Shown: piece by piece, positions 1 through 62,639 of the stretch
How positions within the stretch are numbered: position 1 is the stretch's first letter
How the letters are laid out: each line of letters begins with the position of its first letter
Assembly: GCA_016206925.1 (NCBI GenBank)
Contig: JACQQS010000055.1
Coordinates: 1-62,639, forward strand
Length of the DNA stretch: 62,639 bases
DNA from: Candidatus Omnitrophota bacterium
GTDB lineage: Bacteria; Omnitrophota; Omnitrophia; Omnitrophales; JACQQS01
Direction: 5' to 3'
Notes under the pieces: generated by a model
Told to the model about the DNA's origin: nothing
Databases searched by the model: none
The model's input: only the letters and a program-made list of their open reading frames with translations
Translations under genes and position numbers: made by a program

Positions 1-36
1 ACGATTGAATACTTGCCCCGGGGCAAGTATTGGTGA
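1..36 (+). CDS. 3' end of a gene entering from the left edge (possibly the succinate dehydrogenase/fumarate reductase flavoprotein subunit)
   Basis: Frame 1 reads TIEYLPRGKYW, then TGA at 34..36, 5 nt before the ATG of the truncated sdhB 5' copy. Identity is inferred only from its position upstream of sdhB. Confidence 0.3.
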   Translation, partial: TIEYLPRGKYW

Positions 37-40
37 ATGC

Positions 41-84
41 GATGCCGGAATCTGTGCGGTTAAAAATTAAAAGGCAGAATAGGC
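41..84 (+). repeat. Direct repeat copy 1: truncated 5' end of sdhB (44 bp, identical to 389..432)
   Basis: gatgccggaatctgtgcggttaaaaattaaaaggcagaataggc is identical at 41..84 and 389..432. Copy 1 reads MPESVRLKIKRQNR, then diverges and stops after 18 codons. Confidence 0.9.
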
Positions 85-167
85 GGGACCAAGGGTAAGG
101 CAGATGAAGACGGGTTTTTGTTGACAGCTTATTTTGCAAATACTCCTTCTGAAAGGAGGCGAATCGT

Positions 168-389
168 ATGGAAGCGTTAAAAATTCTGGAAGGTAAACCA
201 TCGCTTAACTGGGAATACGATGAAGAAGCGGATGTCCTTTACATTTCTGTTGGTAAGCCGCGCGCCGCTGTCGGAACTGACATCGGGGATGGTGTTATTG
301 TACGTTACGATGCAAAGAAGAGAGAAGTAGTAGGTTTGACCATCACAGGTTTTCGCGCGCGAACCCTTCAAAGTATTTCGGAAAAATAG
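168..389 (+). CDS. DUF2283 family small protein
   Basis: 73-aa ORF. aaggagg lies upstream of the ATG. The pattern WEYDEEADVLYISVGKP...GVIVRYD...VVGLTI is typical of DUF2283. The stop TAG abuts the sdhB ATG. Confidence 0.7.
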   Translation: MEALKILEGKPSLNWEYDEEADVLYISVGKPRAAVGTDIGDGVIVRYDAKKREVVGLTITGFRARTLQSISEK

Positions 390-432
390 ATGCCGGAATC
401 TGTGCGGTTAAAAATTAAAAGGCAGAATAGGC
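389..432 (+). repeat. Direct repeat copy 2 (5' end of the intact sdhB)
   Basis: Identical 44-mer to 41..84. The flanking bases differ on both sides. Confidence 0.9.
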
Positions 433-1133
433 CGCTTCAGGCTCCTTATTGGGAGGAGTTTGAGGTGCCTACGAAGCCTGCGATGAATGTCATCAGCTGC
501 CTCGTGGAAATTGCGCGCGAGCCCAGAACATTTGACGGCAGGAAGACCACTCCGGTTGCGTGGGAATCGAGCTGTCTTGAAGAAGTCTGCGGGGCTTGCA
601 CGATGGTCATTAACGGCCGTGTCCGGCAGGCCTGTTCTACGCTTGTTCAAAACATCGCTCAGCCCGTGGTGATTGAACCTATGCAGAAATTTCCCGTCGT
701 TCGGGATTTGGTTGTAGACCGCTCCTCGATGTTTCGTAATTTGCGGCGCGTCCATGCCTGGATTCCGGCGGAAGGGCGTTTTGAGGGGCCAGCAGGCCCG
801 GAGCACAGCCCGGAGCTTGCCAGAGAGCGTTACGAAATGTCGCGCTGCATGATGTGCGGCTGCTGTCTCGACGCATGCCCGCAGGTGGGTCCGCATTCTG
901 AATTTGCCGGCGCCGCGATTTTGAATCAGATCGAGCTGATGAATTCGCATCCTTCAGGCAAGGACGACGCGGACAACCGCCTTGAAGCCCTGATGACAAA
1001 GGGCGGCGCGGCCGACTGCGGCAATGCGCAGAATTGCGTGCGCGTCTGCCCGAAAAATATTCCGCTCACAGCCTCCATAGCGAAAATCAACAGGGAATTG
1101 ACCGTCAAAATGTTTAAGGATCTGTTTTCGTAG
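390..1133 (+). CDS. sdhB: Succinate dehydrogenase/fumarate reductase iron-sulfur subunit
   Basis: 247 aa. Three Cys clusters are present: CLEEVCGACTMVINGRVRQAC, CMMCGCCLDACP and CGNAQNCVRVCP. Confidence 0.85.
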   Translation: MPESVRLKIKRQNRPLQAPYWEEFEVPTKPAMNVISCLVEIAREPRTFDGRKTTPVAWESSCLEEVCGACTMVINGRVRQACSTLVQNIAQPVVIEPMQKFPVVRDLVVDRSSMFRNLRRVHAWIPAEGRFEGPAGPEHSPELARERYEMSRCMMCGCCLDACPQVGPHSEFAGAAILNQIELMNSHPSGKDDADNRLEALMTKGGAADCGNAQNCVRVCPKNIPLTASIAKINRELTVKMFKDLFS

Positions 1134-1640
1134 ATGCCGAGATCGCCCTCTATTCACGGTTCCGCCTTTGTACATTCGTCCGCCGTTCTCATTGGCGATG
1201 TTTCGGTGGGTGAACATGCAAGCGTCTGGCCTTGCACGGTGCTCCGCGGGGATATCAACTCCATTAAAATCGGCCGATACACCAATATTCAGGATCTGAC
1301 GCTTGTGCATGTGGACAGGGACGCGCCCTGTACGGTCGGAGACTACGTCGTCTGCGGACATCAGGTCACGCTCCACGGCTGTACGATTGGGAATGATACT
1401 TTAATTGGCATCGGCGCAATTGTACTTTCACACGCGGTGGTTGGGTCGCATGTAGTGTTGGGCGCGCACGCGCTCGTTCCGGAAGGCAAAGTGCTCGAAG
1501 ACGGATTTGTGTATTTTGGTTCGCCGGCGAAGAAAATCCGCCCCGTTACGGAAGAGGACAAAAAACGGATTCGAGAAGGCGCCGAGGTGTACGTTGCGCT
1601 TGCAAAACGATATGCGAATTGGGAATTTGCGGAGGAATAG
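1134..1640 (+). CDS. Gamma-carbonic-anhydrase-like / hexapeptide-repeat (LbH) family protein
   Basis: 168 aa. Left-handed beta-helix hexapeptide periodicity (VLIGDVSVGEHASVWPCTVLRGDINSIKIGRYTNIQD). The start abuts the sdhB stop. Confidence 0.7.
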   Translation: MPRSPSIHGSAFVHSSAVLIGDVSVGEHASVWPCTVLRGDINSIKIGRYTNIQDLTLVHVDRDAPCTVGDYVVCGHQVTLHGCTIGNDTLIGIGAIVLSHAVVGSHVVLGAHALVPEGKVLEDGFVYFGSPAKKIRPVTEEDKKRIREGAEVYVALAKRYANWEFAEE

Positions 1641-2807
1641 TTGAACATTCACGAGTATCAGGCCAAAGAGATTTTTCGTAAGTTCGGCATTCCGGTTTCG
1701 GAAGGCCGTCTGGTGACGACGCCGGGGGAAGCGCGTGAAGCTTTTTCTGCGCTCGGAAGTGTTCCGGTCGTGGTGAAGGCCCAGGTCCATGCGGGCGGGA
1801 GGGGGAAGGCCGGCGGAATTAAATTCGAGAAATCCGCCGGCGAGGCCGAAAAGGCTGCGGCCGGAATGATTGGCCTTAAGATGAAAACGCATCAAACCGG
1901 CGGCCTTGAAAAAACTGTTCACAAGGTTTGGATCGAGCAGCTGACGGACATCGCCAAGGAATTTTATTTGGGCGTTACGATTGATCGAGAAGTCGGCTTG
2001 CCGGTCATCATCTTTTCTTCGGCCGGCGGCATGTCCATTGAGGAAGTTGCCGCGCAGAGCCCGGAGCAGATCTACCGAATGCATTTTGAGCCGGACAAGC
2101 TTCCGGACGGAAAGACTCTGCAGGCGTTCGTTTCGAAAGCTCTTTCCAACGCCGACCGGCAGGGAAAGTTTGCCAAAATTGTTGAAAACACTGCCAAACT
2201 TTTTGTTTCTGTTGATGCCTCGCTTGTTGAAATTAATCCGCTCTGTCTTATGCCGGACGGCGGCATTCGTGCAGTCGACGCAAAAATTAATTTCGATGAC
2301 AACGCGCTTTTCCGGCATTCCGATGTGGAAGCGCTTCGCGACCCTCTTGAGGAAGATCCGCGCGAGCGCGAGGCGAAGAAATTTGATCTGAGCTACGTCG
2401 GCCTCAACGGGAACATCGGCTGTATGGTGAACGGCGCGGGGCTTGCGATGGCTACGATGGATATCATCAAGTTGTACGGCGCGGAGCCGGCAAATTTTCT
2501 GGATGTCGGCGGGAATGCGACGACGGAGAAAATCGCAGCGGCATTTAATATTCTCACCTCGGACAAAAATGTGAAAGCCATTCTCATCAATATTTTTGGC
2601 GGAATTGTGCGCTGTAATTTGATCGCCGAGGGGATTTTGGCGGCGCTTAAAAACGTCAAGTTGTCCGTGCCCCTCGTCGTCCGCCTGGAAGGCACCAATG
2701 CCAAAGAAGGAAAGGAATTGCTTGAGAAAAGCGGTGTGAATGTGATCGCGGCAAGCTCTTTATCCGACGCCGCTGAAAAAGCTGTGAAAGCAGTGGGGCG
2801 GGGTTGA
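1641..2807 (+). CDS. sucC: Succinyl-CoA synthetase beta subunit
   Basis: 388 aa. TTG start. The N-terminus MNIHEYQAKEIFRKFGIPV and the ATP-grasp layout are typical of SucC. Confidence 0.9.
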   Translation: MNIHEYQAKEIFRKFGIPVSEGRLVTTPGEAREAFSALGSVPVVVKAQVHAGGRGKAGGIKFEKSAGEAEKAAAGMIGLKMKTHQTGGLEKTVHKVWIEQLTDIAKEFYLGVTIDREVGLPVIIFSSAGGMSIEEVAAQSPEQIYRMHFEPDKLPDGKTLQAFVSKALSNADRQGKFAKIVENTAKLFVSVDASLVEINPLCLMPDGGIRAVDAKINFDDNALFRHSDVEALRDPLEEDPREREAKKFDLSYVGLNGNIGCMVNGAGLAMATMDIIKLYGAEPANFLDVGGNATTEKIAAAFNILTSDKNVKAILINIFGGIVRCNLIAEGILAALKNVKLSVPLVVRLEGTNAKEGKELLEKSGVNVIAASSLSDAAEKAVKAVGRG

Positions 2808-2810
2808 AAT

Positions 2811-3759
<949 letters not shown>

Positions 3760-3773
<14 letters not shown>

Positions 3774-3793
3774 CAGCTGAGAGCTGAAGGCTG
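3760..3793 (+). terminator. Perfect 12-bp-stem hairpin overlapping the sucD stop codon (no U-tract)
   Basis: cagccttcagct (3760..3771) pairs with agctgaaggctg (3782..3793). The downstream sequence is not T-rich, so terminator function is uncertain. Confidence 0.3.
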
Positions 3794-3820
3794 ACAGCTT
3801 ATGATGTACAGGATAAATTT

Positions 3821-5170
3821 ATGATGAATCTGGATAATGCTTACGATGATTTTCTTGCAGGGCGAACGGATCGTGTGCCGAAAGCCATTGCGGAATACGA
3901 GGAAAAAGTCCATGAAAGCCTCGTGAAATTCGGCCGCTTCACCGTCCCAACTTTTTACAAAGCCCACTTCGTTACGCCGGAGCAGGAAAAACTGTTGAAG
4001 CGTGTTACTCAGGTGACGACGGGTGTTCTTGACAAGGTGGTGAATCTTTATTTCACGGAACCTGCTTTGGCGCCCATGTTTCACTTGAGTGACGCCGAGC
4101 GGCAGCTCATGCAATACGATCCGGGCTATTCGCGGACGGTTTGCATTGCGAGACTGGATTCATTCATGGATGGCGACGACCTGAAGCTTGTCGAGTTTAA
4201 CTGCGACTCGCCGGCGGGTGTTGCGTACGCGGATTTGCTTGAGGAGATGCTTTGCGAGTCCAGCCTGTTCAAGGAATTTCTCCAAAATCATGCCGTGAGG
4301 CATGTTTCGCGGAGGCAGCATTTGCTGGATACCCTGCTTGCGCAATACTCGGAATTCGGCGGTGGGAACTCGAAACCCAATATTGCCATTGTGGATTGGC
4401 GGACCGTACGCACGAGACCGGAATTTGAAGCGCTTAAGATTTACTTTGAGGAAAAAGGCTTTCCGACCACCATTGTCGATCCGCGCGATCTGGAGTTTAA
4501 GAACGGAAAACTATGCGACGGGGATTTTAAGATTGACATTGTTTACCGCCGAGTGATTTTTGGAGAACTTTTGGACAAGATTGATGAGTGTCAGGATTTG
4601 ATTACTGCATACAAGTCGCGCGCGGCTTGTGTCGTAAATCCGTTCCGCTCGCGTCTGGCGGCAACGAAGGCGGTCATGTCCATACTCACGAATCCCGAGT
4701 TCAACCATTTTTTCACGGATGAGGAAAATGAAATCAAGGAGAGGCACATTCCCTGGACGCGCCGCATTGTTGATGCCGAGAAATTTTACGGCGGAAGAAA
4801 GGTTTATCTGCTCGATTTCCTTAAGGACGAAAAGGAAACGCTTGTTCTGAAACCGGCCAGCGGTTACGGCGGCACGGATGTTGTGCTGGGCTGCGAGACT
4901 ACGAATGACAATTGGAACAAGGCCATCGATAAGGCGCTCAAGGGGGATTGGGTGGTCCAGGAATGCGTGCGCATTCCCACCATGAGCGTTCCCATCGTCA
5001 TCAACAACAAGCTGGAGTTTGTCCTGAAAAAGATAAACTTGAATCCCTTTGCGTTGAACGGGCGGTACGGGGGAAGCCTTTCGCGTTTAAGCGACGAATC
5101 CATCATCAACGTATCGCATGGCGGCGGACTGGTTCCTACCCTGGCTACGGAAGAATTCCACCAAAGATGA
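3821..5170 (+). CDS. ATP-grasp superfamily protein (resembles circularly permuted / glutathione-synthetase-like ATP-grasp proteins); function unknown
   Basis: 449 aa. The patterns ARLDSFMDGDDLKLVEFNCDSPAG and LVLKPASGYGGTDVVLG recall pre-ATP-grasp/ATP-grasp motifs. Assignment is by pattern memory only. Confidence 0.4.
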   Translation: MMNLDNAYDDFLAGRTDRVPKAIAEYEEKVHESLVKFGRFTVPTFYKAHFVTPEQEKLLKRVTQVTTGVLDKVVNLYFTEPALAPMFHLSDAERQLMQYDPGYSRTVCIARLDSFMDGDDLKLVEFNCDSPAGVAYADLLEEMLCESSLFKEFLQNHAVRHVSRRQHLLDTLLAQYSEFGGGNSKPNIAIVDWRTVRTRPEFEALKIYFEEKGFPTTIVDPRDLEFKNGKLCDGDFKIDIVYRRVIFGELLDKIDECQDLITAYKSRAACVVNPFRSRLAATKAVMSILTNPEFNHFFTDEENEIKERHIPWTRRIVDAEKFYGGRKVYLLDFLKDEKETLVLKPASGYGGTDVVLGCETTNDNWNKAIDKALKGDWVVQECVRIPTMSVPIVINNKLEFVLKKINLNPFALNGRYGGSLSRLSDESIINVSHGGGLVPTLATEEFHQR

Positions 5171-5904
5171 TCGTTTACGATTTTCATGTTCATTTGGGCA
5201 AGAGCCGGGACGGCGGTTCGCTGACGGCCGCGGAGCTTGGACACCAGATGCGCAAAAGCGCCATCCGGCGCGCCGTTGTTTTTGCGGTGGATGAACTGGA
5301 TATCGGTCTAACGTTTGAACCGCAGAATAGAAAAATCATTCAATTAGCGGAGCGGAATCCGGCGATCATTCCTTTCTGCCGTCTGAATCCGCGGAATCGA
5401 AGCGCGGCCCTCATTGAACTCCGCCGCTGCTACCGGTCCGGATTTAAGGGACTTAAACTCCATCCGCGTTCTGAAAAAATAGCCTACAATTCGATCGATT
5501 TTCTCCTGGAAGAGGTCAGCGGTTACGGATGGCCGGTGATCATGCATTCCTCCCATGAGAAGAATTGCATGCCGGCGCTTTGGGAAAAAACGTTTAAGCG
5601 GTTTAACAAGATTTCCTTTATCCTTGCACACGGTGGCAAGGATAGTTATCAGGAAGCCATTGATGTGGCCCGGCGCCGGAAAAATGTTTTTCTGGAAACC
5701 TCCACATTATCGTTCAACAGAACCCAGGTAATTCTGAGGCAGCTCGGACCCCGCCGCATTGTTTTTGCTTCCGATGCGCCTTATTCGCATATGCTGATTG
5801 AGCGGAAGAAATACGAGCTTCTCTGCGGAAAAAGAGATCTTCAATACATCTTCGAGAAAAATGCCCGCCGTATTTTGAATCTTGCCGCGGCTCCCTATGC
5901 CTAA
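5167..5904 (+). CDS. Amidohydrolase-family metal-dependent hydrolase (TIM barrel)
   Basis: Start moved to the ATG at 5167 (ATGA overlap with the upstream stop). The N-terminus MIVYDFHVHLG carries the HxH metal motif. The ORF-track extension from 4948 overlaps the previous gene. Confidence 0.6.
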   Translation: MIVYDFHVHLGKSRDGGSLTAAELGHQMRKSAIRRAVVFAVDELDIGLTFEPQNRKIIQLAERNPAIIPFCRLNPRNRSAALIELRRCYRSGFKGLKLHPRSEKIAYNSIDFLLEEVSGYGWPVIMHSSHEKNCMPALWEKTFKRFNKISFILAHGGKDSYQEAIDVARRRKNVFLETSTLSFNRTQVILRQLGPRRIVFASDAPYSHMLIERKKYELLCGKRDLQYIFEKNARRILNLAAAPYA

Positions 5905-6307
5905 CCCCCGCGTATTCGATATTGAAGAGGCACATGAAGTGATCCGCGCCGCGAGTCCGCTTCTGGTCCGTGTGAAGGAAAAGCAGATGCGGGTTCAGGC
6001 CGAGCATGATCAAATTCTGATTTTGGATCTGATGCGGGGAGAGGAAGAGATCCATTACGATTCCGGGGAAGGCCGTGAATACGTAACGCGTTCCCGTCAG
6101 CTTGAGGATTTGATCCAGTCGTTCCAGGAGGATATTATCGAAATCAACCGGCTGGGTTGCGTTCTGAAAGACATTAAGAGGGGGCTTTTGGATTTCTTTC
6201 ACATCAAAGGCAAGGAATTGGTTTACCTGTGCTGGCAGCTCGGCGAAGACCGTATCCGGTTTTGGCACGACATAGACGAGGGTTTTGAAGATCGCAAGGA
6301 GTTGTAA
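5882..6307 (+). CDS. DUF2203 family protein
   Basis: 141 aa, with an alternative start at 5897. GCVLKDIKRGLLDFFHIKGKELVYLCWQLGEDRIRFWHDIDEGF matches my recollection of the DUF2203 C-terminal signature. Confidence 0.6.
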   Translation: MPRLPMPNPRVFDIEEAHEVIRAASPLLVRVKEKQMRVQAEHDQILILDLMRGEEEIHYDSGEGREYVTRSRQLEDLIQSFQEDIIEINRLGCVLKDIKRGLLDFFHIKGKELVYLCWQLGEDRIRFWHDIDEGFEDRKEL

Positions 6308-6315
6308 CGCACCGC

Positions 6316-7164
6316 ATGCCTGAGTTACCCGAAATAGAAGTTATCAGAAAAACTCTGAGCGGGCATTTGGCCGGTCTTACAGTCAGCGGCGTAACCATTT
6401 TAGAACCGTTTGTGCTTACGGCCGCCGCAAAACAGGGCCTCACACAGGTTATCAGAGAACGCGTGCTCGAAGTGAATCGCTGGGGCAAGTGTCTCATCAT
6501 CCATTTGAGCGGTGGGAAGTCCGTTTTAATTCACCTGCGTATGACCGGAAGACTGCTTTGGAGTTTGGAGGAACCGGTAACGCAGCCCGCGACACACAGA
6601 CACGTGCTGTGGTATTTTTCACGCGGCCGGGAGAAACAGGGCGTTTTGACGTATCAAGATGTCAGGAAATTCGGGAGAATCGATGTTATTCGGAAAGCGG
6701 ATTTAAAGCGTTCGGAAATTCTCCGGCGGTTCGGTCCGGATGTGCTGGCACTCACAAAGGATGAATTCATTTCGCGCCTGCGGGGGAAAAAGGCGCGGAT
6801 TAAAGCAGTTCTCCTGGATCAACAGGTCATGGCCGGCCTCGGGAATATTTATGCGGATGAAATTTTGTTTGATTCGGGCATTCACCCCAAAACGGAAGCG
6901 GCCGGGCTTGAAACCGGAGCGCTCGCACGGCTTTTCGATTCTGCGCGGCGCATTCTTAACGAAGCCATCTGTCAGGGCGGTTCGACCATGAGGGATTACG
7001 TGCATACGGACGGTGTTCCGGGCTCATTTCAGCATGCTCACCGGGTTTACCGGAAAACCGGGCACGCGTGCGCGCGCTGTGAATCCGTCATCGAAAGTGG
7101 TAAAATTGCCGGGCGTACCAGTTCGTACTGTCCGCATTGTCAAAAGGAGCTGAAAGCCGCATGA
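6316..7164 (+). CDS. mutM: Formamidopyrimidine-DNA glycosylase
   Basis: 282 aa. N-terminal MPELPEIE (catalytic Pro2). C-terminal zinc finger CARCESVIESGKIAGRTSSYCPHCQ. Confidence 0.9.
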   Translation: MPELPEIEVIRKTLSGHLAGLTVSGVTILEPFVLTAAAKQGLTQVIRERVLEVNRWGKCLIIHLSGGKSVLIHLRMTGRLLWSLEEPVTQPATHRHVLWYFSRGREKQGVLTYQDVRKFGRIDVIRKADLKRSEILRRFGPDVLALTKDEFISRLRGKKARIKAVLLDQQVMAGLGNIYADEILFDSGIHPKTEAAGLETGALARLFDSARRILNEAICQGGSTMRDYVHTDGVPGSFQHAHRVYRKTGHACARCESVIESGKIAGRTSSYCPHCQKELKAA

Positions 7165-7706
7165 TTTTGCCCAAGAAATGTTTTCTTACCAAAGGCGCGG
7201 GTGTTCACCGTGAAAAACTATCCAGTTTTGAGCTGGCGCTGAGAGATGCAGGTATCGCGCCGTTCAATATCGTACGTGTCTCGAGTATTTTCCCGCCCCA
7301 TTGTAAAATTATCCCGAAACAGACGGCGCTGAAATATCTTTCAATGGGACAGATTGTCTATGCGGTTGTAAGTGAGTGCGCCACCAACGAACCCAACCGC
7401 TTGATCAGCGCTGCCACGGGCGTCGCGATTCCAAAGAACCCGAGGAATTACGGATATCTCTCGGAGCATCACGCGTACGGGCAGACGGAGAAGGCCGCGG
7501 CGGATTATGCGGAGGATCTGGCTGCGTCCATGCTCGCGACCATCCTCGGTGTGCAGTTTAACCCCGATGACAGCTACGATGCGCGCAAACAGCAATGGGA
7601 AATCTCCAATGAGATCGTTCGATGTACCTCCATTGCCCAGTCGGCGCGCGGACCCAAGAACGGGGATTGGGTCTCGGTCATTGCCTGCGCCGTTTTAATT
7701 GCCTAA
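7161..7706 (+). CDS. pdaD: Pyruvoyl-dependent arginine decarboxylase
   Basis: Start at ATG 7161 (ATGA overlap with the mutM stop). MILPKKCFLTKGAGVHREKLSSFELALRDAGIAPFNIVRVSSIFPP is typical of PdaD proenzymes. Confidence 0.75.
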   Translation: MILPKKCFLTKGAGVHREKLSSFELALRDAGIAPFNIVRVSSIFPPHCKIIPKQTALKYLSMGQIVYAVVSECATNEPNRLISAATGVAIPKNPRNYGYLSEHHAYGQTEKAAADYAEDLAASMLATILGVQFNPDDSYDARKQQWEISNEIVRCTSIAQSARGPKNGDWVSVIACAVLIA

Positions 7707-7877
7707 ATGTAAGCTATTTAACTTGGGGCAGTTCCGAAAATTATATTAAAGATTTTTCTATCGATACACTCCTCGTGAAAAATACCATTCGTAGTCAAAG
7801 GTAGTTATTTTCATAAATTACTTAATATAAATAACTTACATGTATAAAAAAATGCTTGTAAAAATGCTTATTAAGAA

Positions 7878-7906
7878 TTGACAAATGCGAATCCATTGGG
7901 TAACCT
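7878..7906 (+). promoter_or_regulatory. Possible sigma70-type promoter in the AT-rich spacer upstream of the island
   Basis: TTGACA (7878..7883), a 17-nt spacer, then TAACCT (7901..7906). The -10 is weak. Confidence 0.3.
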
Positions 7907-7935
7907 TCAGTAGTCCTAAAATATCGAAGAAGGTT

Positions 7936-7977
7936 ACTGCCTGGGAAGCAGCGTGCTTCTAGGCAGTCGGTGTTTTT
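7936..7977 (+). terminator. Terminator/attenuator-like hairpin followed by a T-run
   Basis: actgcct..gaagca / tgcttc..aggcagt forms an interrupted stem of 7+6 bp, followed by cggtgttttt. A second short hairpin plus T-run lies at 8032..8060 (cttcga gttt tcgaag ttttttcttttt). Confidence 0.35.
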
Positions 7978-8107
7978 GCCCATTCTGAACGAAGTTTAAT
8001 AAGTCGCGCGAATCTGTATTTGCTTCAAACGCTTCGAGTTTTCGAAGTTTTTTCTTTTTCGCAATTATTTTTGACTCTTAAAAAGCATTGAAAGGGGTTG
8101 GGGCAAA

Positions 8108-11100
8108 TTGGACAAAAAGGGAAGTACAAAGGGCTTTTCAATAGTGCATAGAGCTATCGCATGGGTTCTAACTGGGACCATGGCATTGGCGAATCCTGCG
8201 GCCTCAATTGCTTTTCCGATCGCGGGCGGCCCCTTAAGTCCGCCAACACCTGAAACCGAAGTTTCTGCGGATCAGAAGATTCTTGCCGATAAAGTGACGC
8301 CGGTTCCATCTAAAGTTGAATTCGACGCGATCTCAGACGTCATCATTAACGCGGGCAATACGGTTCTGCTTGAGTTAAAAGCCCATTCAAACGCCGGTCA
8401 TGAAGTTTCCTTTACGGCCGCTGATCTTCCGGACGGTGCAGAACTCACCGGGAACAAATTTCAATGGGCCGCCGGTCCCGGTGTGCAGGGGGAATACAAA
8501 CTCATTTTTAAAGCGACCGACGGTTCCGAATCGGCCGAACAGTCGGTAAGCTTTTATTTTGTTCCGACACCCGGATCCTCTTCTTCTAATGCCGCGAGGC
8601 CGATGATCCTTCCCGATCAAAGACCCTCGGACGGAACAGCCGCTAATTCAAAGAATTTCGTTATCGTGATACCCACCGGTTCTTCAGGAACGGGCAGTTC
8701 CGGATCGACATCTCCGCTAAAAGATACGAAGAGCGGTAATTTGAAAGAATCTGGATTTCGCGCGGATGAGGCCGCTACGGGCGGAAATGACGGCAACGTG
8801 GCTTTGGCTCCGGGTACAGAGGCTTACGGATTCGGCGGACCCGGCCTCTTTTTTCCGGATGATTCTAACGATTCAAACAATTCCGGCGGCAATGACAATT
8901 CAAATTCAAGCGACGGTTCCGGTGGCGGTGGCGATAACAGTGGTGACGCCGGCTCTGGTAGCGGCGGAGATGATACAGGGGATGATGATGGAGATGATGA
9001 TATCCTGCCGAATCCTGAACCCACCACGGACACCATAGTTCCGGTCTTTCTTGCTTCCGATCCGGTTTCCGGTTCGGAGGTAAATTCGCTTGCGCAGGTT
9101 CGATTCTTTTTCTTTGACAACATTGACCTCGACGAGAACGCGACAGCGTCGACGCTCAGCGTTACTCAAGACGGCACGCTCTTTCCTAGTTCCAGCTATT
9201 CGAAAAATTCAAGCGCCGCGAATCAAGTTTCGGTATCTATCGCAAACGTTTCAACCGAGCGGCATGTCTATCGTTTTCGTATGACTCCCGTCGATACCGC
9301 CGGAAATAGAGGCACGCAGGCGGACATTACCATTACCGATCTTGCCGATCGTGCCGATGTGCACAACACGTTTCAGGACGTCACGTTTCTAATCCAGCCG
9401 GTGTATGTGTTCGGCCGCGCTGCGGCTTTTGCAGATTACAACAACGACAACTTTGAAGATCTCTATGTCATCAATCCGCATCGACAGGATGCAAACCATT
9501 TTGGTTTGCCGGCGGCGTATGTGGGAGAAAATATGCTCCTGAAACAGCTGGCCGATCGCACGTTCGTAGATGAGGGAAACCCTTTTGACAAAAATGCCTG
9601 GATGCCCGGCCATGTCGGGAGCACACCGAACGCTGCTTCGCAACCGCAAAGCATTGCATTCGGCGATATCGACAATGACGGATTCCGCGATTTCTTTATC
9701 ACGAATAGTTCCGGTCCGAATGTTCTTAAACGGGCGGTACCTGACGAGGACAGAACATTTCTCAAGTTTGAAGATGAAAACGCTCAGCTCGAGGGCGGCA
9801 CCGATATCGGAGACTCACGCGGCGCCATTTTTGCCGATTTTAACGGGGATGGCTACGTGGATATTTACGTAGCGAACGGCGTTAACAACAACGTGCTCTA
9901 CGTAAACCGGCGCGGAGATCCGGGAAATCCTCCAAATCCAAATTCATTTGCAAATATGGCCGCTCAAGCGGGTGTTGAAGCGGCCGGAAAAAATTGCCTG
10001 AGCGCGATTGCCTTTGATGCGGATAACGACGGCGATTCGGATTTGTACCTGCTCTATCTCCACTCACCCAATGAACTTTATGTAAATGACAGCACTACTT
10101 TCACGCCGCATTTTACATTGGCCGCCGGCGTGATGAATCACAGCGGTCATTCCACTGCGGCGCAGGCAGGCGACTTGGATAACGACGGTTTCGCAGATGT
10201 TTTTGTCTGCGATCTGGAGGGCAATTCGAAACTTTACCGCAATACGACGGTTTCCACGAACAATCCAACGTTCCAAGACGTTACCGCCCCGGCGGCCGTC
10301 AACACCGTTTTGGCGGCTACGCAATCTAGGAACCGGCGCGTGAACGGCGCGGCGTTCGTTGATTTTGATAACGACAGCGACTTGGATATCTTTCTCTTGA
10401 GAGCGAACGACCACAATGTTCTTCTCAATAACCCGTTGGATCCGCCACAGGCCGCTTCGGTTGTCTTGGGAAACCGTGCATTTACCGATGCAACGTCATC
10501 GGAGCTGGTTGCGTTTCCCAATTTGAGTGAATCGGCTGCGACGGGCGATTTCAATGACGACGGGAAAAAAGATATTTTTGTCACCGCTTCTCCCAGCGCG
10601 CTTTCCGAAAGCGTCCTTTATCAAAACGTTTCACAGAATCAAAATCACTTTCTTAAAATCAAGCTCCAGCAATCTCCGCTTGCCGGCGATACCGGACCAC
10701 GCGATTCGACGGGCGCTATGGTTATTGTGGAAGCGCGCGGAGAAACCGGGAGCCCGCTTGCCGGTAGTATCGCCCGCCAAACACAGCAAGTTCTCGGAGG
10801 GAATGGGCGAGGGCAGGATTCTTCCGTTCTTCACTTCGGTATCACAAACGCCATTCAGCCGGGCGACATGAGCAGTGCAGAACTGGACATCACCGTTTTC
10901 TGGCCTAACTCGAGTCGCTCTACATTTCTAAGCAGCACGCTCGGGGATTTTGTCATCGATAGCACCGTAACGGTTACGGAGAACACGAACACGCCCAACC
11001 CATTCTTTATTGGAATTACCGAGAGCGGTGTCGATCGCAATGCCGCCATCGATACGGAATTCTTCTTTATTCTTCAGGTTGACGATCCCGATCCGGCGGT

Positions 11101-13279
11101 GGATGAGCAGAGTTTGAGAGTTACCGTATCTGATAACGTGGGTACGTCTATCGGTAATGGCAATCTTACGCAGTTGACCGGTGAACAACTCGGCAAATGG
11201 CTCTTCCGGTTTAATGTAAACCAGCCCGGCTTTTCCGTTGGTCAAGAGATTACACTTGATTTTCGCGTCACCAATCCGGCAACGCGCCGGTTTTCTGATG
11301 CTGCCTTGAGAATACACGTAGTTTCGCAGGCCGGCGCCAATGCCGTTCCGGTTATTGACGGAATTCCGGCGGGTGAGGTTAAGCTTGATTTGGCAGTCAC
11401 GAATTCAGAAATGATCGTTCCGCTCATCGTCACCGATTCCGATTCTATATTGGCTTCCGATCCGCCGCTTGCCTTGAGTGTGAATCTTGCCCTTCAAAAT
11501 GGAAATCTGCGTCCGGGCACGAGCCAGATCGAACTCTTGGGCTCCGGTAGCGTAATACTCTCAAACGACGGCAAGCAGATCATTCAAAGTATCCGCTGGC
11601 AGCCCGACCCGGGCGATCTTGTTTTGGGTCAGGAGGCGACGGGGGCTGTTTACACCGTTTCGGTAACCGTTGATGATTTCGTCGCCGGCGACGCGCGCAC
11701 TCCATTTACAAAAACGTTTAATGTGCGCGTGTCGAACCGCAGCGCCTCGAATCCTGTGCCCACGGCGTTAATTCTCAGCCCTGCGGACAACTCAACCATA
11801 AATACAAGTGACATCCTTGTAACATTCGACACGCCGGACTGGACCGTCGGCGGAAAAGGTGGGACGCACATCCATTTCCATCTTGATAATGTACCGGGTT
11901 ACAGTTTTAACGATCCTTTTATGTTCTACAACGGCAGCGACCGTATCGTGGAGTTCAATCTTGAATCCGGCCAAACCAATCATGCCACTTGGGCAACAAT
12001 CAATTCACTGGTTTTTCATAATGTGCCGGATGGTCTCCATCGGCTAAAAGCTCATCTGGCGGATGAGTTTCACAATGATTTGCAGAATTCCGAAGCCAGC
12101 ATGATCGTGACATTTGATGTGGCGGCGGGGCCGCGCTGGAATGAAAATCAACCTTCCAACGGCACGGCTGTTGTCGGCCGGCCGATAGAAATCAATTTGG
12201 CGGATGCCATTACAAGCCCGGGCCTTCATGCTTTGAATTTTAGTTTGCACGAAGTCAAAGACCCTTCCGGGCAGGATGCTATCAGGTTCCTTGATGGCAA
12301 ATATTCGATCAACGGTAATGGTCTGTTTACGTATACGCCCGGAATAGAGGAAGTGGAAGCCGGTCCGGCGCTGACCTTTTTCTTTGCCGTAGAAGACGGT
12401 ATTAATCCAATTCAAATTTCGGGTGGCACGGTTATCACTATTCAACATGAGCTCGCATGGAATATGCCTCTGCCGCAATCGGCGGACGTCGGCGGGCTTT
12501 ACATTATCCAATTGAATCACGGTGACGAAATCACCTATACGGGATTGACGGCCGATTTGGTTGTCACACTTGAGAGTTCGACGGCCAATGATCCGGACAG
12601 TTATGTTTTCGATCAGAATACGGACACGCTCTTCTACCGTCCCAATCCAAACGATTACGCCGCCAACGTAAGCAGCGGCACGCCGGTAAATTTCAGTTTC
12701 CGCGTCACCGATGGTGTAACGAGTCCGGTAACGGCCGGCGGAACACTGACCATTGCTGCCTTGACCGACATTTCCGGCAAGTACGGCATGGTTTTTGAAA
12801 ACCTGAACGGTTTCACGTTTGATGCCAATCAGGTTTTTGAACATGCCGTCGGCGCAGATCCGTTAAGGCCGGGCATGGAGAAATGGAAACTTGAACTTCA
12901 TTCAGACGGCGCCAGCATTGACAACGGGGCAGGACATAGTCTCGTCGGCTTTGGAGATGTAACGGGAAAGGAACTTGCATTTGACATTCGCGTTGCCGAG
13001 GCGCTCACCGGCGTTCCGATTTTGATCGGACTGAAAGACACCAGTTTAAACGAAGTAAACAACATCAATATTGAAACACATCAGGCTGTCGTGATCGAAG
13101 GCATCGTCACGGGCGATCCGGAAAGTTTGCGCAGCGACAAGTACGTTCGGGTGAGGATTGACACGAGTGCCTTCGCAGGAGTCGACCTTGCGAATTTGGA
13201 GAATTGGACCATTCGTATTCCGGACCAGGGTGCCGGTGCGGTATTTACGCTGTTCCTTGACAACATGCGGTTTGAATGA
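8108..13279 (+). CDS. Giant secreted FG-GAP/VCBS-repeat + ASPIC/UnbV (CRTAC1-like) protein with Ig-like modules and a C-terminal CBM-like domain (P1)
   Basis: 1723 aa. TTG start. Signal-peptide-like N-terminus. Ca-binding blade motifs GDIDNDGFRD, ADFNGDGYVD, FDADNDGDSD, GDLDNDGFAD, VDFDNDSDLD and GDFNDDGKKD. ASPIC-like NHFLKIKL...VLGGNGRGQDSSVLHFGI. D/G/S/N-rich linker. Ends LFLDNMRFE. Confidence 0.75.
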   Translation: MDKKGSTKGFSIVHRAIAWVLTGTMALANPAASIAFPIAGGPLSPPTPETEVSADQKILADKVTPVPSKVEFDAISDVIINAGNTVLLELKAHSNAGHEVSFTAADLPDGAELTGNKFQWAAGPGVQGEYKLIFKATDGSESAEQSVSFYFVPTPGSSSSNAARPMILPDQRPSDGTAANSKNFVIVIPTGSSGTGSSGSTSPLKDTKSGNLKESGFRADEAATGGNDGNVALAPGTEAYGFGGPGLFFPDDSNDSNNSGGNDNSNSSDGSGGGGDNSGDAGSGSGGDDTGDDDGDDDILPNPEPTTDTIVPVFLASDPVSGSEVNSLAQVRFFFFDNIDLDENATASTLSVTQDGTLFPSSSYSKNSSAANQVSVSIANVSTERHVYRFRMTPVDTAGNRGTQADITITDLADRADVHNTFQDVTFLIQPVYVFGRAAAFADYNNDNFEDLYVINPHRQDANHFGLPAAYVGENMLLKQLADRTFVDEGNPFDKNAWMPGHVGSTPNAASQPQSIAFGDIDNDGFRDFFITNSSGPNVLKRAVPDEDRTFLKFEDENAQLEGGTDIGDSRGAIFADFNGDGYVDIYVANGVNNNVLYVNRRGDPGNPPNPNSFANMAAQAGVEAAGKNCLSAIAFDADNDGDSDLYLLYLHSPNELYVNDSTTFTPHFTLAAGVMNHSGHSTAAQAGDLDNDGFADVFVCDLEGNSKLYRNTTVSTNNPTFQDVTAPAAVNTVLAATQSRNRRVNGAAFVDFDNDSDLDIFLLRANDHNVLLNNPLDPPQAASVVLGNRAFTDATSSELVAFPNLSESAATGDFNDDGKKDIFVTASPSALSESVLYQNVSQNQNHFLKIKLQQSPLAGDTGPRDSTGAMVIVEARGETGSPLAGSIARQTQQVLGGNGRGQDSSVLHFGITNAIQPGDMSSAELDITVFWPNSSRSTFLSSTLGDFVIDSTVTVTENTNTPNPFFIGITESGVDRNAAIDTEFFFILQVDDPDPAVDEQSLRVTVSDNVGTSIGNGNLTQLTGEQLGKWLFRFNVNQPGFSVGQEITLDFRVTNPATRRFSDAALRIHVVSQAGANAVPVIDGIPAGEVKLDLAVTNSEMIVPLIVTDSDSILASDPPLALSVNLALQNGNLRPGTSQIELLGSGSVILSNDGKQIIQSIRWQPDPGDLVLGQEATGAVYTVSVTVDDFVAGDARTPFTKTFNVRVSNRSASNPVPTALILSPADNSTINTSDILVTFDTPDWTVGGKGGTHIHFHLDNVPGYSFNDPFMFYNGSDRIVEFNLESGQTNHATWATINSLVFHNVPDGLHRLKAHLADEFHNDLQNSEASMIVTFDVAAGPRWNENQPSNGTAVVGRPIEINLADAITSPGLHALNFSLHEVKDPSGQDAIRFLDGKYSINGNGLFTYTPGIEEVEAGPALTFFFAVEDGINPIQISGGTVITIQHELAWNMPLPQSADVGGLYIIQLNHGDEITYTGLTADLVVTLESSTANDPDSYVFDQNTDTLFYRPNPNDYAANVSSGTPVNFSFRVTDGVTSPVTAGGTLTIAALTDISGKYGMVFENLNGFTFDANQVFEHAVGADPLRPGMEKWKLELHSDGASIDNGAGHSLVGFGDVTGKELAFDIRVAEALTGVPILIGLKDTSLNEVNNINIETHQAVVIEGIVTGDPESLRSDKYVRVRIDTSAFAGVDLANLENWTIRIPDQGAGAVFTLFLDNMRFE

Positions 13280-13706
13280 CGTGTCGCTTCGCCGCGCCGA
13301 CCGCGCGGTGCCGCTGGTCCAAGCGCCCGACCGGCGCTCGATCAAGCGGCGGAATTAGGCGAGCGGCGAATGAGGGCTGACGGTGACAGAAGGCTTTTGC
13401 CCTTTTCTGCCTTTCGTGTCCTGTTAGAGTCCTTTGTTTCGAAAGAAATTGAGGATTAAACGCTCCCCCGCGCAATGCGGGTCCCCTCGTCGCCGTTTGC
13501 TTAATTCCGAAGCGATTTGCTCGCTGCAGTGAAAAAAATACGCAGTGGCAAAATCTGCTGATTATTTGTGTCTGCAAATACATTTGGCAGAAAAGAATTA
13601 AGTCAGCTTATAAAGTATTTAGTACTATTTATCGGACTGCATTGACTTAGCCGAAGCCGTGTAGTACCTTATAAAACGTAGCGCGAAACTGGAGATTTTA
13701 AAATCG

Positions 13707-13755
13707 CTTGAGCTTGGCTGAAAGCTAAGCTCAAGATTTCTTTTTCTTCTTTGTT
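13707..13755 (+). terminator. Rho-independent terminator-like hairpin + T-tract
   Basis: cttgagcttggc (13707..13718) pairs with gctaagctcaag (13724..13735), 12 bp with one G.U, followed by tttctttttcttctttgtttc. Confidence 0.5.
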
Positions 13756-13898
13756 TCGGATTATTAAATCTTTCTTAATAGCTGAATCAGGATGATAAGG
13801 CATGGGATTTTGTAATCGTTTGTAATCGCTGGAAAATAAGATAATTGAAGTTGGAAACGACTTCAAAATTGTTAGAAAGTAAATGGGAGGTAATGAAC

Positions 13899-14852
13899 AT
13901 GCTAAAACGAATGATTGCAGTAACGCTTGCGAGCGGTTTGGTTTTCTTGAACATTCCGCTTGCATTTGCAGCAACATCACTAGAAGTGTTTTCTATTCCT
14001 TTAACAGGCGGAGGCGTTTTGGAGCTGTCTGGTACGAACGACATTGATGTCACGCTTGTTGACAATGAAGAGTCAGGAATCGCTGATGGACAGATGGAGT
14101 TTCCTGTTACGGGTACCAATTTTGTACCTGAAGGCGACGAACTCCTGCGGGTGAGGTTTAAAGCAAATAACAACAATCTAGGCGTGGAAAACTTTAAGTC
14201 TGTTTTGATTTACACGGACAACAAGAGTGCGACTGCGAATCCAAGGGCGAGTACAGATAATCACTTTCCTGCGGGTCTAGTGAGAAGTGATGCCGATGCC
14301 ACACTCGACGGTGATGTTAGCACGCCGCTTCACTGGGTTGTGTTTCCTACGTCAGCGGAGGCAAAGGCGTATAACTTTTTGCCTTATCGACACGGTGTGG
14401 ATCCTTTTCCTGTCAAACGTGATAAGAGCGAGAGTATCGACTCGCGGATTCAGGCTTTTGTGAGCGATAAATCAGGGAATTTGAAAGTTGATGGTAGCCC
14501 TGACTTACAGGATTGCGATGCTGATCCTAATACTCCATCCACCGTATTTTGCCAGAATTTCGCGACGGTCATCTCCGGCCTTACAGGTGTGACCGCCGGA
14601 TTGGCTAATGTTCCGAAAGCTGACAACTGCGCAGAATCCGATCCCAGACTTTGCGGAAATAGCGATGATCCAAACACACCTGCGGTAGAGACGTTTCCGG
14701 CAAGATTGATTACATCGGATATTTCAGCCGATGACCTTGAAGGCGATGGTTTCGGAGAAGCTTATATCTTGCTGGCCGCAAATTTTAACGGAAAGCCTGC
14801 AGGAACTTATACAACCAACAAACTCACAATCGAATTGGTTCAGGGAGTTTAA
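13899..14852 (+). CDS. Small secreted protein S1, homologous to the C-terminal domain of giant protein P2
   Basis: Start chosen at ATG 13899 (gggagg 8 nt upstream). Signal peptide MLKRMIAVTLASGLVFLNIPLAFA. Mature N-terminus ATSLEVFSI. The tail AYILLAANFNGKPAGTYTTNKLTIELVQGV parallels the P2 tail. Confidence 0.6.
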   Translation: MLKRMIAVTLASGLVFLNIPLAFAATSLEVFSIPLTGGGVLELSGTNDIDVTLVDNEESGIADGQMEFPVTGTNFVPEGDELLRVRFKANNNNLGVENFKSVLIYTDNKSATANPRASTDNHFPAGLVRSDADATLDGDVSTPLHWVVFPTSAEAKAYNFLPYRHGVDPFPVKRDKSESIDSRIQAFVSDKSGNLKVDGSPDLQDCDADPNTPSTVFCQNFATVISGLTGVTAGLANVPKADNCAESDPRLCGNSDDPNTPAVETFPARLITSDISADDLEGDGFGEAYILLAANFNGKPAGTYTTNKLTIELVQGV

Positions 14853-14915
14853 AAACCGAATCTTACAATTCGGTGCTTGTTGGCACGGCAGGGAATTGCT
14901 GTAATCATTCGTGAA

Positions 14916-14970
14916 CGGGTTGTCCGTGCATGTTGCTGATGGACAACCCGCCTCCTTTTGTGGAGGTTTT
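14916..14970 (+). terminator. Tandem hairpins ending in a T-run (terminator after S1)
   Basis: cgggttgtcc / ggacaacccg forms a perfect 10-bp stem (14916..14950). It is followed by cctcc ttttgt ggagg tttt (14951..14970). Confidence 0.55.
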
Positions 14971-15250
14971 GGTTGCAGCCGAATGCAGTTCGAGCGACGG
15001 ATATCATTATTATTTGGCTGATTTAGATTTCAGGAACTGCTGGAGATTAAAGGATCGCGGGGCTCTTGTTCTTAAAGCATATCCTCCCTCGTAAGAGCCT
15101 TCATTAAGCTAAGTAACCAAATGTTTCATGTAATACAATGACATGAGAAGAAAGCTTATTCCTATGGCGATTTAATCTCCAAGTAATAATAGGGACCAGG
15201 GAAATCCACGTGGAGAAGTTTATCGTCAAAGGCGAAGGGATGGGGCTTAC

Positions 15251-18200
15251 TTGAAGCCAAGACAATACGGCAGAAACACATGGGCACATAGCGCGTTAAC
15301 CGTTTTGTTGGTGACCAATCTTTCTTTTTGGCCACCCGCGTTGGTGGAAGCTTTTTCCATCGGGCCATTTCGATTTGGTGCTTCTGAACCATCCGCTCAG
15401 AAAGAAGCTTTCGATTTTTCCAATCCTCCTGAGAGTGTAACCTCTCATCTTAAATTTAAACCTGTTTCGGACGCTTTAATTAGCTCTGGAAATCTGGTCG
15501 AATTCAAGCTCCAGGCAATTTCTCCTGCCGCGAACCCAGTGCATTTTGAAATTGAAGAACTGCCGGACGGCGCATTTTTGATCGACGGCCAGTTTCGCTG
15601 GCAGCCTCCGGGTGATTGGGTGGGTGAGAAGAAGCTAACTTTTCGTGCGACAGATGGTGTTGAGACCGTTGAACAGGTTATAACACTTTTTTTTCTCCCT
15701 CCTTCGAAGTTTCCTGCAGAGCAAGCTTGGCCGGGCGAAGATGACACGCGGCAAGGTGGCAGACGTTCCGCACTGGTTCTCCCAGATGAGAAAGGTTGGA
15801 TTGTTGTTATTCCGTCGTCAACGCAAAAGGTGGTTTCCAAGAAAGCAACTGAGCGTCTCGACCAGCATGGTGAGCAAGGCGAAGGTGAATTTCGTCTGGG
15901 CGAAGAGAGCGATCTCAGCACGAGCGGTCAGGGAGCCAGTGGGGATGATCTGATTGTGGTTTACGACCCGTTTTTTTCGAGGCCTATTCTTGGTGGAACT
16001 ACACCAAAGAATGCGACCCCTGCGGATGGGAAAACGGGCGGAACCGGCGGGCCGGACGGTACGGGAGATGAAGGGGAAGGAGATGAAGAACCTCAGCCGT
16101 CGAATCCTGGTGAGGAACAAGATTTTAATCTGGGCATACGGTTTTTCGACCATACCGGTGGTAGAAACGGTTTGGTGCCATCGTTCAATCCGGTTACGCA
16201 TCACACATTTCAAAGCGTGAATATTTTTGCGGGAGTCGGAAATGTTTTTGGCCGTGCCGCCGCTTTCGGAGATCTTCAAGGCCATAACGATGCCGATTCC
16301 TCGAGAAACCTCCAAGATATTTATGTGGCCAATCCCTATCGTCAAATTGATTTGAGCGGCTTTAGCCCGCCGCCAGCAGCTAGAAATACCTTTTTGGTTA
16401 ATAATGCAGAATCTGTCGGCGAGATTACGTTTCGAGACCGCACGATTGCTCTGAATGCCGAAATGAACCAGCCGCCCTCCGAATTGGACCGTCCCCAAGC
16501 CGTTCTTTTCGGTGATTTGGACGGTGATGGCTTGAGAGATGTTTTCATCCCCAACCTCGGGCGGCCGAACATCCTATTGAAGAGTCAAGGGGCGAACTTG
16601 CCATTTCTGGATATCTCCAGCGCATCGGCCGTGAATGAATCAAGCGAAGCGCGAGCAGCGGTTCTGGCCGATTTTAATTTAGACGGCGCCCTCGACGTTT
16701 ATGTGGCAAACGGTTCGAGTCCGAGCCGGCTTTACATGAATCTTGGAAACGGAACATTTTTTGACGCGGCCGGATTGCTCGGCCTTCAAGGTACAGGCCG
16801 CAGCGTGGGCGTGGTTGCATTCGATGCGGATAACGACGGCGACTCTGAAATTTATCTCTTGAACTTTTCAGGTTCGAACCATCTCTACAAAAATTTGTTG
16901 CAAGAAACGGCTGTCTTGAGTTTTACCGAAGTGGGCGGTTCAGCGGGCCTGGCCTTGGCAGGGGCGCCTTCCGGCGCGGAAATCGGCGATCTTGATAACG
17001 ATGGCGACTATGATTTATTTATCTCAGATCTTGCCGCAGGAGGCGCAAGGCTTCTTCGAAATGATTCGTCGGCGGGGAATATTCTCTTCACGGACCAGAC
17101 CTCCAAACTGAACTCAGCATTAGGTGGCGCCTCCCTTCCGGCGACAACCGGTTGTGCGTTTCTCGATATTGATAACCAGGGATTGCTGGATGTTTACGCC
17201 ATCACAGAGAACGATGAAAACATTATGCTCGGCAACCAAGGTGGCTTTAATTTTTCCGACATTACAGCAGCGGAGGTTGTGGCATTTCCGCTTTTTGCCG
17301 ACAGCGTTGCGACAGGAGATTACAACCATGACCATAGAACCGACATTTTTATTTCTTCTACGCCGTCGCTTCTCTACAAAAACATTTCCTCGCATAGCAA
17401 CCATTATCTCGAGGTTGTTTTAAAGCCCACGTCTGTTGAGACCAATGCGGATGGTATCGGTGCCCGTGTGGAGGTAACGCGTTCGGACAGTATAAAACTC
17501 ACGCAACAAGTTATCGGAGGAACAGGCCGTTCGCAAGATTCGACCACGCTTCTTTTTGGGATGGGTAATAACACGCGCGCGGAAAGCATCAAAGTTTTTT
17601 GGCCCGATGCGCTGGGAAGGTCCACGGTTCTTATGGACAGCGATCCGGAAGTTGATCTTCACGCGGACCAAACGCTTGTAATAACCGGCAATGCCGCGCC
17701 GGAAATCATGGTGCTCTCGGACCATTTCGAAGCGCCGGCCGGAATGGCTTCATCGTTTGAACTTGCCACAAAGGATGTTAACGGAAATCCCGTCGCACTT
17801 ACCTTTGCGGTGCTCGGTGGCCCGCTCAATTCGAGCAATGCCTCCGTTCATAAGATTGTGAGCGACGGAATAAACACAACGTGGCGATTTACGTTTACGC
17901 CGCATGAAGCTGGGGAAGTCATTCTGCGATTCTTTGCCGACGATGGACTGGCGCCGGCGTCCGGGACGAAAGATATTACCGTTACCGTACTGAGCCAGGC
18001 TGTTTTTAACCATCCGCCTTTCTTTGCCGATCCTTTGCCAGAAAGTGTTTCCGTTCTGGCAGGCAAGGTGATGAATGAAATCGAAATCCTTGCGCGCGAC
18101 TCGGACAATATTTCCGCGGGCATTCTGAATGCTTTGGTCACTGTGAATCCAGCTCTTCCGGTGGGTACACGACCAGCCCTTCTGGATTTAAACAATCCCG

Positions 18201-20899
18201 CTGTTACCGTTTCGAGTGAGGGAAAGAGCCGCGCCATGGCGCTCAAATGGACGCCCACAACTGACTTGTCCGGATCGTTTGAAGTGACTGTGACCTTGGA
18301 TGACGGAATCGCAAGCGCGGAGGATACGTTCACCATTTTGGTGGAAGCGCTTCCGCCTTCGGAAGATCACGAGCCGCCGGCTTTTGTTTCATCAATTCCG
18401 GCCGACAGCTCAACGGTTCTCGAGTTGAACACTGTCGAGTTTATCCTCTCTGATAATGTCGGCGTTGACGAGGTGGGAACAGGGATCGCAGCTACGCGCG
18501 ACGGCGCTTCGCTTTCCGAAGGAGCCGCCAACGATTTTACAAGAGATCATTCAGTTGAAAATCGTATTTTGCTTACGCTCAACTTTCCAAGTGAAGGCGT
18601 GTATGTATTCTCCGTAACTTCGAAAGACACATCCGGCAATTTAGGTATTCCCGTTGCAGTCACGATTACCGATGCTCCGGATGCGCCAACGCTTTTCCAA
18701 GACCGCGCACTTGGACAGGAGGGCTATTTCGGCTCGGGTCCTCATCTGGTTCCTCCCGAGGCGCAAATTGCTTTGGTGGGCGATTATAACGGTGATACCA
18801 ACGGAGCGACCTCGCGCGGCGGGTCTTCCAATGCGCTTGAAGATTTACTGATCTTATCCGGCATTTCTTCGCCCACAAAACTTTTCCAGTTGAATTCCCT
18901 GAACGGACCGTATGAAGATGCAAGTCAGACGGCCGGCATTACGTCCAATTTGAGTTCGACAGGTGCCGTGTTTTTTGATCTGAACGGCGATGGTTTTCGG
19001 GATATTTACTCGGTTCAAAATGGCCCGAATCAGCTATTCATTTCAAATGGCGACGGAACCTTTGGAACGGACATAGCATCACTTGCGGGATCTGCTGACA
19101 ATGGGAATGGGCGGGGAGCACTTGTAGGCGATCTGGATGAGAACGGCCTTCTCGACCTTTATCTTTTGAACAACGGCCGGAATGTGCTCTACCTGAATCG
19201 TTCAACGGGGCCAGCAATAACTTTTGTCAACGCGTCAGAAGGTGTTAACGACACAGAGACGTCAGGATCTGAAACGGCAGATTCGGTTGCCGGGCTTGTT
19301 TTTGATCCAGACGATGACGGAGATTGGGATATTTTTGTGGTGAATGCCAACGAATCTAATCGTCTCTTTCTGAATCCTGGAGTTCCGCTCGGGGGCAGTA
19401 ATCCGCTCGGTGCTTTTGCTGAATTTGCCGGTCCGTTAGGGCTGGCAGATGATGCGAGCGGCAAGACTGCATTGGCGGCAACCGATGTAAATGGAGACCG
19501 GTCCGTTGATTTACTTGTTCTGAATTCAGATCCGGCCGAATGTAAACTCTTGATTCAAGACTTAGACAACCGAGTGTCTGTCAATGGTGTGGAGATCGGC
19601 AAGTTTAAATCGTCTTCCGCAGGCCTTGATTTTGCGGCACATTTTTCAATTTCCGCTCCCGCGGTGCGTGATGCGGTGTTTATGGATTTTGATAATGACG
19701 GCGATCAGGATCTTGCCGTTGCTGCTCTAGGCACGGGCAATGAGTCTGAGATACTACTCTACCAAAATAACGGGCGGGCCGAATTTTCTTTGCGTTCCGA
19801 CACCGGATTTTCCGTTCGGAATATGCAGGTTCGTTCGCTTACGTCCGTTGACATTAATCAAGATGGCCGCATTGATCTCATTGCAGTTGGGAATTCTACC
19901 AAAGTGTTTATAAATCAAGTTTCCAACGACAATGCCTATCTGCAAGTCGCTTTGGAGGGTGTTGTGAGCAACCGGCACGGCCTCGGCAGCGCTGTTTTGG
20001 TAAAACCAGAAACGATAACAGAAGCATTCTCGCATTTGCTTTTAGCAGGCACGGGCCGGGGACAAAACAGCGGCATTGTGCACTTTGGCCTCGGCAATCT
20101 CGGCTTGCTTCCCGGAACGATTGAGCATGTGGTGGTTTCCTGGCCGCGCGGCATCGTAACGTTTATTGACGCGGGCGGTTCTCTGGGGCCGTTTTTTTCT
20201 AATCAGCGCATGCCTGTTTCCGAGTTGGGCTTTTCGGAAGTCTTCATGAATGTCTCTCTTGTACACAATCCGGATTATCAGGCTCCAGATCTGAATTCCG
20301 ACATAATCTTTCAATTGGTTGATATTGCAGTAAATGTCGAGGGAGTGATTCTGGAACAAAATGGAGTTGAAAACGGCATCGTTCCATTTCGACAGTATCT
20401 TTTAGTCGATTTTTCTCTTCCTCCCGCCGATAATCTGTTTGCTTCAATCGTTGCTTCTACAGATAACCGAAACGGGGAGCCGGCCTACACAGGAGCCGAT
20501 CGTGAGAAAGCGGCTGGTCTTGTTGGAGAAACGGACGGATCGTTTACCGTGCCTCTATTGTGGAAGGTTTATAATGACAGCAGTATTCCAGGCGTTGTCG
20601 AGCCGGGGCGTTTTATCGGTGATGCGTTTGTAACCGAAGGACTGATACAGGACAAAGCACAATCTGCTTACAATAATCTTGATGCGCAGGTTCTGCGCGA
20701 GTTAGTTACCAATCTGAATGGAGGAACGCTGGGCTTGTTTCCGACGGAGAATATTGCTACCCGAGTACTGGATCCAGTCGGCAAGATCCGAGTTTATTTA
20801 GCGGCCGATTTTTCGTCGCCGCCGAATGGTTCGACATGGCCTCCGCAGAAATATAAAACTTCGAGGCTTACACTTGAATTGACGGTGGACGGTGTATAG
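15251..20899 (+). CDS. Giant secreted protein P2 with two FG-GAP/VCBS + ASPIC/UnbV propeller modules and Ig-like modules (paralog of P1)
   Basis: 1882 aa. TTG start. N-terminal module parallel to P1. Blade motifs GDLDGDGLRD, ADFNLDGALD, FDADNDGDSE and GDLDNDGDYD in module 1; FDLNGDGFRD, GDLDENGLLD, FDPDDDGDWD and MDFDNDGDQD in module 2. Two ASPIC-like segments (NHYLEVVLK...VIGGTGRSQDS and NAYLQVALE...LLAGTGRGQNS). Confidence 0.75.
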   Translation: MKPRQYGRNTWAHSALTVLLVTNLSFWPPALVEAFSIGPFRFGASEPSAQKEAFDFSNPPESVTSHLKFKPVSDALISSGNLVEFKLQAISPAANPVHFEIEELPDGAFLIDGQFRWQPPGDWVGEKKLTFRATDGVETVEQVITLFFLPPSKFPAEQAWPGEDDTRQGGRRSALVLPDEKGWIVVIPSSTQKVVSKKATERLDQHGEQGEGEFRLGEESDLSTSGQGASGDDLIVVYDPFFSRPILGGTTPKNATPADGKTGGTGGPDGTGDEGEGDEEPQPSNPGEEQDFNLGIRFFDHTGGRNGLVPSFNPVTHHTFQSVNIFAGVGNVFGRAAAFGDLQGHNDADSSRNLQDIYVANPYRQIDLSGFSPPPAARNTFLVNNAESVGEITFRDRTIALNAEMNQPPSELDRPQAVLFGDLDGDGLRDVFIPNLGRPNILLKSQGANLPFLDISSASAVNESSEARAAVLADFNLDGALDVYVANGSSPSRLYMNLGNGTFFDAAGLLGLQGTGRSVGVVAFDADNDGDSEIYLLNFSGSNHLYKNLLQETAVLSFTEVGGSAGLALAGAPSGAEIGDLDNDGDYDLFISDLAAGGARLLRNDSSAGNILFTDQTSKLNSALGGASLPATTGCAFLDIDNQGLLDVYAITENDENIMLGNQGGFNFSDITAAEVVAFPLFADSVATGDYNHDHRTDIFISSTPSLLYKNISSHSNHYLEVVLKPTSVETNADGIGARVEVTRSDSIKLTQQVIGGTGRSQDSTTLLFGMGNNTRAESIKVFWPDALGRSTVLMDSDPEVDLHADQTLVITGNAAPEIMVLSDHFEAPAGMASSFELATKDVNGNPVALTFAVLGGPLNSSNASVHKIVSDGINTTWRFTFTPHEAGEVILRFFADDGLAPASGTKDITVTVLSQAVFNHPPFFADPLPESVSVLAGKVMNEIEILARDSDNISAGILNALVTVNPALPVGTRPALLDLNNPAVTVSSEGKSRAMALKWTPTTDLSGSFEVTVTLDDGIASAEDTFTILVEALPPSEDHEPPAFVSSIPADSSTVLELNTVEFILSDNVGVDEVGTGIAATRDGASLSEGAANDFTRDHSVENRILLTLNFPSEGVYVFSVTSKDTSGNLGIPVAVTITDAPDAPTLFQDRALGQEGYFGSGPHLVPPEAQIALVGDYNGDTNGATSRGGSSNALEDLLILSGISSPTKLFQLNSLNGPYEDASQTAGITSNLSSTGAVFFDLNGDGFRDIYSVQNGPNQLFISNGDGTFGTDIASLAGSADNGNGRGALVGDLDENGLLDLYLLNNGRNVLYLNRSTGPAITFVNASEGVNDTETSGSETADSVAGLVFDPDDDGDWDIFVVNANESNRLFLNPGVPLGGSNPLGAFAEFAGPLGLADDASGKTALAATDVNGDRSVDLLVLNSDPAECKLLIQDLDNRVSVNGVEIGKFKSSSAGLDFAAHFSISAPAVRDAVFMDFDNDGDQDLAVAALGTGNESEILLYQNNGRAEFSLRSDTGFSVRNMQVRSLTSVDINQDGRIDLIAVGNSTKVFINQVSNDNAYLQVALEGVVSNRHGLGSAVLVKPETITEAFSHLLLAGTGRGQNSGIVHFGLGNLGLLPGTIEHVVVSWPRGIVTFIDAGGSLGPFFSNQRMPVSELGFSEVFMNVSLVHNPDYQAPDLNSDIIFQLVDIAVNVEGVILEQNGVENGIVPFRQYLLVDFSLPPADNLFASIVASTDNRNGEPAYTGADREKAAGLVGETDGSFTVPLLWKVYNDSSIPGVVEPGRFIGDAFVTEGLIQDKAQSAYNNLDAQVLRELVTNLNGGTLGLFPTENIATRVLDPVGKIRVYLAADFSSPPNGSTWPPQKYKTSRLTLELTVDGV

Positions 20900-20910
20900 A
20901 AAGGAAAGCT

Positions 20911-21735
20911 GTGGCAAGAAATTTTAGACCGTTTATTTTTGCAGTCTTCACACTTTGCTTGAATCTGGTTCCGGGAATTCTCGAAGCATCGGGTGTATCC
21001 TTCGGTCCGGGCATCACGGAACTCTTGCTCCGGCCGGGTGAAAAAGGCGCAACGGTATTTCATGTCCTCAACGAAACCGATCAGGATATGAGAATAAACG
21101 TTGAAGCGGTAAATTGGCTAGTCCGTCATCTCCAGCGCGAAGGCCGGATCGATGATGTTTACGAATGGATGGATTTGGGGAATTATCGAGAGTTTACGGT
21201 GCCGAAACATAGCCGTGGCAAGCTTTCGGTGGATGTGAAAGCGCCGGATAGTTTTGAAGGCGAGCGGATTGCACAGGTCTTTTTTCAATATTCTCCCGTT
21301 GAGGCGACCACAGAACAAGCAGCGGCTGAAAAACAGGTCAGTTCACGGATCGGACTGCTTGTCTGTCTGGGTGCTAAAGGCAAAGAGAAACTTTACGCTG
21401 ATCTGGCATTGGATGCGGTGAAAGCAGCCGCTCTTGAAGATGGAAAGGCGGATGTCTCTTTTTCGTACACCATTAAAAATCTGGGGAATATTCACATATC
21501 TCCCCGTGGGTTCGTGAGGATAAAAAAGGGAAAGGATACGCTGTCAGAGATGGAAATCGGGGTTGTTCAAGGGCTTTATACAAATGAAAAACGTGCATAC
21601 CGAACCGTGCTCAAAGCAGTGTCGCTTCCTTCCGGTGAGTATGACGCTGAAGTAGATATCAAAATGATCAGTTACGGGATGGAAAAGCGGATGCAAAAGA
21701 CTCAAAAAATCCCGATAAGTGAGGTCGCCGAATGA
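20911..21735 (+). CDS. Secreted two-domain (Ig-like) protein; candidate PapD-like periplasmic chaperone
   Basis: 274 aa. GTG start with aaaggaaag upstream. Signal peptide. The mature start GVSFGPGITELLLRPGEKGATVFHVLNETDQDMRINVEAVNW resembles chaperone N-termini such as GVALGATRVIYPAGQKQ..L.VTNNDE...LIQSW. The stop overlaps the S2 start (ATGA). Confidence 0.3.
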   Translation: MARNFRPFIFAVFTLCLNLVPGILEASGVSFGPGITELLLRPGEKGATVFHVLNETDQDMRINVEAVNWLVRHLQREGRIDDVYEWMDLGNYREFTVPKHSRGKLSVDVKAPDSFEGERIAQVFFQYSPVEATTEQAAAEKQVSSRIGLLVCLGAKGKEKLYADLALDAVKAAALEDGKADVSFSYTIKNLGNIHISPRGFVRIKKGKDTLSEMEIGVVQGLYTNEKRAYRTVLKAVSLPSGEYDAEVDIKMISYGMEKRMQKTQKIPISEVAE

Positions 21736-22361
21736 AATTTCAATGGTTTAAATTTTTCGCTGTTTTAGGACTGGTTTTTATCTGCCTGACTGCGGGTACT
21801 TTCTCTTTGCAAAATGCTTACGCATCTACTTCGCTTGAGATATTCGAAATCTCAGCAAGTACCGCAAGCGGCACTCCGTTTACCATGTTTGAGGGAAATA
21901 CGCCGTTCTGGGGTGATTGGAGCGGTGATCCGGGTACAGACGTTTCGAGGATTTCGGAGCCGAGTTCCATAAATGGAGATGGCGGCGCCTGGCGCATGAC
22001 ATTGGTTGATACTGCTAATGGTTCACGGCGGTTTGCTCTGGCGGGATGGGCTTTGAATCATCTGAATGTCGTTGGGAAAACACATTTGGACCTCTACGCC
22101 CGTGGCGGCTCGGGCGGCGAAACATTTGAGGTAGGGTTAAGCGACAGCGCAGTACCAAAACACGAGATTCGTCGTAATGTCGCCCCATTCATTGTCGGCG
22201 GAGGCTTGATTACCACTGCTTACAAACAAATTCGCATTCCCCTGACAGAATTTTCGAATGGTGGCGTGGTCTTAAGTAATTTGGATGCTTTCCTCGTCAT
22301 CTCAACCGCGCCCGACGGTCAGACCAACGTTCTCTATCTCGACGCCATGAGATTTGAGTAG
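21732..22361 (+). CDS. Small secreted protein S2, homologous to the C-terminal CBM-like domain of giant protein P1
   Basis: 209 aa. Signal peptide ending NAYA. Mature N-terminus STSLEIFEI. The tail YKQIRIPLTEF...NVLYLDAMRFE parallels the P1 tail YVRVRIDTSAF...FTLFLDNMRFE. Confidence 0.6.
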   Translation: MKFQWFKFFAVLGLVFICLTAGTFSLQNAYASTSLEIFEISASTASGTPFTMFEGNTPFWGDWSGDPGTDVSRISEPSSINGDGGAWRMTLVDTANGSRRFALAGWALNHLNVVGKTHLDLYARGGSGGETFEVGLSDSAVPKHEIRRNVAPFIVGGGLITTAYKQIRIPLTEFSNGGVVLSNLDAFLVISTAPDGQTNVLYLDAMRFE

Positions 22362-22384
22362 GCCGTTTTTATCGATTAGCTGGA

Positions 22385-23242
22385 TTAAAATTCTTCTACT
22401 TTGGCGCCCGGCGGGGGAGTGAAATTGAAAAGTTCGTCGTCGAGGGCAATGTTGATTTTGGTGTCGAAGAACGTAATGACCGCGGATTTTTGTTCAAGCG
22501 GGCGTTCGATCGTCAGGAATTTCGCAAGTCTCCACCCGCGCAATTCATAAAAGCCGCCTCTTTCAATCTGGAGATAACGGATATTTTCACGTGTGAAGTG
22601 CTCTTCGCGCGTAACATCCAGCGCTCCGGCATCCATCCATAACGAGCGCAATCTCCACTCCATTTCGCCTTCTTTCGTATAATCGTTGATCAGGTACATA
22701 CCGTCTTGTTTTGTCTTCTCATGGCTATCGATATTTCCAAGCGGCTGAACAATCAAGGCGGTGAGTATGTCGAATCCGTTTATCTCAAGATCAATATGGG
22801 TGGGACGCATCAGCTTTTCTTTGTTGCCGGTAACGACAATGTTGTCTCTCGGAATATGCAGCCAGAAACGCTTGCCGCGTACTACGAGAAGAAAAACTTT
22901 CGGAATGTATTTGCTCAAGCCGCGGATGTAGAGCCGGTCCGGATATTTATAGGCCAGAACGGCATTGCTTGCGACAGCCGATTCGTCGATGTCGGCGAAT
23001 CGTATATTGATGTCGCTTTGAAGCGTTTGAATTCTGGCATGTTGAAAATCGAAATAGGCGCGGAGATGGTCCAGCGAAAATCCTTGTGGTGTAAACTCGT
23101 GAGGAGCAGGCGGTGCTTTCGGCGTCTTTGGTTCGGATGCGCAGGAGGCGTTTAGGGTACAGATTAAGAGAAGCGCACCAAGACAGAAGCCGAATGTGTT
23201 GAAGAACCCGGTTCGCGTGCTAATCGTAGTATTCAACACCAA
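22385..23242 (-). CDS. Putative lipoprotein (LolA/DUF4292-like); function unknown
   Basis: 285 aa. Hydrophobic N-terminus with a lipobox-like LNASC. The fold assignment is only a guess. Confidence 0.4.
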   Translation of the reverse strand: MVLNTTISTRTGFFNTFGFCLGALLLICTLNASCASEPKTPKAPPAPHEFTPQGFSLDHLRAYFDFQHARIQTLQSDINIRFADIDESAVASNAVLAYKYPDRLYIRGLSKYIPKVFLLVVRGKRFWLHIPRDNIVVTGNKEKLMRPTHIDLEINGFDILTALIVQPLGNIDSHEKTKQDGMYLINDYTKEGEMEWRLRSLWMDAGALDVTREEHFTRENIRYLQIERGGFYELRGWRLAKFLTIERPLEQKSAVITFFDTKINIALDDELFNFTPPPGAKVEEF

Positions 23243-24542
23243 GATGCGTGATTAACTCTTCGCCCTTAAGGTGGCGCAGCGTATTTTTGAGCTTCATTAA
23301 CTGAATGAAAAGATCGTGCTCCGGATAAACTTCCGGCGCCGACATCGGGCTCTTGAAATAAAAGGAGAGCCATTCCTGAATGCCCCTCATGCCCGTCCGC
23401 TGGGCCAGATCGAGAAACAGTACAAGATCCAACACGATGGGCGCTGCCAGAATGCTGTCGCGGCAGAGGAAATTTATTTTAAGCTGCATGGGGTAACCCA
23501 GCCAGCCTTTGATATCAATATTGTCCCAACTCTCCTTATTATCGCCCCGCGGCCGGTAATAGTTAATGCGCACTTTATGGCTGTATCCGTTATAGAGCAT
23601 TGGATAAAGTTTGGGCTGAAGGATGTAATCCAGAACGGAGAGCTTGCTTTCCTCCTTTGTCTTGAACGATTCCGGATCATCCAGAACTTCGCCGTCGCGA
23701 TTTCCCAGAATGTTGGTTGAGAACCATCCGTCAAGACCGAGCATTCTCGCCTTGAGCGCGGGCGCGATGACAGTTTTCATGAAAGTCTGTCCGCTCTTAA
23801 AATCCTTTCCGCAAACCGGGACACCTTGGTCCTTTGCAAACTGAGTCAATGCGGGGATATCGACGGTTAAATTCGGCGCTCCGTTTGCAAAAGGCACGCC
23901 GCATTGAATAGCTGCGTATGCGTAAAGCATGCTGGGCGTAACGGCATCATCGTTCCGCTCAAGGCCCTTGCGGAATGCGTCGATCGTGTCGTGCACGGGC
24001 AGCCGTTCCTGATAGGCTTCGGTAGAAGCGCACCAAACCATCACCAACCGGTCGAGATTCTGGCTTTTCTTGAAATTTAAGATATCCTGTTTGAGTTCTT
24101 CAACCTGTTCAACCTTTGATTTGCTCTTTTTTACGTTCGTACCTTCGAGCCGCTTCACGTATTTCTGGCTGAAAACCGCCGGCCAGGGTTTAATTTTTTC
24201 AAGTTCCGGACGGAGCTGTTCGATCAGAGCCCGTTCAAGAACACCGGCTTTTACGGCTGATTTGTATCCATCATCGGGAATGGGGTCCCATGCCGCGTAA
24301 ACCAGATCGGACAAATCGGCAAGGGGGAGAAAATCGGACAGTTTCTCAATACGGTTGTCCGTTCGTTTTCCGAGGCGGACTGTTCCGAGCTGTGTAAGCG
24401 AACCGATCGGCTCACCCATGCCGCGTTTCACGGCTTCAATGCCGGCAATAAAAGTTGTAGCCACGGCGCCTAGGCCGGGAATGAGCACGCCCAGTTTTCC
24501 TTTGGCCGGTTTGATATCAGTACCTTTCTCAAAAAGACTCAT
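23220..24542 (-). CDS. ino1: myo-Inositol-1-phosphate synthase
   Basis: Start moved to MSLFEKG (ATG at 24542 on the minus strand, with gaaaggaaaacc upstream). Motifs GVLIPGLGAVATTFIAG and FANGAPN, and the overall length of 440 aa, fit bacterial/archaeal MIPS. Confidence 0.8.
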   Translation of the reverse strand: MSLFEKGTDIKPAKGKLGVLIPGLGAVATTFIAGIEAVKRGMGEPIGSLTQLGTVRLGKRTDNRIEKLSDFLPLADLSDLVYAAWDPIPDDGYKSAVKAGVLERALIEQLRPELEKIKPWPAVFSQKYVKRLEGTNVKKSKSKVEQVEELKQDILNFKKSQNLDRLVMVWCASTEAYQERLPVHDTIDAFRKGLERNDDAVTPSMLYAYAAIQCGVPFANGAPNLTVDIPALTQFAKDQGVPVCGKDFKSGQTFMKTVIAPALKARMLGLDGWFSTNILGNRDGEVLDDPESFKTKEESKLSVLDYILQPKLYPMLYNGYSHKVRINYYRPRGDNKESWDNIDIKGWLGYPMQLKINFLCRDSILAAPIVLDLVLFLDLAQRTGMRGIQEWLSFYFKSPMSAPEVYPEHDLFIQLMKLKNTLRHLKGEELITHLGVEYYD

Positions 24543-24567
24543 ATGGTTTTCCTTTCTAAAACAGGTT

Positions 24568-25239
24568 TTAACGGATTTCTTTTGGCCGGCGGAATTTTTC
24601 CGTCTGAGCAACTGATTCGCCGGGGTGATTTTGATGGGAACTTGGAACGGATTTACCTTCTGTTTCTCGCCAAGTATAGTAGATACGCTGCAGAGCCGTG
24701 AGATGTGTTGTAAATGCCAAAATCCAGAGAGCGGGGAAAAGAAATTGGAAAATGCCGCCCAAGCAAATAATAACAATGCGTTCGGGTCTTTCGATCCAGC
24801 CGACATTACAATGTGTGATGAGACTTTCTGCGCGGGCTTTTGTGTAACTGGTTAAAAGAGCTCCGGCGATAACCACCAGAACGAGAGAAGCTGCGGGAAC
24901 ATCTCCGGCGCGTGCGAAATAAATTAATAGGCCGCCGAAGATAAGAAAGTCAGAGTAGCGGTCGACCACCGAATCCATAAAGGCGCCGAATCTCGTGGCT
25001 TTTCCGCTGGACCTTGCCAGAGCTCCGTCCAGCATGTCAAAGGCTCCGGCAATTAAAATAACCAGAGAACCTGTCAGGAATCTTCCGTACGCATAAAGAA
25101 GGCAGCCGAGCGCATTAATGATAAGCCCTCCCAAAGTAAGGTGCGCCGGATTAACGCCGTGCTTATTCAGACGCTCACTGGTTTTATTCAGAAGCGGTTT
25201 TACATATTTGTAGAAAAGCGCGCGTAACATAGGATGCAC
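24568..25239 (-). CDS. CDP-alcohol phosphatidyltransferase (candidate phosphatidylinositol-phosphate synthase)
   Basis: 223 aa. The signature DGx2ARx8Gx3Dx3D is present as DMLDGALARSSGKATRFGAFMDSVVDRYSD. The gene lies immediately upstream of MIPS in the same operon. Confidence 0.75.
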   Translation of the reverse strand: MHPMLRALFYKYVKPLLNKTSERLNKHGVNPAHLTLGGLIINALGCLLYAYGRFLTGSLVILIAGAFDMLDGALARSSGKATRFGAFMDSVVDRYSDFLIFGGLLIYFARAGDVPAASLVLVVIAGALLTSYTKARAESLITHCNVGWIERPERIVIICLGGIFQFLFPALWILAFTTHLTALQRIYYTWRETEGKSVPSSHQNHPGESVAQTEKFRRPKEIR

Positions 25240-25403
25240 ATTATACTTTCGTGATGGACGCTGTACAAGTGCAGGCCGGACAATAAAAATTTCCGGCGAG
25301 ATTTCTCTTTTAGCAGCATTTGGTTCGTGATAGAATCCAAGCCTTCGATGAACTGCCTCCTAAACGATTACCGGCAAACAGGTTGCGAATTGTTTAGGAT
25401 TCG

Positions 25404-25461
25404 TTATCCCTGCGGAAGCGGAGATCCATTAGTAACAGATTCCCGCTTTCGTGGGAATGAC
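25404..25461. repeat. REP-like palindromic element, copy a (degenerate left arm)
   Basis: ttatccctgcggaagcggagatcc ... gattcccgctttcgtgggaatgac. The right arm matches copies at 58731..58787 and 61460..61564. Confidence 0.6.
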
Positions 25462-25477
25462 AGAGGATCAAGAGTTT

Positions 25478-26800
25478 ATGGTAGAGATAAAACCGTTCTG
25501 TGGTTGGCGATATGATCCAAATTGCGTGGACCTGGCTGATGTCATCGCACCTCCATACGATGTCATTGATGAGAAAGAGCAAGATGCTCTTTACGAGAAG
25601 AATCCCTACAACATTATCCGATTGATTCTAGGAAAAGACGAGCTCGTCGACACGTCGGAAGGAACCAATAAATATAAGCGCGCCGGTTCATTCCTGGAAT
25701 CTTGGCAAAAGCAGGGAATTGTAATTAATGAAGGCGGGCCAGCCTATTACCTTTACCGCCAAACATTTCTTCATCCCAACTCAGGCAGGAAAGTAAACCG
25801 GATCGGTCTCTTTGCGGCTGTCCGGCTTGAGGATTATTCCGCGCGCGCTATCCTGCCGCACGAACGGACATATACGGCGCCCAAAGCCGATCGCATGAAT
25901 TTAATCCGTTCCGTAAAGGCGAATCTTTCGCCCGTATTCGGGCTTTATGAGGACAAGGGGAAACATCTGGATTCTCTGTATAAAGCCGCCATGAAAAACA
26001 AAGCCGATATCAGCTTCGAAGATGACAAGAAAATGTCGCATAGCCTGTGGATTCTTAAGGACAAAGAGTTTATCAACTGCGTATCGGAATTTTTTAAGTC
26101 GCAGTCCGTCATGATCGCCGATGGGCATCATCGTTATGAAACCGCGCTGGCGTACCGGAATTGGCTGAGAGATAGTGGAAATGCGGGAAACAGATTGCAG
26201 GCATCCGACTATGTCATGATGGTCCTCGTAAATATTTATGATGAAGGTCTGCTCGTATTTCCGACGCACCGGCTTCTACGCCTTAAAGCCTTGCCGGACA
26301 TTGAAAAATTGGAGCCGCAGATTGCACCTTATTTCGGAATCCACGGTTTTAGCGTAAATGATGCGAAAGATTGGGAGTCGCACTTATCACAGGAACCGCA
26401 GGATCATGTTGTTATCGGGCTCCAGTGGGGAAAGTCGAAGGCCCGGATCTTGCGCCTGCGGACGACCAGCAAATTTGATATTCGCCGCGTGATGCCTGCG
26501 GGAAAACCAGCGGCGTGGTATCGGTTGGATGTGAATATTGTTCAGCATTTAATTATTCATAAGCTGCTTGGTGTCAAACCAAAAGAATTTGAGGAGGTTG
26601 TACGTTATACGCACTATCTGGATGAGGTTGTAAAGCGGGTCCAGAGCGGAGAAGCGACGATTGCAATTATTTTGCGCGCTCCCGATGTAGCCACCGTTAA
26701 GAAAGTGTGTTATTCTGGTGAAGTCATGCCGCAAAAATCAACTTATTTTTACCCGAAGCTACCGTCGGGTCTTGTCTTACACATGCACGAAGGGAGGTAA
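25478..26800 (+). CDS. DUF1015 family protein
   Basis: Start moved to ATG 25478 (MVEIKPFCGWRYD). The motifs ADGHHRYETA and FPTHR are typical of DUF1015. Confidence 0.75.
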   Translation: MVEIKPFCGWRYDPNCVDLADVIAPPYDVIDEKEQDALYEKNPYNIIRLILGKDELVDTSEGTNKYKRAGSFLESWQKQGIVINEGGPAYYLYRQTFLHPNSGRKVNRIGLFAAVRLEDYSARAILPHERTYTAPKADRMNLIRSVKANLSPVFGLYEDKGKHLDSLYKAAMKNKADISFEDDKKMSHSLWILKDKEFINCVSEFFKSQSVMIADGHHRYETALAYRNWLRDSGNAGNRLQASDYVMMVLVNIYDEGLLVFPTHRLLRLKALPDIEKLEPQIAPYFGIHGFSVNDAKDWESHLSQEPQDHVVIGLQWGKSKARILRLRTTSKFDIRRVMPAGKPAAWYRLDVNIVQHLIIHKLLGVKPKEFEEVVRYTHYLDEVVKRVQSGEATIAIILRAPDVATVKKVCYSGEVMPQKSTYFYPKLPSGLVLHMHEGR

Positions 26801-26804
26801 TTCC

Positions 26805-27890
26805 ATGGAAATCAGCTTACCGCGCGGAGGAGGGTTTCGCAATGTGCCCGATCCGCAGAGGTTAACCTTGTGGGTTTTGATCATTGGATTCACCACTTTG
26901 ACCGCTACTACTGTTTTCTACAAGGTGGAGCCTGAGGAAGTCGGCGTGGTTCAGCAATTCGGCAAGTTCATGCGAATTGCACAGCCGGGCCTCCATATAA
27001 AATTGCCGTTTGGAATCGAGACGGTACGATTGGTGAGGACCCTCCACGTCCAGTCCGAGGAATTTGGTTTTCAAACCACGCGCGCGGCTATTCGAAGCCA
27101 GTTTGCGGAGGTTTTTACTGGTCCGAGTTCTTCCCGCCGCGGCGAGTCGCTTCGCTCTCGTGACGTTGGGTTTGAGTCTAATTCATTTCTGCACGAATCC
27201 ATGATGCTGACGGGCGATCTTAATCTGGCCGTGGTGGAGTGGATTGTTCAATATCGTCACGCGGATCCGTACAAGTATCTGTTTAAAATACGCGATGCCG
27301 ACAATACGGTACGGGATATGTCCGAGACGGTTATGCGCCAGGTTGTGGGCGACAGAACGGTGGATGAGGTGATTACGCTCAGCCGTGTAGAAATTCAGGA
27401 GGAGGCCAAGCAGGAACTGCAGAAGATTCTGGATAAGTTGGAAAGCGGCATCGAAGTGAGCCAGGTTGTGCTTCAAAGTGTAAATCCTCCCGACGAAGTG
27501 AAGCCGTCTTTTAATGATGTAAATACGGCACGGCAGGACAAGGAACGCATGATCAACCAGGCTTGGGAAGACTACAACAAGTTTGTTCCCCGGGCTCAAG
27601 GTGAAGCAGAGCAGATCATCCGTGAGGCGGAGGGATTTGCCCTCAAACGGGTCAATAACGCCGAAGGCGATGTGAAGAAATTTACTTCCATGTGGACCGA
27701 ATACAAGCAGGCGCCTGAAATTGCGCGGCGGCGCATGTATTTGGAGGCCATGCAGGATCTTTACCGCCGAATTCCAAATAAAATCATAATTGATAAGAAT
27801 CTAAAGGGGGTTCTGCCGTTTATGGACCTTAACCAAATTTTCCCATCGGATCAATTGAATCAGAAAAAGGAAGGAGGGCAGCCTTCATGA
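26805..27890 (+). CDS. hflK: FtsH protease modulator HflK (SPFH/band-7)
   Basis: Start at ATG 26805 (gggagg upstream). One transmembrane helix followed by an SPFH domain. Followed by hflC with a 4-nt overlap. Confidence 0.8.
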   Translation: MEISLPRGGGFRNVPDPQRLTLWVLIIGFTTLTATTVFYKVEPEEVGVVQQFGKFMRIAQPGLHIKLPFGIETVRLVRTLHVQSEEFGFQTTRAAIRSQFAEVFTGPSSSRRGESLRSRDVGFESNSFLHESMMLTGDLNLAVVEWIVQYRHADPYKYLFKIRDADNTVRDMSETVMRQVVGDRTVDEVITLSRVEIQEEAKQELQKILDKLESGIEVSQVVLQSVNPPDEVKPSFNDVNTARQDKERMINQAWEDYNKFVPRAQGEAEQIIREAEGFALKRVNNAEGDVKKFTSMWTEYKQAPEIARRRMYLEAMQDLYRRIPNKIIIDKNLKGVLPFMDLNQIFPSDQLNQKKEGGQPS

Positions 27891-28822
27891 AGCCGACGTA
27901 TGTAGGTCCTTTAATCGCGTTAACGGTTCTGCTGGTGGTTCTATTTAGTCAGTCCTTTTATCAAGTAGATGAAAGCGAACAGGTCATCATCACACAGTTC
28001 GGGCAATCGATCGGCGGGGCCATCATGACGCCCGGATTAAAATGGCGGATACCGTTCATTCATCAGGTAAATCGCTTTGAAAAGAGGATTCTCGAGTGGG
28101 ACGGGGACCCGGAGCGTATGCCCAGCAAGGACAAAAAATATCTCTGGGTGGATGCCACGGCGCGCTGGAGAATCGTAGATCCGCTCAAGTTTCTGCAGAC
28201 TGTCGGCAGCGAAATGGGCGCCCAGAAACGTTTGGATGATATTTTGGACGGAACAACGCGGAGTGCGGTTGCCAACCATGATTTGATGAACGTTGTCCGA
28301 AGCTCAAATCGTATTTTGACCGCCAAAGTAGCCGAGGACATTGATTTTGAAGTCGATTATCCGGAAATTAAGGACGGCCGTACGCATCTTACCGAAGAGA
28401 TCATGAATCGCTCGCTGCCGCTGGTTCGGGAATACGGTATAGAGCTTATCGGTCTTCGTATTAAACGGATTAATTATGAACCGGAAGTCCGGAAGAAAGT
28501 GTACGAGCGGATGATTTCCGAGCGCAAACGCGTTTCGGGAAAGCTTCGTTCCGAGGGGCAGGGTGAAAGCGCAGAGATTCAAGGCCGAAAGGAAAAAATG
28601 CTCCGACAGATCGAATCGGAAGCCTATCGCTCGGCCCAAGCTGTTATCGGTGAAGCGGAAGCAAAGGCGCTTAAGATTTATGCAGACGCCTATTCAGCCG
28701 ATCCCGAATTTTACACATTTTATAAAACACTGGAAAGCTACGCTACTTCGGTGAAAGATACCGACCGGCTGATTTTGACCACGGATAACGAGTTCTTGCA
28801 TTATTTGGAACACAGTCAGTAA
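27887..28822 (+). CDS. hflC: FtsH protease modulator HflC (SPFH/band-7)
   Basis: 311 aa. N-terminal transmembrane helix, SPFH domain and a coiled-coil tail. Paired with hflK. Confidence 0.8.
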   Translation: MKPTYVGPLIALTVLLVVLFSQSFYQVDESEQVIITQFGQSIGGAIMTPGLKWRIPFIHQVNRFEKRILEWDGDPERMPSKDKKYLWVDATARWRIVDPLKFLQTVGSEMGAQKRLDDILDGTTRSAVANHDLMNVVRSSNRILTAKVAEDIDFEVDYPEIKDGRTHLTEEIMNRSLPLVREYGIELIGLRIKRINYEPEVRKKVYERMISERKRVSGKLRSEGQGESAEIQGRKEKMLRQIESEAYRSAQAVIGEAEAKALKIYADAYSADPEFYTFYKTLESYATSVKDTDRLILTTDNEFLHYLEHSQ

Positions 28823-28855
28823 GAGAATAAAAAGTCTCAGGTTGCGATCCGCAGT

Positions 28856-30394
28856 ATGTTTTTGCTCAGCGTAAGCGAGTTAGAGGAAAAATACAGACAG
28901 GGATTTACCGTTCCTCTACTCTTCAGGTTTAAATCCGCTTTGAAGCCGCAGTCTGTGTATTCCGCTTTGGCTCACGATGGACCCTCCGTTTTGCTCGAAA
29001 GCCCAACCGCATTGCCGGGTGATGATTCTCACCGGTATTCCTACATTGCATGGAATCCATATCTGAGCGTTCGAATTCACGAAAACCGGTGTGATATTTC
29101 CTATCGTGACGGAAAAAAGTCTCAAAGGGAAGGCACGGCCCTCGGAATTCTAAAATCCATTCTGTCTGAATGGAAGGGCAGCCGATGGCCCGGTATCGAC
29201 TTTTTTACCGGAGGTGCCGTTGCTGCACTCGGCTATGAGCTTGCCTGTCAGTTTGAAAAATTGCCGGAACCATCCCGGCTGGGAGATGAAGTTCCGGATA
29301 TTATTGCGTCGATTTATGACCGCGTGGTCATTATTGACAAAAGGAATGACGAGATCACCATATCCCGGAATCTTTGCCCCTCGAGCGGCATCCATTTTGA
29401 GAAGGCATATGAAACGGCAATGCATGAAATCGAATCTCTGGCGCACACGATAAACTCGGCCCCACCGGACGGATATTTGAAGGCCGTGTCTGTTGAGGCC
29501 CTCAAAGCTTCTATTACGGAAGGCGAATTTCATCGGATGGTACGAAGTGCGCAAGAATACATACGCTCAGGGGACATTTACCAGGCCAACCTCTCTCAGA
29601 GATTTGAGTTTACTTTTCAGGGCAGCGCCTTCGGACTTTATCAAAGGCTGCATAAGATAAACCCTTCGCCGTACGCTGCATATGTGGATTGGGTGGATAT
29701 TCAGATTGTGAGCGCATCGCCCGAACGACTCATCCGTCTGCGAGGCGATCTCTGCGAAACAAGGCCGATTGCGGGAACGCGGCCAAGGGGGAGAAGTGAA
29801 ATCGAGCGTGAGCAATTCCGTGAAGACCTTCTCTTAAGTGAAAAGGAAAGGGCGGAGCATTTGATGCTCGTCGATCTTGAGCGGAACGATCTCGGCCATC
29901 TCTCCGTGTATGGAACGGTTTGCGTTGATGAGTGGATGACCGTTGAGTGCTATTCGCATGTGCAGCATATCGTTTCAAACGTTCGGGGCCGTTTGAAGCC
30001 GGATTTTGACCGATTTGATCTTATCCGCGCCATGTTTCCGGGCGGCACCATTACCGGATGTCCGAAGATCCGTTGCATGGAAATCATTCATGAACTTGAG
30101 CGGGAACGGAGGGGATTTTACACAGGCTCCCTCGGTTACCTGGATTTTAACGGGGACATGGACCTAAACATTTTAATACGGACTATTTTCATCAATGGCA
30201 GCAAAGGGTCGTTTCGTGTTGGGTCCGGTATCGTGGCGGATTCCAGAGAAGTATCGGAATACCAGGAAACGTTGCATAAGGCGGCCGCTATTTTTGATGC
30301 GTTGAGCCATGCCGGTCTTGCTGTTCCATCTGCAGCAAAGGCCGATCGCATACCCGGAGCAAAATCTTTGAAGAAGGAGTCCCAGTTTGTTTGA
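28856..30394 (+). CDS. pabB: Aminodeoxychorismate synthase component I (chorismate-binding enzyme)
   Basis: 512 aa. Motifs GDIYQANLSQRF and PGGTITGCPK. Followed by a class IV aminotransferase-fold gene, with folC nearby. Confidence 0.7.
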   Translation: MFLLSVSELEEKYRQGFTVPLLFRFKSALKPQSVYSALAHDGPSVLLESPTALPGDDSHRYSYIAWNPYLSVRIHENRCDISYRDGKKSQREGTALGILKSILSEWKGSRWPGIDFFTGGAVAALGYELACQFEKLPEPSRLGDEVPDIIASIYDRVVIIDKRNDEITISRNLCPSSGIHFEKAYETAMHEIESLAHTINSAPPDGYLKAVSVEALKASITEGEFHRMVRSAQEYIRSGDIYQANLSQRFEFTFQGSAFGLYQRLHKINPSPYAAYVDWVDIQIVSASPERLIRLRGDLCETRPIAGTRPRGRSEIEREQFREDLLLSEKERAEHLMLVDLERNDLGHLSVYGTVCVDEWMTVECYSHVQHIVSNVRGRLKPDFDRFDLIRAMFPGGTITGCPKIRCMEIIHELERERRGFYTGSLGYLDFNGDMDLNILIRTIFINGSKGSFRVGSGIVADSREVSEYQETLHKAAAIFDALSHAGLAVPSAAKADRIPGAKSLKKESQFV

Positions 30395-31244
30395 AGAGCA
30401 TTTGGGAACGGTCGTTTTTCATGATGGACGAATGGTCGATCCGGAAAATGTGGATATAAATCTGTGGCGGGAAGAATCTTCCATATCCGTATTTGAAAGC
30501 ATGCGGGTTTATGACGGCGTTATTTTTAAGTTGGATGAGCATTTGGACCGACTTTTGGAATCGGCAAAGTCCGTCGGGATTAGAGTCAATGCCGGTCGTG
30601 AATTGCTCAGAAACCAATTGGCAGAAACGTTGAAAATTTCGGGGCATCGAGCGGCTTTTGTACGGATTACGGTAGCGAAAGACCGGGCATGGATTTTTGC
30701 CGGCCCGCTGAAATCGCCGGGCGTTCACTCATATAAAAAAGGCGTCGTTTTGCGAACGGTCGCTATGCGCAGGCCCGGTCCGCGCATTACATGCGCGGAG
30801 GCAAAAGTTTCGGATTACCTGGCCGGTGTTTTAGCCAAGGTCGAATCGGATATCGGCGCAGAAGTAAGCGGGCCGATCTTCGAGACGGTCTTCTTGAGTT
30901 CTCAGCATGAGGTTGAAGAATGCAGGACTTCAAATATATTTATGGTCAAGGGAAACAGGATTTTTACACCGCCGCCGCGGGAAATCCTTGATGGAGTTAC
31001 GCGTCGCACCGTGTTAGAATTGGCGGCCGACTCCGGAATTCCGGTTTTGGAGCGTGTTTTGACGCGACATGATCTTTACAATGCCGAGGAAGTTTTTCTG
31101 ACGTATACAAGCGGCGAGATTCTGCCGGTATCGGAGTTGGACCGGAGAAAAATAAGCTCGCGTTGTCCTGGCCCTTTAACCCAATTATTGCACCGCCAGT
31201 ATAAAAGGCTGGTGAAAAACTATGTTGCGCGCAAAAGTCAATGA
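30387..31244 (+). CDS. pabC: Aminodeoxychorismate lyase / class IV aminotransferase-fold protein
   Basis: 285 aa. TTG start with aaggag 8 nt upstream. Class IV fold pattern (SNIFMVKGNRIFTPP, ILDGVTRR). Confidence 0.6.
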   Translation: MFEEHLGTVVFHDGRMVDPENVDINLWREESSISVFESMRVYDGVIFKLDEHLDRLLESAKSVGIRVNAGRELLRNQLAETLKISGHRAAFVRITVAKDRAWIFAGPLKSPGVHSYKKGVVLRTVAMRRPGPRITCAEAKVSDYLAGVLAKVESDIGAEVSGPIFETVFLSSQHEVEECRTSNIFMVKGNRIFTPPPREILDGVTRRTVLELAADSGIPVLERVLTRHDLYNAEEVFLTYTSGEILPVSELDRRKISSRCPGPLTQLLHRQYKRLVKNYVARKSQ

Positions 31245-32846
31245 GTGAATCGGTTCGTGAAAGTTAAACGAGCATTAATCAGCGTTACGGATAAATCGGG
31301 ATTGATTCCTTTTGCCAAAGGACTTCGGAGTCTGGGCGTCGAAATCATTTCTACGGGCGGCACGCTTAATCTGCTTCGCCGGAACAAAATCAAATCCAAA
31401 TCGATAGAAGAATTTACGGGATTTCCGGAGATTTTCTCGGGGCGCCTCAAGACACTCAATCCTAAAGTGCACGGAGGGTTGCTTTATGTCCGTTCGAACA
31501 CCAAGCAGAAAAATGAAGCGCGTGCGCATGGGATTGAACCCATCGATCTTGTGGTGGTAAATCTTTACCATTTTGAAGAAGCCGCAAATGCCAAAGGGCT
31601 CTCCGAAAACGAAGTCATCGAGCAAATCGATATCGGAGGGCCGGCCATGCTGCGTTCGGCGGCTAAGAATTTTGAGTTTGTCGGAGTCGTTTCATCCCCG
31701 GAGGACTACGCTGGCGTATTAAAGGAATTAAGAAACGGTAAAGGCTCACTTTCCCGGAAAACCAGAAGACGACTTGCCTCAAAAGTTTTTCAACTGACTT
31801 CGCGTTATGATATGGCTATCGCCGGATACTTTGCGAGTGCAGAAGCAAAGTCCGGAAAGGGAATACCCGCGGGTGAGAGCAGGTTTCCGGGTCAGCTAAA
31901 TGTAAATTTTAGGAAAGTCCAGGATCTCCGCTACGGAGAAAACCCGCATCAGCGTGCTGCTTTATACCGGTCCACCACGCCGGGCGCCCCGTTTCGGTTT
32001 CGGCAATTGCAGGGAAAGGAACTCTCGTTTAACAATCTTCTCGATATCGAATCCGCACTGGAAGCCATAGCCGAATTCTCGCGTCCCGCTGCGGCGGTTA
32101 TCAAACACAATAATCCCTGCGGTGTGGCTGAGGCAGATGATTTGGGACAGGCTTTAATCGATGCCATCACTTCGGACAGCATGTCGGCCTTTGGCGGTAT
32201 TATTGCGGTAACGCGCGAACTCGACCGCAAAGTGGCCGAAGCCGTTCGAGAAAGTCTTCCTTTTTTTGAAGTGCTGATAGCCCCTTCCTTTGGCAATGGA
32301 AGTCTTAAAGTTTTTGAGCCGCGAAAGAATCTGAGGCTTATCGAGGCTGATCCCTATTCGCTATCCGAAAACGGTTCATACAACTTCCGGTTTGGAAACG
32401 CCGGACTCCTGGTGCAGGATGCCGATAGGCCGCTTCGGGGGAAGGAAAAAGAATTTGTGAAAGAATTGAAATATGTGACTGCGGTAAAGCCTGTTAAAGA
32501 AGATCTGGGATCGCTTATATTTGTCTGGAAATGCGCAAAACATGTTAAATCAAATGCCATCGTGCTTGCCAAGGGAACGCGGACGGTCGGCATCGGAGCG
32601 GGACAAATGTCCCGCGTTGATAGCGTGAGAATCGCCTGTCGGAAAGCCGGCCTCGAAGCAAGGGATGCGGTGCTGGCGAGTGACGGTTTTTTTCCCATGG
32701 CAGACAATATCGAAGTGGCCCATGAGTACGGCGTTCGAATGATCATACAGCCCGGCGGCTCAGTCCGCGATCCCGATGTCATTGCCGCCTGTGATCGTTT
32801 TGGTATCGGAATGGTTCTTACGGGAAAACGGCATTTTCGTCATTAA
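31245..32846 (+). CDS. purH: Bifunctional AICAR transformylase / IMP cyclohydrolase
   Basis: 533 aa. N-terminal MGS-like KRALISVTDKSGL. The C-terminus ends KRHFRH. Confidence 0.9.
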   Translation: MNRFVKVKRALISVTDKSGLIPFAKGLRSLGVEIISTGGTLNLLRRNKIKSKSIEEFTGFPEIFSGRLKTLNPKVHGGLLYVRSNTKQKNEARAHGIEPIDLVVVNLYHFEEAANAKGLSENEVIEQIDIGGPAMLRSAAKNFEFVGVVSSPEDYAGVLKELRNGKGSLSRKTRRRLASKVFQLTSRYDMAIAGYFASAEAKSGKGIPAGESRFPGQLNVNFRKVQDLRYGENPHQRAALYRSTTPGAPFRFRQLQGKELSFNNLLDIESALEAIAEFSRPAAAVIKHNNPCGVAEADDLGQALIDAITSDSMSAFGGIIAVTRELDRKVAEAVRESLPFFEVLIAPSFGNGSLKVFEPRKNLRLIEADPYSLSENGSYNFRFGNAGLLVQDADRPLRGKEKEFVKELKYVTAVKPVKEDLGSLIFVWKCAKHVKSNAIVLAKGTRTVGIGAGQMSRVDSVRIACRKAGLEARDAVLASDGFFPMADNIEVAHEYGVRMIIQPGGSVRDPDVIAACDRFGIGMVLTGKRHFRH

Positions 32847-32848
32847 AA

Positions 32849-33003
32849 GAACAGATGACAGAAGCCGGGAACAGAAGTCAGAAAAAAGAAAAAGGGAACA
32901 AAAAAACCAAAATTGAATTATGTTCAGTGAACCTGCTCATTTTTTAGTTTCGCCTTTAGATCTGTTTTCTGTCCATCTGACTTCTGCCCCCTGACTTCTG
33001 CCC
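32849..33003. repeat. Intergenic inverted-repeat element with an internal direct repeat
   Basis: The left arm contains cagaagtcag (32872..32881). The right arm has ctgacttctgccc twice (32977..32989 and 32991..33003). gaacagatgacagaag is roughly complementary to ttctgtccatctg. An A-rich ~80-nt spacer separates the arms. Confidence 0.6.
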
Positions 33004-33009
33004 TCAGAT

Positions 33010-34323
33010 ATGACCTACCGCGAAGCCTTAGCGTTTGTCTCTTCCTTCGACAATTACGAGAAGAAACTTCCGGCCAGCTACTCTCCGCAAAAATTTCGCT
33101 TAAAAAGAATGGAAACTCTGCTGGAAAGGCTCGGGCATCCGGAGAAAGGTCTTCTCATTGTGCATATTGCCGGCACCAATGGTAAGGGTTCTACCGCAGC
33201 TTTTCTGGGTTCCATTGGCCGAGCGCACGGTTGCCGGGTTGGCGTTTATACCTCCCCCCATCTATCGGATGTTCGGGAACGAATTTGCATAGATGGAGAT
33301 ATGATCGGCAGGAGAGAGTTTGGGGAAGGACTAGATATCCTCAAGGGAATATTGGGAAACTGGCCTAAAAATCTGGGCCGGGTAACTTATTTTGAAATTA
33401 TGACCGCGCTTGCCCTTTTGCATTTTCGCAGGAATGAATGCGATTTCGTAATCCTTGAGGTTGGCTTGGGCGGCAGGCTGGATGCCACGAATGCGGTGCG
33501 TACCAGTCTCAGTGTATTTACAGAGATCGGCTTGGATCATCAAAAATGGCTTGGAACTACCATTCAGAAAATTGCCAAAGAAAAAGCCGGCATCATAAAG
33601 GAAGGCGTACCCGTTTGCACAGGCTACCAATTACCTTCGGCTGAGCGGGTTATCCGAAGGCGGTCTAAAGAGCTTGGATCCCCCTTATTTAAATTGGTGA
33701 AGCCAAGGTTCATAAAGATGTCGCCCCGGGGGCTTAAATTTGATTTGAGCGCCAACGGAATTAAGAATCTTCCGGTCAAAACCTCACTGGCCGGGCGGTT
33801 TCAAATGAATAATGCCGGGCTTGCGGCCTTAGCCTACAGCATTTTACATAATCTGTATGGATTCAGAATGCATAAAAGGCTGGTTCAAAAAGGACTGGCA
33901 AGCATCTCTTGGCCGGGACGTTTTGAAGTCCTTAAGATGGACGGGCTTACCTTTATTTTGGATGGGGGGCATAATGAACCGGCTATAAAGGTCCTGGTCG
34001 ATTCTATCCTTAAGTTGTTTCCAGATAGAATGATACGAATTATTTTCGGTGCGAGCAGGGACAAGGCAGTTCAAGCAATTTTGGAAGAATTGGCACAGCT
34101 TAAGTCTTCACTATATGTCACGTCTGCTGCACATCCCCGCGCAGCGAATGCTTCGGACTTGGCGGAAAAAGCGAAGAGATATTTTGACCGTGTATACTGC
34201 CTCCCTAACATTCGAAAAGCGCTCAGAGCGGTCAGAAGGGATTTTAGTCGGAATGGAGTGGCGTTGATTACGGGATCATTATTTTTGGTCAGGGAGGCGA
34301 GGGAGATTTTATGCCGGAAATAA
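33010..34323 (+). CDS. folC: Dihydrofolate synthase / folylpolyglutamate synthase
   Basis: 437 aa. P-loop HIAGTNGKGST. Mur-ligase layout. Confidence 0.85.
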   Translation: MTYREALAFVSSFDNYEKKLPASYSPQKFRLKRMETLLERLGHPEKGLLIVHIAGTNGKGSTAAFLGSIGRAHGCRVGVYTSPHLSDVRERICIDGDMIGRREFGEGLDILKGILGNWPKNLGRVTYFEIMTALALLHFRRNECDFVILEVGLGGRLDATNAVRTSLSVFTEIGLDHQKWLGTTIQKIAKEKAGIIKEGVPVCTGYQLPSAERVIRRRSKELGSPLFKLVKPRFIKMSPRGLKFDLSANGIKNLPVKTSLAGRFQMNNAGLAALAYSILHNLYGFRMHKRLVQKGLASISWPGRFEVLKMDGLTFILDGGHNEPAIKVLVDSILKLFPDRMIRIIFGASRDKAVQAILEELAQLKSSLYVTSAAHPRAANASDLAEKAKRYFDRVYCLPNIRKALRAVRRDFSRNGVALITGSLFLVREAREILCRK

Positions 34324-35696
34324 ATCTGGACGACACTATTTGCGCTATTGCGACAGCAAGCGGAGAAGCGGCGCTTAGCATTGTCCGTTTAAGCGGCCCG
34401 AAGGCGATTGCCGTTGCGGACGCGATCTTTCGCGCAAAATCCGGCCGTCCATTAGCAGAGGCCGAATCATTCACAATTCATTATGGGCATGTGTACGAAC
34501 ACGAATTCGCTTTCGACGAGTGCCTGGCCAGCATCTTCCGTCACCCGCGGTCGTTTACAAAAGATGACATGATAGAATTCAGCATGCATGGAGGAACGCA
34601 GTCGGCCAGGAAAATACTCGGCCTGTGCTGTCGGGCAGGAGCGCGTGTGGCGGAACCGGGCGAATTTACGAAACGCGCATTCCTAAACGGCCGCATTAAC
34701 TTGACTCAGGCAGAAGCAGTTGTGGACATCATTCGCGCGACAAGTGAGAAAAGTTTAAGGCAGGCCGTTCGGCATCTCCAGGGCGAACTGTCCGATCGTC
34801 TCCGGACCTTTAAGGAAAGATTGCTTTTGGTCCTGGCACACGTAGAAGCATACGTCGATTTTCCGGAAGAAGACCACGATGTTTTTTCCGATGAGAGAAT
34901 TCAAAGCGAAGTGGACAAGCTTAGAACCGATCTTGAATCGTTGCTTCATTCTTACCGTTCGGGCTCGATTATTCGAAACGGAATTTTGTGCGTGATCGTC
35001 GGACGGCCGAACGTAGGAAAATCCTCCCTGCTTAATGCATTATTGAAACACGAGAGAGCCATCGTGACGGAAATTCCGGGAACAACGCGCGACACCATCG
35101 AAGAAAGTGTGGTGTGGGATGGCGTGGCCGTGCGTCTTGTGGATACGGCGGGTTTGGGCCAAGCGAGGGACCGGTTGGACAAAATGGGAATGGATCGTAC
35201 GCGCAAGTATTTGAACCATGCGGACTTCTATCTTTGGGTCGCGGATGGTTCAATGCCCCTTAACCGGGAGGATTTGGCCATCGGCAGATCGCTGTTAGAG
35301 AAACCGCATATTTTTGTAGTGAACAAATCGGATCTTCCGAGGAGGCTGGATTTGAAAATGTTTGAAAGAGAATTTGATTCTACTCCGACGATTGCATGCT
35401 CTGCATTACGTGGCGAAGGGCTTGACCAGATTCAGCGAAAGGTCATCGAATGCACACTGGAGGCGGAAGGCCGTTCGGAAAATGTGCACTTGACGCGCGA
35501 GCGGCATCACGCAAACATATCGGAAGCTGTTCATCACCTTGCTCGCGCCGCCCGGTCGTTTACGGAAAAAACTTCACTTGAGTTTTTGGCGGCTGATTTG
35601 CGCAGTACGCTTCGTTCGCTCAGCGAATTGATTGGCGAAGTATATTCGGATGACATCTTAGACGTCATTTTTAAAGAATTTTGTGTCGGGAAATAA
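34311..35696 (+). CDS. mnmE: tRNA modification GTPase MnmE
   Basis: 461 aa. G1 motif GRPNVGKSSLLNAL. C-terminal FCVGK. Confidence 0.9.
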   Translation: MPEINLDDTICAIATASGEAALSIVRLSGPKAIAVADAIFRAKSGRPLAEAESFTIHYGHVYEHEFAFDECLASIFRHPRSFTKDDMIEFSMHGGTQSARKILGLCCRAGARVAEPGEFTKRAFLNGRINLTQAEAVVDIIRATSEKSLRQAVRHLQGELSDRLRTFKERLLLVLAHVEAYVDFPEEDHDVFSDERIQSEVDKLRTDLESLLHSYRSGSIIRNGILCVIVGRPNVGKSSLLNALLKHERAIVTEIPGTTRDTIEESVVWDGVAVRLVDTAGLGQARDRLDKMGMDRTRKYLNHADFYLWVADGSMPLNREDLAIGRSLLEKPHIFVVNKSDLPRRLDLKMFEREFDSTPTIACSALRGEGLDQIQRKVIECTLEAEGRSENVHLTRERHHANISEAVHHLARAARSFTEKTSLEFLAADLRSTLRSLSELIGEVYSDDILDVIFKEFCVGK

Positions 35697-35839
35697 TTTT
35701 TCGCAAGTTTCATTCCATTGAAATTATTTATGAGCATCCGAGAAAATAGAATTCATTGGCATGCTGTTCTGTTGTCAACAAAAAATTCAATTTTTTCTTC
35801 TTACGGTTTTCACCTTGAATTTAAACAAGAATTCCGCTA

Positions 35840-35868
35840 TTGACTTGAGCAGAGAACTCACCTATAAT
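35840..35868 (+). promoter_or_regulatory. Near-consensus sigma70 promoter
   Basis: TTGACT (35840..35845), a 17-nt spacer, then TATAAT (35863..35868). Confidence 0.6.
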
Positions 35869-35874
35869 TCCCCG

Positions 35875-36067
35875 CACTGTGATGAACGCCGCTGAAACGT
35901 GCAAGTTTCATCGTGCTTCGATGGAAAACGGGCGGTTACCTTAATAGTTTCAATGCGGAATTGACTAATTCGGAGCGAGAGAATTGCGAGAGAAAATAAA
36001 TCAGTTCAATTCATCTCGTTAAACAAGCAAATGGATAGTGCATCTATATGTACTATCCAATTTTTTT
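35875..36067 (+). ncRNA. Candidate ~190-nt orphan transcript (sRNA or tiny-ORF mRNA) between mnmE and nrdJ
   Basis: Bounded by the promoter at 35840..35868 and the intrinsic terminator at 36033..36067. The only reading frame is a 20-codon ORF (MNAAETCKFHRASMENGRLP) without a Shine-Dalgarno sequence. Confidence 0.35.
36033..36067 (+). terminator. Rho-independent terminator
   Basis: ggatagtgcat ctat atgtactatcc forms an 11-bp stem (one G.U) with a 4-nt loop, followed by aa + ttttttt (36061..36067). Confidence 0.7.
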
Positions 36068-36326
36068 CAGTAAACTTTTCAGGATCAACCCGGTGATACC
36101 GATTGTAAGCGGGTGCTGCAAAATAACGGATGAAAAGCAGTCGGTGTCCAAACTGAAGTTTCGAAATATTCCCACAGCATTTCGTTAATTTAACGTGATT
36201 TCATTTAAAATCACCAAAGAGATTTTTTGCCTACTGCTACAAGATATGGGGCAATTAATTTCATAAAGCCCCATATTGAGTAGTATAATGATATTGCGCT
36301 GTATCTTGGAAAAGCAGGGATTCTGC

Positions 36327-36430
36327 CTTTGAATTCGTCAGCACCGACGTTCACGTCGTGTGAACGTTGTGGTGCAGTCCTTGCTTCTGGCAATCCTGCC
36401 AGAAGCAAGGGCAGGAAGACGAATTCAAAG
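36327..36430 (+). promoter_or_regulatory. Three-stem structured element in the nrdJ upstream region (cis-regulatory RNA or composite repeat element)
   Basis: P1 ctttgaattcgtc / gacgaattcaaag (13 bp, 36327..36339 with 36418..36430) encloses P2 acgttcac/gtgaacgt (36447..36467) and P3 ccttgcttctggca/tgccagaagcaagg (36379..36410). P3 is homologous to the sucD-insert hairpin. Confidence 0.5.
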
Positions 36431-36550
36431 ACTGCCCTCGATTTTTGCAGGATTGCAAAATCGTGGGGCTGGGCGTTCTGGAAAGCATAAAGCTTGATCA
36501 AAAGGGTGGAAGCAAAGGATCGATATACGGCAAATTAAGGAGATAAGGGA

Positions 36551-39500
36551 ATGGCAAAAACAACAGCTCAAGAATTAGGAGAACAACTCACAAAACGGCC
36601 TCCGGCGGGTAAAGCGCAAGCGCAAGGTGGTTTAAAGATAAAACGCTTTTTTACCACACCAAGCGTTAACCCTTTAGATGAGATCGAAGTGGTTAAACGA
36701 TCCTCGGCGATTGTCAATACGGACGGCTCCATTGTATTTAAGATGGAGGATGTGGAAGCTCCGAAGGCGTGGTCCCAATTGGCAACGGACATCCTTGTTT
36801 CCAAATATTTCCGTAAGGCTGGTGTACCGGATGCAGGTCACGAGACAAAAGCCAAACAGGTGGTACACCGCATTGCGCATACGATACGCACGGCCGGCGA
36901 AGCAGGACGCTATTTCTTTGGCAAGGAAGACGCAGATGTATTTGAGGCGGAATTGGCTGAAATGCTGATTACGCAAAAAGCCGCGTTTAATTCCCCCGTT
37001 TGGTTCAACTGCGGTCTTTATCACGAATATGGAATTATCGGCAGCGGTGGCAACTACTATTGGAACCCGGAAATCGGCAAGGTTGAAATGACCGCTGATG
37101 CTTATTCTCATCCCCAATGTTCCGCCTGTTTTATCCAAAAGGTTGAGGATGATTTGATGTCGATATTCGCTTTGGTAAAGAGCGAGGCAAGATTATTTAA
37201 GTTTGGATCCGGAACGGGGACAAATTTTTCTTCTTTACGCGGCCGCCAGGAGAAGCTTTCGGGCGGGGGCACTTCATCAGGTCTCATGTCTTTCCTGGAA
37301 GTGTTTGATCGTGCGGCAGGAGCCACCAAGTCGGGCGGCACTACGCGCAGGGCCGCCAAGATGGTGTGTTTGGATCTGGGTCATCCGGAAATCGTTGACT
37401 TCATTAATTGGAAAGTGCGCGAAGAAAAGAAGGTGAAAGCCCTTGTTTCAGGCGGCTATCCCTCGGATTTTAATGGCGAGGCTTATAAGACTGTTTCCGG
37501 TCAGAACTCAAATAACTCAATACGTATAACAGACAAATTTATGGAAGCAGTAGAAAAGGATGGTTCTTGGTCTACAACTTTTCGAACAACGGGGGAGATT
37601 TGTGAAACCTTTAGAGCCCGTGATTTAATGCGTCAAATCTGCGAAGCTGCTTGGGAGTGCGCTGATCCCGGAGTCCAGTTTGATACGGCCATCAATGAAT
37701 GGCATACCTGCCCCAACACCGATCGAATCAATGCATCAAACCCTTGTTCGGAGTATATGTTTCTGGACAATAGCGCTTGCAATCTTGCCTCAATCAACTT
37801 AATGAAATTTGCGCGCGAAGACGGCTCGTTTGATGTCGAAGCATTCCGCCACGCAGTTCAAATATTCATTATCGCGATGGAAATCATAGTGGGCATGTCT
37901 TCCTACCCGACCGAAAATATCGCAAAGAACAGCCACGATTACCGGCCTTTGGGCTTGGGGTACGCGAATCTGGGAACCTATCTCATGATTAACGGTGTTC
38001 CCTACGACAGCGAAGAGGCCCGTAGTATCGGCGCAGCCATAACGGCGATCATGTGCGGCCACGCCTATAAGACTTCTGCCGAAATGGCCCGTGAGGTAGG
38101 CGCATTCCCAGGATATGAAAAAAACCGTGACCCTTTCCTCCATGTGATGGAGAAACATCGGAACGCAAGTTACAAGATTCCTGCGCGCTACTGCCCGGAG
38201 TATTTATTCAAGGCGGCTCAACAGGATTGGGATGACGCGGTGTTTTTGGGCGAGCACTACGGGTACCGAAATGCACAAGCAACAGTGATCGCGCCTACCG
38301 GAACGATCGGCCTGCTTATGGACTGCGATACGACCGGTATTGAGCCTGACTTTGCCCTGGTGAAGTTCAAAAAGCTCTCTGGCGGAGGATATTTTAAGAT
38401 CGTGAACCAATCCGTTCCGCGTGCACTTAAAAGATTGGGGTATACGCCGCGTCAGGTAGCGGATATTGTCCGCTACATTCAAGGGACGTTGACTTTGCAA
38501 GGCGCTCCGTATGTAAACGCCCAGGCGCTAAAGAACAAAGGCTTTCTGGATGAAGACGTTGAGAAGATAGAAAGCCGTCTTCCCTCTGTATTTGAGCTTT
38601 CCCACGCTTTTACGCGTTGGGTGTTGGGAGATCAAGCGGTAGAGAGGCTGGGTTTTAAAAAGGCGCAGTACGAATCGCCTGATTTCAACTTACTGCAGTC
38701 TTTGGGATTTACGGCAGATGAAATCGGGGAAGCCAATGAGGTAGTATGCGGCCGCATGACCATTGAGGGTGCTCCGCATGTGAAAGATGAGGATCTGCCG
38801 GTTTTTGATTGTGCCAACAAATGCGGAAAGAAGGGCAAACGGTTTTTAAACCCGATGTCACACATACGGATGATGAGCGCTGTCCAGAAATTCATATCCG
38901 GCGCCATCTCCAAGACCGTCAATCTTCCGAACGAAGCGACGGTGGAAGATATCGAACAGACCTACTTTGAAGGATGGCGGCTGGGCCTTAAGGCCGTTGC
39001 GCTTTACCGGGATGGCTGTAAATTGAGCCAGCCGCTCAGCACCTCTTCGGACAATACCAAGAAAGAGAAAGAAGGCGCATCAGCTGTAGCCGAGTCCTCG
39101 GCACAAAAGACTTCGGCGCAACCCATTTTGAAACGCAGACGTTTGCCGAAGAAAAGAGGCGGTTTTACCCAAGAAGCCAAAGTGGGAGGGCATAAAGTTT
39201 ATTTGCGGACCGGCGAGTATGAAGATGGCGGCTTGGGGGAAATCTTTCTTGATATGCACAAAGAAGGAGCGGCGCTTAGGAGTATGATGAACTGCTTTGC
39301 CATTGCTGTATCCTTGGGGCTTCAATACGGCGTTCCACTAAAGGAATTTGTGGATTGCTTTACTTTTACCAAATTTGAACCGCAAGGTTCCTGTGACCAT
39401 CCGAACATCAAGCGGGTAAGCTCCATCATTGATTATGTATTTCGAGTATTGGCGATGGAGTACATGGGGATGTATGATTTTGTCCAAGTAAAGCCTTCGA

Positions 39501-39862
39501 TCGATGATTATGGCAATCATTCGGAGGAGAACGGAGAGAAAAACGGTTCAAACGACGCTCATTCAAAAAAATCAGGGCAAAAAGCATACAAAACGGCAAC
39601 CGAAAAACCTTCGCTGGTTAGCAGCAAGGAAATTAAACTTGTTAAAACAGACGCGTCTAATAAAGGAGAGCCAACAGCTGTTCCGACATTGCTTGAGCGG
39701 CCGGCTGAAAGTTACGGCGTTCATTTTGTGGATACGCTCGATGATCATCTTAGTGAGATGATGGGCGATGCCCCTTTTTGTGACGTCTGCGGTCATATCA
39801 CGGTTAGAAGCGGCTCGTGCTACAAATGCCTGAATTGCGGGAACTCGATGGGGTGTTCTTGA
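36551..39862 (+). CDS. nrdJ: Class II (adenosylcobalamin-dependent) ribonucleoside reductase
   Basis: 1103 aa. Active-site region [22 protein letters not shown]-terminal Cys4 ribbon [21 protein letters not shown]. Confidence 0.85.
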
Positions 39863-39864
39863 TT

Positions 39865-40281
39865 TTAGGCGGCGAAAGCGAGAAGCTGTTTTACTTTGTT
39901 TTGGAGAAGAGGGCCATTTAAAGGTTTGGTAATATAAAATCGGGCGCCAAGATGCCCAGCTTCCTGTTGCGTGTTAAAATCGTCCAGGGCTGTAACCATA
40001 ATGACGGGAATTCTAGAAAGATGCGGGCTGTGCATGAGTACGTCAAGTACTTCTAAGCCGCTGACTCCGCGCATCATGATATCGAGGATGATAATATCCG
40101 GTCTTTCCGCTTCGGCTAATTTAAGGCCATCCGACCCGCTTAACGCTTCAAGAATTTTATAATCGGCCTCGAGGCGCTTTTTAATGATTTCAAGCGCATC
40201 CATTTCATCGTCCACAACAAGGACTTTTTTCTTGCCATTTTGGCCGTCGGTATTCATGACTGCTAACCCCATTTCTATCAA
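39865..40281 (-). CDS. Single-domain response regulator (CheY-like receiver)
   Basis: 138 aa. Motifs VLVVDDEMD, IIILDIMM and ITKP. Convergent with nrdJ, with a 2-nt gap. Confidence 0.8.
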   Translation of the reverse strand: MIEMGLAVMNTDGQNGKKKVLVVDDEMDALEIIKKRLEADYKILEALSGSDGLKLAEAERPDIIILDIMMRGVSGLEVLDVLMHSPHLSRIPVIMVTALDDFNTQQEAGHLGARFYITKPLNGPLLQNKVKQLLAFAA

Positions 40282-40593
40282 ATCGTGACGTTCTGTCTTT
40301 GGAAGAACGACTCATGCCATGCCAGGCGGATTAAATATGCCCGTTCTTAAAGCCAATCTAAATTTGTTATTTTAAAGAGAAAACAACCCGCCTTACCATC
40401 TATAGAACATACGAGCGGCTTTCCGGCCCTATCTGTTTGAAATTTACCCTCTTATCGGTCCAAAGTCAAACTACGGCCTGTCTCATCATTTCGATAAACG
40501 TTGCACCACGGAACAAATACCCGCTTTCTCAGACATTGGATCTATATATGGATTAATGGTTTATGCAATAACACGAATACGGAATCATAAAGC

Positions 40594-40622
40594 TTGACAC
40601 AGAAGCACGGCTATTATATAGT
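40594..40622 (+). promoter_or_regulatory. sigma70-type promoter of the pyr operon
   Basis: TTGACA (40594..40599), a 17-nt spacer, then TATAGT (40617..40622). Confidence 0.55.
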
Positions 40623-40646
40623 GCCGCCACTTTTGAGTACTTTTAA

Positions 40647-40678
40647 CCTTTTAATTTCGTCCGAGAGGCGAAGAAAGG
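40647..40678 (+). promoter_or_regulatory. PyrR-binding stem-loop (anti-antiterminator) in the pyr leader
   Basis: The stems ccttt/aaagg and ttcg/cgaa present the loop uccgagagg, close to the UCCAGAGAGG core of known PyrR binding loops. Confidence 0.6.
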
Positions 40679-40718
40679 TGCATCGTGAAGCATAAATTTT
40701 ATTCAGCTTTCCTGCCAA

Positions 40719-40746
40719 ACCTACCCCAGAGGGTAGGTATTTTTTT
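40719..40746 (+). terminator. Attenuator terminator of the pyr leader
   Basis: acctaccc caga gggtaggt forms an 8-bp stem, followed by a + ttttttt. It lies ~55 nt upstream of the pyrR ATG. Confidence 0.7.
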
Positions 40747-40802
40747 GCCCATTTCCGCCGGTTGCTTGCTCCAAAAACCCCAATACATACAGAGGGGGAC
40801 CT

Positions 40803-41345
40803 ATGTCGGATAAGGTAATTTTTGACGAAGACGGCCTTCTCCGGACTTTGAAACGTTTGGCTCATGAGATTATGGAGCGAAACGCTAAACTCGAAGAGAT
40901 TTCCTTACTAGGCATCCGGACGGGCGGTGCGCATTTGGCCCGCCGCCTCCAAAGTCTTATCGAGGAAATTTCACAGGTAAAAGTGCCTTTGGGAATTCTC
41001 GATATCACGCTTTACCGGGACGATTTGGGAGGCGCGGCAAGCCAGCCGGAAGTGCGCGGAACGGAAATCGATTTTGACATCAATAGCAAAATAGTTGTTC
41101 TAATCGATGATGTTCTGTTTACGGGCCGCACCATACGTTCTGCCATTGACCAGGTGATCGATTTCGGCCGCCCAAAATCGATTCAGCTGGCGGTATTGGT
41201 CGACCGCGGCCATCGGGAACTCCCCATCCGTCCCGATTTTGTGGGCAAGAATGTTCCGACGGCAAGAGAAGAACAGGTTAAAGTGGAATTAAAAGAGGAG
41301 GGCGGAAAAGATAAAGTGGTTGTCCGACCGAGGGCCAATGCATGA
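40803..41345 (+). CDS. pyrR: Bifunctional pyrimidine operon regulator / uracil phosphoribosyltransferase PyrR
   Basis: 180 aa. PRPP motif [13 protein letters not shown]. Confidence 0.9.
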
Positions 41346-42274
41346 GCGGTAGAGTTTGGAAGAGAAAAGATTTACTCGGGTTGAAAGATTTGGAGGCGGA
41401 AGAAATCGAGCTGATTTTAGATACGGCTGAATCTTTTCAGGAGATCGGCAACCGTCCCATCAAGAAAGTACCGACACTTCAAGGAAGAACGGTGGTAAAT
41501 CTCTTTTTTGAACCCAGTACGCGGACGCGCATTTCTTTTGAGCTGGCCGAGAAGAGGCTGAGCGCAGATACGGTCAACTTTTCGACGGATATATCAAGCA
41601 CCATCAAGGGCGAGACCGTGAAGGATACCGCAAAAAATCTCGAAGCATTGCAAGTTAGTTTAGTCATTATGCGCCATCCCTCTAGTGGGGCTCCTCACAG
41701 GCTGGCGCGCTATCTGAAATGCGGCGTGATAAACGCGGGTGACGGTATCAACGAACATCCCACACAGGCACTGCTTGATATGTTTACCGTACGCCAAAAA
41801 AAAGGAAAGTTAAAAGGCGTTAAGGTTTCATTCATCGGTGATATTTTGCACAGCCGCGTGGCCCGTTCAAACATTTGGGGACTTACTAAGCTAGGCGCTG
41901 AAGTAACCGTATGCGGACCGCGTACGTTGATTCCGCGCGATGCCGAACAACTGGGCGTTCGCGTGACGACCAATCTGGAAGAGGCGGTGGACGGCGCCGA
42001 TGTCATCAATTTGCTTCGGATCCAGCTTGAGCGGCAGAAAGAATCCTTTTTCCCGAGTATCCGCGAGTATGCCATTACGTATCAAATAAACCGTGATGTC
42101 TTGAAAAAAGCGAAACCCGACGTCGTAATTATGCATCCCGGTCCGGTTAACCGCGGCATAGAGCTGTCCAGCGATGTGGTGGACGGGCCGTATTCCATCA
42201 TTCTGGATCAAGTGACGAACGGGTTGGCTGTGCGGATGGCGGTTCTATATCTGTTGAGCGGGGTGAAATCATGA
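41342..42274 (+). CDS. pyrB: Aspartate carbamoyltransferase catalytic subunit
   Basis: 310 aa. Motifs [13 protein letters not shown] and HPTQALLD. Confidence 0.9.
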
Positions 42275-43560
42275 AACCGCTTTCGAACATCCTTATTAAA
42301 GGATCGCATCTCATCGATCCTGCCTCGGAGCGGGACGGGAAATTTGACGTGCTTATTGAGAAAGGTACGATCAAGAAAATTGCGCCGGCTATTGAGCCCC
42401 AGAACGGAATCGAAGTTCTTGATGCCGGCAGCTTTCATCTGTTTCCGGGTTTTATCGATCTGCACGTACATTTTCGTGAGCCCGGTTTCGAACAGAAGGA
42501 GACCATTTTAACCGGCTGCCAGGCGGCCCTTCGCGGGGGATTTGTGGCGTGTGTGACCATGCCCAATACGCAGCCTCCCTGCGATAATCAAAGTGTGGTG
42601 GAGCATATCTTGTCGAAATCAAGAGAAGTTCCCTTTCGCCTGTTTCCGGCCGGGACGCTTACGCGCAATCGGGAGGGCAAGGAACTCTCCGAAATGGCTG
42701 ATCTTAAAAGAGCCGGCGCCATCGCCGTGACCGACGACGGGAATTGGGTTGAAGACTCTTTACTAATGCGCAGATGCATGGAGTACGCCTCCATGAATAA
42801 TCTGGTGGTCATTACGCATGCTGAGGATCACCGCCTTAGCGCGGACGGCGTCATGAACGAGGGCATTTTCTCAACGTCGTACGGCTTAAAAGGCAGTCCG
42901 GTAGAAAGTGAGATCATCGCCGTATCGAGGGACATAGAACTCGTGCGACTTACCAAAGCGGATTTGCACGTCGCGCACATTTCAACAGCGGGCGCTATCG
43001 AGCTTGTACGCAGAGCACAAAAAGACGGCCTTCCGGTTACGGCGGAAGTTACACCGCATCATTTCAGTCTGACCGATGAGCTTTTGGAGACGTACAACAC
43101 AAATTTAAAGATGAATCCGCCGCTACGTTCCCGGGCCGACGTGGAGGCCATCAAGAAGGGACTGAAAGATGGTACGATCGGAATGATCGCGACGGATCAT
43201 GCGCCGCATACCGAAGAAGACAAGATGGCGGAAATTAATTACGCGCCGGTCGGCACCATCGGTTTAGAGACCGCGGCAGGCGTGGCTTTAACCGAGCTCT
43301 ATCATAAGAAAGTGCTGACATTAGCGCAGCTCGCCGAGAAATTTTCTATAAATCCCGCCAAACGGTTTAACCTGAAAGGCTACGGCGTTATCCGGGAAGG
43401 CGCTCTTGCTAACCTGACATTGGTGGATTTGGAAGAGAAGTGGACGGTGACAAAGGATTGTTTGGTTTCCAAATCGAGAAATTCCTGTTTCCTCGGCGCC
43501 GAATTAAGAGGCCGCGTAAAAGCCGCCTTTTGTCTCGGGCGTTTTTGGAATTACGCCTAA
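42271..43560 (+). CDS. pyrC: Dihydroorotase
   Basis: 429 aa. Motifs [10 protein letters not shown] and TDHAPH. Confidence 0.9.
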
Positions 43561-43573
43561 TGAGGAGCTGCGC

Positions 43574-44716
43574 GTGAAAGAGAAAAAAGCCATTTTGGCG
43601 CTTGAAGACGGAGAGATTTTTGCCGGTACTTCATTTGGTTACCAGAGAGATGCCGGCGGAGAAGTCGTTTTCAACACGTCCATGTGCGGGTATCAGGAAA
43701 TTCTCACCGATCCATCGTATAAGGGGCAGATGGTTGCCATGACTTACCCGCTTATCGGGAATTACGGAATCAACGAAAGCGATCTTGAATCGGAGAAACC
43801 GCAGGTCGAAGCGTTCATTATCCGGGAGCTGAGTGCCTGTGTGAGCAATTACCGTTCAACCGGCTCGCTTTCGGATTACTTGACCGGGCACAAAATTCCC
43901 GGAATTCAGGGAATCGACACGCGGCGTTTAACGAAACATCTCCGTGACCACGGCGTCAAGCTCGGCATTTTGTCATCAACGGAGCTGGATCCAAAAAAGT
44001 TGGTCCAACGAGCAAAGGCGCTGCCTCCCATGGAAGGACTTGATTTAGTAAAGGATGTCACATGCAAGACACCTTATGACTTTAAAGAGGAGCTGGAAGA
44101 GGGCTTTGCATGGCCGAAAGATATTGCTCGAGAAGCTCATGACGGGAAACCGCTGGTTATTTGTTTTGATTCCGGAATTAAGAGAAATATTCTAAGGAAA
44201 TTAAATCAACGAGGATTCAGCCTAAGGATTGTTCCCGCGACTACCTCGGCAAAGGAGGTTATGACATACAAACCGGCCGGTGTTTTTTTGTCCAATGGGC
44301 CCGGCGATCCCGCTGCCGTGACCTATCTTATCAATACAGCAAGGGAGCTTATCGGTAAGATTCCCATATTCGGAATTTGTTTAGGGCATCAGATTTTGAG
44401 CATTGCGTTGGGCGCCAAAACGTACAAGTTGAAGTTCGGCCATCACGGCGGGAATCACCCAGTCATTGATCTAAAGACTAAAGCGGTTGAAATCACAGCG
44501 CAAAATCATGGGTTTGCCGTCGACCCGGATTCGGTGGATAAAAGCATGATTGAGATCACACATCTCAATTTGAACGATAAGACGGTGGAAGGCTACCGGC
44601 ATAAAAAACTTCCGCTATTTGCGGTTCAATATCATCCCGAAGCTTCTCCGGGGCCTCATGATCCAGACTACCTATTTGAGCGCTTTCGAAAGATGGTCGT
44701 CGAGGGGGTCTGGTAA
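43574..44716 (+). CDS. carA: Carbamoyl-phosphate synthase small (glutaminase) subunit
   Basis: 380 aa. GTG start. Motifs GICLGHQ and QYHPE. Confidence 0.9.
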
Positions 44717-47700
44717 TGCCTAAACGGACGGATATTAAAAAGATCCTGATCATCGGCTCGGGTCCCATTATCATCGGACAGGCCTGTGAGTTCGATTACT
44801 CTGGAACGCAGGCTTGTAAAGCACTGAAAGAAGAGGGGTATGAGGTTGTTCTTATCAATTCTAATCCTGCGACCATCATGACCGACCCGGATCTTGCGGA
44901 CCGGACTTATATCGAGCCGATCACAGCGGAGTTTCTTGAGAAGATTATCAAAAAGGAAAAGCCGGATGCGTGCTTGCCGACCATGGGCGGACAGACGGGG
45001 CTGAATACCGCCGTCCGCGCCTACGAAACGGGCGTTTTCGAAAAGTATGGCGTGGAATTAATCGGCGCAAAATATGAAGTTATCCGGAAAGCGGAAGACA
45101 GAGAAGCTTTTAAGAAGGCGATGCTCAAGATTGGATTAGCTGTTCCAAAAAGTCAGTTTGCATACTCTGTGGAAGAAGCGCTTTCCATCGGCGACCGCAT
45201 GGGCTACCCCATGGTCGTACGGCCCAGTTTTACACTGGGTGGTTTCGGAAGCGGCGTTTGTTTTAATCGCGAAGAGCTTGAGAGAACAGCGCGCTTCGGA
45301 CTGGAATACAGCATGAACCACGAAATCCTGGTCGAGGAATCGGTGCTGGGCTGGAAAGAATACGAACTTGAGGTCATGCGCGATTTGAAGAATAACGTGG
45401 TCATTGTCTGCTCCATCGAAAACTTCGATCCCATGGGCGTACACACCGGAGATTCCATCACCGTTGCGCCGGCGCAGACGCTGACGGACAAGGAATATCA
45501 GCGCATGCGGGACGCAGCGTTAGCCATTATCCGAGAGATCGGCGTGGAAACGGGCGGTTCGAACATTCAGTTTGCCGTCAATCCGAAAAATGGCGATATG
45601 GTTGTTATCGAAATGAATCCTCGCGTCTCGCGCTCATCCGCCCTGGCTTCTAAAGCAACCGGTTTTCCCATTGCGAAATTTGCTGCAAAACTGGCCGTGG
45701 GATTGACCCTGGATGAGATTCCGAATGATATCACGAAATACACGCCCGCTTCCTTTGAGCCAGCCATCGATTACTGTATTGTCAAAATTCCGCGGTTTGC
45801 CTTCGAAAAGTTTCCGGGCGTCAATTCGGAACTGACCACGAGCATGAAATCCGTAGGCGAAACCATGGCCATCGGACGGACGTTTAAGGAAGCACTGCAA
45901 AAAGGGCTGAGGTCGCTTGAGATTAAGAGGTTTGGACTTGGAGCGGACGGGAAAGACCAGGTCTTCGATGTAAAATTGGAAACGAGGGGAAAACTTTTTG
46001 ACTTCATCAAGAATGCGCCGGACGATAGCGAGCTTCGCCGTAAAATTCGTTCCTACATCGGAACCGCCAGGGAAGACCGGCTTTTCTATATTAAATACGC
46101 TTATTACGCCGGCATGTCGACGGAGGAAATTCACGATGCTTCGAAAATAGATCCATGGTTTCTTGAGAATATCAAACAGATCATTGATGTTGAACGCGGG
46201 TTAATCGATGCTGCTGAAACGGTCAATTTAACTGAAACAAAAGAGAGCACGAAGGAATTAATCCGCCTTGCGAAACGAACTGGGTTTTCGGACAGACAAC
46301 TGGCATTTCTTTGGGGTTCTGATGAAAAGAGCATTCGTGAACTCCGCCTAAGCCTGAATGTACGGGCAGTTTTCAAATTGGTAGACACCTGCGCCGCAGA
46401 GTTTGCCGCTTTCACTCCGTATTATTACTCCACCTACGAAGATGAGAACGAAGCGGTTGCATCAGAGAAGAAGAAAATCATGATCTTGGGCGGCGGGCCG
46501 AACCGCATTGGCCAGGGGATCGAGTTCGACTACTGCTGCTGTCAAGCCGCCATGGCGCTGAGGGAATTGGGATATGAGACGATCATGGTGAATTCCAATC
46601 CGGAAACCGTGAGTACGGATTACGATACCTCCGACAAGCTTTTCTTTGAACCGCTCACGCGCGAAGATATCTTGAATATCTGTGATGCCCAGAAACCCGA
46701 AGGCATTATTGTACAGCTCGGAGGCCAGACTCCATTAAACCTCTCTGCTTCTTTGGAAGAAGCTGGTATAAAAATCCTCGGAACGTCCGCGCATTCCATC
46801 GAAGCAGCCGAAGACCGGGATAAGTTCAACAAAATCATTTCCAAATTGAAGATCCGCCAGCCGGATAACGGTATTGCGCTCAATGCGGATGATGCTTGCC
46901 GGGTTGCGGCAAAGGTAGGTTATCCGGTGGTCATACGGCCTTCTTTTGTGCTGGGCGGGCGGGCCATGGAGATTGTCTACGACGAAGAGCAGCTCCGGCA
47001 ATATATGCGCGATGCGGTAGAGGCCTCGGATGAACACCCTATTCTTATCGACCGGTTTCTCGAAGATGCCCTTGAAATTGACGTGGATCTCATCGGTGAT
47101 GGCGAAACTTTTGTGGTGGGCGCCGTGATGGAGCACATCGAAGAAGCCGGCATACATTCGGGCGACAGCGCTATGGTGATTCCCCCACATTCACTATCGA
47201 AGGAAAAAGTTAAAGAAATTATTCAGAAGACAGAACTTCTGGCAAAGGAATTGAACATAAAGGGCTTGATGAACGTTCAGTATGCCATCAAGGGCGGAGA
47301 GGTCTATTGCCTTGAAGTTAACCCTCGCGCGTCAAGAACGGTTCCTTTTGTAAGCAAGGCCATCGGCATTCCCCTGGCGAGAATTGCCGCGTGTGTCATG
47401 GCCGGCAAACGATTAAAGGAGCTTGGTTTTACGGAAGAAATCATTCCGCCGCATGTTTCCGTGAAGGAGTCCGTGTTTCCGTTCATCAAGTTTCCAGGAG
47501 TGGATATCATTTTATCCCCTGAAATGAAATCGACGGGCGAGGTGATGGGCATCGACAGCAATTTCGGGCAGGCTTTTTACAAATCGCAGGATTCGGCGTG
47601 GTGCCGCCTGCCTGACAAGGGCACGGTATTTATGAGTGTCAAAGATGCCGACAAACCAAAAATTGTCCCCATTGCAAAAGGCCTTGCTGAATTAGGGTTT

Positions 47701-48075
47701 GATCTCGTAGCTACGGAAGGAACGGCTGCCCATTTGAAATCGCAGGGAATTCCGGTGAACAGCGTGAAAAAAATTGCGGAGGGGCGCCCTAACATTGCGG
47801 ATCTACTAAAGAGCGGGACGGTTAAGCTTCTTATCGTTACACCTGTGGGAAAAGGGCCCGCCTTGGATGAGGCAAAAATTCGCTCTCTCGCGGTGATGCA
47901 CGAAATTCCGTCATTGACCACCATTAATGCCGCAAAGGCGGCGCTTAGCGGGATGCGGGCCTACCGTGAAAAAGGCGTAACGGTCCGCGCTTTGCAGGAT
48001 TACCATGCGGCCATGAAACGTGACAGAATATCGAACGTCCGGAACTCTGGCCGCTTAGAGTCCCGACATGCGTAA
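44716..48075 (+). CDS. carB: Carbamoyl-phosphate synthase large subunit
   Basis: 1119 aa. Duplicated ATP-grasp halves ([21 protein letters not shown] and [20 protein letters not shown]). MGS-like C-terminus. Confidence 0.95.
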
Positions 48076-48823
48076 GGAACGTATTGAAGTTGTTGAAAAT
48101 GTCGGCGTTTCTCAGTCATTCTACCGGTTAACACTTCGATCCTCCTTTATTGCAGATCGGTCTCGTCCGGGTCATTTTCTTCAGATGCGCGTGTCCGAAT
48201 CTTACGATCCCTTTCTGGCGCGGCCTATGAGTATTTGCCGCGTTCGCCGCGATTTAGTGGATATACTCTATATCGTAGTAGGGGCGGGAACGCGCGTCCT
48301 TTCTTCGATTAAGCCTGGAATGAAACTGGATGTTTGGGGCCCGCTCGGAACTATTTTTACGCCTATGCCAAAGAAAAAATTGATTTACGTAAGCGGCGGC
48401 GTCGGCGTGGCTCCCATGATTTTTTTAGCTTCTCAAATGCCCGTCGAGGCTTTCCTGTTTGGCGTTAGAACTGCGGCTGATTTACTTCCGTTAAGCGAAT
48501 TGGGAATTGATAAATCCCGCCTGCATGTTTCATCCAATGACGGATCGGTTGGTGAGAAAGGTTACATTACGGATGTTTTTGACCGTCTGGCGAAAAATAT
48601 GAATCCAAGAGAATATTTTGTTTACACGTGTGGGCCCGATCCCATGATGCGCCTGATTGTCAAAACAGCGAAAGAAAAAGGGCTGTCGGGGGAGGCGAGT
48701 ATGGAAGAAGTGATGGCCTGTGGCGTGGGCGCGTGTCTTGGCTGCGTTATGGACACTAAGCGCGGGCGAATTACCGTTTGCCATGAAGGCCCCGTTCTTC
48801 CTTTTGATGTGCTGACATGGTAG
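48068..48823 (+). CDS. pyrK: Dihydroorotate dehydrogenase (class 1B) electron-transfer subunit
   Basis: 251 aa. C-terminal 2Fe-2S motif [10 protein letters not shown]. Overlaps carB and pyrD. Confidence 0.85.
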
Positions 48824-49725
48824 AGCTGACAACAAAAATTGGTGATCTGGTATTCAAGAATCCGGTAACGGTGGCTTCGGGAACTTTCGGAGTAAAGGAT
48901 GAGTTCGCCCCTTATTTTGATTATGCGCTGATGGGCGGCGTTATCACCAAGACCGTTACGACAAAACCCCGCGAAGGTAATGCGATGCCGCGCATTTGTG
49001 AAACTTCTGCCGGCATGCTCAATGCGATCGGATTGCAGAACAAAGGCGTAGAAGCATTTCTGAAAGACGTGATTCCATATTTTAGGAGTATTGACACCCA
49101 TTTGATTGTTAATGTCGCCGGAAAATCAGCCGAGGAATTCGCCGAAGCGGCAAGACCATTTTCCGGCGAGGCGACGGTGAAAGCCCTTGAATTAAATCTG
49201 TCCTGTCCTAATGTTTCCGGCGGTCTTGACTTCAGCAAAAATGCGCTCGAAGCTAAAAAAGTCATTCGTGCGGTACGGGCTGTTACTACAAAGCTGCTTT
49301 TCGCCAAGCTGACTCCGGAAGCGGAGAATGTTGTCTCTATCGCCGAGGCCGTCATGGAGGCTGGCGCCGATGGTGTAAGCCTTATCAATACGCTTGTCGG
49401 AATGGCCGTAAATTTGCGTGAGAAAAGGCCGTCGCTTGCCAATATTACCGGAGGTTTGAGCGGCCCGGCCATTAAACCCATTGCCATGCGGCATGTTTTT
49501 GAGGTGAAACGAAAACTTAGGGTTCCCGTGATTGCCATGGGCGGGATAACAACAGCGAAGGATGCGCTTGAATTTCTTCTGGTGGGCGCCGATTTAATTT
49601 CTGTTGGAACGGCTAATTTTATCAATCCGATGGCTGCGCCGGAAATCGTTCAGGGCATTCGGGAATATTTGGAGAAAGAAGGCGTTAAATCGGTCGGCGA
49701 TTTTCGCGGGACACTCAAGCTATGA
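48817..49725 (+). CDS. pyrD: Dihydroorotate dehydrogenase (class 1B) catalytic subunit
   Basis: 302 aa. Motifs ELNLSCPN and GGITTAKDALEF. Confidence 0.9.
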   Translation: MVELTTKIGDLVFKNPVTVASGTFGVKDEFAPYFDYALMGGVITKTVTTKPREGNAMPRICETSAGMLNAIGLQNKGVEAFLKDVIPYFRSIDTHLIVNVAGKSAEEFAEAARPFSGEATVKALELNLSCPNVSGGLDFSKNALEAKKVIRAVRAVTTKLLFAKLTPEAENVVSIAEAVMEAGADGVSLINTLVGMAVNLREKRPSLANITGGLSGPAIKPIAMRHVFEVKRKLRVPVIAMGGITTAKDALEFLLVGADLISVGTANFINPMAAPEIVQGIREYLEKEGVKSVGDFRGTLKL

Positions 49726-50429
49726 ATTACGCCGATCGAATCATTGTTGCTTTGGACACGGATTCCCTAAAGGAAGCCGAAGGCTGGCTCAAAGTTTTCG
49801 GCGCTCGCATGAAACATTTCAAAATCGGCAGCCCGCTTTTTACGGCCTGCGGCCGGAGGGCCATTGAAATGGTGAAGAAGAGAGGCGGTGATGTATTTCT
49901 CGATTTAAAATTTCATGATATTCCGAGCACCGTTGCAAAAGCCGTAACATCGGCACAGAAGCTCGGTGTTTGGATGCTGAATGTTCACGCTTCCGGGGGA
50001 AAGAAAATGATGGAAGCGGCAAGGCGGGCTGTGGAGGATACCGACCCGGATGATCGCCCGATGGTTGTGGCCGTTACCGTGTTGACCAGTATGTCGGAAA
50101 GCGATTTGTCCTCAACCGGAATAAACCGAAGTCTTAAGGATCAAGTAAAACATTTTGCAGCGCTTGCGGATGAATCGGGCCTTGACGGTGTGGTGGCATC
50201 GGCGGAGGAAGTCGAAATCATTAAACAGCATGTGGGCAAGGATTTTTTGGTCGTAACTCCAGGCGTGCGTCCGGCGTGGGCAGATTCTGACGATCAATCC
50301 AGAATAGTTACTCCAAAGAAAGCGTTTGAATTAGGCGCGGATTATGTTGTCATCGGAAGACCCTTGACACAGGCCAAAGACCCTCAAGCGGCCTGCGAAA
50401 GGCTCTTACAAGAGCTCTTCGTTCAATAA
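49722..50429 (+). CDS. pyrF: Orotidine-5'-phosphate decarboxylase
   Basis: 235 aa. Motifs VALD, DLKFHDIP and VIGRP. Confidence 0.9.
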   Translation: MNYADRIIVALDTDSLKEAEGWLKVFGARMKHFKIGSPLFTACGRRAIEMVKKRGGDVFLDLKFHDIPSTVAKAVTSAQKLGVWMLNVHASGGKKMMEAARRAVEDTDPDDRPMVVAVTVLTSMSESDLSSTGINRSLKDQVKHFAALADESGLDGVVASAEEVEIIKQHVGKDFLVVTPGVRPAWADSDDQSRIVTPKKAFELGADYVVIGRPLTQAKDPQAACERLLQELFVQ

Positions 50430-50458
50430 CTACTTCATAAATTACTTCATAAGTATCG

Positions 50459-50487
50459 TTGACTGCTTAATTGCTTAACAATACAAT
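50459..50487 (+). promoter_or_regulatory. sigma70-type promoter upstream of yicC-remA-gmk-rpoZ-coaC/B
   Basis: TTGACT (50459..50464), a 17-nt spacer, then TACAAT (50482..50487). Confidence 0.55.
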
Positions 50488-50511
50488 ACTTTGCTTTGGC
50501 GAGGTATATTT

Positions 50512-51384
50512 ATGCTTTACAGCATGACCGGTTATGGACAGGCAAAATCGCGTATCGGCGGGCGCTCATGCGCGGTGGAACTGCGCTCGGTGAATCACCG
50601 TTATCTTGACATATCGGTACGACTGCCCGCTTCGCTCAACTCTTTTGAATCGGAACTTCGAAAGCTGATTGGGGAGAAGCTCAAGCGGGGCAAAATCAAC
50701 GTCTGCTTTAATTGGAATGGCGCAAACGACGTTGAGCTTGAAATTGACGCGAAACGTATCGCTTATTACGTGCGGAAACTTAGAAGTATCGGCCGCAGCC
50801 TCAAGCTGGATCCGGCGTTTTCGGTTTCCGACTTGGTAAACTTGCCCAATGCGTTTTCGAGCAATTCCGAAAAGAAAATCAGCGGCCGCGAATGGGTGCT
50901 TGCGCGGGGATTGGTCAGAAAGGCATTGACACGGCTTTTGGAAATGCGGGCGCGGGAAGGCGCGCAGCTTGTGAGGGATGTAGAGAATAGGTTGAAAAAG
51001 ATTAGGCAGGCCGTTGCGGTGATCGGCAAGCTTTCGAAGCAGCTTCCGAACCTTTACAAGGAAAAGTTGTCAAAGCGTATTGAGGAGTTATCCGGCGGGG
51101 TCTGTTTGGACCCGGAGGCGCTTGCCAAAGAAGTGGCGCTTTTTGCGGATCGGTCGGATATTACGGAAGAACTGGTGCGTTTGGATCACCATTTGCGTTT
51201 TTTCCGGAAGACTTTGCACGATGTGGGAGAAGTGGGCAAGCGCCTGGATTTTATTTCACAGGAGATTCATCGCGAAACAAATACCATGGCGTCCAAGTCC
51301 GCTCATCATCAAATTCAGAAATATGTGATCTCGATCAAGACGGAAGTTGAGAAAATTCGAGAACAAATCCAAAACATAGAGTAA
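50512..51384 (+). CDS. yicC: YicC-family stress-induced protein
   Basis: Start moved to ATG 50512 (MLYSMTGYGQA). C-terminal pattern LDFISQEIHRETNTMASKS. Confidence 0.8.
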   Translation: MLYSMTGYGQAKSRIGGRSCAVELRSVNHRYLDISVRLPASLNSFESELRKLIGEKLKRGKINVCFNWNGANDVELEIDAKRIAYYVRKLRSIGRSLKLDPAFSVSDLVNLPNAFSSNSEKKISGREWVLARGLVRKALTRLLEMRAREGAQLVRDVENRLKKIRQAVAVIGKLSKQLPNLYKEKLSKRIEELSGGVCLDPEALAKEVALFADRSDITEELVRLDHHLRFFRKTLHDVGEVGKRLDFISQEIHRETNTMASKSAHHQIQKYVISIKTEVEKIREQIQNIE

Positions 51385-51648
51385 ATGGGCTCGTTTTCCT
51401 TAAATATCGGATACAACAACAGCGTGTCGAAGGCGCGTATTGTTGCTGTTATTGCGGCGGAAGCTGCGCCCACGAAGCGCTTAAGAGATGATGCCCGGAA
51501 GGCGGGCCGTCTGATTGATGCGACCAACGGAAGAAAAACACGGAGCGTTATCGTCATGGATACGTCGCACGTCGTGCTTTCGGCGCTGGAACCTGTTACG
51601 ATATCCGAACGGATGGATGCCGATGCCGGCGCGTTTCCGCAAGGCTAG
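51385..51648 (+). CDS. remA: DUF370 / RemA-family regulator
   Basis: 87 aa. NIGYNNSV...RIVAVIAAEAAPTKRL...GRLIDATNGRKTRSVIVMDTSHVVLSAL matches the RemA pattern. Confidence 0.8.
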   Translation: MGSFSLNIGYNNSVSKARIVAVIAAEAAPTKRLRDDARKAGRLIDATNGRKTRSVIVMDTSHVVLSALEPVTISERMDADAGAFPQG

Positions 51649-52225
51649 AGGAGGACTTTTAATTGTTCTTTCCGCCCCGTCGGGAGCGGGCAAGACAACG
51701 GTTGTTAACAAATGGCTTCAGAAAGACCGGAGATTATGGCGTTCTGTATCAGCAACAACGCGCCCGCGGCGAAATGGCGAAAGGAACGGCAGGGATTATT
51801 TTTTCCTGTCAAAATCACAGTTTGTTCGTAAAATAAAAACTGGTCAGTTTCTGGAGTGGGCGCGGGTCTTTGGTAGTTATTACGGAACCCCCCGTGGTCC
51901 GGTTCGGCGCCGCCGCCTGAAAGGTTATGACGTTGTTCTGGTCATCGACGTAAAAGGTGCTTTTAAGGTGATGCGCGAGCAGAAGGTTTTTTCCATTTTT
52001 CTAATGCCCCCGTCGTTAAAAGAACTCGCGCGGCGACTAGGGGGGCGGAATACGGACTCATCGAATGAACAGAGGAAGCGACTTTCACTTGCGAAAAAGG
52101 AAATGACTTACGCCCGGCATTATGATGCGGTGGTGGTGAATCGCAAGTTGGGCTGGACCGTTTCGGAAATAATGGATTTGGTTAAGAAAGCTCGACTGGG
52201 TTTAAATAATTCACTGTTAAATTGA
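51617..52225 (+). CDS. gmk: Guanylate kinase
   Basis: P-loop SAPSGAGKTT. Start uncertain (ATG 51617 or 51623); it overlaps the remA 3' end by ~30 nt. Confidence 0.85.
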   Translation: MPMPARFRKARGGLLIVLSAPSGAGKTTVVNKWLQKDRRLWRSVSATTRPRRNGERNGRDYFFLSKSQFVRKIKTGQFLEWARVFGSYYGTPRGPVRRRRLKGYDVVLVIDVKGAFKVMREQKVFSIFLMPPSLKELARRLGGRNTDSSNEQRKRLSLAKKEMTYARHYDAVVVNRKLGWTVSEIMDLVKKARLGLNNSLLN

Positions 52226-52240
52226 GAAGGAGAAAGAAAT

Positions 52241-52471
52241 ATGGCGTATATCGCGCTGGAAAAGCTCACAAAGCAGAATAAAAGTTTATTCCGACTTGTT
52301 TTGGCCGCCGCCGACCGGGCCAACGAAATTAATTCGGGCGCGAAGCCGCTGATAGAAACGGCTTCAAAAAACCCCACAAGTACCGCCCTGCAGGAATTTG
52401 CCGAAGGAAAGGTTTGTTATGAAGAGATCGCACAGCCGCAGGAACAACCCAAGCCCGCAGAAGAAGCGTAA
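52241..52471 (+). CDS. rpoZ: DNA-directed RNA polymerase omega subunit
   Basis: 76 aa. Matches the pattern NKSLFRLVLAAADRANEI. Confidence 0.8.
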   Translation: MAYIALEKLTKQNKSLFRLVLAAADRANEINSGAKPLIETASKNPTSTALQEFAEGKVCYEEIAQPQEQPKPAEEA

Positions 52472-53000
52472 GACGGTTATCTTTGGATTGACCGGCAGCA
52501 TAGCTTGCTACAAAGCTTGTGACGTTATCTCGAACCTTGCTTTTGAAAGCTGCAAAGTCATCTGTGTCCTCACCCAAGGCGCAAAGCAGTTTATCACCCC
52601 GCTTACTTTGGCGTCACTCAGCGGTCATCCGGTCTATGAAGATCAATTCATGGAACCGCCTTTTTCCGAACCGCTTCACACGCGGCTGGCCCGCGAAGCC
52701 GATTTGGTTGTCATAGCACCGGCAACCGCCAACATGATTGCCAAGATCGCTGCGGGGCTTGCCGACGACCTTTTAACCAGCATTGTGTTGGCTACTCGCG
52801 CAGATATACTTATTGCTCCGGCCATGAACGAACAAATGTGGCTTAATCCTTTTACCCAGGAGAATGTTCGTAAGCTCAAACAAGGGGGCATGCATTTTAT
52901 CGATCCTGTCAGGGGGCATCTTGTCTGCCAAATTGAAGGTGTAGGCCACATTGCGGAAGCGGAAATCATCACCGCCCAGATCAAAGAACTCCTCAAGTGA
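52419..53000 (+). CDS. coaC: Phosphopantothenoylcysteine decarboxylase (flavoprotein domain, CoaC part of CoaBC)
   Basis: Start at ATG 52419 (ggaaagg upstream). Motifs GLTGSIACYKA and APATANMIAKIAAGLADDLL. Ends at TGA 52998..53000. Confidence 0.8.
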   Translation: MKRSHSRRNNPSPQKKRKTVIFGLTGSIACYKACDVISNLAFESCKVICVLTQGAKQFITPLTLASLSGHPVYEDQFMEPPFSEPLHTRLAREADLVVIAPATANMIAKIAAGLADDLLTSIVLATRADILIAPAMNEQMWLNPFTQENVRKLKQGGMHFIDPVRGHLVCQIEGVGHIAEAEIITAQIKELLK

Positions 53001-53643
53001 CCCTATCCGGGTTGTCGTTACAGCCGGTCCTACGAGGGCTTTTATCGATCCGGTGCGTTACATATCGAATCTTTCCACGGGGCGCATGGGTTATGAAATA
53101 GCCCGTCAGGCGGCAACGCGTAAAAACTTTCGCGTTACTTTAATCTCAGGTCCTGCGGCCTTAAGAACGCCCCCCCGTGTGCGTTTGATTCCTATTGTAA
53201 CCTCGAATGAATTGGAAAAGGCGGTCATGAAGGAAATTAAGGCGGCTGATATTTTGATTATGACGGCCGCTGTTAATGATTACGTGCCCGTTCGTGTTAT
53301 GAAGAGGAAGCTTCGCAGAAAGCAGAATTCCGTCACGCTGAAACTTCGCCGTGCAAACGATATTGTTGCGCGTGTGGCCCGATTATCCACCAAACCGGTC
53401 GTCGTGGGATTTTCACTCGAAACGGAAAACGTCACCGCGTATACCCGCGCGAAACTAAAGAGAAAAAATTTAGACTTGATGGTTGGTAACCAGTATTCGA
53501 GGCGAGAAAATCCGTTTGGTAACCGTAAGCCGAGTGTTTTAATAGTAGACCGAAGCGGTGAAAGTATTCGACTGCCGAAACAGTCTAAAGAACGGATCGC
53601 GCGCCATGTCCTGTCAAAAGCATTAGCGTTTCTTAGAAAGTAG
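52951..53643 (+). CDS. coaB: Phosphopantothenate-cysteine ligase (CoaB part of CoaBC), in the +1 frame relative to coaC
   Basis: Motifs VVVTAGPTRAFIDPVRYISNLSTGRMG and MTAAVNDY. The only in-frame start is TTG 52951, a 50-nt overlap with coaC. Confidence 0.7.
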   Translation: MRKRKSSPPRSKNSSSDPIRVVVTAGPTRAFIDPVRYISNLSTGRMGYEIARQAATRKNFRVTLISGPAALRTPPRVRLIPIVTSNELEKAVMKEIKAADILIMTAAVNDYVPVRVMKRKLRRKQNSVTLKLRRANDIVARVARLSTKPVVVGFSLETENVTAYTRAKLKRKNLDLMVGNQYSRRENPFGNRKPSVLIVDRSGESIRLPKQSKERIARHVLSKALAFLRK

Positions 53644-53688
53644 GCGGGGCTTACGGTGTAGTCACGTAGGCGGGGCTTCCAGCCCCGC
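53640..53688. repeat. Tandem 13-mer gtaggcggggctt (x2, 26-nt period) ending in a GC-rich hairpin
   Basis: Copies at 53640..53652 and 53666..53678. The hairpin gcggggc ttcca gccccgc lies at 53670..53688, with no T-run. Confidence 0.6.
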
Positions 53689-53719
53689 GTACCATGCAAC
53701 GATTAAGTTGAAAAAATAT

Positions 53720-53791
53720 GGCGCAGTCGCCAAGTGGGAAGGCGTCAGTCTGCAAAACTGACATGAGGCGGTTCGATTCCGCCCTGCGCCT
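53720..53791 (+). tRNA. tRNA-Cys (GCA)
   Basis: Acceptor ggcgcag/ctgcgcc. Anticodon stem tcagt/actga with loop ctGCAaa. T arm ggcgg ttcgatt ccgcc. Discriminator U. No encoded CCA. Confidence 0.85.
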
Positions 53792-53804
53792 CCGTGTTTG
53801 TAAG

Positions 53805-53937
53805 AAACCAGAGGGTGGGTGAAGAAGAGAGACGAAGGAAGATAGACGATAGACGAGGGAAAAACAGACGGAATCCTCCGATTTATCTCTCTGGTTTATC
53901 CAATTTTTTTTCGTCTATCTTCACTGTCTCTCGTCGG
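53805..53937. repeat. Purine-rich / pyrimidine-rich interleaved inverted repeats between the two tRNAs
   Basis: aaaccagag (53805..53813) pairs with ctctggttt (53889..53897). gaagatagacga (53838..53849) pairs with tcgtctatcttc (53911..53922). The word agacga recurs. Confidence 0.55.
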
Positions 53938-53983
53938 TTTTTGAATCTGAGAGTAACATCAGCATGATGGTCCTCCCGTTCAT

Positions 53984-54069
53984 GCCGGGGTGGCGAAATT
54001 GGCAGACGCATGGGACTTAAAATCCCAAGGAGAGAAATCTCCATGCCGGTTCGAGTCCGGCCCTCGGCA
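53984..54069 (+). tRNA. tRNA-Leu (TAA), type II with long variable arm
   Basis: Acceptor gccgggg/cctcggc. Anticodon stem tggga/tccca with loop ctTAAaa. Variable arm ggaga gaaa tctcc. T arm gccgg ttcgagt ccggc. Discriminator A. Confidence 0.85.
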
Positions 54070-54430
54070 ATTCCTATCGATAATGGCTGACCCCAACTTA
54101 AACAGGCTAATTTTAACTACTTTAAAAAAGTGTGAATTTAATTAAACTTTATGCTGTTTTATCGGATTCATGCTTATGAAGTGTAAAATATTTTTAGACT
54201 TTTTAAATTATTAAATATGTTTATGAACCTCTAAACTTGCAGGCATATTCGCCGTGTGCTAGAGTTCAAATGGTGTATAAGTTTGGAAATTTTAACCATA
54301 ATTTCAAAGGCAAGGGATTGCCTGGATTTGCCGTTACATATTAAGTAAACCGCTGCTTGGGATGGCTTCATAAATAGATAAGTGGAGCATGGAACCTCAC
54401 GTGAGTTTCCAGAAAAGGAGGAATTCGAGA

Positions 54431-54601
54431 ATGAATAAATTGAGAAAATGGTTTCGTAGCAAAAAAGGGCAGGGCATGGTTGAATACGCGCTTATCCTTG
54501 TCTTAATTGCAATTGTGTCTATCGCACTTCTCACCGGCCTTGGCGGTCAGGTGAACAAGGCATTTGTCAAGGTGAATAACGCTTTGACAGCTGCTACATA
54601 A
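54431..54601 (+). CDS. flp: Flp/Fap-family type IVb pilin
   Basis: Start at ATG 54431 (aaggagg upstream). 56 aa. The Flp motif G-x4-EY appears as GQGMVEYALILVLIAIV. Confidence 0.85.
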   Translation: MNKLRKWFRSKKGQGMVEYALILVLIAIVSIALLTGLGGQVNKAFVKVNNALTAAT

Positions 54602-54627
54602 GGAAAATGCGATTGGATTTTGATTTG

Positions 54628-54663
54628 TCCATGGCGATTGGGTTAACTCCCAGTCGCCATGGA
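54628..54663 (+). promoter_or_regulatory. Long hairpin between flp and the assembly genes (processing/attenuation candidate)
   Basis: tccatggcga (54628..54637) pairs with tcgccatgga (54654..54663), a perfect 10 bp, with a further tggg/ccca inside. No T-run follows. Confidence 0.4.
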
Positions 54664-54775
54664 GCTGGTCTTTCGGTATCACAGAGGAGATTACAGACTT
54701 AGATCGATCGGATTCGCGGGAAACGGATTTGTAAAATATAGCTTCCGCGGGCAAAGAGGGGTGGAAGAAATTTTT

Positions 54776-55450
54776 ATGTTTCCGGTTAATATCAAAGATT
54801 TATTGGGAAGTAAAATGAATTCAAAAGATGAAGATTCCTCTTTTTTAGAATTTATTTTTTCGAGTCGAAAGAAACAATTTTCAAAAGGTTTACCAAGCAT
54901 AAGAGGATCAGCACTGGCTGAATTTGCCCTTGCGCTTCCGGTGCTCGTTGTGTTTGTGACGCTGACTCATCAAGTTTGGAATACGATCGAAGTACATAAA
55001 GCGCTGGATGACACTGCTCGTGAAGCGGCACGATTTGCCAGTCTCCAGATTCCTCCTATGGCCACAATAACGCCGGCTGTTCAACAGTATGTTGCTAATA
55101 CGCTCGTACCCAACTCGAAATTAAAAGCATACGATCCCTCCAAGATCACTGTGGGTGTTGAGCGCTTAGGCAGCACCCCTGGAACTCCGGAAGACACCGT
55201 TCCGAAGGGCACCGTCAATCCGGGAGATGTTTTGAGGGTATCTGTTGGTTTGGCGGCAAACCAGCCCGGTGGATTCTATTCATATCTATTCCCCAGTGCG
55301 TCTTCGATCGTGCGCAGTGCTTCGTATGTCCAAGCCAATCCGGTGACAGGCGTTCCTGAACCTACACCTACGCCTTCTGGCCCGGGTTGCTGTGCTACGG
55401 ATGAATTTGGAAATTGTATCGAATTGTGTTGTGAGCCGCCGGATTGTTAA
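54776..55450 (+). CDS. TadE-like pseudopilin with Cys-rich C-terminal tail
   Basis: TadE N-terminal segment RGSALAEFALALPVLVVFV. Start uncertain (54776 or 54815). Ends CCATDEFGNCIELCCEPPDC. Confidence 0.7.
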   Translation: MFPVNIKDLLGSKMNSKDEDSSFLEFIFSSRKKQFSKGLPSIRGSALAEFALALPVLVVFVTLTHQVWNTIEVHKALDDTAREAARFASLQIPPMATITPAVQQYVANTLVPNSKLKAYDPSKITVGVERLGSTPGTPEDTVPKGTVNPGDVLRVSVGLAANQPGGFYSYLFPSASSIVRSASYVQANPVTGVPEPTPTPSGPGCCATDEFGNCIELCCEPPDC

Positions 55451-55497
55451 CAAATAAGTGTTCTACGATTGGTTTTTACAAAGCTGAGGTTATTCGA

Positions 55498-55950
55498 ATG
55501 ACAGTCAATGCAGCCAAAAAGAAAAAAAATAAGCTTTTTACGAAATCGGGCGTGGAGGTCGTCGAATTTGCCATTGTGTTTCCGCTTTTCGCCATTATGG
55601 CTCTGGGTTCGGTCGAAGTGGGCTGGCTGCTCTATCAGCAGAGCGTTCTGGATTATGCAACCAGACAAGGCGCCCGCTACGCTTCGGTTGATACCGCAAG
55701 CGCATTGAAAGCCGGCATTTCGTCCGACGTTTCAGCACAAGCTGAGGCGGTGATCATAAATACCGTCACGGGATTCGGGGGGACTGCCCCCACAAATATA
55801 TATCTTAAGATGCCTTGGCCTAATGGCCGCACGTTTGCATTGGTAGCGGAAGAAACCTACACGCCGGTAATGGGAAAACTTATTCCGGCTATTTCCAACA
55901 TTTCCATGATCAAATCAACAGTAACCATGTACTGCGAAGCATGCGGATAA
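55498..55950 (+). CDS. TadE/TadF-like pseudopilin
   Basis: Start at ATG 55498 (gaggt upstream). Motif SGVEVVEFAIVFPLFAIMALG. Confidence 0.7.
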   Translation: MTVNAAKKKKNKLFTKSGVEVVEFAIVFPLFAIMALGSVEVGWLLYQQSVLDYATRQGARYASVDTASALKAGISSDVSAQAEAVIINTVTGFGGTAPTNIYLKMPWPNGRTFALVAEETYTPVMGKLIPAISNISMIKSTVTMYCEACG

Positions 55951-55966
55951 GCGGGAGAACGGAAAA

Positions 55967-56773
55967 ATGGGAAGGCAGCATCTTTTAATTTTGGGAATTG
56001 CGGTGATTGCGGCTCTACTCGGAACCGCGTTTCTGTCCGGTCAATTTGGCGGGCCCAAGACGATCGAGGGGGTGGCCATTGCCCAGTCCGACATCGAGCC
56101 AAACTCCTTTATTAAGGCGGAACAAGTCAGGGCAGGCACGGTGGACGCAACACAATTCCAGTCGGGAATGCTCTTTAGGCCGGAAAGCGCTGTGGGTCAG
56201 ATTGTGCGCGTAGAAATCCATGAGGGCGAACCGATTACGGCCGGGATGGTTTATAGCGGTACAGCCGGCCTCCAGCATATCATTCCGCCGGGATATCGGG
56301 CCCTGTCCGTTCCCGTCAATCAGCCCGAGAATGATCTGAAGCTGTTTATTCCAGGCAGCCGAATTGACATTATAGCCACGGTCCAGGATCGCCATGGAAA
56401 TTTTAGAACCGGAACGATTATGGAAAACGTTTTACTACTGGCCAAAGAAAAGGCAGGAGAGGGCAGACAAGGTGTTTCCTTTATCGTAGCGATAGATCCG
56501 AAGGGTGCGGAAAAACTTTCGCTGGCGATAGGGCACGGTGAGATTCGGGTAGCGTTACGGCAGGAAAGTGACGAATCTCTTGTTGACGGTACGGGTATTG
56601 GCATCGGGGATTTAATTAAGGGGATGGAGCCGGATCCGAATAGCGACGCGTTAATAGGAGATGCCTATGAGCCGGGATCCATAGAAGTGATCCGCGGGAC
56701 AAGAAAAACAACCGATTATTTTGAGGAAGGGAACATAAACAAAATTTCAGGCAGGATAATTCAACAGGAGTAA
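55967..56773 (+). CDS. cpaB: Flp pilus assembly protein CpaB/RcpC
   Basis: 268 aa. N-terminal transmembrane helix, SAF-like segment (IKAEQVRAGTVD) and a CpaB-type C-terminal domain. Sits between the tadE-like genes and the secretin. Confidence 0.7.
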   Translation: MGRQHLLILGIAVIAALLGTAFLSGQFGGPKTIEGVAIAQSDIEPNSFIKAEQVRAGTVDATQFQSGMLFRPESAVGQIVRVEIHEGEPITAGMVYSGTAGLQHIIPPGYRALSVPVNQPENDLKLFIPGSRIDIIATVQDRHGNFRTGTIMENVLLLAKEKAGEGRQGVSFIVAIDPKGAEKLSLAIGHGEIRVALRQESDESLVDGTGIGIGDLIKGMEPDPNSDALIGDAYEPGSIEVIRGTRKTTDYFEEGNINKISGRIIQQE

Positions 56774-56780
56774 AGTGACT

Positions 56781-59153
56781 ATGAGGAAAGGAGCGCTTAA
56801 GGTTTTCATACTTTGCATGCTGACGATTTTCATCAGTTTGCAGAGTAATATTCAATTATATGCCCAATTGTCGGAGGTCGGCGACACCATTAATTTTACG
56901 TCCAGCGAGATATCTGTACAGGCGATCAGAATGGTTGACAATACTTCCCGCTTGCTTACTTTTGAGCGGCCTGTTGTCCGGACAGCGATAGGAGATGCGG
57001 CTGTCGCCGATGTGGTGGCGGTCAGCCAAAAAGAAATATTGGTTGTAGCCAATACGGTGGGGAACACCAACTTGGTGATTTGGGAAGCGGGCGGTATTAG
57101 TGAGACTTTTCAGGTTTTTGTAGAACGCGATCCGCATGTGCTCGAGGACCTTATCGAATCCCGGTTTCCCGGAATAGATATTAAGGTACATTCGGTAGGC
57201 GAAACCTTCGCTTTAACAGGTGAGATCGATAATGCACAGGAGCGGACCGAAGTCATGGAGCTTGCCGAGCGCTACGCGGCCGGAGCGGTGGACATGATGA
57301 CGTTGAGGTTGCCGAAGCAGGTTTTAATCGACGTGTTTTTTGTCGAACTTGACAGGACGGATTCGGATGATTACGGATACAGCTGGCAAAGCATAAGCAA
57401 ATACATAAATTTGTCCTCATTTGCGGGAAATGTGGCGGGGCAAACGTTCGTCGATAACGACTTGTCAGCCGCCAAAGGCGCGTTTACTACAGACTCGTTA
57501 GCCATTGACAGAAGCGCTACCTTTCCTACGATTAGTTATATCGATGGCAAAACCAATTTGCTGTCGACCCTTGAGTTTTTGGAGTCAAAAAATTTCCTGA
57601 GGGTTATTGCCAAGCCTAAGCTTCTTGCAAAGGACGGCGAAGAAGCCGAATTTCTGGTAGGGGGACGTTTTCCATTCGCTACGGTTCAGGACGGATCTAC
57701 CAACGTTCAGTTTGAAGAATTTGGCCATGAGCTCAGGTTTAAACCGGAAATTTTGGAGGATGACATCATCCGCCTAACCGTTGAGACCATCGTGAGCGAG
57801 CTGAATTTCGCTTCCACCTTGACGATCTCCGGTAGTACCGTTCCTTCTATTATTGAGAACAATGCAAAGACGGTAGTGGAATTGAGGGATAAGCAGACGC
57901 TTGTCATCGGCGGATTTATCTCCAAACGCACAAACGACACAAGGACAAGCGTTCCTTTTCTTGCGCAAATTCCGGGGATCGGGAAGATGTTTCGAAGCGG
58001 AGATCTTGAGACGCGCGAGCATGAACTCATCTTCATCATAACGCCCCACGTCATTCTTCCTATGGAACTGGAAGAAGCTCAAAAAGCAGGAGATTTCTAC
58101 GATCCGGAGAAAATCGACCGTGTTATCCGCATTGAGGATCTTCCGGACGAAAATTATCAGGCCGATGCGCTACGCGGCGCGCTTCGAAATTATGAGGTGA
58201 ATCGAATGCTTGCCGAGCAGAATTCAACCGAGTCGATGGAAACCGTTAAGCCCGCTGATCTGGCATCAGAAGCATCTCATGCAGTCGATCTAAGCGGTAA
58301 ATCCGGGCAGGAAAGCGGCACGGGGATGAAGGAAGAAACCGGCGGTGGATTTGAAGAGCCCATGCTTAATAAAGGCAAATTCGAGTTGGATCAAGCACTT
58401 AAAAACTTGCCCTCGGATGACGGAACCATGAATGCCGATAGGGTGCCTCTGCCGTTTGATCAAGCGCCGGTTGTTCGCGGGGCGGCATTTGATCATCCCG
58501 AAACTTCGCAGAGCGTGCTTGCCGCCTTTCAGACGTTTATGAAGAACCGCATGATTAGAGACAACAATCGATATGTCTTAACGACGGAATCAAAGGAAGA
58601 TTTAGAAGATGTCGAGCTCGATTTCGAGCAGCCCGTTGTTACGCCCGCAGCTTATGTACAAGAAATCCCACAAGCTCCAAAACAAGTTGTTCAGTTAAGT
58701 GAAGCGGCTCCCATAGAGCATTACAAAGATGTCATTCCCGCGAAAGCGGGAATCCAGTCTCTAGACGCCCGCTTTCGCGGGGTCGACTTAAATACGGAAG
58801 CGTTGCCGGAGGCATTAAATGCGCTGAGTGAGAGCGCAATGGAAATACATTACAAGGACATAAGGTCGTATCCTTCGGCAGCGTATCAGGAAGCCATAAG
58901 CGCAAGTCAGCAGACGATGGCGGCCGGAATTCCTGGCGATAGACATTATCAAACAGTCGGGCCGGCTATTAGAGATTCCGTAACCGACGGGTCGGTCATG
59001 TCCTCCGAAAATATTTCGAGATACAACTCGGGAACGCGAAACTTTCGCATGTCTCCCGGGCATTGGAGTTCTATCGAACAGAATAATTTTAGGCGAGAAC
59101 AGGAACGCATAGACCAGTTTTTTGACAGCTTGGATGCGAGGAAAAATATCTAA
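56781..59153 (+). CDS. cpaC: Tad secretin CpaC/RcpA with ~370-aa C-terminal extension
   Basis: ATG 56781 is preferred over GTG 56775. Pilus N-terminal domain (LLTFERPVVRTAIGDAAVADVVAV...LVVANTVGNTNLVIW). Secretin core (VPFLAQIPGIGKMFRS...LIFIITPHVI). A long non-secretin tail follows. Confidence 0.8.
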   Translation: MRKGALKVFILCMLTIFISLQSNIQLYAQLSEVGDTINFTSSEISVQAIRMVDNTSRLLTFERPVVRTAIGDAAVADVVAVSQKEILVVANTVGNTNLVIWEAGGISETFQVFVERDPHVLEDLIESRFPGIDIKVHSVGETFALTGEIDNAQERTEVMELAERYAAGAVDMMTLRLPKQVLIDVFFVELDRTDSDDYGYSWQSISKYINLSSFAGNVAGQTFVDNDLSAAKGAFTTDSLAIDRSATFPTISYIDGKTNLLSTLEFLESKNFLRVIAKPKLLAKDGEEAEFLVGGRFPFATVQDGSTNVQFEEFGHELRFKPEILEDDIIRLTVETIVSELNFASTLTISGSTVPSIIENNAKTVVELRDKQTLVIGGFISKRTNDTRTSVPFLAQIPGIGKMFRSGDLETREHELIFIITPHVILPMELEEAQKAGDFYDPEKIDRVIRIEDLPDENYQADALRGALRNYEVNRMLAEQNSTESMETVKPADLASEASHAVDLSGKSGQESGTGMKEETGGGFEEPMLNKGKFELDQALKNLPSDDGTMNADRVPLPFDQAPVVRGAAFDHPETSQSVLAAFQTFMKNRMIRDNNRYVLTTESKEDLEDVELDFEQPVVTPAAYVQEIPQAPKQVVQLSEAAPIEHYKDVIPAKAGIQSLDARFRGVDLNTEALPEALNALSESAMEIHYKDIRSYPSAAYQEAISASQQTMAAGIPGDRHYQTVGPAIRDSVTDGSVMSSENISRYNSGTRNFRMSPGHWSSIEQNNFRREQERIDQFFDSLDARKNI
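58731..58787. repeat. REP-like palindromic element, copy b, in frame inside cpaC
   Basis: gtcattcccgcgaaagcgggaatccagtctctagacgcccgctttcgcggggtcgac, translated as VIPAKAGIQSLDARFRGVD. Confidence 0.65.
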
Positions 59154-59178
59154 CGGGATGACAGGATGACACGGAGCG

Positions 59179-61452
59179 GTGAAAAAATCCAAAAAGGGGT
59201 TGGTGAACATGAAGGCAAAACCTTCGTCAAGTCAAAGAGGATCGATCATTGGTACCCTGGTAGTTTTTATGACGGGTTTGATTGCGCTTGCGGCGCTTTG
59301 CCTCGATTTTGCCATGATGACTTCGTACAAGCGTTCCGTACAAAATGTGGCGGAAATGATGGCCATTGCGGCAATGGGATATCACACAGACGAAAACTTC
59401 GATAAGACGATATCAGGGCTTACCCTGAACCAGCAGCATCAGGCCAAAGCAGCGCTGGGGTTAAGGAATGCCTACTTTGTGTGGCAGTCAACCATTAGTT
59501 CGCTGGCAGACTCGGATAAGTTTGTGGATCCCTTTGGAGGAGTGAACTGGAGCACACAATACGAGAATATGATGACCGATCTTACGAATGGCGGTACATA
59601 CACATGGACATTTCCAGACGGCTCATACGCATCCAGCAATATCCGCTTTCTAGAAAAGGGTGGAGCAAATTATGTGGAACCCTCTGGGTTATTTAAGAAT
59701 GTAGCGGATCCTCTCATCATTCGTGCTACAAAGAATGAAATTAACACAACCGGCACCGGTTCCGGTTTGACAACCATTCTTGCTCATTATTTCGGATTTA
59801 AAAATTTCATGGTCAAAGGCAGCACATTGGCTGAGGTGAACAATACGGGAAAGGCAAACTCTGTAGTTTTGCTTCTTGACCGGAGCATATCCATGGCCGG
59901 CATGTCGGGAGATGCCGGTTACTTGCAACCCGGTGATGCTAATTATGACCCACGGTATCCGGGTTTGAGCGTATTCGATCTTTCGGCGATGACGAATACG
60001 GCGGCGACTATCCAGCCGATCACGAATATGTTGTATGCAGCGCGGCTTGTTCCGAAAACGCTTGGCCGAGCCAACTGGTTTAATGATAATCCAGCCAAGA
60101 ATAGCAGTCTGGGCTTCGTGGCATTTGATCTTGTCGCAGAAAGCGTGGATGCTCCTCCTACCAACTTTGACCTGGACTTTAACACATGTGCAGGATGCGA
60201 CAACTACAATAATGCGTATAAGACGATCAAGGATAGGATGAATGCACATATTCCCGTAATGGGACGGCCCGGCTTGCCGCAAATAAATCTCTGTGCCGAT
60301 GTTGGATGCAGGGATTGCAATACGGCCGGGTGTGCAAGTACTTGCAATCCGCTGTTCAATAATATTTTTTACGCGGCTTCGGAAGCAAAATGCATAGTGG
60401 ATGTTTTCGGAAACACCGCTCGCCCTGAACCTTCAACCGAACTCGACAGTATGTTTCCCTGGACAGCGTCCAACGAATCTCAGGGATTGGAAGTCGCCGT
60501 AGAGCTGATTCGGCAGGAAAGAAAACGTTTCTTTGACACATTCAACGGCCCCAATTTTGACATAGACAGCGAATTTCAGGGGCAGATTATCCTTTTCTCA
60601 GATGGTTTTGTGGAAGCTTTCCACGATCGAAACGCCACGCTAGACGCGTTTCCGCAAAAGTGTAATAGCGGCGGTTGTACCTTATGTGACAGCTTGCTTA
60701 CGGTCACCCACAACATAAGAGAATTTGCACCACCTCTAGATCCGGGTCCCGGCAATCCGGTGTATCAGATGGAAATCATTCCGGCCGGCTGGAGAAAAGA
60801 TTTTAACTCCAGCGGAGAACCGCGAGTAACTTGGGCAACCACGGTTTGCCCAAGCCTCGAAACTTTCGGCCCGTGTTTGGAACTTTATCATGACGGCGCG
60901 GCTCTTTACAAAAATCAACTGCCGGCAGGCAAACAATGGTTTGGTCCGAACGATCCTCCGCAGCCGGTTCCGGAAGGCCTTTACAATGTAAGTACCGTGG
61001 ATATTTCGCTCGCTCTGGCTACTCCTCGGGCAGCGGGCGGGCGTTGTCCTGGAACCGACTGCGCCGGCGCAATTGTGGCACACGAGCATCAAGATACTGC
61101 AGATACGGTTCGCAGACCAAGCATTAACCTTTACTGCCCTGATTTGCATTTCATGGACCACGTTGACTGGGCTTATGCAAACAACATCATTATCAATACG
61201 GTTGGTTTTGGGGACATTGGAACCGCATATAATCCTAGCGCCCCCAACAATAATATGCGCAGACAATTTTTGCTGAGATATGCCACAGCCCCTAATAATT
61301 ATGATCAAGACGCTTCCAATAATACGGCTACCGACAAAGGATTTTTCTTAACCAGCGCTGATGCCAACTGCAACGCTGCGGGTACAGGCTGCCCGAAGTT
61401 TGAGAGCGCATTAAAGAGAGCATTTACAAGTTTTGAGGCGAGATTGAAATGA
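59179..61452 (+). CDS. tadG: TadG-like pilus-associated protein with vWA domain, Cys-rich
   Basis: 757 aa (GTG 59179; alternative ATG 59209). TadG-type N-terminal hydrophobic segment RGSIIGTLVVFMTGLIALAALCLDFA. MIDAS-like VVLLLDRSISMAG. More than 20 Cys occur in CxxC-like clusters. Confidence 0.7.
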   Translation: MKKSKKGLVNMKAKPSSSQRGSIIGTLVVFMTGLIALAALCLDFAMMTSYKRSVQNVAEMMAIAAMGYHTDENFDKTISGLTLNQQHQAKAALGLRNAYFVWQSTISSLADSDKFVDPFGGVNWSTQYENMMTDLTNGGTYTWTFPDGSYASSNIRFLEKGGANYVEPSGLFKNVADPLIIRATKNEINTTGTGSGLTTILAHYFGFKNFMVKGSTLAEVNNTGKANSVVLLLDRSISMAGMSGDAGYLQPGDANYDPRYPGLSVFDLSAMTNTAATIQPITNMLYAARLVPKTLGRANWFNDNPAKNSSLGFVAFDLVAESVDAPPTNFDLDFNTCAGCDNYNNAYKTIKDRMNAHIPVMGRPGLPQINLCADVGCRDCNTAGCASTCNPLFNNIFYAASEAKCIVDVFGNTARPEPSTELDSMFPWTASNESQGLEVAVELIRQERKRFFDTFNGPNFDIDSEFQGQIILFSDGFVEAFHDRNATLDAFPQKCNSGGCTLCDSLLTVTHNIREFAPPLDPGPGNPVYQMEIIPAGWRKDFNSSGEPRVTWATTVCPSLETFGPCLELYHDGAALYKNQLPAGKQWFGPNDPPQPVPEGLYNVSTVDISLALATPRAAGGRCPGTDCAGAIVAHEHQDTADTVRRPSINLYCPDLHFMDHVDWAYANNIIINTVGFGDIGTAYNPSAPNNNMRRQFLLRYATAPNNYDQDASNNTATDKGFFLTSADANCNAAGTGCPKFESALKRAFTSFEARLK

Positions 61453-61459
61453 CATGGAT

Positions 61460-61564
61460 GTCACCCCCGCGAAAGCGGGGGTCTAGTACTGAATTCCTGC
61501 TGGAGTTTACCTCGGACTGGATTCCCGCTTTCGCGGGAATGACAGATCCGGGGCGGGAATGACA
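61460..61564. repeat. REP-like palindromic element, copy c (expanded spacer plus an extra half-site)
   Basis: gtcacccccgcgaaagcgggggtc (61460..61483), a 35-nt spacer, then ggattcccgctttcgcgggaatgac (61519..61543), then ggggcgggaatgaca. Confidence 0.65.
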
Positions 61565-61585
61565 AAATAGACGAGGAGTAAAACA

Positions 61586-62639
61586 GTGCCGCGCGAAATT
61601 GCGATAATGATTGTAAGTGATCGAAGCAATCTGGTTGATCAGATGGAAGCCAGCGTCGTTGATTTCAGCCAGACCATCTGCCGTGTTTCATCCAGCCCCA
61701 TCGCTCAGGCCGAGGATTTGGCTGCGGAGGAAGCGGTGGATATGGTCATTTTCGATGTTCGTGCGCATGAAGTCGAGCACGATTTGGATCTTTGCGCCAA
61801 ACTCATGCGGGCCATGCCGCAAACGATGTGGGTTTTGACCTCAGAAAAACCCGACAGCGAACTAATTCTTCGCTCACTCCGGTTGGGGGCCAAGGACTTC
61901 TTGATACAGCCGTGGAAGCCGGAGGAGTTAAGAACGGTAGTACACCGCGCACTTCAATCGAAGCTGAGTCAGGAAAGTACCGTTCAGGGCAGGGGAAAGC
62001 TCATTACACTATTCAGCAATAAAGGGGGTGTGGGTACGACAACCATTGCCTGCAATCTGGCCGCAAGCCTTGCGGAAATGCATCCGGGCCGCGTTCTTTT
62101 GTGTGATCTGGTTCTGCAGCATGGCGATGTGGTCGTCTTCCTGGACGTCAAGCAGAAATATACGATTAGCAACATGGTTCAGGAAATTGATCGTCTCGAC
62201 CGGGAGTTATTGTTTAATCAGCTTCAGAAGCACCCTTCAGGGCTTTACGTGTTGCCCTCGCCGTTTCTGGCAGACGAAACGGCGCAGATCCGGTCATCGG
62301 CCGTATCCGATGCTATTGATTTTCTTTTGTCCTGCTTCGAGTACGTGGTTGTGGACGGCGGCCATGAATTCACCAGTCAGGTTGTTCCGATTCTCAATAA
62401 ATCAGATCTTATTTTTCTGGTCACCGTTCCGGATATTCCGACCATCCGGAATACGAAGCGCTGTCTGAATATGTTCGAACAGTTTGGGTTTCCTCCGGAT
62501 AGAACAAAAGTTATTGTAAACCGGTTTGACGCGAAACAGCATATCGATCTCTCGAGCGTTGAGAAAAACGTTGATTTTCCGATTTCCACCAAACTGGCGA
62601 ATGACTATGCCGCAGCCATAAACGCGATCAATCAAGGTC
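61586..62639 (+). CDS. cpaE: CpaE/TadZ-like pilus assembly ATPase (receiver-like N-domain + ParA/MinD domain), 3' end cut by the window edge
   Basis: Not in the ORF track. My own translation starts from GTG 61586 (gaggag 7 nt upstream; alternative ATG 61607): VPREIAIMIVSDRS...GAKDFLIQPW...KLITLFSNKGGVGTTTIACNLAASL. The frame stays open to the end of the window. Confidence 0.75.
   Translation, partial: MPREIAIMIVSDRSNLVDQMEASVVDFSQTICRVSSSPIAQAEDLAAEEAVDMVIFDVRAHEVEHDLDLCAKLMRAMPQTMWVLTSEKPDSELILRSLRLGAKDFLIQPWKPEELRTVVHRALQSKLSQESTVQGRGKLITLFSNKGGVGTTTIACNLAASLAEMHPGRVLLCDLVLQHGDVVVFLDVKQKYTISNMVQEIDRLDRELLFNQLQKHPSGLYVLPSPFLADETAQIRSSAVSDAIDFLLSCFEYVVVDGGHEFTSQVVPILNKSDLIFLVTVPDIPTIRNTKRCLNMFEQFGFPPDRTKVIVNRFDAKQHIDLSSVEKNVDFPISTKLANDYAAAINAINQG

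What the first reader, a model, noticed from the sequence alone, without database searches (positions are those of the whole stretch)
13899..14852. S1 is a stand-alone homolog of the C-terminal domain of the other giant protein (P2), with an added Cys/DPNTP insert
The S1 tail EAYILLAANFNGKPAGTYTTNKLTIELVQGV aligns with the P2 tail RVYLAADFSSPPNGSTWPPQKYKTSRLTLELTVDGV. Both are the extreme C-terminus and both end in GV. Upstream, S1 STPLHWVVFPTS parallels P2 FTVPLLWKVYNDSS. The P2 region concerned is roughly nt 20228..20896. S1 additionally carries a segment with four Cys and a duplicated DPNTP motif (CDADPNTPSTVFC ... CGNSDDPNTPAVE) that is absent from P2. S1 is encoded after P1 rather than after P2, so the pairing is crosswise.
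Basis: seen in the sequence. Interest (0 to 1): 0.6.

Follow-up and report, generated by a model that had tools for sequence, protein, structure and literature searches.

The report
Usher-less strand-swapping pilus subunit, Omnitrophota
This small secreted protein is most likely the repeating building block of an undescribed surface fibre of an uncultured bacterium, and it resembles the end of the neighbouring giant protein because that end is probably the socket that fixes the giant to the fibre's tip.

Summary
The homology is real. A profile built only from small S1-like proteins hits just S1 and P2's C-terminus in this genome (E 4e-23), and both predicted structures return the same donor-strand pilin folds (weak Z, 5-7). 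S1 is more than a free copy: it has an N-terminal donor-type strand that P2's domain lacks. It opens a conserved four-gene unit: S1 (shaft), P2 (tip), 20911-21735 (soluble chaperone; best PDB hit a WxL-interacting protein) and 21732-22361 (donor-type strand on a CBM30-like domain; candidate terminator). The fourth gene's strand co-varies with its own locus's S1 strand, while its C-terminal module swaps (CBM, CFI-box-CTERM, CHU_C). The domain was found in 22 of 401 Omnitrophota genomes; none showed an usher or the ~950-aa partner of the sister system this scan noted earlier on other DNA. The layout parallels the recently solved Gram-positive WxL pilus, reported as confined to Bacillota. The 'insert' is two Cys-paired surface loops; the DPNTP repeat is private to S1. 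'Crosswise' is a misreading. Polymerisation, polarity and export route (T2SS?) are inferred, not shown.

The parts
13899..14852 (+). S1: predicted shaft pilin (signal peptide 1-24, N-terminal extension, pilin-like beta-sandwich with three loop inserts)
13971..14024 (+). S1 N-terminal extension (residues ~25-42), predicted donor strand
   Evidence: unpaired and low pLDDT in the monomer model; family pattern hydrophobic-x-A(84%)-x-G/V/A-x-L/V/F; aligns to the donor strands of TLP-1b, Caf1 and TasA
14472..14552 (+). S1 loop insert 1 with C206/C218 and the first DPNTP
   Evidence: pLDDT about 58-60
14619..14693 (+). S1 loop insert 2 with C244/C252 and the second DPNTP
   Evidence: pLDDT under 50 at model residues 232-241
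15251..20899 (+). P2: predicted tip subunit; FG-GAP repeats, ASPIC/UnbV and Ig-like domains, ending in the pilin-like domain
20306..20896 (+). P2 C-terminal S1-type domain without a canonical donor strand (predicted acceptor)
20911..21735 (+). CH: predicted soluble pilus chaperone, WxLIP/PapD-like, no C-terminal membrane helix
   Evidence: profile hit to EfmWxLIP1 E 4.9e-4; sub-threshold PF06030 in 7/20 and PF11797 in 2/20; highest 19-residue hydropathy 0.85
21732..22361 (+). S2: donor-type N-terminal strand (from nt 21825) on a CBM30-like domain; predicted terminating subunit
   Evidence: CBM30 E 1.1e-5, under the curated cut-off; strand score in the 98.9th percentile of genome ORFs; joint best match to its own S1
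8108..13279 (+). P1: paralogue of P2 (FG-GAP giant) ending in an S2-like CBM domain instead of the pilin domain; not part of the conserved core
   Evidence: (S2 vs P1 C-terminus Z 6.4)

Best explanation
S1 is the polymerising subunit of a chaperone-assisted, donor-strand-exchange surface fibre. Shown here: S1 and the end of P2 are one domain family; it is predicted to be a pilin-like beta-sandwich; S1-type genes carry a conserved N-terminal strand that P2-type domains lack; a WxLIP/PapD-like gene and a fourth gene with the same strand but (in most loci) no pilin domain accompany them. [quoted passage not shown] No usher was found, so the outer membrane is probably crossed another way, with T2SS the leading guess. 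The Cys pairs are probably disulfides that staple surface loops.
For: Family homology. Both models give TLP-1b as top fold match (S1 Z 6.9, rmsd 7.4, 175 aligned; P2 domain Z 6.3, rmsd 4.2, 146 aligned), followed mostly by donor-strand pilins; S1 aligns from residue 1 of TLP-1b and Caf1, the P2 domain only from residue 14-15, i.e. without the donor strand. A donor-strand matrix from 74 outside family members scores shafts 11.4, fourth genes 9.25, chaperones 0.37 and tips -0.06; the linker before the tip domain scores -2.1 versus 10.3 in shafts. Fourth-gene strands match their own locus's shaft better than others (20.3 vs 7.1; with nine separate lineages 21.6 vs 6.5, permutation p 1e-4). The family pattern parallels the WxL donor consensus at positions 10, 12 and 14 (10.64898/2026.10.17.759780). 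The chaperone's best PDB hit is EfmWxLIP1, and the 21 best chaperone scores among 401 genomes all fall in genomes with the S1-type domain. Fourth genes end in interchangeable modules, some of them known or presumed sorting signals: CFI-box-CTERM, CHU_C/FlgD-Ig; or they are pilins with an extra C-terminal strand that scores as a donor in four of eight cases.
Against: All fold scores are below Z 8, which the tool says can reflect only a common arrangement; Foldseek gave nothing at E <= 0.001. The chaperone hit is weak and below Pfam cut-offs. In the P2-domain model a linker strand (residues ~1665-1672, pLDDT about 53) aligns with the self-complementing strand of FimA monomers, so this groove may be closed from within. 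S1's own strand fits the family matrix only moderately (8.2). Cleavage sites for the co-variation test were placed by eye, and the loci are related. CBM-like domains also occur as payload in tips of other loci, so an anchor role for S2 is not established. No expression or imaging data.
Confidence: 0.72

Rival explanations
1. Same strand-exchange chemistry, but a short stoichiometric chain (P2-S1-S2) rather than a long pilus: S1 is an adaptor that tethers the giant.
For: One S1 gene per locus here; all sequence evidence shows compatibility of strands and grooves, not fibre length. A static platform was the older model for WxL clusters.
Against: S1 has both donor and acceptor, so nothing visible limits self-polymerisation; it sits apart from P2 (398-nt spacer) while CH and S2 are tightly coupled, as expected for a separately and more highly expressed major subunit (inference); the equivalent ElrD forms fibres hundreds of nm long.
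Confidence: 0.1
2. Reversed polarity: P2 is held at the cell and the fibre grows outward, ending in S2 as a distal carbohydrate-binding cap.
For: S2 has no membrane helix or known sorting signal; CBM-like domains are tip payloads in other loci; without an usher the direction of growth is not fixed.
Against: In other loci the same gene slot carries CFI-box-CTERM or CHU_C-type C-termini, which fits a base; P2 has no membrane helix either; in Elr and Pam models the donor-only subunit is the base.
Confidence: 0.09
3. The P2 domain is closed by its own linker strand and is a non-polymerising relic or export module; S1 forms a tipless, TasA-like fibre or works alone.
For: The model places P2 ~1665-1672 where FimA self-complements; this strand is conserved in L001, L003 and L070.
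Against: Low confidence (pLDDT about 53); the strand scores -1.2 on the donor matrix; most other tips run straight from payload into the domain with no spare strand; tip and shaft genes stay linked across classes.
Confidence: 0.06
4. One reading: S1 and S2 are free-standing duplicates of the two giants' C-terminal domains, paired crosswise (decoys or shed modules).
For: Both similarities are real.
Against: S1-type small genes are a family of their own, often two or three per locus; most loci have no P1; S1 and S2 share a strand that neither giant has; the chaperone would be unexplained.
Confidence: 0.03

Closest known systems
WxL/Elr pilus of Enterococcus faecalis (ElrA tip, ElrC/D pilins, ElrE DUF916-DUF3324 chaperone, ElrB terminator; bioRxiv 10.64898/2026.10.17.759780)
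   Same: Four roles with the same logic: large protein ending in the pilin domain without donor strand, small pilin with N-terminal donor strand, chaperone (best PDB hit a WxLIP), donor-only fourth subunit with a separate C-terminal module; no usher; similar donor pattern.
   Different: Omnitrophota host (the paper finds the system confined to Bacillota); no PF13731 match; larger domain with long loops; chaperone has no C-terminal membrane helix; fourth subunit has no LPxTG/membrane tail but a CBM30-like, CFI-box-CTERM or CHU_C module.
Chaperone-usher pili (CFA/I CfaB/CfaE, Csu, Ecp, Caf1, Fim/Pap)
   Same: Predicted pilin-like fold (Z 5-6), soluble chaperone with signal peptide, tip protein with C-terminal pilin domain, subunits ending at the last strand.
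   Different: No PF00577 usher in 401 genomes searched; no sequence similarity to these pilins; a donor-only fourth subunit with its own module.
TLP-1a/b orphan fibrils from pond water (PMC11494351; 9IKJ, 9IKK)
   Same: Top structural match for both models; about 237 residues, N-terminal donor strand, sandwich with extensive loops; source organism unknown.
   Different: Z only 6.3-6.9, identity 7-10%; profiles A2 and A4 do not find it by sequence.
Pam pili of CPR bacteria (PMC13278184)
   Same: Usher-less, chaperone-assisted donor-strand assembly with a proposed donor-bearing terminator (PamR).
   Different: Pam chaperones are membrane-anchored, PamA/B have two domains with an internal linker strand, the host has no outer membrane; no Pam NCBIfam model matches A2 or A3.
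Usher-like sister cassette of Omnitrophota
   Same: Same chaperone family.
   Different: Has a ~950-aa TPR/SdrD_B partner, not found at full length in any of the 22 S1-type genomes; its pilins show no core similarity to the S1 domain (probability 0.2%); no donor-only fourth gene was recognised there.

Membership tests
WxL pilus system | Subunits match WxL (PF13731) | tested here: not met
   0 of 95 members match at E <= 0.1. Leads only: Atlas feature score 0.84 and TM 0.38/0.50 to a WxL-named cluster.
WxL pilus system | Chaperone with paired PF06030 and PF11797 | tested here: inconclusive
   Weak matches in 7/20 and 2/20 members, none for the window protein; profile to EfmWxLIP1 E 4.9e-4.
WxL pilus system | Chaperone has a C-terminal membrane helix (96.7% of WxL chaperones) | tested here: not met
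   Highest 19-residue hydropathy 0.85 for CH, 0.4-1.7 across 20 homologues.
WxL pilus system | N-terminal donor strand with small residue at P10 and alternating hydrophobics | tested here: met
   Family columns: A 84%, then G/V/A, then L/V/F; position 8 is hydrophobic rather than S/T.
WxL pilus system | Tip protein with the pilin domain last and no donor strand | tested here: met
WxL pilus system | Terminator with LPxTG, membrane helix and sortase anchoring | tested here: not met
   S2 ends in a CBM30-like domain with no hydrophobic tail; sortase was not searched for.
Chaperone-usher pili | Outer-membrane usher (PF00577) | tested here: not met
   Not found in this genome (86% complete) or in 401 genomes searched; control rings in E. 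coli. A very divergent pore cannot be excluded.
Chaperone-usher pili | PapD-family chaperone (PF00345) | tested here: inconclusive
   1 of 20 members at E 0.034; CH was not folded.
Chaperone-usher pili | Incomplete Ig-like pilin fold | tested here: inconclusive
   Many pilins at Z 4-6 for both models; below the level at which a match is secure.
Any donor-strand pilus | Subunits polymerise by strand exchange | not testable with these tools
   Needs expression and EM.
TLP-1 fibril family | Same protomer fold | tested here: inconclusive
   Top hit for both models, Z 6.3-6.9; no sequence match at E <= 10.
Pam pili (CPR) | Membrane-anchored chaperones and match to Pam family models | tested here: not met
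Omnitrophota usher-like sister cassette | Adjacent ~950-aa TPR/SdrD_B partner | tested here: not met
   Full-length matches in the sister genomes, only TPR or SdrD fragments or nothing in the 22 S1-type genomes, several of them 95-100% complete.

The most novel reading that the evidence does not exclude
A donor-strand pilus of a two-membrane bacterium that is built with a soluble WxLIP-like chaperone and no usher of any kind, leaves through the type II secretion system, and is ended and tethered by a dedicated donor-strand subunit with an exchangeable anchor; it would carry the WxL assembly logic outside Bacillota, and its subunits could be relatives of the orphan TLP-1 fibrils.
Probability: 0.3. 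Interest if true: 0.85.

Novelty: new variant of a known kind. Interest (0 to 1): 0.68.

Why it matters
The one paper that resolves WxL pili reports them confined to Bacillota, and usher-less chaperone pili are otherwise described from cells without an outer membrane (Bacillota, CPR). A version in Omnitrophota raises a testable question: how does a strand-exchange fibre cross an outer membrane without an usher? It also gives a concrete display mechanism for large Omnitrophota surface proteins: FG-GAP, glycoamylase and CBM payloads all end in the same pilin socket. S1 plus CH is a two-gene system that can be tested in E. coli, and the family is a candidate home for fibres seen in environmental cryo-EM.

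Tried and rejected
Complex prediction of the P2 domain with S1: no answer (score 0.00); not used as evidence either way. Pfam and NCBIfam give no family for S1 or its relatives. Profiles A2 and A4 find no solved relative by sequence. Foldseek found nothing at E <= 0.001. No WxL or Pam chain appeared in the fold lists, which does not exclude them. Rfam found nothing in 7500-23500, so no c-di-GMP riboswitch as noted for the sister cassette. Promoter and terminator counts do not exceed shuffles. The comparison A2 vs A5 (99%) was discarded because A5 mixed S1-type with sister-type pilins; the clean test is. Literature searches for 'donor-strand' with 'Omnitrophota' and for 'CFI-box' returned no paper; the 2026 Omnitrophota genome preprint does not mention WxL, usher or chaperone. 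Rejected: significance of the terminal GV and of the DPNTP repeat.

Full report
Observation. Pairwise similarity is borderline: BLASTP E 0.004, shuffle Z 4.4 against the last 227 residues of P2 and 2.2 against all of it. Family evidence is strong. An alignment of seven first hits found 196 relatives at E <= 0.001. A profile of 95 small relatives with no giant in it hits two places in this genome, S1 and the P2 C-terminus (E 3.7e-23), and the profile-profile match is 100%. The shared core is a YTDN-type motif, AGLV, a PLxWxV motif, a conserved Asp and the final two strands.

The insert. It is three loops, not one segment. Two carry a Cys pair and one DPNTP each; the third is acidic. All are low-confidence in the model. 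The Cys pairs are kept in the closest relatives, so disulfides are likely (inference). DPNTP is found in 1 of 95 members and a repeated 5-mer of any kind arises in 4.8% of shuffles; I give it no weight.

Host and spread. A genome of the same order is Ca. Omnitrophus fodinae (contig of 25,203 nt), so this is Omnitrophota. The domain was found in 22 of 401 genomes of the phylum. The nearest Atlas clusters are mostly Elusimicrobiota where the phylum is known, a lead for a wider range that I did not confirm.

The conserved unit. Reading some 25 loci gives four recurring roles. (a) One to three small S1-like genes. (b) A larger protein with the domain, nearly always at the very C-terminus, behind a variable payload: FG-GAP/ASPIC here, glycoamylase in L005/L006, CBM-like domains in others. 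(c) A ~270-aa gene like 20911-21735. (d) A fourth secreted gene. The window has them in the order S1-P2-CH-S2. P1 was seen only here and in L001 and L003, so S1 belongs with the gene after it and the arrangement is not crosswise.

Fold. S1 folded at pLDDT 81.6 with its first ~20 mature residues unpaired; the P2 domain at 81.1. Both return TLP-1b first (Z 6.9 and 6.3) and then mostly strand-exchange pilins: CsuE, CfaB/CfaE, EcpA, Caf1, TasA. S1 aligns from residue 1 of TLP-1b and Caf1; the P2 domain starts at residue 14-15, after their donor strands. These Z values are below 8 and do not prove homology; the agreement of the two lists and the missing strand are what count. TLP-1 is a donor-strand fibril of unknown origin (PMC11494351).

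Chaperone. The CH profile's best PDB hit is EfmWxLIP1 (E 4.9e-4), with weak matches to both WxLIP Pfam domains. CH has no membrane tail, unlike 96.7% of WxL chaperones. The 21 highest CH scores among 401 genomes all lie in genomes with the S1-type domain.

Donor strand and the fourth gene. A matrix from 74 family members outside the tested loci shows alternating hydrophobic positions around an Ala (84%), close to the WxL donor consensus. It scores shafts 11.4, fourth genes 9.25, chaperones 0.37 and tips -0.06; S2 is in the 98.9th percentile of this genome's ORFs. Fourth-gene strands resemble their own locus's shaft more than others: 20.3 versus 7.1, top or joint top in 9 of 15 loci, p 1e-4 with nine lineages (cleavage sites set by eye, loci related). 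Behind this strand sits a CBM30-like domain (window and others), a long protein ending in CFI-box-CTERM, one ending in CHU_C/FlgD-Ig, or a pilin domain with an extra C-terminal strand that may plug its own groove. This matches the build of ElrB, donor strand plus anchor and no acceptor.

Mechanism. By analogy with the Elr pilus (10.64898/2026.10.17.759780), CH primes each subunit, P2 forms the tip, S1 repeats, and S2 ends the fibre. Domain content, gene linkage and strand patterns are shown; groove insertion, polymer length, polarity and anchoring are inferred. P1 ends in an S2-like CBM domain (Z 6.4; weak with a P1-free profile, E 0.003), so it may be the same kind of payload held without a stalk; that is speculation.

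Export. No PF00577 usher was found in 401 genomes. About 129 further genomes hold more distant CH relatives; in eight such loci that I read, CH lies beside a ~950-aa TPR/SdrD_B protein and a different pilin family. Earlier notes of this scan describe that cassette as usher-like; I did not test that. It has no full-length match in any of the 22 S1-type genomes. T2SS genes directly follow the unit in L005, L006, L039 and L043 (three of these genomes are one family), lie 3.5 kb away in L041, and a GspC-like PDZ gene follows it in L088. In this genome the T2SS genes are on other contigs. T2SS export is therefore a lead, not a result; a paper notes that secretion genes flank most Omnitrophota giants anyway.

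Weak points. Fold and chaperone scores are modest. The P2 model fills its groove with a low-confidence linker strand. CBM-like domains are payloads elsewhere, so S2 could be a distal cap. The genome is 86% complete. Nothing shows expression.

Verdict. It works most probably like a WxL or chaperone-usher pilus but fails membership of both: no WxL match, no membrane-bound chaperone, no LPxTG, no usher. I found no paper describing it. New variant of a known kind; confidence 0.72 in the pilus reading; interest 0.68.

Noticed in passing
L077, L078, L080-L082, L084, L091, L092 (e.g. L084:7011-13498): Sister cassette: distant CH homologue with ~200-260-aa pilin-like genes, a ~470-aa protein and a ~950-aa TPR/T2SS-T3SS_pil_N/SdrD_B protein. 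CH-family genes are in 150 of 401 genomes.
   Followed up: partly
L005:10001-10732, L006:10001-10723, L039:9099-9866, L043:14346-15065: Pilins in the fourth-gene slot with an extra C-terminal strand that may self-complement the groove, a possible natural terminator.
   Followed up: partly
L044:6610-7899, L045:4140-6938, L047:8663-9955, L069:784-1980, L088:7161-9710: A class with the S1-type domain at the N-terminus, little or no donor strand, and CBM-like domains after it.
   Followed up: partly
L053:1451-3418: A 656-aa protein with two S1-type domains in tandem.
   Followed up: no
L075:4349-12880: Intermediate locus with three pilin-like genes, two chaperones and a 1146-aa tip; only weak matches to the S1 profile.
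   Followed up: no
L073:12738-13691: TraF_2-like gene right after a CHU_C-ended fourth gene; possibly a PorV-like partner (from memory, untested).
   Followed up: no
window 22385-23242: LolA-like lipoprotein gene converging on S2; a similar gene follows the unit in L001, L003, L040, L041 and L046. May be plain synteny.
   Followed up: no
window 54659-62638: Tad pilus cluster (two TadE, RcpC/CpaB, secretin, CpaE-like ATPase); the genome has seven secretin matches.
   Followed up: partly
window 13707-13735: 13-bp hairpin with a T-rich tail in the P1-S1 spacer, about 160 nt upstream of the S1 start; no Rfam match.
   Followed up: no
L044, L045, L047, L088: In these loci the unit sits among genes that look like glycoside phosphorylases and stand-alone CBM-like proteins (by eye), suggesting a glucan-harvesting context.
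   Followed up: no

Follow-up and report, generated by a model that had tools for sequence, protein, structure and literature searches.

WxL gene clusters encode proteins that share one module: the small protein consists of this module only, the large one carries a payload followed by the same module at its C-terminus, and both are accompanied by a DUF916/DUF3324 protein (PMC10599100). For example, the Elr pilus of Enterococcus combines the small WxL pilins ElrC and ElrD with a large tip adhesin, ElrA, which has a C-terminal WxL domain, and with the DUF916-DUF3324 chaperone ElrE, or WxLIP (PDB 9i25 and 9i1y; PMC10599100; bioRxiv 10.64898/2026.10.17.759780). In one such cluster, chaperone-primed donor-strand exchange through a 15-residue N-terminal strand has been described in a 2026 preprint, and the system has been reported in Bacillota only (bioRxiv 10.64898/2026.10.17.759780). 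A quite different type of module is represented by the CBM30 of Clostridium thermocellum Cel9D-Cel44A (PDB 1wmx and 2c24) and the CBM11 of Lic26A-Cel5E (PDB 1v0a). These carbohydrate-binding modules, classified as Pfam PF21582 and PF03425 in a clan shared with CIA30, have a jelly-roll fold and are often found at the C-terminus of large proteins.

The island described here has features of both. It lies in an uncultured member of the Omnitrophota, on a stretch of DNA of 62,639 nt (contig JACQQS010000055.1, hereafter 'the window') from a 2.0 Mb genome assembly that is 86% complete. The genes P1, S1, P2, C and S2 follow each other on the forward strand, and the reading frames of S2, P1 and S1 are as given in a first-pass annotation made from the sequence alone. 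P1 (8108..13279) encodes a giant secreted FG-GAP protein of 1,723 aa, or of 1,699 aa when read from the start, 24 codons further downstream, chosen by gene callers; S1 (13845/13899-14852) encodes a small secreted protein; P2 (15251..20899) a giant FG-GAP/ASPIC paralogue with a tail resembling S1; and C (20911..21735) a secreted two-domain protein of 274 aa with a predicted fold like that of WxLIP and PapD-like chaperones. The stop codon of C overlaps the start codon of S2 (21732..22361; 209 aa) in the sequence ATGA, and a GAGG Shine-Dalgarno sequence is found 9 nt upstream of the latter. Orthologous islands are known from one metagenome scan only, in which contig L027 retains the order P1-S1-P2-C-S2 and contig L028, starting inside P2, retains P2-C-S2; in all three islands, C and S2 overlap or abut. 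Neither 40 relatives nor 400 phylum genomes yielded an S2 orthologue, a scan of genome contigs for such orthologues returned distant CBM30-like matches only, and a profile of the P1 tail, run against 400 genomes from the phylum, gave nothing convincing.

The signal peptide of S2 (residues 1-31, 21732..21824) includes a modelled helix at residues 5-24 and, according to the -3/-1 rule, is probably cleaved after A-Y-A. What remains is a beta-strand of around nine residues (TSLEIFEI, 21828-21851), a short linker of Ser, Thr and Ala, and a complete CBM30-type jelly roll. Strand and linker fall within a 15-residue N-terminal extension, STSLEIFEISASTAS (residues 32-46, 21825..21869), while the jelly roll extends over residues 47-209 (21870..22358) and is recognised through PDB sequence, Foldseek and VIA matches, together with a near-threshold Pfam score. 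An initial suggestion that the ends of S2 and P1 were reminiscent of jelly-roll carbohydrate-binding modules is thereby supported for S2. S2 itself just misses the Pfam cut-off of 27 bits for CBM30 (25.9 bits, E 1.1e-5), and its orthologues score 27.9 bits, which is over the cut-off, and 26.7 bits; the same Pfam family is matched by 42 of 44 relatives, with a best E-value of 3.4e-24. A profile of the S2 family finds the CBM30 sequences in the PDB (1wmx/2c24) with an E-value of 1.1e-5, and Foldseek matches the S2 model to CBM30 at 4e-7. The model superposes on CBM30, CBM8 and CBM11 with Z-scores of 14-16, the values being 14.1-14.2 for CBM11 and 16.3 for CBM30, where VIA aligned residues 47-209 with residues 12-183 of 2c24_B (rmsd 2.2 A, 149 of 174 residues). 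This AF2 model has a pLDDT mostly above 90 over residues 70-209, with blocks of 77, 67 and 79 at the start of the domain. Since the jelly roll covers the entire CBM30 chain, there is no sign of an absent strand or of a groove left open.

Core motifs of CBM30 and CBM11, G-G-E-x-F-x-[VI]-G-[LF]-x-D and [YW]-x-x-[IV]-[RK]-I-P-L, are also present in S2, which is intact and shares an invariant core, at 27-67% identity, with six other sequences. CBM30-like modules are common in large multidomain proteins of this and other phyla, with 164 representatives at E<=0.001 and an occurrence in 25 of 401 genomes of the Omnitrophota. S2 differs from described CBM30 and CBM11 modules in being free-standing, with no attached enzyme, in having the N-terminal extension and in the coupling of its gene to a chaperone-like gene; the copy in P1, meanwhile, is too divergent for Pfam to recognise.

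That copy forms the last 168 residues of P1 (residues 1556-1723, 12773..13276), close to the region of about 12755..13279 in which the first-pass annotation had placed a counterpart of S2, and nothing in it corresponds to the N-terminal extension of S2. S2 and this domain are homologous, S2 being the free-standing form. When profiles of six S2-type proteins and of two or three P1 tails were compared with hhalign, they aligned with a probability of 97.4-98.1% and E-values of 1.2e-11 to 5e-13 over 126-155 columns; the reversed P1 tail, used as a control, gave an E-value of 0.19, and further controls pairing S2 with the P2 tail and with S1 gave no match. The likeness is also seen in a pairwise BLASTP alignment of S2 159-209 with P1 1674-1723 (37% identity, E 0.001), and an iterated HMM reached the P1 tail at 2.2e-4 in a search of 18,162 ORFs. 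Two shared stretches had originally been pointed out. In one of them, hhalign matches GKTHLDLYARGGSGGETFEVGLSD to GKELAFDIRVAEALTGVPILIGLKD column by column. The other, MRFE directly before the stop codon, is indeed common to S2 and P1, but is in part a trait of the superfamily, in which endings of the form [YF][LIV]D..[RTA][FI][EQ] are common.

The P1 tail is very divergent, and more than 150 other CBM30-like domains outscore it against the S2-family profile; in the reverse direction, the best target of the P1-tail profile is the S2 family. Single-sequence HMMER is too weak to make the connection: phmmer searches of the genome's ORFs with S2, S1, the P1 tail and the P2 tail, under default filters, returned only the queries themselves, and no Pfam or NCBIfam match was found for the P1 tail, S1, the P2 tail or C. 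A similar pairing of the C-terminal part of S1 with the tail of P2 is less clear, as global hhalign found no match and local hhalign an E-value of 3.6e-4 with a probability of only 37%; the match is plausible, but weaker than that of S2 to P1.

The N-termini of S1 and S2 present a separate likeness. Following the -3/-1 rule, the mature proteins start ATSLEVFSI (motif at 13974-13997) and STSLEIFEI respectively, as first proposed, and TSLE[VIL]F occurs just twice in the 18,162 six-frame ORFs of the genome, in these two proteins, where composition predicts 0.38 occurrences. A looser pattern combined with signal-peptide context likewise found only S1 and S2 convincing, and these genome-wide searches exclude the motif being a common signal-peptidase context. 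The literal motif is, however, specific to this genome, as orthologues carry AS[LI]xTxT[IL]T instead. Strands resembling S[LI]xT[RV]T[IL]T are found in 4/4 other S1 and 6/6 other S2 proteins; over the seven residues after SL, the window pair (SLEVFSI in S1, SLEIFEI in S2) is identical at three, and each member is identical to its own orthologues at none or one. Each has also gained one residue. Given that S1 and S2 of the relatives both begin AS[LI]xT[RV]T[IL]T, the two N-termini appear to have changed together in the lineage of the window, although, with only two lineages comparable (that of the window and a clade of L027, L028 and P0160), this concerted change rests on one event.

The six identical residues are all specified by different codons, with the third position differing at 6/6, in agreement with the earlier view that it is the protein sequence of the motif that is conserved, with no recent DNA duplication behind it; recent gene conversion is excluded as its source on the same grounds. 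Throughout the S2 family, the strand is conserved and the linker after it varies in length. The extension of S2 falls outside every structural alignment and is modelled with low confidence (pLDDT ~50-60), of which the six-sequence alignment depth in this region may be the sole cause. It is excluded that the strand represents beta-1 of the jelly roll, as residues 47-209 already cover CBM30 residues 8-183.

The gene coupled to S2 encodes a protein that, judged by its predicted structure (pLDDT 84), is a two-domain periplasmic protein with a fold of the pilus-chaperone type. The profile of nine C homologues matches EfmWxLIP1 (9i25_C) at E 0.003 and EcpB at 0.29, and Foldseek lists WxLIP first (6.6e-12), followed by CfaA, FimC, EcpB, Caf1M and CsuC. 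Across both domains C superposes on EcpB (VIA Z 13.8) and WxLIP (Z 13.7), and on EcpB, CfaA, FimC, SfaE, Caf1M, PapD and CsuC with Z-scores of 11.9-13.8, values to be read against the Z of ~12 also reached by single Ig-like domains of unrelated proteins. By its protein-language-model features, C falls near the PapD and WxLIP clusters. At the level of Pfam, C has no PapD_N match, remains below thresholds for WxLIP_PGBD and has no match to PF06030 (DUF916) or PF11797 (DUF3324); its homologues reach just E 0.012-0.04. An invariant arginine, Arg146, sits at the base of a long hairpin in the model.

In several respects, then, the island is laid out like WxL clusters. A small secreted protein comprises one module and an N-terminal strand (S2), a giant protein with a variable payload ends in that module (P1), and a chaperone-type protein has two Ig-like domains (C), with WxLIP as its best PDB match by both sequence profile and Foldseek and with a conserved basic residue, Arg146, at the hairpin-strand base. 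The differences are also substantial. The shared module is a seemingly complete CBM30-type jelly roll, whereas the WxL domain is an incomplete Ig-like one; the C model shows no C-terminal membrane helix, whereas 96.7% of WxL chaperones carry one; the island has neither a WxL motif nor an LPxTG anchor, and the consensus of its strands is different; and the host has a secretin-bearing envelope and is not one of the Bacillota. No match to the WxL domain (PF13731) at E<=1 and no sortase-type anchor were found in the 86%-complete genome, and WxL chains are absent among the listed structural matches of the S2 model, which leaves a distant likeness possible. In being soluble and having a signal peptide, C resembles the chaperones of chaperone-usher pili, and its putative clients, S1 and S2, resemble their subunits in having short N-terminal strands of alternating hydrophobic residues. 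These clients are nevertheless not Ig-like pilins, the S2 jelly roll shows no sign of the missing strand or open groove of WxL and chaperone-usher pilins, and no usher (PF00577) was found in the island or in the 86%-complete genome.

The likeness of S2 to the tail of neighbouring P1, the change of its strand in concert with that of S1 and its coupling to C together suggest that S2 may be a fibre building block or adaptor rather than a plain lectin. We therefore favour, with confidence just short of even, a reading in which S2, bearing the strand, serves as a subunit or adaptor and is matched by an attachment module, the P1 tail, both contributing to a chaperone-assisted assembly similar to the Elr pilus. 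The island would thereby build a non-covalent assembly on the cell surface, whether a fibre or a complex. C would bind S2 and hold newly exported modules, and the free N-terminal strands of S1 and S2 might then be donated in trans, docking by beta-strand addition on an acceptor site common to their partners. The jelly roll found in both S2 and P1 would be the module that brings small and giant protein into one assembly, in parallel with the small WxL, large WxL and WxLIP proteins of Firmicutes clusters such as that of the Elr pilus. The domains of S1 and S2 are not detectably related, which leaves it unexplained how their strands would share an acceptor.

Other explanations deserve consideration. 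CBM30 modules bind beta-glucan or xyloglucan chains via aromatic residues on their concave face, and the default role for S2 is that of a lectin, since CBM30 is a bona fide glycan binder. S2 could thus be a secreted lectin-like CBM30, with the tail of P1 targeting or anchoring the giant protein to a substrate polysaccharide or to a surface polysaccharide of the cell itself, and the N-terminal strand acting as a spacer or having a minor structural role. This is possible, if rather unlikely: the matches to CBM30 and CBM11 in sequence and fold, the apparently complete fold of S2, the abundance of such modules in large multidomain proteins, the glucoamylase-like domain in the giant protein of a related island and the one CBM30 Trp that aligns with W106 of S2 would all be expected, but the P1 tail has lost this Trp, having His in the same column, and neither the concerted change of strands attached to unrelated domains, nor the translational coupling to a chaperone-fold gene in all three islands, nor the free-standing copy of each giant protein's tail is explained.

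Alternatively, the C-terminal jelly roll with its MRFE-COOH end, the N-terminal strand, or both could be export or anchoring signals for one envelope machine, such as a type II secretion system or an outer-membrane anchor, with S1 and S2 as co-secreted cargo or competitors. A single recognition partner would account for the concerted N-terminal change, the domain does lie at the extreme C-terminus, with FE preceding the stop codon in all S2 and P1 family members, and a GspD/F/G operon adjoins related islands. This is nonetheless improbable, as many CBM30-like domains end in FE, including those at internal positions, no known C-terminal sorting domain in Pfam or NCBIfam was matched, the closest secretin in the window belongs to a Tad pilus ~33 kb away and type II secretion signals are not known to take the form of linear N-terminal motifs. 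It is very improbable that the likeness of the S1 and S2 N-termini is now functionless, being either left over from a short gene conversion long ago or due to compositional bias, and that S2 is a duplicated P1 tail in decay. In this class of protein, signal peptides are commonly followed by Thr- and Val-rich strands, and a single event underlies what has been termed concerted here; yet S2 is an intact gene, with a Shine-Dalgarno site and a core that is invariant in its relatives, the motif has been retained in the protein while every synonymous site differs, and both observed copies, where fewer than one is predicted per genome, occupy the same position in two proteins of the one island.

The assignment of the S2 domain is by itself ordinary, adding one more CBM30-like module to the many known. 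The main interest of the island lies in its arrangement, which follows the WxL/Elr pilus in gene logic: each giant surface protein appears to have a free-standing copy of its tail, one of these copies is coupled to a gene with a pilus-chaperone fold, and the N-terminal strands of otherwise unrelated small proteins have changed together. A fuller model, which we consider doubtful, is that this bacterium, which has an outer-membrane secretin, uses a soluble, WxLIP-like chaperone that, in an usher-free system, assembles surface structures from jelly rolls of the CBM type, joined or anchored by short N-terminal strands, with giant FG-GAP proteins plugging in by a matching C-terminal module and the strands of S1 and S2 co-evolving through one acceptor. 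If true, chaperone-guided strand complementation would reach beyond Ig-like pilins, and beyond the Bacillota and Proteobacteria. Were this logic to hold, the mechanism would be older and more versatile than has been thought, and it would help to approach the question of how Omnitrophota, which are poorly known and often attached to hosts, display very large adhesin-like proteins.

Five genes on one strand of the window form an island flanked by housekeeping genes, with a pyruvoyl arginine decarboxylase gene upstream and, on the opposite strand downstream, a LolA-like gene and a myo-inositol-1-phosphate synthase gene. These encode, all on the forward strand, the giant protein P1 (8108-13279; 1723 aa), which contains FG-GAP repeats; the small secreted protein S1 (13899-14852; about 317 aa); a second giant protein, P2 (15251-20899; 1882 aa), with FG-GAP, ASPIC/UnbV and Ig-like domains; the chaperone-fold protein C (20911-21735; 274 aa); and the subject of this analysis, the small secreted protein S2 (21732-22361; 209 aa). 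The C and S2 genes overlap by the sequence ATGA, and GAGG is found 9 nt ahead of the S2 start. In public gene calls P1 is shorter, at 1699 aa (P0156), and begins 24 codons past the TTG at 8108 (window 8108-8179). A Tad/Flp pilus gene set, encoding a TadE-like protein, RcpC/CpaB and a CpaC-type secretin (56775-59153), is located at 54659-61452, some 33 kb further downstream.

The first-pass annotation had proposed that S2 is a stand-alone homologue of the P1 C-terminal domain, quoting peptides that were all found in translations of the window. Residues 159-209 of S2 are 37% identical to P1 residues 1674-1723 (BLASTP, E 0.001 for the pair), a match that, taken alone, would be marginal, and the link was missed by a plain phmmer search of the organism's own genome. 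Family profiles were built from collected relatives, comprising six further S2 family members (201-209 aa, 27-67% identity) and two orthologues of the P1 tail (65-68% identity). These matched over 155 columns in global mode (98.1% probability, E 5e-13) and also in local mode (97.5%, E 6e-12), with a separate hhalign profile-profile comparison giving 97.4% (E 1.2e-11). When the P1 tail was reversed the E value was 0.19, and neither the P2 tail nor S1 matched S2 in further controls. The proposed homology is thus supported, and a second parallel originally drawn between the proteins, GKTHLDLYARGGSGGETFEVGLSD in S2 with GKELAFDIRVAEALTGVPILIGLKD in P1, was aligned column for column. An iterated HMM, built anew with 263 domains taken from relatives of S2, identified three ORFs in the same genome: S2, the P1 tail (2.2e-4) and a 1252 aa protein on another contig (C29, ORF start 30582, forward strand; residues 117-225, E 1.5e-8), the sole other CBM30-like domain of the genome.

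The P1 domain comprises residues 1556-1723 (nt 12773-13276) and lacks a counterpart of the S2 N-terminal extension, because hhalign begins it opposite S2 residue 46. The strand preceding the P1 jelly roll, GGTLTIAALTD (window 12700-12772, P1 residues ~1532-1555), is like the one at the N-terminus of S2 orthologues, ASLVTVTLTAS, and is similarly spaced from the domain. It is likely to be the final strand of the Ig-like domain that comes before the jelly roll; S2 may have originated through duplication of the P1 tail plus this adjoining strand.

The suggestion that the S2 domain is a jelly-roll carbohydrate-binding module was likewise borne out. S2 scores 25.9 bits against Pfam CBM30 (cut-off 27), with orthologues scoring 27.9 and 26.7 bits, and 42 of 44 shorter relatives match this family (best 3.4e-24), 21 also matching CBM_11 and eight CIA30. 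The S2 family profile matched the sequences of Clostridium thermocellum CBM30 crystal structures (E 1.1e-5). The AlphaFold model (mean pLDDT 82, residues 70-209 mostly >90) had CBM11 and CBM30 as its top Foldseek matches (E about 4e-7), and aligned to 2c24_B over 149 residues with a Z of 16.3 and an rmsd of 2.2 A (VIA-align). As S2 residues 47-209 map onto CBM30 chain residues 8-183 in this alignment, the jelly roll does not need residues 32-46 to be complete. The module is common, with 164 representatives at E<=0.001; most lie within large multidomain proteins, in many cases at the extreme C-terminus, ending ...[YF][LIV]D..x[FI][EQ]; within the phylum, it is present in 25 of 401 sampled genomes. 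Pfam gave no match for the P1 tail, the 150 best-scoring matches of the S2 profile include no P1 representative, and the P1-tail profile found nothing else convincing in 400 genomes of the phylum. Among the collected CBM30-like proteins its top four targets are S2 family members, an apparent preference that is suggestive only, this set having been picked by likeness to S2.

The predicted mature N-termini of S1 and S2, ATSLEVFSI and STSLEIFEI respectively, share a motif that lies in the S2 extension (TSLEIFEI, residues 33-40), ahead of a Ser/Thr/Ala linker of variable length in the family. The extension is modelled with a pLDDT of about 50-60, which is weak evidence, as its coverage is only six sequences. 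Of 18,162 six-frame ORFs, two contain TSLE[VIL]F, namely S1 and S2, compared with 0.38 occurrences expected from composition, and a looser pattern gave no further convincing case in a signal-peptide context; hence the motif is not a common signal-peptidase context in this proteome. The corresponding termini are AS[LI][IV]TRT[IL]TG in four other S1 proteins and A[SN][LI]xx[VI][TA]L in six other S2 proteins. Over the seven residues past the S-L anchor, S1 and S2 of the window have three identities and one V/I pair; each has 0-1 identities with its own orthologues, and S1 and S2 of the sister clade have 3-5 with one another. Both window proteins have also gained one residue ahead of the anchor. 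The third codon position differs at all six identical residues, so the motif does not stem from a recent conversion tract, and its likeness is kept at the protein level, as the first-pass annotation had held. The S1 signal peptide is almost the same between lineages, indicating that the burst of change was confined to the strand. This concerted change, one evolutionary event in a comparison of two lineages, argues that the S1 and S2 strands would serve one common partner.

C, encoded directly upstream of S2, carries a signal peptide and matches no Pfam family. When nine homologues were combined into a profile, this matched EfmWxLIP1 (PDB 9i25_C, 9i1y; E 0.003, 152 positions), a WxLIP, and the fimbrial chaperone EcpB (E 0.29), while two homologues matched WxLIP_PGBD (E 0.012 and 0.04). 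The model (pLDDT 84) shows a pair of beta-sandwich domains and a long hairpin (residues 118-155), and lacks a helix at the C-terminus. Arg146 opens the second strand of this hairpin; it does not vary among the nine homologues and aligns with an Arg of WxLIP. Foldseek ranked WxLIP first (6.6e-12), followed by CfaA, FimC, EcpB, Caf1M, CsuC, DraB and others, and VIA-align over both domains gave a Z of 13.8 for EcpB and 13.7 for WxLIP, with unrelated single Ig domains also reaching ~12. No Pfam match for usher, WxL or WxLIP_PGBD was found in the organism's genome (86% complete).

The P1-S1-P2-C-S2 order recurs in the metagenomic contig L027, and P2-C-S2 is retained in L028, a contig that starts partway through P2. 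The overlap of C and S2 is one base in L027, and the two genes abut in L028. In a sister family, C homologues are flanked by a giant FG-GAP/ASPIC protein on one side and small S1-like proteins on the other, beside a GspD/F/G operon. In L037, the type II secretion operon (392-9071, reverse strand; GspD secretin, GspF, GspG and minor pseudopilins) directly follows the island of giant protein, C and small protein, whose giant protein also bears a Pfam Glycoamylase domain. The gene directly after the C homologue, in the position of S2, encodes an S1-like protein of 240-256 aa (P0164, P0165; L037:9215-9970 and L036:9096-9866, reverse strand; L038:10846-11568, forward strand). These have an N-terminal strand, STFTAAGSIT, and an extra C-terminal strand, RTFTATVTAS, resembling their neighbours' N-terminal strands, and could be self-complementing cap or terminator subunits. 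More distant C homologues (L039:5347-12392 and L040:4074-12618, reverse strand; L041:7902-14695, forward strand) lie in gene clusters that encode five to eight secreted proteins of ~170-200 aa, with the N-terminus H-x-V-[TS]-[IV]-x-[IV]-P and C-terminus ...LTLTLTDI, and also a protein of 961-988 aa with SdrD_B, CarboxypepD_reg and T2SS-T3SS_pil_N domains. These clusters give the impression of a wider pilus-like family that lacks an usher recognised by Pfam.

The gene logic is like that of Firmicutes WxL clusters, in which a small protein is a WxL domain alone, a large protein combines host-binding domains with a C-terminal WxL domain, and the third part is the DUF916-DUF3324 protein, WxLIP (PMC10599100), the closest match of C. 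For one such cluster, the Elr pilus, a 2026 preprint reports that copies of the small protein are joined into a polymer by donor-strand exchange via a 15-residue N-terminal strand, that the chaperone is a WxLIP-type protein, and that the large protein is predicted by AlphaFold modelling to be the fibre cap; the system was seen in Bacillota only, with 96.7% of its chaperones membrane-anchored (bioRxiv 10.64898/2026.10.17.759780). By contrast, C is soluble, the island has no WxL domain, its common module is an apparently complete CBM30-type jelly roll and its host is not a Firmicute; the island appears to resemble these systems in gene architecture but not to belong to them.

Overall, the original observation on S2 is confirmed and its interpretation supported with refinements. 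That S2 is a plain lectin seems rather unlikely to us, but the reading keeps much of its force, given the completeness of the jelly roll and the genuine glycan binding of CBM30. Donation of the strand in trans is an inference from the extension and the chaperone-like neighbour. It is quite possible, and we tentatively propose as the best explanation, that S2 would act as a subunit or adaptor that carries the strand, within a non-covalent assembly aided by a chaperone, in which the P1 tail would be its matching attachment module.

Follow-up and report, generated by a model that had tools for sequence, protein, structure and literature searches.

Nested palindromic repeats between a predicted NrdR operator and nrdJ in an uncultured Omnitrophota bacterium

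An NrdR operator is made up of two partially palindromic 16-bp boxes with a linker of 15-16 bp between them. The conserved positions within a box are C4, A6, A8, T9, T11 and G13 (PMC13584703). A very different kind of palindromic DNA is found in small repeat elements such as REP. In PMC3733652 the REP palindrome is described as tagged with GTAG or CGTC at one end, and REP hairpins are reported to affect mRNA turnover (PMC3479197 and PMC3733652).

The region upstream of nrdJ that is described here resembles both. It lies in a contig of 62,639 nucleotides, and this whole stretch of analysed DNA is called the window below. The genome (G000) is an 87-contig, metagenome-assembled draft of 2.01 Mb from an uncultured member of the Omnitrophota, and is 86% complete. 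With a probability of roughly 80%, the region is a composite: an ordinary promoter-operator, followed by a later insertion of repeat DNA.

The gene itself is straightforward.

36551..39862, plus strand: nrdJ, a 1103-aa ORF with its ATG at 36551, B12-dependent (class II) ribonucleotide reductase

A search of a large protein collection shows that homologues carry PF08471, PF02867 and PF12637. In their sources they are named 'vitamin B12-dependent ribonucleotide reductase [Candidatus Omnitrophica bacterium]'. An exact look-up of the NrdJ sequence found no record. For comparison, 24 nrdJ loci were taken from members of the order, all of them outside the genus and family of this bacterium. Two relatives whose NrdJ is closer (81% and 79% identity) came from the protein collection search. 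The first of these is called L074, and it has the same folC-mnmE-nrdJ gene order.

A sequence-only reading had described a series of hairpins upstream of nrdJ, and all of them are indeed present where it placed them. They start with a 9-bp inverted repeat, ATATGGGGC/GCCCCATAT.

36244-52 / 36268-76: the 9-bp inverted repeat
36284-89, plus strand: TATAAT, the -10 hexamer of the nrdJ promoter
36327-39 / 36418-30: P1, 13 bp
36347-54 / 36360-67: P2, 8 bp per arm
36379-92 / 36397-410: P3, 14 bp
36440-62: the last hairpin

When 36290-36555 is folded as RNA, the minimum free energy structure reproduces the three-way junction of P1, P2 and P3, and also the last hairpin. The fold energy is -108.2 kcal/mol, against -75.9 +/- 4.9 for shuffled sequences (z = -6.63), and none of 200 shuffles equals it. 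Perfect hairpins whose stem reaches 11 bp or more are rare here: there are 55 in the genome, versus 3 in a block-shuffled genome.

The first inverted repeat and the TATAAT had been taken as parts of one structured RNA. They are better assigned to a different kind of site, upstream of the likely transcription start. The stretch 36237-36289 is a predicted NrdR operator that overlaps the nrdJ promoter, and thus a candidate protein-binding DNA site instead of an RNA hairpin.

36237..36252, plus strand: NrdR box 1, CTACAAGATATGGGGC, 6 of 6 conserved positions, 15.2 bits with a matrix from relatives' boxes only
36268..36283, plus strand: NrdR box 2, GCCCCATATTGAGTAG, 5 of 6 conserved positions, position 11 being G and not T
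36260..36289, plus strand: sigma-70-like promoter TTCATA - 18 nt - TATAAT, 10/12 in a consensus scan, overlapping the NrdR boxes

The linker between the boxes is 15 bp, which puts their centres 31 bp apart, against 31-32 bp in relatives. Box 2 is weak, at 4.1 bits. Together the boxes are still the top tandem site in the 2.01-Mb genome, scoring 19.3 bits versus 16.3 for the next site when the matrix is built from relatives only. Paired boxes of the type ACACAAGATATGGTAT, again 31-32 bp from centre to centre, occur upstream of nrdJ in 22 of the 24 relatives from the order. In those 22, a -10-like hexamer adjoins the second box or overlaps with it. Homologous boxes are also found upstream of nrdJ in L074. 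The genome encodes nrdR as well (C50:52083-52526; 182 bits with TIGR00244, whose cut-off is 124.65).

The boxes happen to form a 9-bp inverted repeat, and could be seen as a hairpin, because the right half of box 1 is a half-site of the same palindromic consensus as the left half of box 2. A consensus scan finds no other promoter-like site between the promoter at 36260-89 and the nrdJ ATG, and transcription would start near 36296. By analogy with the known NrdR system, NrdR loaded with dATP/ATP would bind the 36237-36289 operator and block RNA polymerase.

The best single box in the genome is elsewhere: a near-perfect NrdR-like box, ACACAAGATATTGTGT, at C3:6771-6786, with 19 bits. As a second NrdR operator it was rejected, as it lacks both a partner box and a neighbouring reductase gene.

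The spacer between mnmE and nrdJ is 854 nt long and contains something else. At 35840-36066 there is a strong promoter-like TTGACT-17-TATAAT with 11/12 matches, and about 165 nt after this promoter comes a 12-bp hairpin and then T7. This looks like a transcription unit without an ORF. A similar TTGAC(T/A)...TA(G/A)AAT promoter follows mnmE in relatives from the order and in L074. In most relatives a boxA-like GTTCTTTGA and a terminator then come between the mnmE-side promoter and the NrdR boxes. Rfam was run on the 35840-36066 unit and returned nothing. This unit may be an undescribed small RNA.

Downstream of the operator the picture changes. To judge by the order of the stems and their flanks, a small repeat unit with two hairpins occurs here twice, one copy nested in the other, and together the copies account for P1, P2, P3 and the last hairpin. 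The unit is about 84 nt long, and in the aligned copies it reads CAGC(A/C)CC - hairpin A - (A)G(G/T)GCAGTC - hairpin B - GGCAG. Hairpin B has a stem of 12-15 bp and the apex GCAGTCCTGC. Both loops, A and B, and also the linker carry the motif GCAGTC/CAGTCC. The block is laid out as follows.

36307..36315, strand not assigned: left flanking direct repeat, TGGAAAAGC, read from sequence
36479..36486, strand not assigned: right flanking direct repeat, TGGAAAGC, matching the left copy at 8/9 positions
36314..36473, minus strand: outer repeat unit, covariance model match 36371-36473, 37.6 bits
36473-63, minus strand: 5' motif of the outer unit, CCCAGCCCCAC
36462-40, minus strand: hairpin A of the outer unit, which is the last hairpin
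36439-31, minus strand: linker of the outer unit, GAGGGCAGT
36430-18 / 36339-27, minus strand: hairpin B of the outer unit, which is P1
36326-14, minus strand: 3' part of the outer unit, GGCAG plus a mini-hairpin
36340..36417, plus strand: inner repeat unit, 78 nt, filling the loop of outer hairpin B, with 41 nt that match the sucD copy at 85% identity
36487..36550, plus strand: native nrdJ leader, aligning with the L074 leader, with the Shine-Dalgarno AAGGAG at 36537-42, unpaired in the fold

On the minus strand, 36473-36431 reads CCCAGCCCCAC-GATTTTGCAATCCTGCAAAAATC-GAGGGCAGT, followed by CTTTGAATTCGTC ... GACGAATTCAAAG-GCAG, which is P1. The flanks of the outer unit, CGAGGGCAGTC-TTT and AAAG-GCAG, are identical to those of the copies on contigs C7, C12 and C3. 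Since P1 thus has canonical flanks on both sides, it is hairpin B of the outer unit. It had also been noticed earlier that the last hairpin is close to the reverse complement of the first hairpin of an insertion in sucD. This is right, as it is a copy of hairpin A on the minus strand, and the sequence of its flank, CGAGGGCAGTC, recurs unchanged as the linker of three other copies.

The inner unit runs in the other direction. Its order is AGCACCG, then P2 in the position of hairpin A (36347-67), a linker ending in GTGCAGT (36368-78), P3 as hairpin B (36379-410), and finally GCAGGAA. Its covariance-model match on the plus strand spans 36334-36418 and scores 80.9 bits (E = 8e-15). P3 and its 5' flank had been proposed earlier to be homologous to the sucD insertion, and this is borne out at 85% identity over 41 nt (36372-36412 versus 2971-3011, repeat family D14). 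This means that the apparent three-way junction arises because one unit is nested in the apex of another, in the opposite orientation.

A fragment of 31 nt at C65:26429-59 reproduces the junction of P1 arm, AGCACC and P2 arm with 2 differences (E = 9e-6). Because the fragment carries the nested junction, the nested composite, or a part of it, has itself been copied elsewhere. The GGCAGGA at the 3' side of the inner unit matches the canonical apex of hairpin B, which hints at an insertion guided by microhomology.

A genome-wide search for the hairpin modules, which the sequence-only reading had proposed, finds five more copies of the unit in the genome, the one in sucD included.

C12:4570-4653: unit copy, found by blastn-short and R1
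C7:27902-27985: unit copy, found by blastn-short and R1
C3:40047-40135: unit copy, found by blastn-short and R1
C47:11675-11758, minus strand: unit copy, found by blastn-short and R1
2934..3017 of the window, plus strand: sister copy in sucD, in frame, R1 79.8 bits

R1 is a covariance model built from six copies, and it finds those six at 69-102 bits. The seventh match in the genome is the minus strand of the leader, 36371-36473, at the 37.6 bits given above. The genome total comes to 7-8 units. Known contexts are the 5' leader, the inside of sucD, the DNA after groEL and the DNA after a tRNA. Six of the seven placed copies are co-oriented with the flanking genes.

Outside this genome, a search of 96 genomes of the order with R1 turned up a single true unit, in G003, which belongs to another family. 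It sits directly after a tRNA-Gln gene and overlaps the 3' end of the tRNA. More precisely, at positions 1438-1584 of locus L035 (G003:C168) the unit starts within the last bases of tRNA-Gln(CTG), a position typical of integrating elements. A sample of 401 genomes of the phylum contained no unit according to R1. Weak R1 matches in G025 and G035 turned out to be merely B-like hairpins inside other repeats. The pattern GCAGTCYTTNNTTCYGRCNNTCNTG was also searched in all GTDB species representatives and in JGI metagenome contigs; there the only genuine match is the one in G003, and the other matches lack a hairpin and are down to chance. As far as these searches reach, the repeat family is narrow and low-copy.

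It is not the only palindromic family around. A second one has the form (G)CAATTTC-NNNN...NNNN-GAAATTG(C), with variable inner stems that are compensated. Its sites in G000 include C3:40165, C17:33015, C1:47316, C29:14720, C33:80621 and C72:35367. One of its copies adjoins the A+B unit after groEL, so repeat modules cluster as mosaics. The window further has a widespread palindrome type, ATTCCCGC-GAAA-GCGGGAAT (families D9 and D15), at 25438-25464, 58720-58790 and 61449-61546, and one of these copies lies inside a coding region.

The comparison with relatives indicates that the block is an addition. In L074 the operator reads ATACAAGATATTGGGC-15-CCCCCATATTCTGTGG, followed by TATACT, and the leader then aligns on both sides of the block: GCGC(T/C)GT...AAAG on the left, and AAGCTT...AAAAGGGTG...TTAAGGAGATA on the right. 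L074 has nothing that corresponds to approximately 36316-36478. The distance from the -10 box to the ATG is 96 nt in L074 versus 261 nt in the window. In the 22 relatives with clear boxes, box 2 is 22-196 nt from the ATG, typically about 40, versus 267 nt in the window. For the relative at 79% identity, the contig begins just 88 nt upstream of the ATG, and there are no hairpins in the sequence that is present. In all, P1, P2 and P3 occur in 0 of the 24 leaders from the order, and they are absent from the closest relative too.

By these alignments, about 165 nt of repeat DNA is a lineage-specific insertion in a leader of originally about 100 nt, with boundaries that are accurate to a few bases only because the nearest empty leader is at only 81% NrdJ identity. 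An empty-site allele would join TGGAAA(A)GC directly to ATAAAGCTT.

The sucD copy tells a similar story. It keeps the reading frame open, and SucD residues ~46-65 have no counterpart in any of the 13 relatives that have sucD. In these relatives the match splits into query residues 2-45 and 66-313, which are contiguous in their own DNA (13/13). The sucD copy is, by this comparison, lineage-specific too.

Direct repeats flank both of the insertions for which a comparable empty site exists, the one in the nrdJ leader and the one in sucD. In sucD the direct repeat overlaps the 3' end of the element itself (AAGGGC...), so it may be microhomology and not a target-site duplication.

The stems change in a compensated way, and here the earlier reading was half right. 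It held that the stem differences between the two copies of P3 preserve pairing, and that this shows the structure to be under selection. The changes are real: among eight copies of hairpin B, 5 of 13 stem positions have double changes that preserve pairing, or 7 of 13 if P1 is included. The exceptions are one copy with a G-T pair and one with a 3-nt deletion. Hairpin A also changes with compensation, and its stems in C7, sucD, G003 and P2 all differ. But the copies compared are paralogues from unrelated loci, so the covariation is a property of the repeat family and no proof of selection on the structure of the nrdJ leader or for nrdJ regulation. What the aligned stems do show is that the ability to form hairpins matters for the repeat family, presumably through propagation or through arm-on-arm templated repair. 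The almost perfectly kept stems, together with the co-orientation, would also fit a role of the unit at the RNA level.

If the composite reading is right, the unit would spread or be copied at the DNA level, with its hairpin-forming ability preserved among copies. The block in the leader would then be transcribed and carried passively in the 5' UTR of nrdJ as a set of stable hairpins. These would leave the ribosome-binding site free and would at most affect mRNA stability, which would make the insertion close to neutral. Because no moving enzyme has been identified and the copy number is low (7-8), mobility is deduced from the distribution of the units.

A search of the genome for RAYT genes gave a sole Y1_Tnp match, on contig C83, of 28 bits in a 450-aa ORF. 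This ORF reads YYVTLDG where the HUH motif is expected, and there is no unit on that contig. The N-terminus of the protein encoded at C83:8300-9650 (L072 577-1929, minus strand), IPAFAGVT, resembles a translated palindromic repeat.

An inserted block might in the meantime have become useful. It could now serve nrdJ, for example by protecting the mRNA from decay that depends on the 5' end, or by offering a processing site through which reductase levels are tuned. The block is very stable and separates the promoter of an essential gene from its ribosome-binding site, most of the repeat units point in the direction of transcription, and comparable REP hairpins are reported to influence mRNA turnover (PMC3479197 and PMC3733652). 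However, the block is missing in L074 and in all other orthologous leaders, which means that any role in nrdJ would be very recent. It also lacks any nrdJ-specific sequence feature. The same unit is found inside sucD, after groEL and after a tRNA. A function for nrdJ is on the whole unlikely, although it has an outside chance.

A somewhat bolder idea concerns the unit itself. It could be an undescribed small mobile element that is recognised via the thrice-repeated GCAGTC/CAGTCC, and that targets sites resembling its own 3' end or hairpin apex. The nrdJ copy would then have been kept for its mRNA-stabilising hairpins. Resemblance between element and target fits the self-nesting in the loop of hairpin B, the AAGGGCGGC in sucD and the 3' end of tRNA-Gln. 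The chances of this complete scenario are slim.

The sequence-only reading had also put forward a cis-regulatory RNA that controls the B12-dependent reductase. As a dedicated, riboswitch-like RNA it would sense a nucleotide or B12 and so regulate the class II enzyme. A multi-stem three-way junction in a 5' leader, with stem changes that are compensatory relative to another copy, is indeed what such an RNA could look like. Rfam 15 is however empty for the leader, both at gathering thresholds and at E <= 10. A wider Rfam run with gathering and permissive thresholds, on the window plus 13 and 5 related loci, found nothing relevant. The structure is present in 0 of 25 related leaders (24 from the order plus L074), and the covariation is among paralogous repeats whose loci are unrelated, one of them lying in coding DNA.

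There is no expression platform either. No leader stem is followed by a U-tract, and the one terminator-like element that was called, at 36314-26, consists of 5 pairs without a T run. No helix sequesters the Shine-Dalgarno sequence, which lies 75 nt past the last hairpin. The conserved NrdR operator, moreover, already explains the regulation of nrdJ. A B12 riboswitch in particular was dropped for lack of an Rfam match. Such riboswitches usually control B12-independent isozymes rather than nrdJ. A dedicated regulatory RNA is altogether very improbable.

An assembly artefact, meaning a chimeric or foldback join, is barely credible: an 87-contig draft can contain palindromes created by assembly or amplification errors, but independent copies with individually compensated stems are found on six contigs and in a second genome, and the block is internal to a 62-kb contig, between intact conserved flanks.

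This leaves the composite of operator and inserted repeats as the preferred reading, which agrees with the other half of the earlier proposal, a nest of mobile hairpin modules. Speaking for it are the further copies in the genome, the nesting in opposite orientations, and the block's absence from the leader of the closest relative.

The locus is a useful warning. Palindromic repeats that are nested can pass for a multi-stem regulatory RNA, and covariation between paralogous repeats can be mistaken for selection on a leader structure. In addition, NrdR control of nrdJ appears to be conserved across an order of Omnitrophota, in genomes that almost all come from uncultured organisms. Repeat DNA of this family is tolerated in a 5' UTR, within an essential coding sequence and on the 3' side of a tRNA, which are three very different contexts. 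The family could help find the machinery that copies such elements.

The candidate operator shares with known NrdR operators the 16-bp boxes, the linker, the conserved positions, the promoter overlap, the presence of nrdR in the genome and the order-wide conservation upstream of nrdJ. It differs in the departure from T11 and in the weakness of box 2.

The repeat unit is like REP, BIME and REPIN sequences in that its palindromes are short, near-perfect and mostly extragenic, with compensated stems, and occur in both orientations in mosaics and in transcribed spacers. In contrast to REP, which typically has more than 100 copies per genome, there are 7-8 copies here. The unit has no GTAG or CGTC tag, and instead carries GCAGTC before its hairpins and CAGTCC in their loops. 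There is also no RAYT gene flanked by units, as there would be in a REP/RAYT system. BIMEs alternate side by side, whereas the units here are nested.

As with the RPE, a small hairpin repeat without a known transposase is tolerated both in frame in an essential gene (sucD) and in non-coding DNA. Unlike the RPE, the unit has an unrelated sequence, is from an unrelated phylum and has a much lower copy number. In-frame insertion into coding sequence, the mark of the RPE, is seen for the family in its sucD copy; the leader copy is in a 5' UTR.

MITEs, finally, are likewise small non-autonomous insertions with short direct repeats, which here match at 8/9 bp in the nrdJ leader and measure 9 bp in sucD. 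The unit differs from them in having no terminal inverted repeats (its ends are CAGC... and ...GGCAG), and no parent insertion sequence was found. The earlier statement that the block would be novel on either reading goes too far, since small palindromic repeats of this general kind are already well known. The unit is a new, small member of that known class of palindromic repeat elements.

Follow-up and report, generated by a model that had tools for sequence, protein, structure and literature searches.

The window analysed here, a stretch of 62,639 nt, contains a CpaC/RcpA-type Tad pilus secretin gene whose neighbours are syntenic with those at the corresponding locus of a relative, P0002 (Flp, two TadE, RcpC, the secretin, a 737-aa gene, CpaE-like, CpaF and TadB/C). 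Pfam assigns residues 49-116 of the protein to T2SS-T3SS_pil_N and residues 269-427 to Secretin, and recognises no domain in the tail formed by residues 428-792. It is in this tail that a palindrome and two short words encoding HYKD are found, within the following arrangement:

56775..59153, plus strand: CpaC/RcpA-type secretin gene, 792 codons, assigned by Pfam matches and synteny
58719..58730, plus strand: first HYKD 12-mer, probably a diverged copy of a 5′ module, which here reads TTACAAAGAT; absent from P0002
58731..58787, plus strand: two-armed palindromic element of 57 nt (19 codons) made of two inverted hairpins, translated VIPAKAGIQSLDARFRGVD
58730..58757, plus strand: left arm TGTCATTCCCGCGAAAGCGGGAATCCAG, with an 8-bp stem and a GAAA loop
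58761..58787, minus strand: right arm in inverse orientation, decayed, reading GTCGACCCCGCGAAAGCGGGCGTCTAG on that strand
58788..58847, plus strand: ancestral host sequence of 20 codons (LNTEALPEALNALSESAMEI) that separates the element from the second HYKD
58848..58859, plus strand: second HYKD, an ancestral conserved host motif, aligned with HYKE in P0002 and RYED in a second homologue, P0003
58977..59150, plus strand: module conserved at the C-terminal end of the tail, residues 735-792, in frame 3′ of the insert

The original prediction interpreted this arrangement as a 129-nt (43-codon) in-frame insert carrying a REP-like element and bounded by a 12-nt target-site duplication, and its description of the sequence is accurate. 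The two 12-mers, CATTACAAAGAT at 58719-58730 and CATTACAAGGAC at 58848-58859, both share the reading frame of the ORF at 56775-59153 and lie 129 nt apart; they are identical at 10/12 positions, with both differences at synonymous third positions, and the degenerate pattern CATTACAARGAY has only these two occurrences in the window. The palindrome lies directly 3′ of the first copy, and its translation is followed by 20 further codons in the secretin reading frame. Also upheld is the view that a REP-like, multi-copy palindrome was inserted in a cpaC-type secretin with the frame left intact; this genome contains many comparable insertions.

The palindrome consists of two hairpins of the kind named NTS or dRS3, or Ssn-related motifs (SRM), in inverted orientation to each other; Chenal et al. 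2025 (PMC11893778) treat these motifs jointly with SsnA, a GIY-YIG single-strand nuclease. The left arm agrees with the NTS consensus CGTCATTCCCGCGMAVGCGGGAATCYRG at 27/28 positions, exactly matches the degenerate SRM pattern HGTCWYN(0-2)YYVSBRHN(0-5)WNVSBRGN(0-2)RNCYNB (PMC11893778), and folds at −9.0 kcal/mol. The right arm shows 3 changes relative to the GTCACCCCCGCGAAAGCGGGGGTC subfamily consensus and 5 mismatches to the search arm; the strict SRM pattern has no match in it, and its own hairpin is reduced to −7.8 kcal/mol. As single-stranded DNA, the complete element folds at −19.8 kcal/mol (z = −5.9), and RNA folding of the surrounding stretch gives z = −3.1. In an Rfam scan of the window, the gathering score was reached by two tRNAs only, with nothing at the element.

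When arms with at most 5 mismatches were counted, the 2.0-Mb genome yielded 89 at 62 loci, and the SRM pattern matched 58 times genome-wide compared with a mean of 8.3 in 10 dinucleotide shuffles. Base pairing holds at each of the eight stem positions in 83-89 of the 89 arms, two of the pairs show compensatory exchange of T-A for C-G (69 versus 13 arms at one, 42 versus 35 at the other), and the loop is GNAA in 81/89. Family elements consist of inverted arm copies and span 57-84 nt, most of them being 57-58 nt long and lacking the 5′ module. The assembly, which is 86% complete, has contigs that often end in arms. The window holds two further members:

25403..25461, minus strand: third family element, at the 5′ end of a DUF1015-type ORF, one arm degenerate
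61450..61563, no strand assigned: second family element, in the tadG-like/cpaE spacer, comprising the module TGACATGGAT, an 84-nt two-armed element (61460-61543) and a partial arm

At the latter locus, the module supplies the TGA stop codon of the upstream gene. The same spacer in P0002 is element-free and 30 nt long, providing an empty site for this copy; there the upstream gene is two codons longer, with one extra residue and then a TAA stop.

Relatives of the secretin tail are scarce. A word-index search combined with exhaustive HMMER over 1.84 billion representatives found only P0002, which covers the whole tail, and P0003, which matches only in the C-terminal module (the last ~55 residues); none of 40 genomes from the same order had a tail homologue. 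The P0002 secretin is 61% identical overall, with values of 67% in the C-terminal module versus 16-50% in the variable tail. No SRM core occurs anywhere across 22 kb of P0002, and its secretin has neither the element nor the first HYKD, but a single HYKE that aligns with the second HYKD; P0002 and P0003 each contain only one [HR]Y[KE][DE] motif. Because the sole relative sharing the tail is without the element, we infer that the element entered the secretin after the split from that relative.

The spacing of conserved residues provides an estimate of how much DNA was inserted. From PAAY to the HYK motif there are 64 residues here and 41 in P0002, and the difference of 23 corresponds to the 4 codons of the first HYKD plus the 19 of the element; equality (41 = 41) is reached only after removal of 23 codons. 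Deleting the first HYKD together with the element likewise gives the best alignment score to P0002 (210), followed by deletion of the element alone (196) and of 43 codons (175). Farther downstream, the second HYK motif is 48 residues from SVMSSENI in both proteins. The 60 nt that follow the element (58788..58847) are homologous to the L..TEA...A.E stretch of P0002, at the DNA level as TTAAAT ... ACGGAAGCG. The choice between insert boundaries of 57 and 69 nt is based on this spacing and on how closely the flank resembles the module, in comparison with one informative relative that is 16-50% identical in the flanking region, differs by several indels, and offers no clean empty site.

The 10-nt 5′ module, TGACAnGGAY, accompanies 11-13 of the arms in this genome. 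The first HYKD probably represents a diverged version of it, although the 10-nt flank in cpaC departs from the module at 2/9 specified positions. Module mismatches over the 89 arms are distributed bimodally: 0 in 10 arms, 1 in one, 2 in two (including cpaC), 3 in none, and 4-8 in the rest, against a genome background of 0.2% for two or fewer. In addition, all five intragenic copies in the VIPAKAGIQ-type frame have codons ending in D before the V (xDxD, KMD or YKD). The module was found in none of 157 arms from other phyla and is known from this genome only. An alternative role as a preferred target, rather than as part of the element, is less likely; several subfamilies embed the module in longer repeated sequence, and it is also absent from the site in the relative. 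The lineage did gain the first HYKD, for which inserted DNA is the best explanation, in preference to a duplicated target.

We therefore consider it probable that a non-autonomous SRM-pair repeat was inserted in frame after the split from P0002, that the insert was likely 69 nt, and that the first HYKD is probably its 5′ module. Specifically, a miniature repeat of two inverted SRMs, each an 8-bp stem capped by a GNAA loop, would have brought 23 codons into the secretin, made up of a diverged 10-12-nt 5′ module and the 57-nt hairpin pair; its resemblance to the host motif at the second HYKD, 60 nt away, would then be coincidental. The insert would survive because its length is a multiple of three, because the reading frame in use is free of stop codons, and because it sits in a poorly conserved tail linker, leaving the secretin core and the last 58 residues in frame. 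Of the competing explanations, an insert of exactly the 57-nt hairpin pair, with the first HYKD as older host sequence (a second copy of the tail motif, or chance) that was lost from or never present in the relative, appears unlikely. It accords with the majority of the family, which is 57-58 nt long and without the module, and a separate 4-codon difference is plausible in so indel-rich a region; the two HYKD words also share CATTAC and 4/6 of the next bases, and are preceded by loosely similar residues (LSEAAPIE versus LSESAMEI). However, removal of the element alone leaves 45 residues against 41 with the lower score (196 versus 210), the motif is single in both P0002 and P0003, and the resemblance of the flank to the module, found at 0.2% of random positions, would be left to chance. 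The same 0.2% resemblance counts against a templated patch, in which repair of the break at insertion copied the first HYKD from the second one 60 nt downstream, leaving a footprint of insertion other than a classical target-site duplication. Such a patch would suit a first HYKD that is new in the lineage and adjoins the element, and the CA before TTAC, which the module does not specify, also matches the second HYKD, but none is seen at other family copies and we regard it as highly improbable.

Least probable of all is the proposal with which this analysis began, in which transposition of a 129-nt segment (the hairpin pair with the adjoining 60 nt) into cpaC created a 12-nt target duplication, HYKD. 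The two words are in frame and 10/12 identical with synonymous differences only, relatives have only one HYK motif, and one word adjoins the element, as occurs at 1.4% of random positions. Nevertheless, the element stops at 58787, whereas the next 60 nt and the second HYKD are present in P0002; the 60-nt segment is absent from every other copy; and removal of 43 codons leaves 21 residues against 41, with the worst score (175 versus 196 and 210). Moreover, flanking duplications longer than 4 nt occur in 0/26 two-armed copies. When the duplicated word was set against chance, direct 12-mer pairs with at most 2 mismatches and 12-250 nt apart were no denser in the 1104-nt tail (8) than in random 1104-nt segments of the genome (9.7 ± 3.9), and the only unusual point was that one member of the HYKD pair adjoins the element. 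At a random position, the upstream 12-mer recurs with at most 2 mismatches 20-200 nt downstream at the stated 1.4% (0.76% in frame), and ~0.7 such recurrences are expected by chance over 26 two-armed elements with two flanks each. The pair is not adjacent to the right end of the element, where the 12-mer directly 3′ (TTAAATACGGAA) recurs 141 nt upstream with 2 mismatches, a match that we treat as chance. The repeated HYKD words do not constitute a target-site duplication; more generally, a short word duplicated beside a repeat counts as evidence of transposition only when it stands on either side of the repeat and rises above the local background. Two other origins were rejected: tandem duplication of a host unit LxTE...HYKD, whose first "unit" includes the PAAY region, an ancestral stretch present once in the relative; and an assembly chimera at the repeat, given that secretin-homologous sequence is colinear on both sides.

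Insertion into coding sequence is recurrent in this genome, with at least 12 in-frame copies in eight real genes. The host ORFs encode an IF-2B/MtnA-like enzyme, DsbD (2 copies), a PcRGLX-like protein, a DUF3485 protein and a DCC1-like protein, or are giant, including one of 13,400 codons (4 copies) and another; in the six host genes with Pfam matches, domains either flank or enclose the insert. Between them, the intragenic copies are read in every one of the three forward frames, giving VIPAKAGIQ, LSFPRKRES and HSRESGNP, such that in annotation the peptides VIPAKAGIQ, SFPRKRES and HSRESGNP mark the repeat and not protein homology. Approximately a quarter of the arms in this genome are intragenic, compared with ~7% in a cross-phylum sample.

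The element may spread in trans, its hairpins, when the DNA is single-stranded, serving as substrate for Ssn, a small GIY-YIG single-strand nuclease. Hallmarks of the SRM/NTS system (Chenal et al. 2025) include an ssnA gene (single-domain GIY-YIG, cd10448) in the same genome, typically with SRMs on its flanks, and strand-specific binding and cutting of single-stranded DNA by Ssn. To our knowledge, Ssn-driven mobility has not been experimentally shown for any SRM. In a genome of the same order (G024), the stretch directly upstream of mutL carries a GIY-YIG gene (96 aa) with an SRM before it and an inverted SRM after it. In the present assembly, 86% complete, an SRM-flanked ssn gene was not found; it has three small GIY-YIG ORFs, none of them close to the SRM-flanked type (32% identity at best, E = 1e-7), and there is no SRM within 400 nt of them. 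The small GIY-YIG protein of C87 type occurs in 38/41 genomes of the order, with or without SRMs. A Y1_Tnp-like gene, resting on a single weak match (28 bits), is accompanied by an element on one side only, 26 nt before its start; it is probably inactive because its HUH position reads R-L-E (…FSNRLELLMEP…). A RAYT was accordingly rejected as the mobilising enzyme, the match being weak, one-sided and without HUH.

The element in the secretin is an unremarkable representative of a known class of hairpin repeats. It shares with SRM/NTS repeats the hairpin ATTCCCGC-GNAA-GCGGGAAT with oriented GTCA...TCYRG flanks, multiple copies enriched over shuffles, an SRM-ssn-SRM unit in the same order, and spread across many phyla, including genera named in PMC11893778; the arm pattern is found in Povalibacter, Devosia, sphingomonads and Rickettsia, among others, and in 147/157 arms from other phyla position −1 is C or T. 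It differs in that the motifs here are mostly ~57-nt inverted pairs behaving as miniature elements, some arms have a lineage-specific 10-nt 5′ module, and about a quarter of arms lie inside ORFs, copies within coding sequences not being described for SRM in PMC11893778. Classical MITEs (Correia, ERIC, RUP) are likewise short, non-coding, multi-copy repeats with terminal inverted repeats and occasional in-frame intragenic copies, but here no target-site duplication accompanies the 26 complete copies and a cognate DDE transposase is not evident. REP/BIME elements mobilised by RAYT (IS200/IS605-like Y1 transposases) are also inverted hairpin pairs without target duplication, whereas the Y1_Tnp-like gene here has the repeat on one side, not both.

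Ssn-related hairpins, so far described as intergenic around genes, thus also occur inside genes as translated, frame-keeping inserts, and it was this intragenic in-frame behaviour that made Rickettsia palindromic elements (RPE) notable. More tentatively, and as a possibility that we would not yet call likely, two-armed SRM units may form a distinct miniature mobile class that leaves no target-site duplication and is moved in trans by a ~95-residue GIY-YIG single-strand nuclease; such units would colonise coding sequence unusually often in this Omnitrophota-like lineage, adding peptides to enzymes, pilus machinery and giant proteins, with the lineage-specific 5′ module supplying codons and stop codons to host genes. 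RPEs, described as Rickettsia families of ~150 bp, are palindromic selfish repeats that occur in frame in unrelated genes, are translated, and are tolerated in loops and linkers (PMC10969869). The element studied here resembles them in recurrent in-frame insertion into unrelated protein-coding genes without disruption, a likeness of behaviour. The present element is 57-69 nt long and belongs to a cross-phylum hairpin family. The arm pattern of that family matches the genome of a Rickettsia endosymbiont (L111).

The Tad-pilus secretin gene, in a locus ordered Flp/TadE/RcpC/secretin/CpaE/CpaF/TadB/TadC, carries a palindrome beside a duplicated HYKD codon quartet, and the original prediction described this arrangement accurately as to both 12-mers, their frame, spacing, palindrome and translation. 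The two 12-mers (HYKD1 and HYKD2) lie at a distance of 129 nt, and two synonymous third positions are their only differences; the palindrome gtcattcccgcgaaagcgggaatcc...cccgctttcgcggggtcgac directly adjoins HYKD1 and encodes VIPAKAGIQSLDARFRGVD, after which 20 codons lead up to HYKD2. The palindrome's motif is the SRM/NTS/dRS3 hairpin already described (SRM, Ssn-related motif; Ssn is a GIY-YIG single-strand nuclease), here as an inverted pair of arms.

Features of the window
25403-25461: third SRM element, overlapping the listed GTG start of a DUF1015-type ORF
56775-59153: Tad-pilus secretin ORF, 792 residues; Pfam T2SS-T3SS_pil_N at residues 49-116, Secretin at 269-427
58577-58588: LTTE 12-mer TTAACGACGGAA, pairing at 10/12 with the LNTE 12-mer
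58719-58730: HYKD1, cat tac aaa gat, in the secretin frame
58730-58757: left arm, 27/28 positions matching the Neisseria Transformation Sequence (NTS) consensus
58731-58787: two-armed element, two inverted arms, 57 nt
58788-58799: LNTE 12-mer TTAAATACGGAA, abutting the element's right end, with a two-mismatch recurrence 141 nt upstream
58848-58859: HYKD2, cat tac aag gac, in the secretin frame
61450-61459: module TGACATGGAT of the element in the tadG-like/cpaE spacer, giving the TGA stop of the upstream 757-codon gene

Each arm comprises an 8-bp stem and GNAA loop (ATTCCCGC-GAAA-GCGGGAAT) with oriented flanks GTCA...TCCAG. The left arm also fits the degenerate SRM pattern of Chenal et al. 2025 (PMC11893778), which has 58 matches in the 2.0-Mb genome compared to 8.3 in dinucleotide shuffles; Rfam holds no family for the element. 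With up to five mismatches allowed, the genome contains 89 arms at 62 loci, including 26 complete two-armed units (57-84 nt), and three of the loci fall within the window. Stem pairing is retained in 83-89 of the 89 arms, with compensatory T-A to C-G changes at two stem pairs, and the GNAA loop in 81. The folding energy of the secretin unit as single-stranded DNA is -19.8 kcal/mol (z = -5.9); for the left arm by itself it is -9.0. The secretin copy is not brand new, because its right arm differs at three positions from its subfamily consensus.

Evidence for insertion comes from one informative relative, P0002, the only full-length homologue of the secretin tail found, which is encoded on a syntenic groundwater-metagenome contig. 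The P0002 secretin is without the element, and no SRM core occurs in its 22-kb locus. Identity between the two proteins is 70-84% in the core, 16-50% and gap-rich across tail residues 481-734, and 67% over the last 58 residues, which places the insert in a variable linker, with the conserved C-terminal module downstream staying in frame; residues 428-792 have no Pfam match. The interval from PAAY to HYK[DE] spans 64 residues in the window's secretin and 41 in that of P0002, an excess of 23 that equals 19 element codons plus four HYKD codons, and the 48 residues from HYK to SVMSSENI are the same in both. TTAAAT and ACGGAAGCG, right after the element, are matched exactly in P0002 DNA, and the equivalent place in the more distant homologue P0003 contains just one RYED motif. 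With its single HYK-type motif and no element, P0002 agrees with the expectation of an empty site but not with the proposed 129-nt limits: removal of those 43 codons gave the lowest global alignment score (175), compared to 210 without HYKD1 and the element. The second window copy has an independent empty site in P0002, whose tadG-like/cpaE spacer is 30 nt and element-free, compared to 133 nt of element DNA in the window; the P0002 counterpart of the 757-codon gene is two codons longer, with one extra residue and its own TAA stop.

The secretin copy belongs to a known hairpin family, and the claimed 129-nt insert with a 12-nt target duplication is not supported. HYKD2 does not adjoin the element but lies 60 nt away across host sequence, and flanking direct repeats longer than 4 nt were found at none of the 26 complete units, which suits a family tied to single-strand nucleases, not DDE transposases. 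Nor is the duplicated 12-mer exceptional: the tail contains 8 such pairs (at most two mismatches) against 9.7 ± 3.9 per 1104 nt. Abutment on the element alone is unusual (1.4% of random positions), with ~0.7 abutting-repeat events expected across all element flanks. A target duplication is very improbable. The second 10/12 pair, LTTE/LNTE, is treated as chance, though without explanation.

HYKD1 probably derives from the element's own 5′ module. TGACAnGGAY directly precedes ten arms in its exact form, another arm with a single mismatch and a further two with two mismatches, the latter being the secretin copy (TTACAAAGAT) and one arm in a giant ORF; no arm has three, and the remaining arms have 4-8. 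Because such matches (up to two mismatches) have a genome background of 0.2%, and all five intragenic copies in the VIPAKAGIQ-type frame have D as the last residue ahead of V (xDxD, KMD or YKD), the insert is read as 69 nt. It would consist of module plus hairpin pair, and the resemblance of HYKD1 to the host HYKD would be coincidental. That HYKD1 is older host sequence is unlikely; removing the element only, with HYKD1 retained, gave an alignment score of 196. Its origin as a templated repair patch has very little probability beside the module origin.

The proposed catalogue of in-frame sites covered arms whose open frame continues for at least 100 codons to either side. Such frames hold 20 of 83 testable arms, compared to 9/134 in the cross-phylum sample, and in-gene inserts recur in Pfam-supported genes.

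In-frame SRM inserts elsewhere in the source genome
C35:14511-14568 (L148): 20-codon insert (LSFPRKRESRDLDPRLRGGD) inside an IF-2B/MtnA-like domain, not a linker; probable housekeeping enzyme
C55:4876-45081 (L154-L157): single ~13,400-codon open frame with four inserts
C45: second giant open frame, >4,800 codons, extending past the contig end; one insert
DsbD gene (Pfam): two inserts, in linkers
PcRGLX-like protein gene (Pfam): insert
DUF3485 gene (Pfam): insert
DCC1-like protein gene (Pfam): insert

The ~13,400-codon frame has weak Aldolase-like and FBPase_glpX-like Pfam matches near two of its inserts. In-gene copies use all three forward frames (VIPAKAGIQ, LSFPRKRES, HSRESGNP), and the pattern looks like survivorship, in which only stop-free copies of 3n length in tolerant positions persist. 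In-frame life within genes is the known behaviour of Rickettsia palindromic elements (PMC10969869), seen here too; the Ssn paper (PMC11893778) does not discuss intragenic copies, and our literature search found no paper with diagnostic peptides of the repeat.

An arm pattern of 24 nt, degenerate at five positions, was found in >120 genome stretches from many phyla, including Povalibacter, Devosia, sphingomonads, a Rickettsia endosymbiont, Patescibacteria, Dehalococcoidia and Omnitrophota. In the order to which the window belongs the distribution is patchy (15/41 genomes, most families having none), with 60 matches in the source genome and 129 and 125 in same-order genomes G014 and G024.

We infer mobilisation of SRM units by Ssn, which is not a result, because the assembly (86% complete, its contigs often breaking at arms) contains neither an SRM-flanked GIY-YIG gene, among three small GIY-YIG ORFs, nor a close homologue of the G024 gene. 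The latter, of 96 residues, lies between an SRM and an inverted SRM directly upstream of mutL (G024:C14:2900-3650, L145), like the NTS-ssnA-NTS architecture of Chenal et al. 2025 (PMC11893778). A C87-type GIY-YIG protein occurs in 38/41 genomes of the order irrespective of SRM content. The genome's sole Y1_Tnp-like gene (C83:9387-9801, L159; 450-codon open frame, likely start MPRLPRV) has RLE in place of HUH, and a two-armed SRM element on one side only, 26 nt upstream of the likely start.

Elsewhere in the window, the listed N-terminus of the DUF1015-type ORF (MGMTEDQEF…) is probably element-derived, with the true start downstream (MVEIKPF…). Separately, sucD (ORF 2811-3773) has a segment of some 24 additional residues at 2934-3014, whose inverted repeat (2973-3014) belongs to a repeat family other than that of the SRM element.
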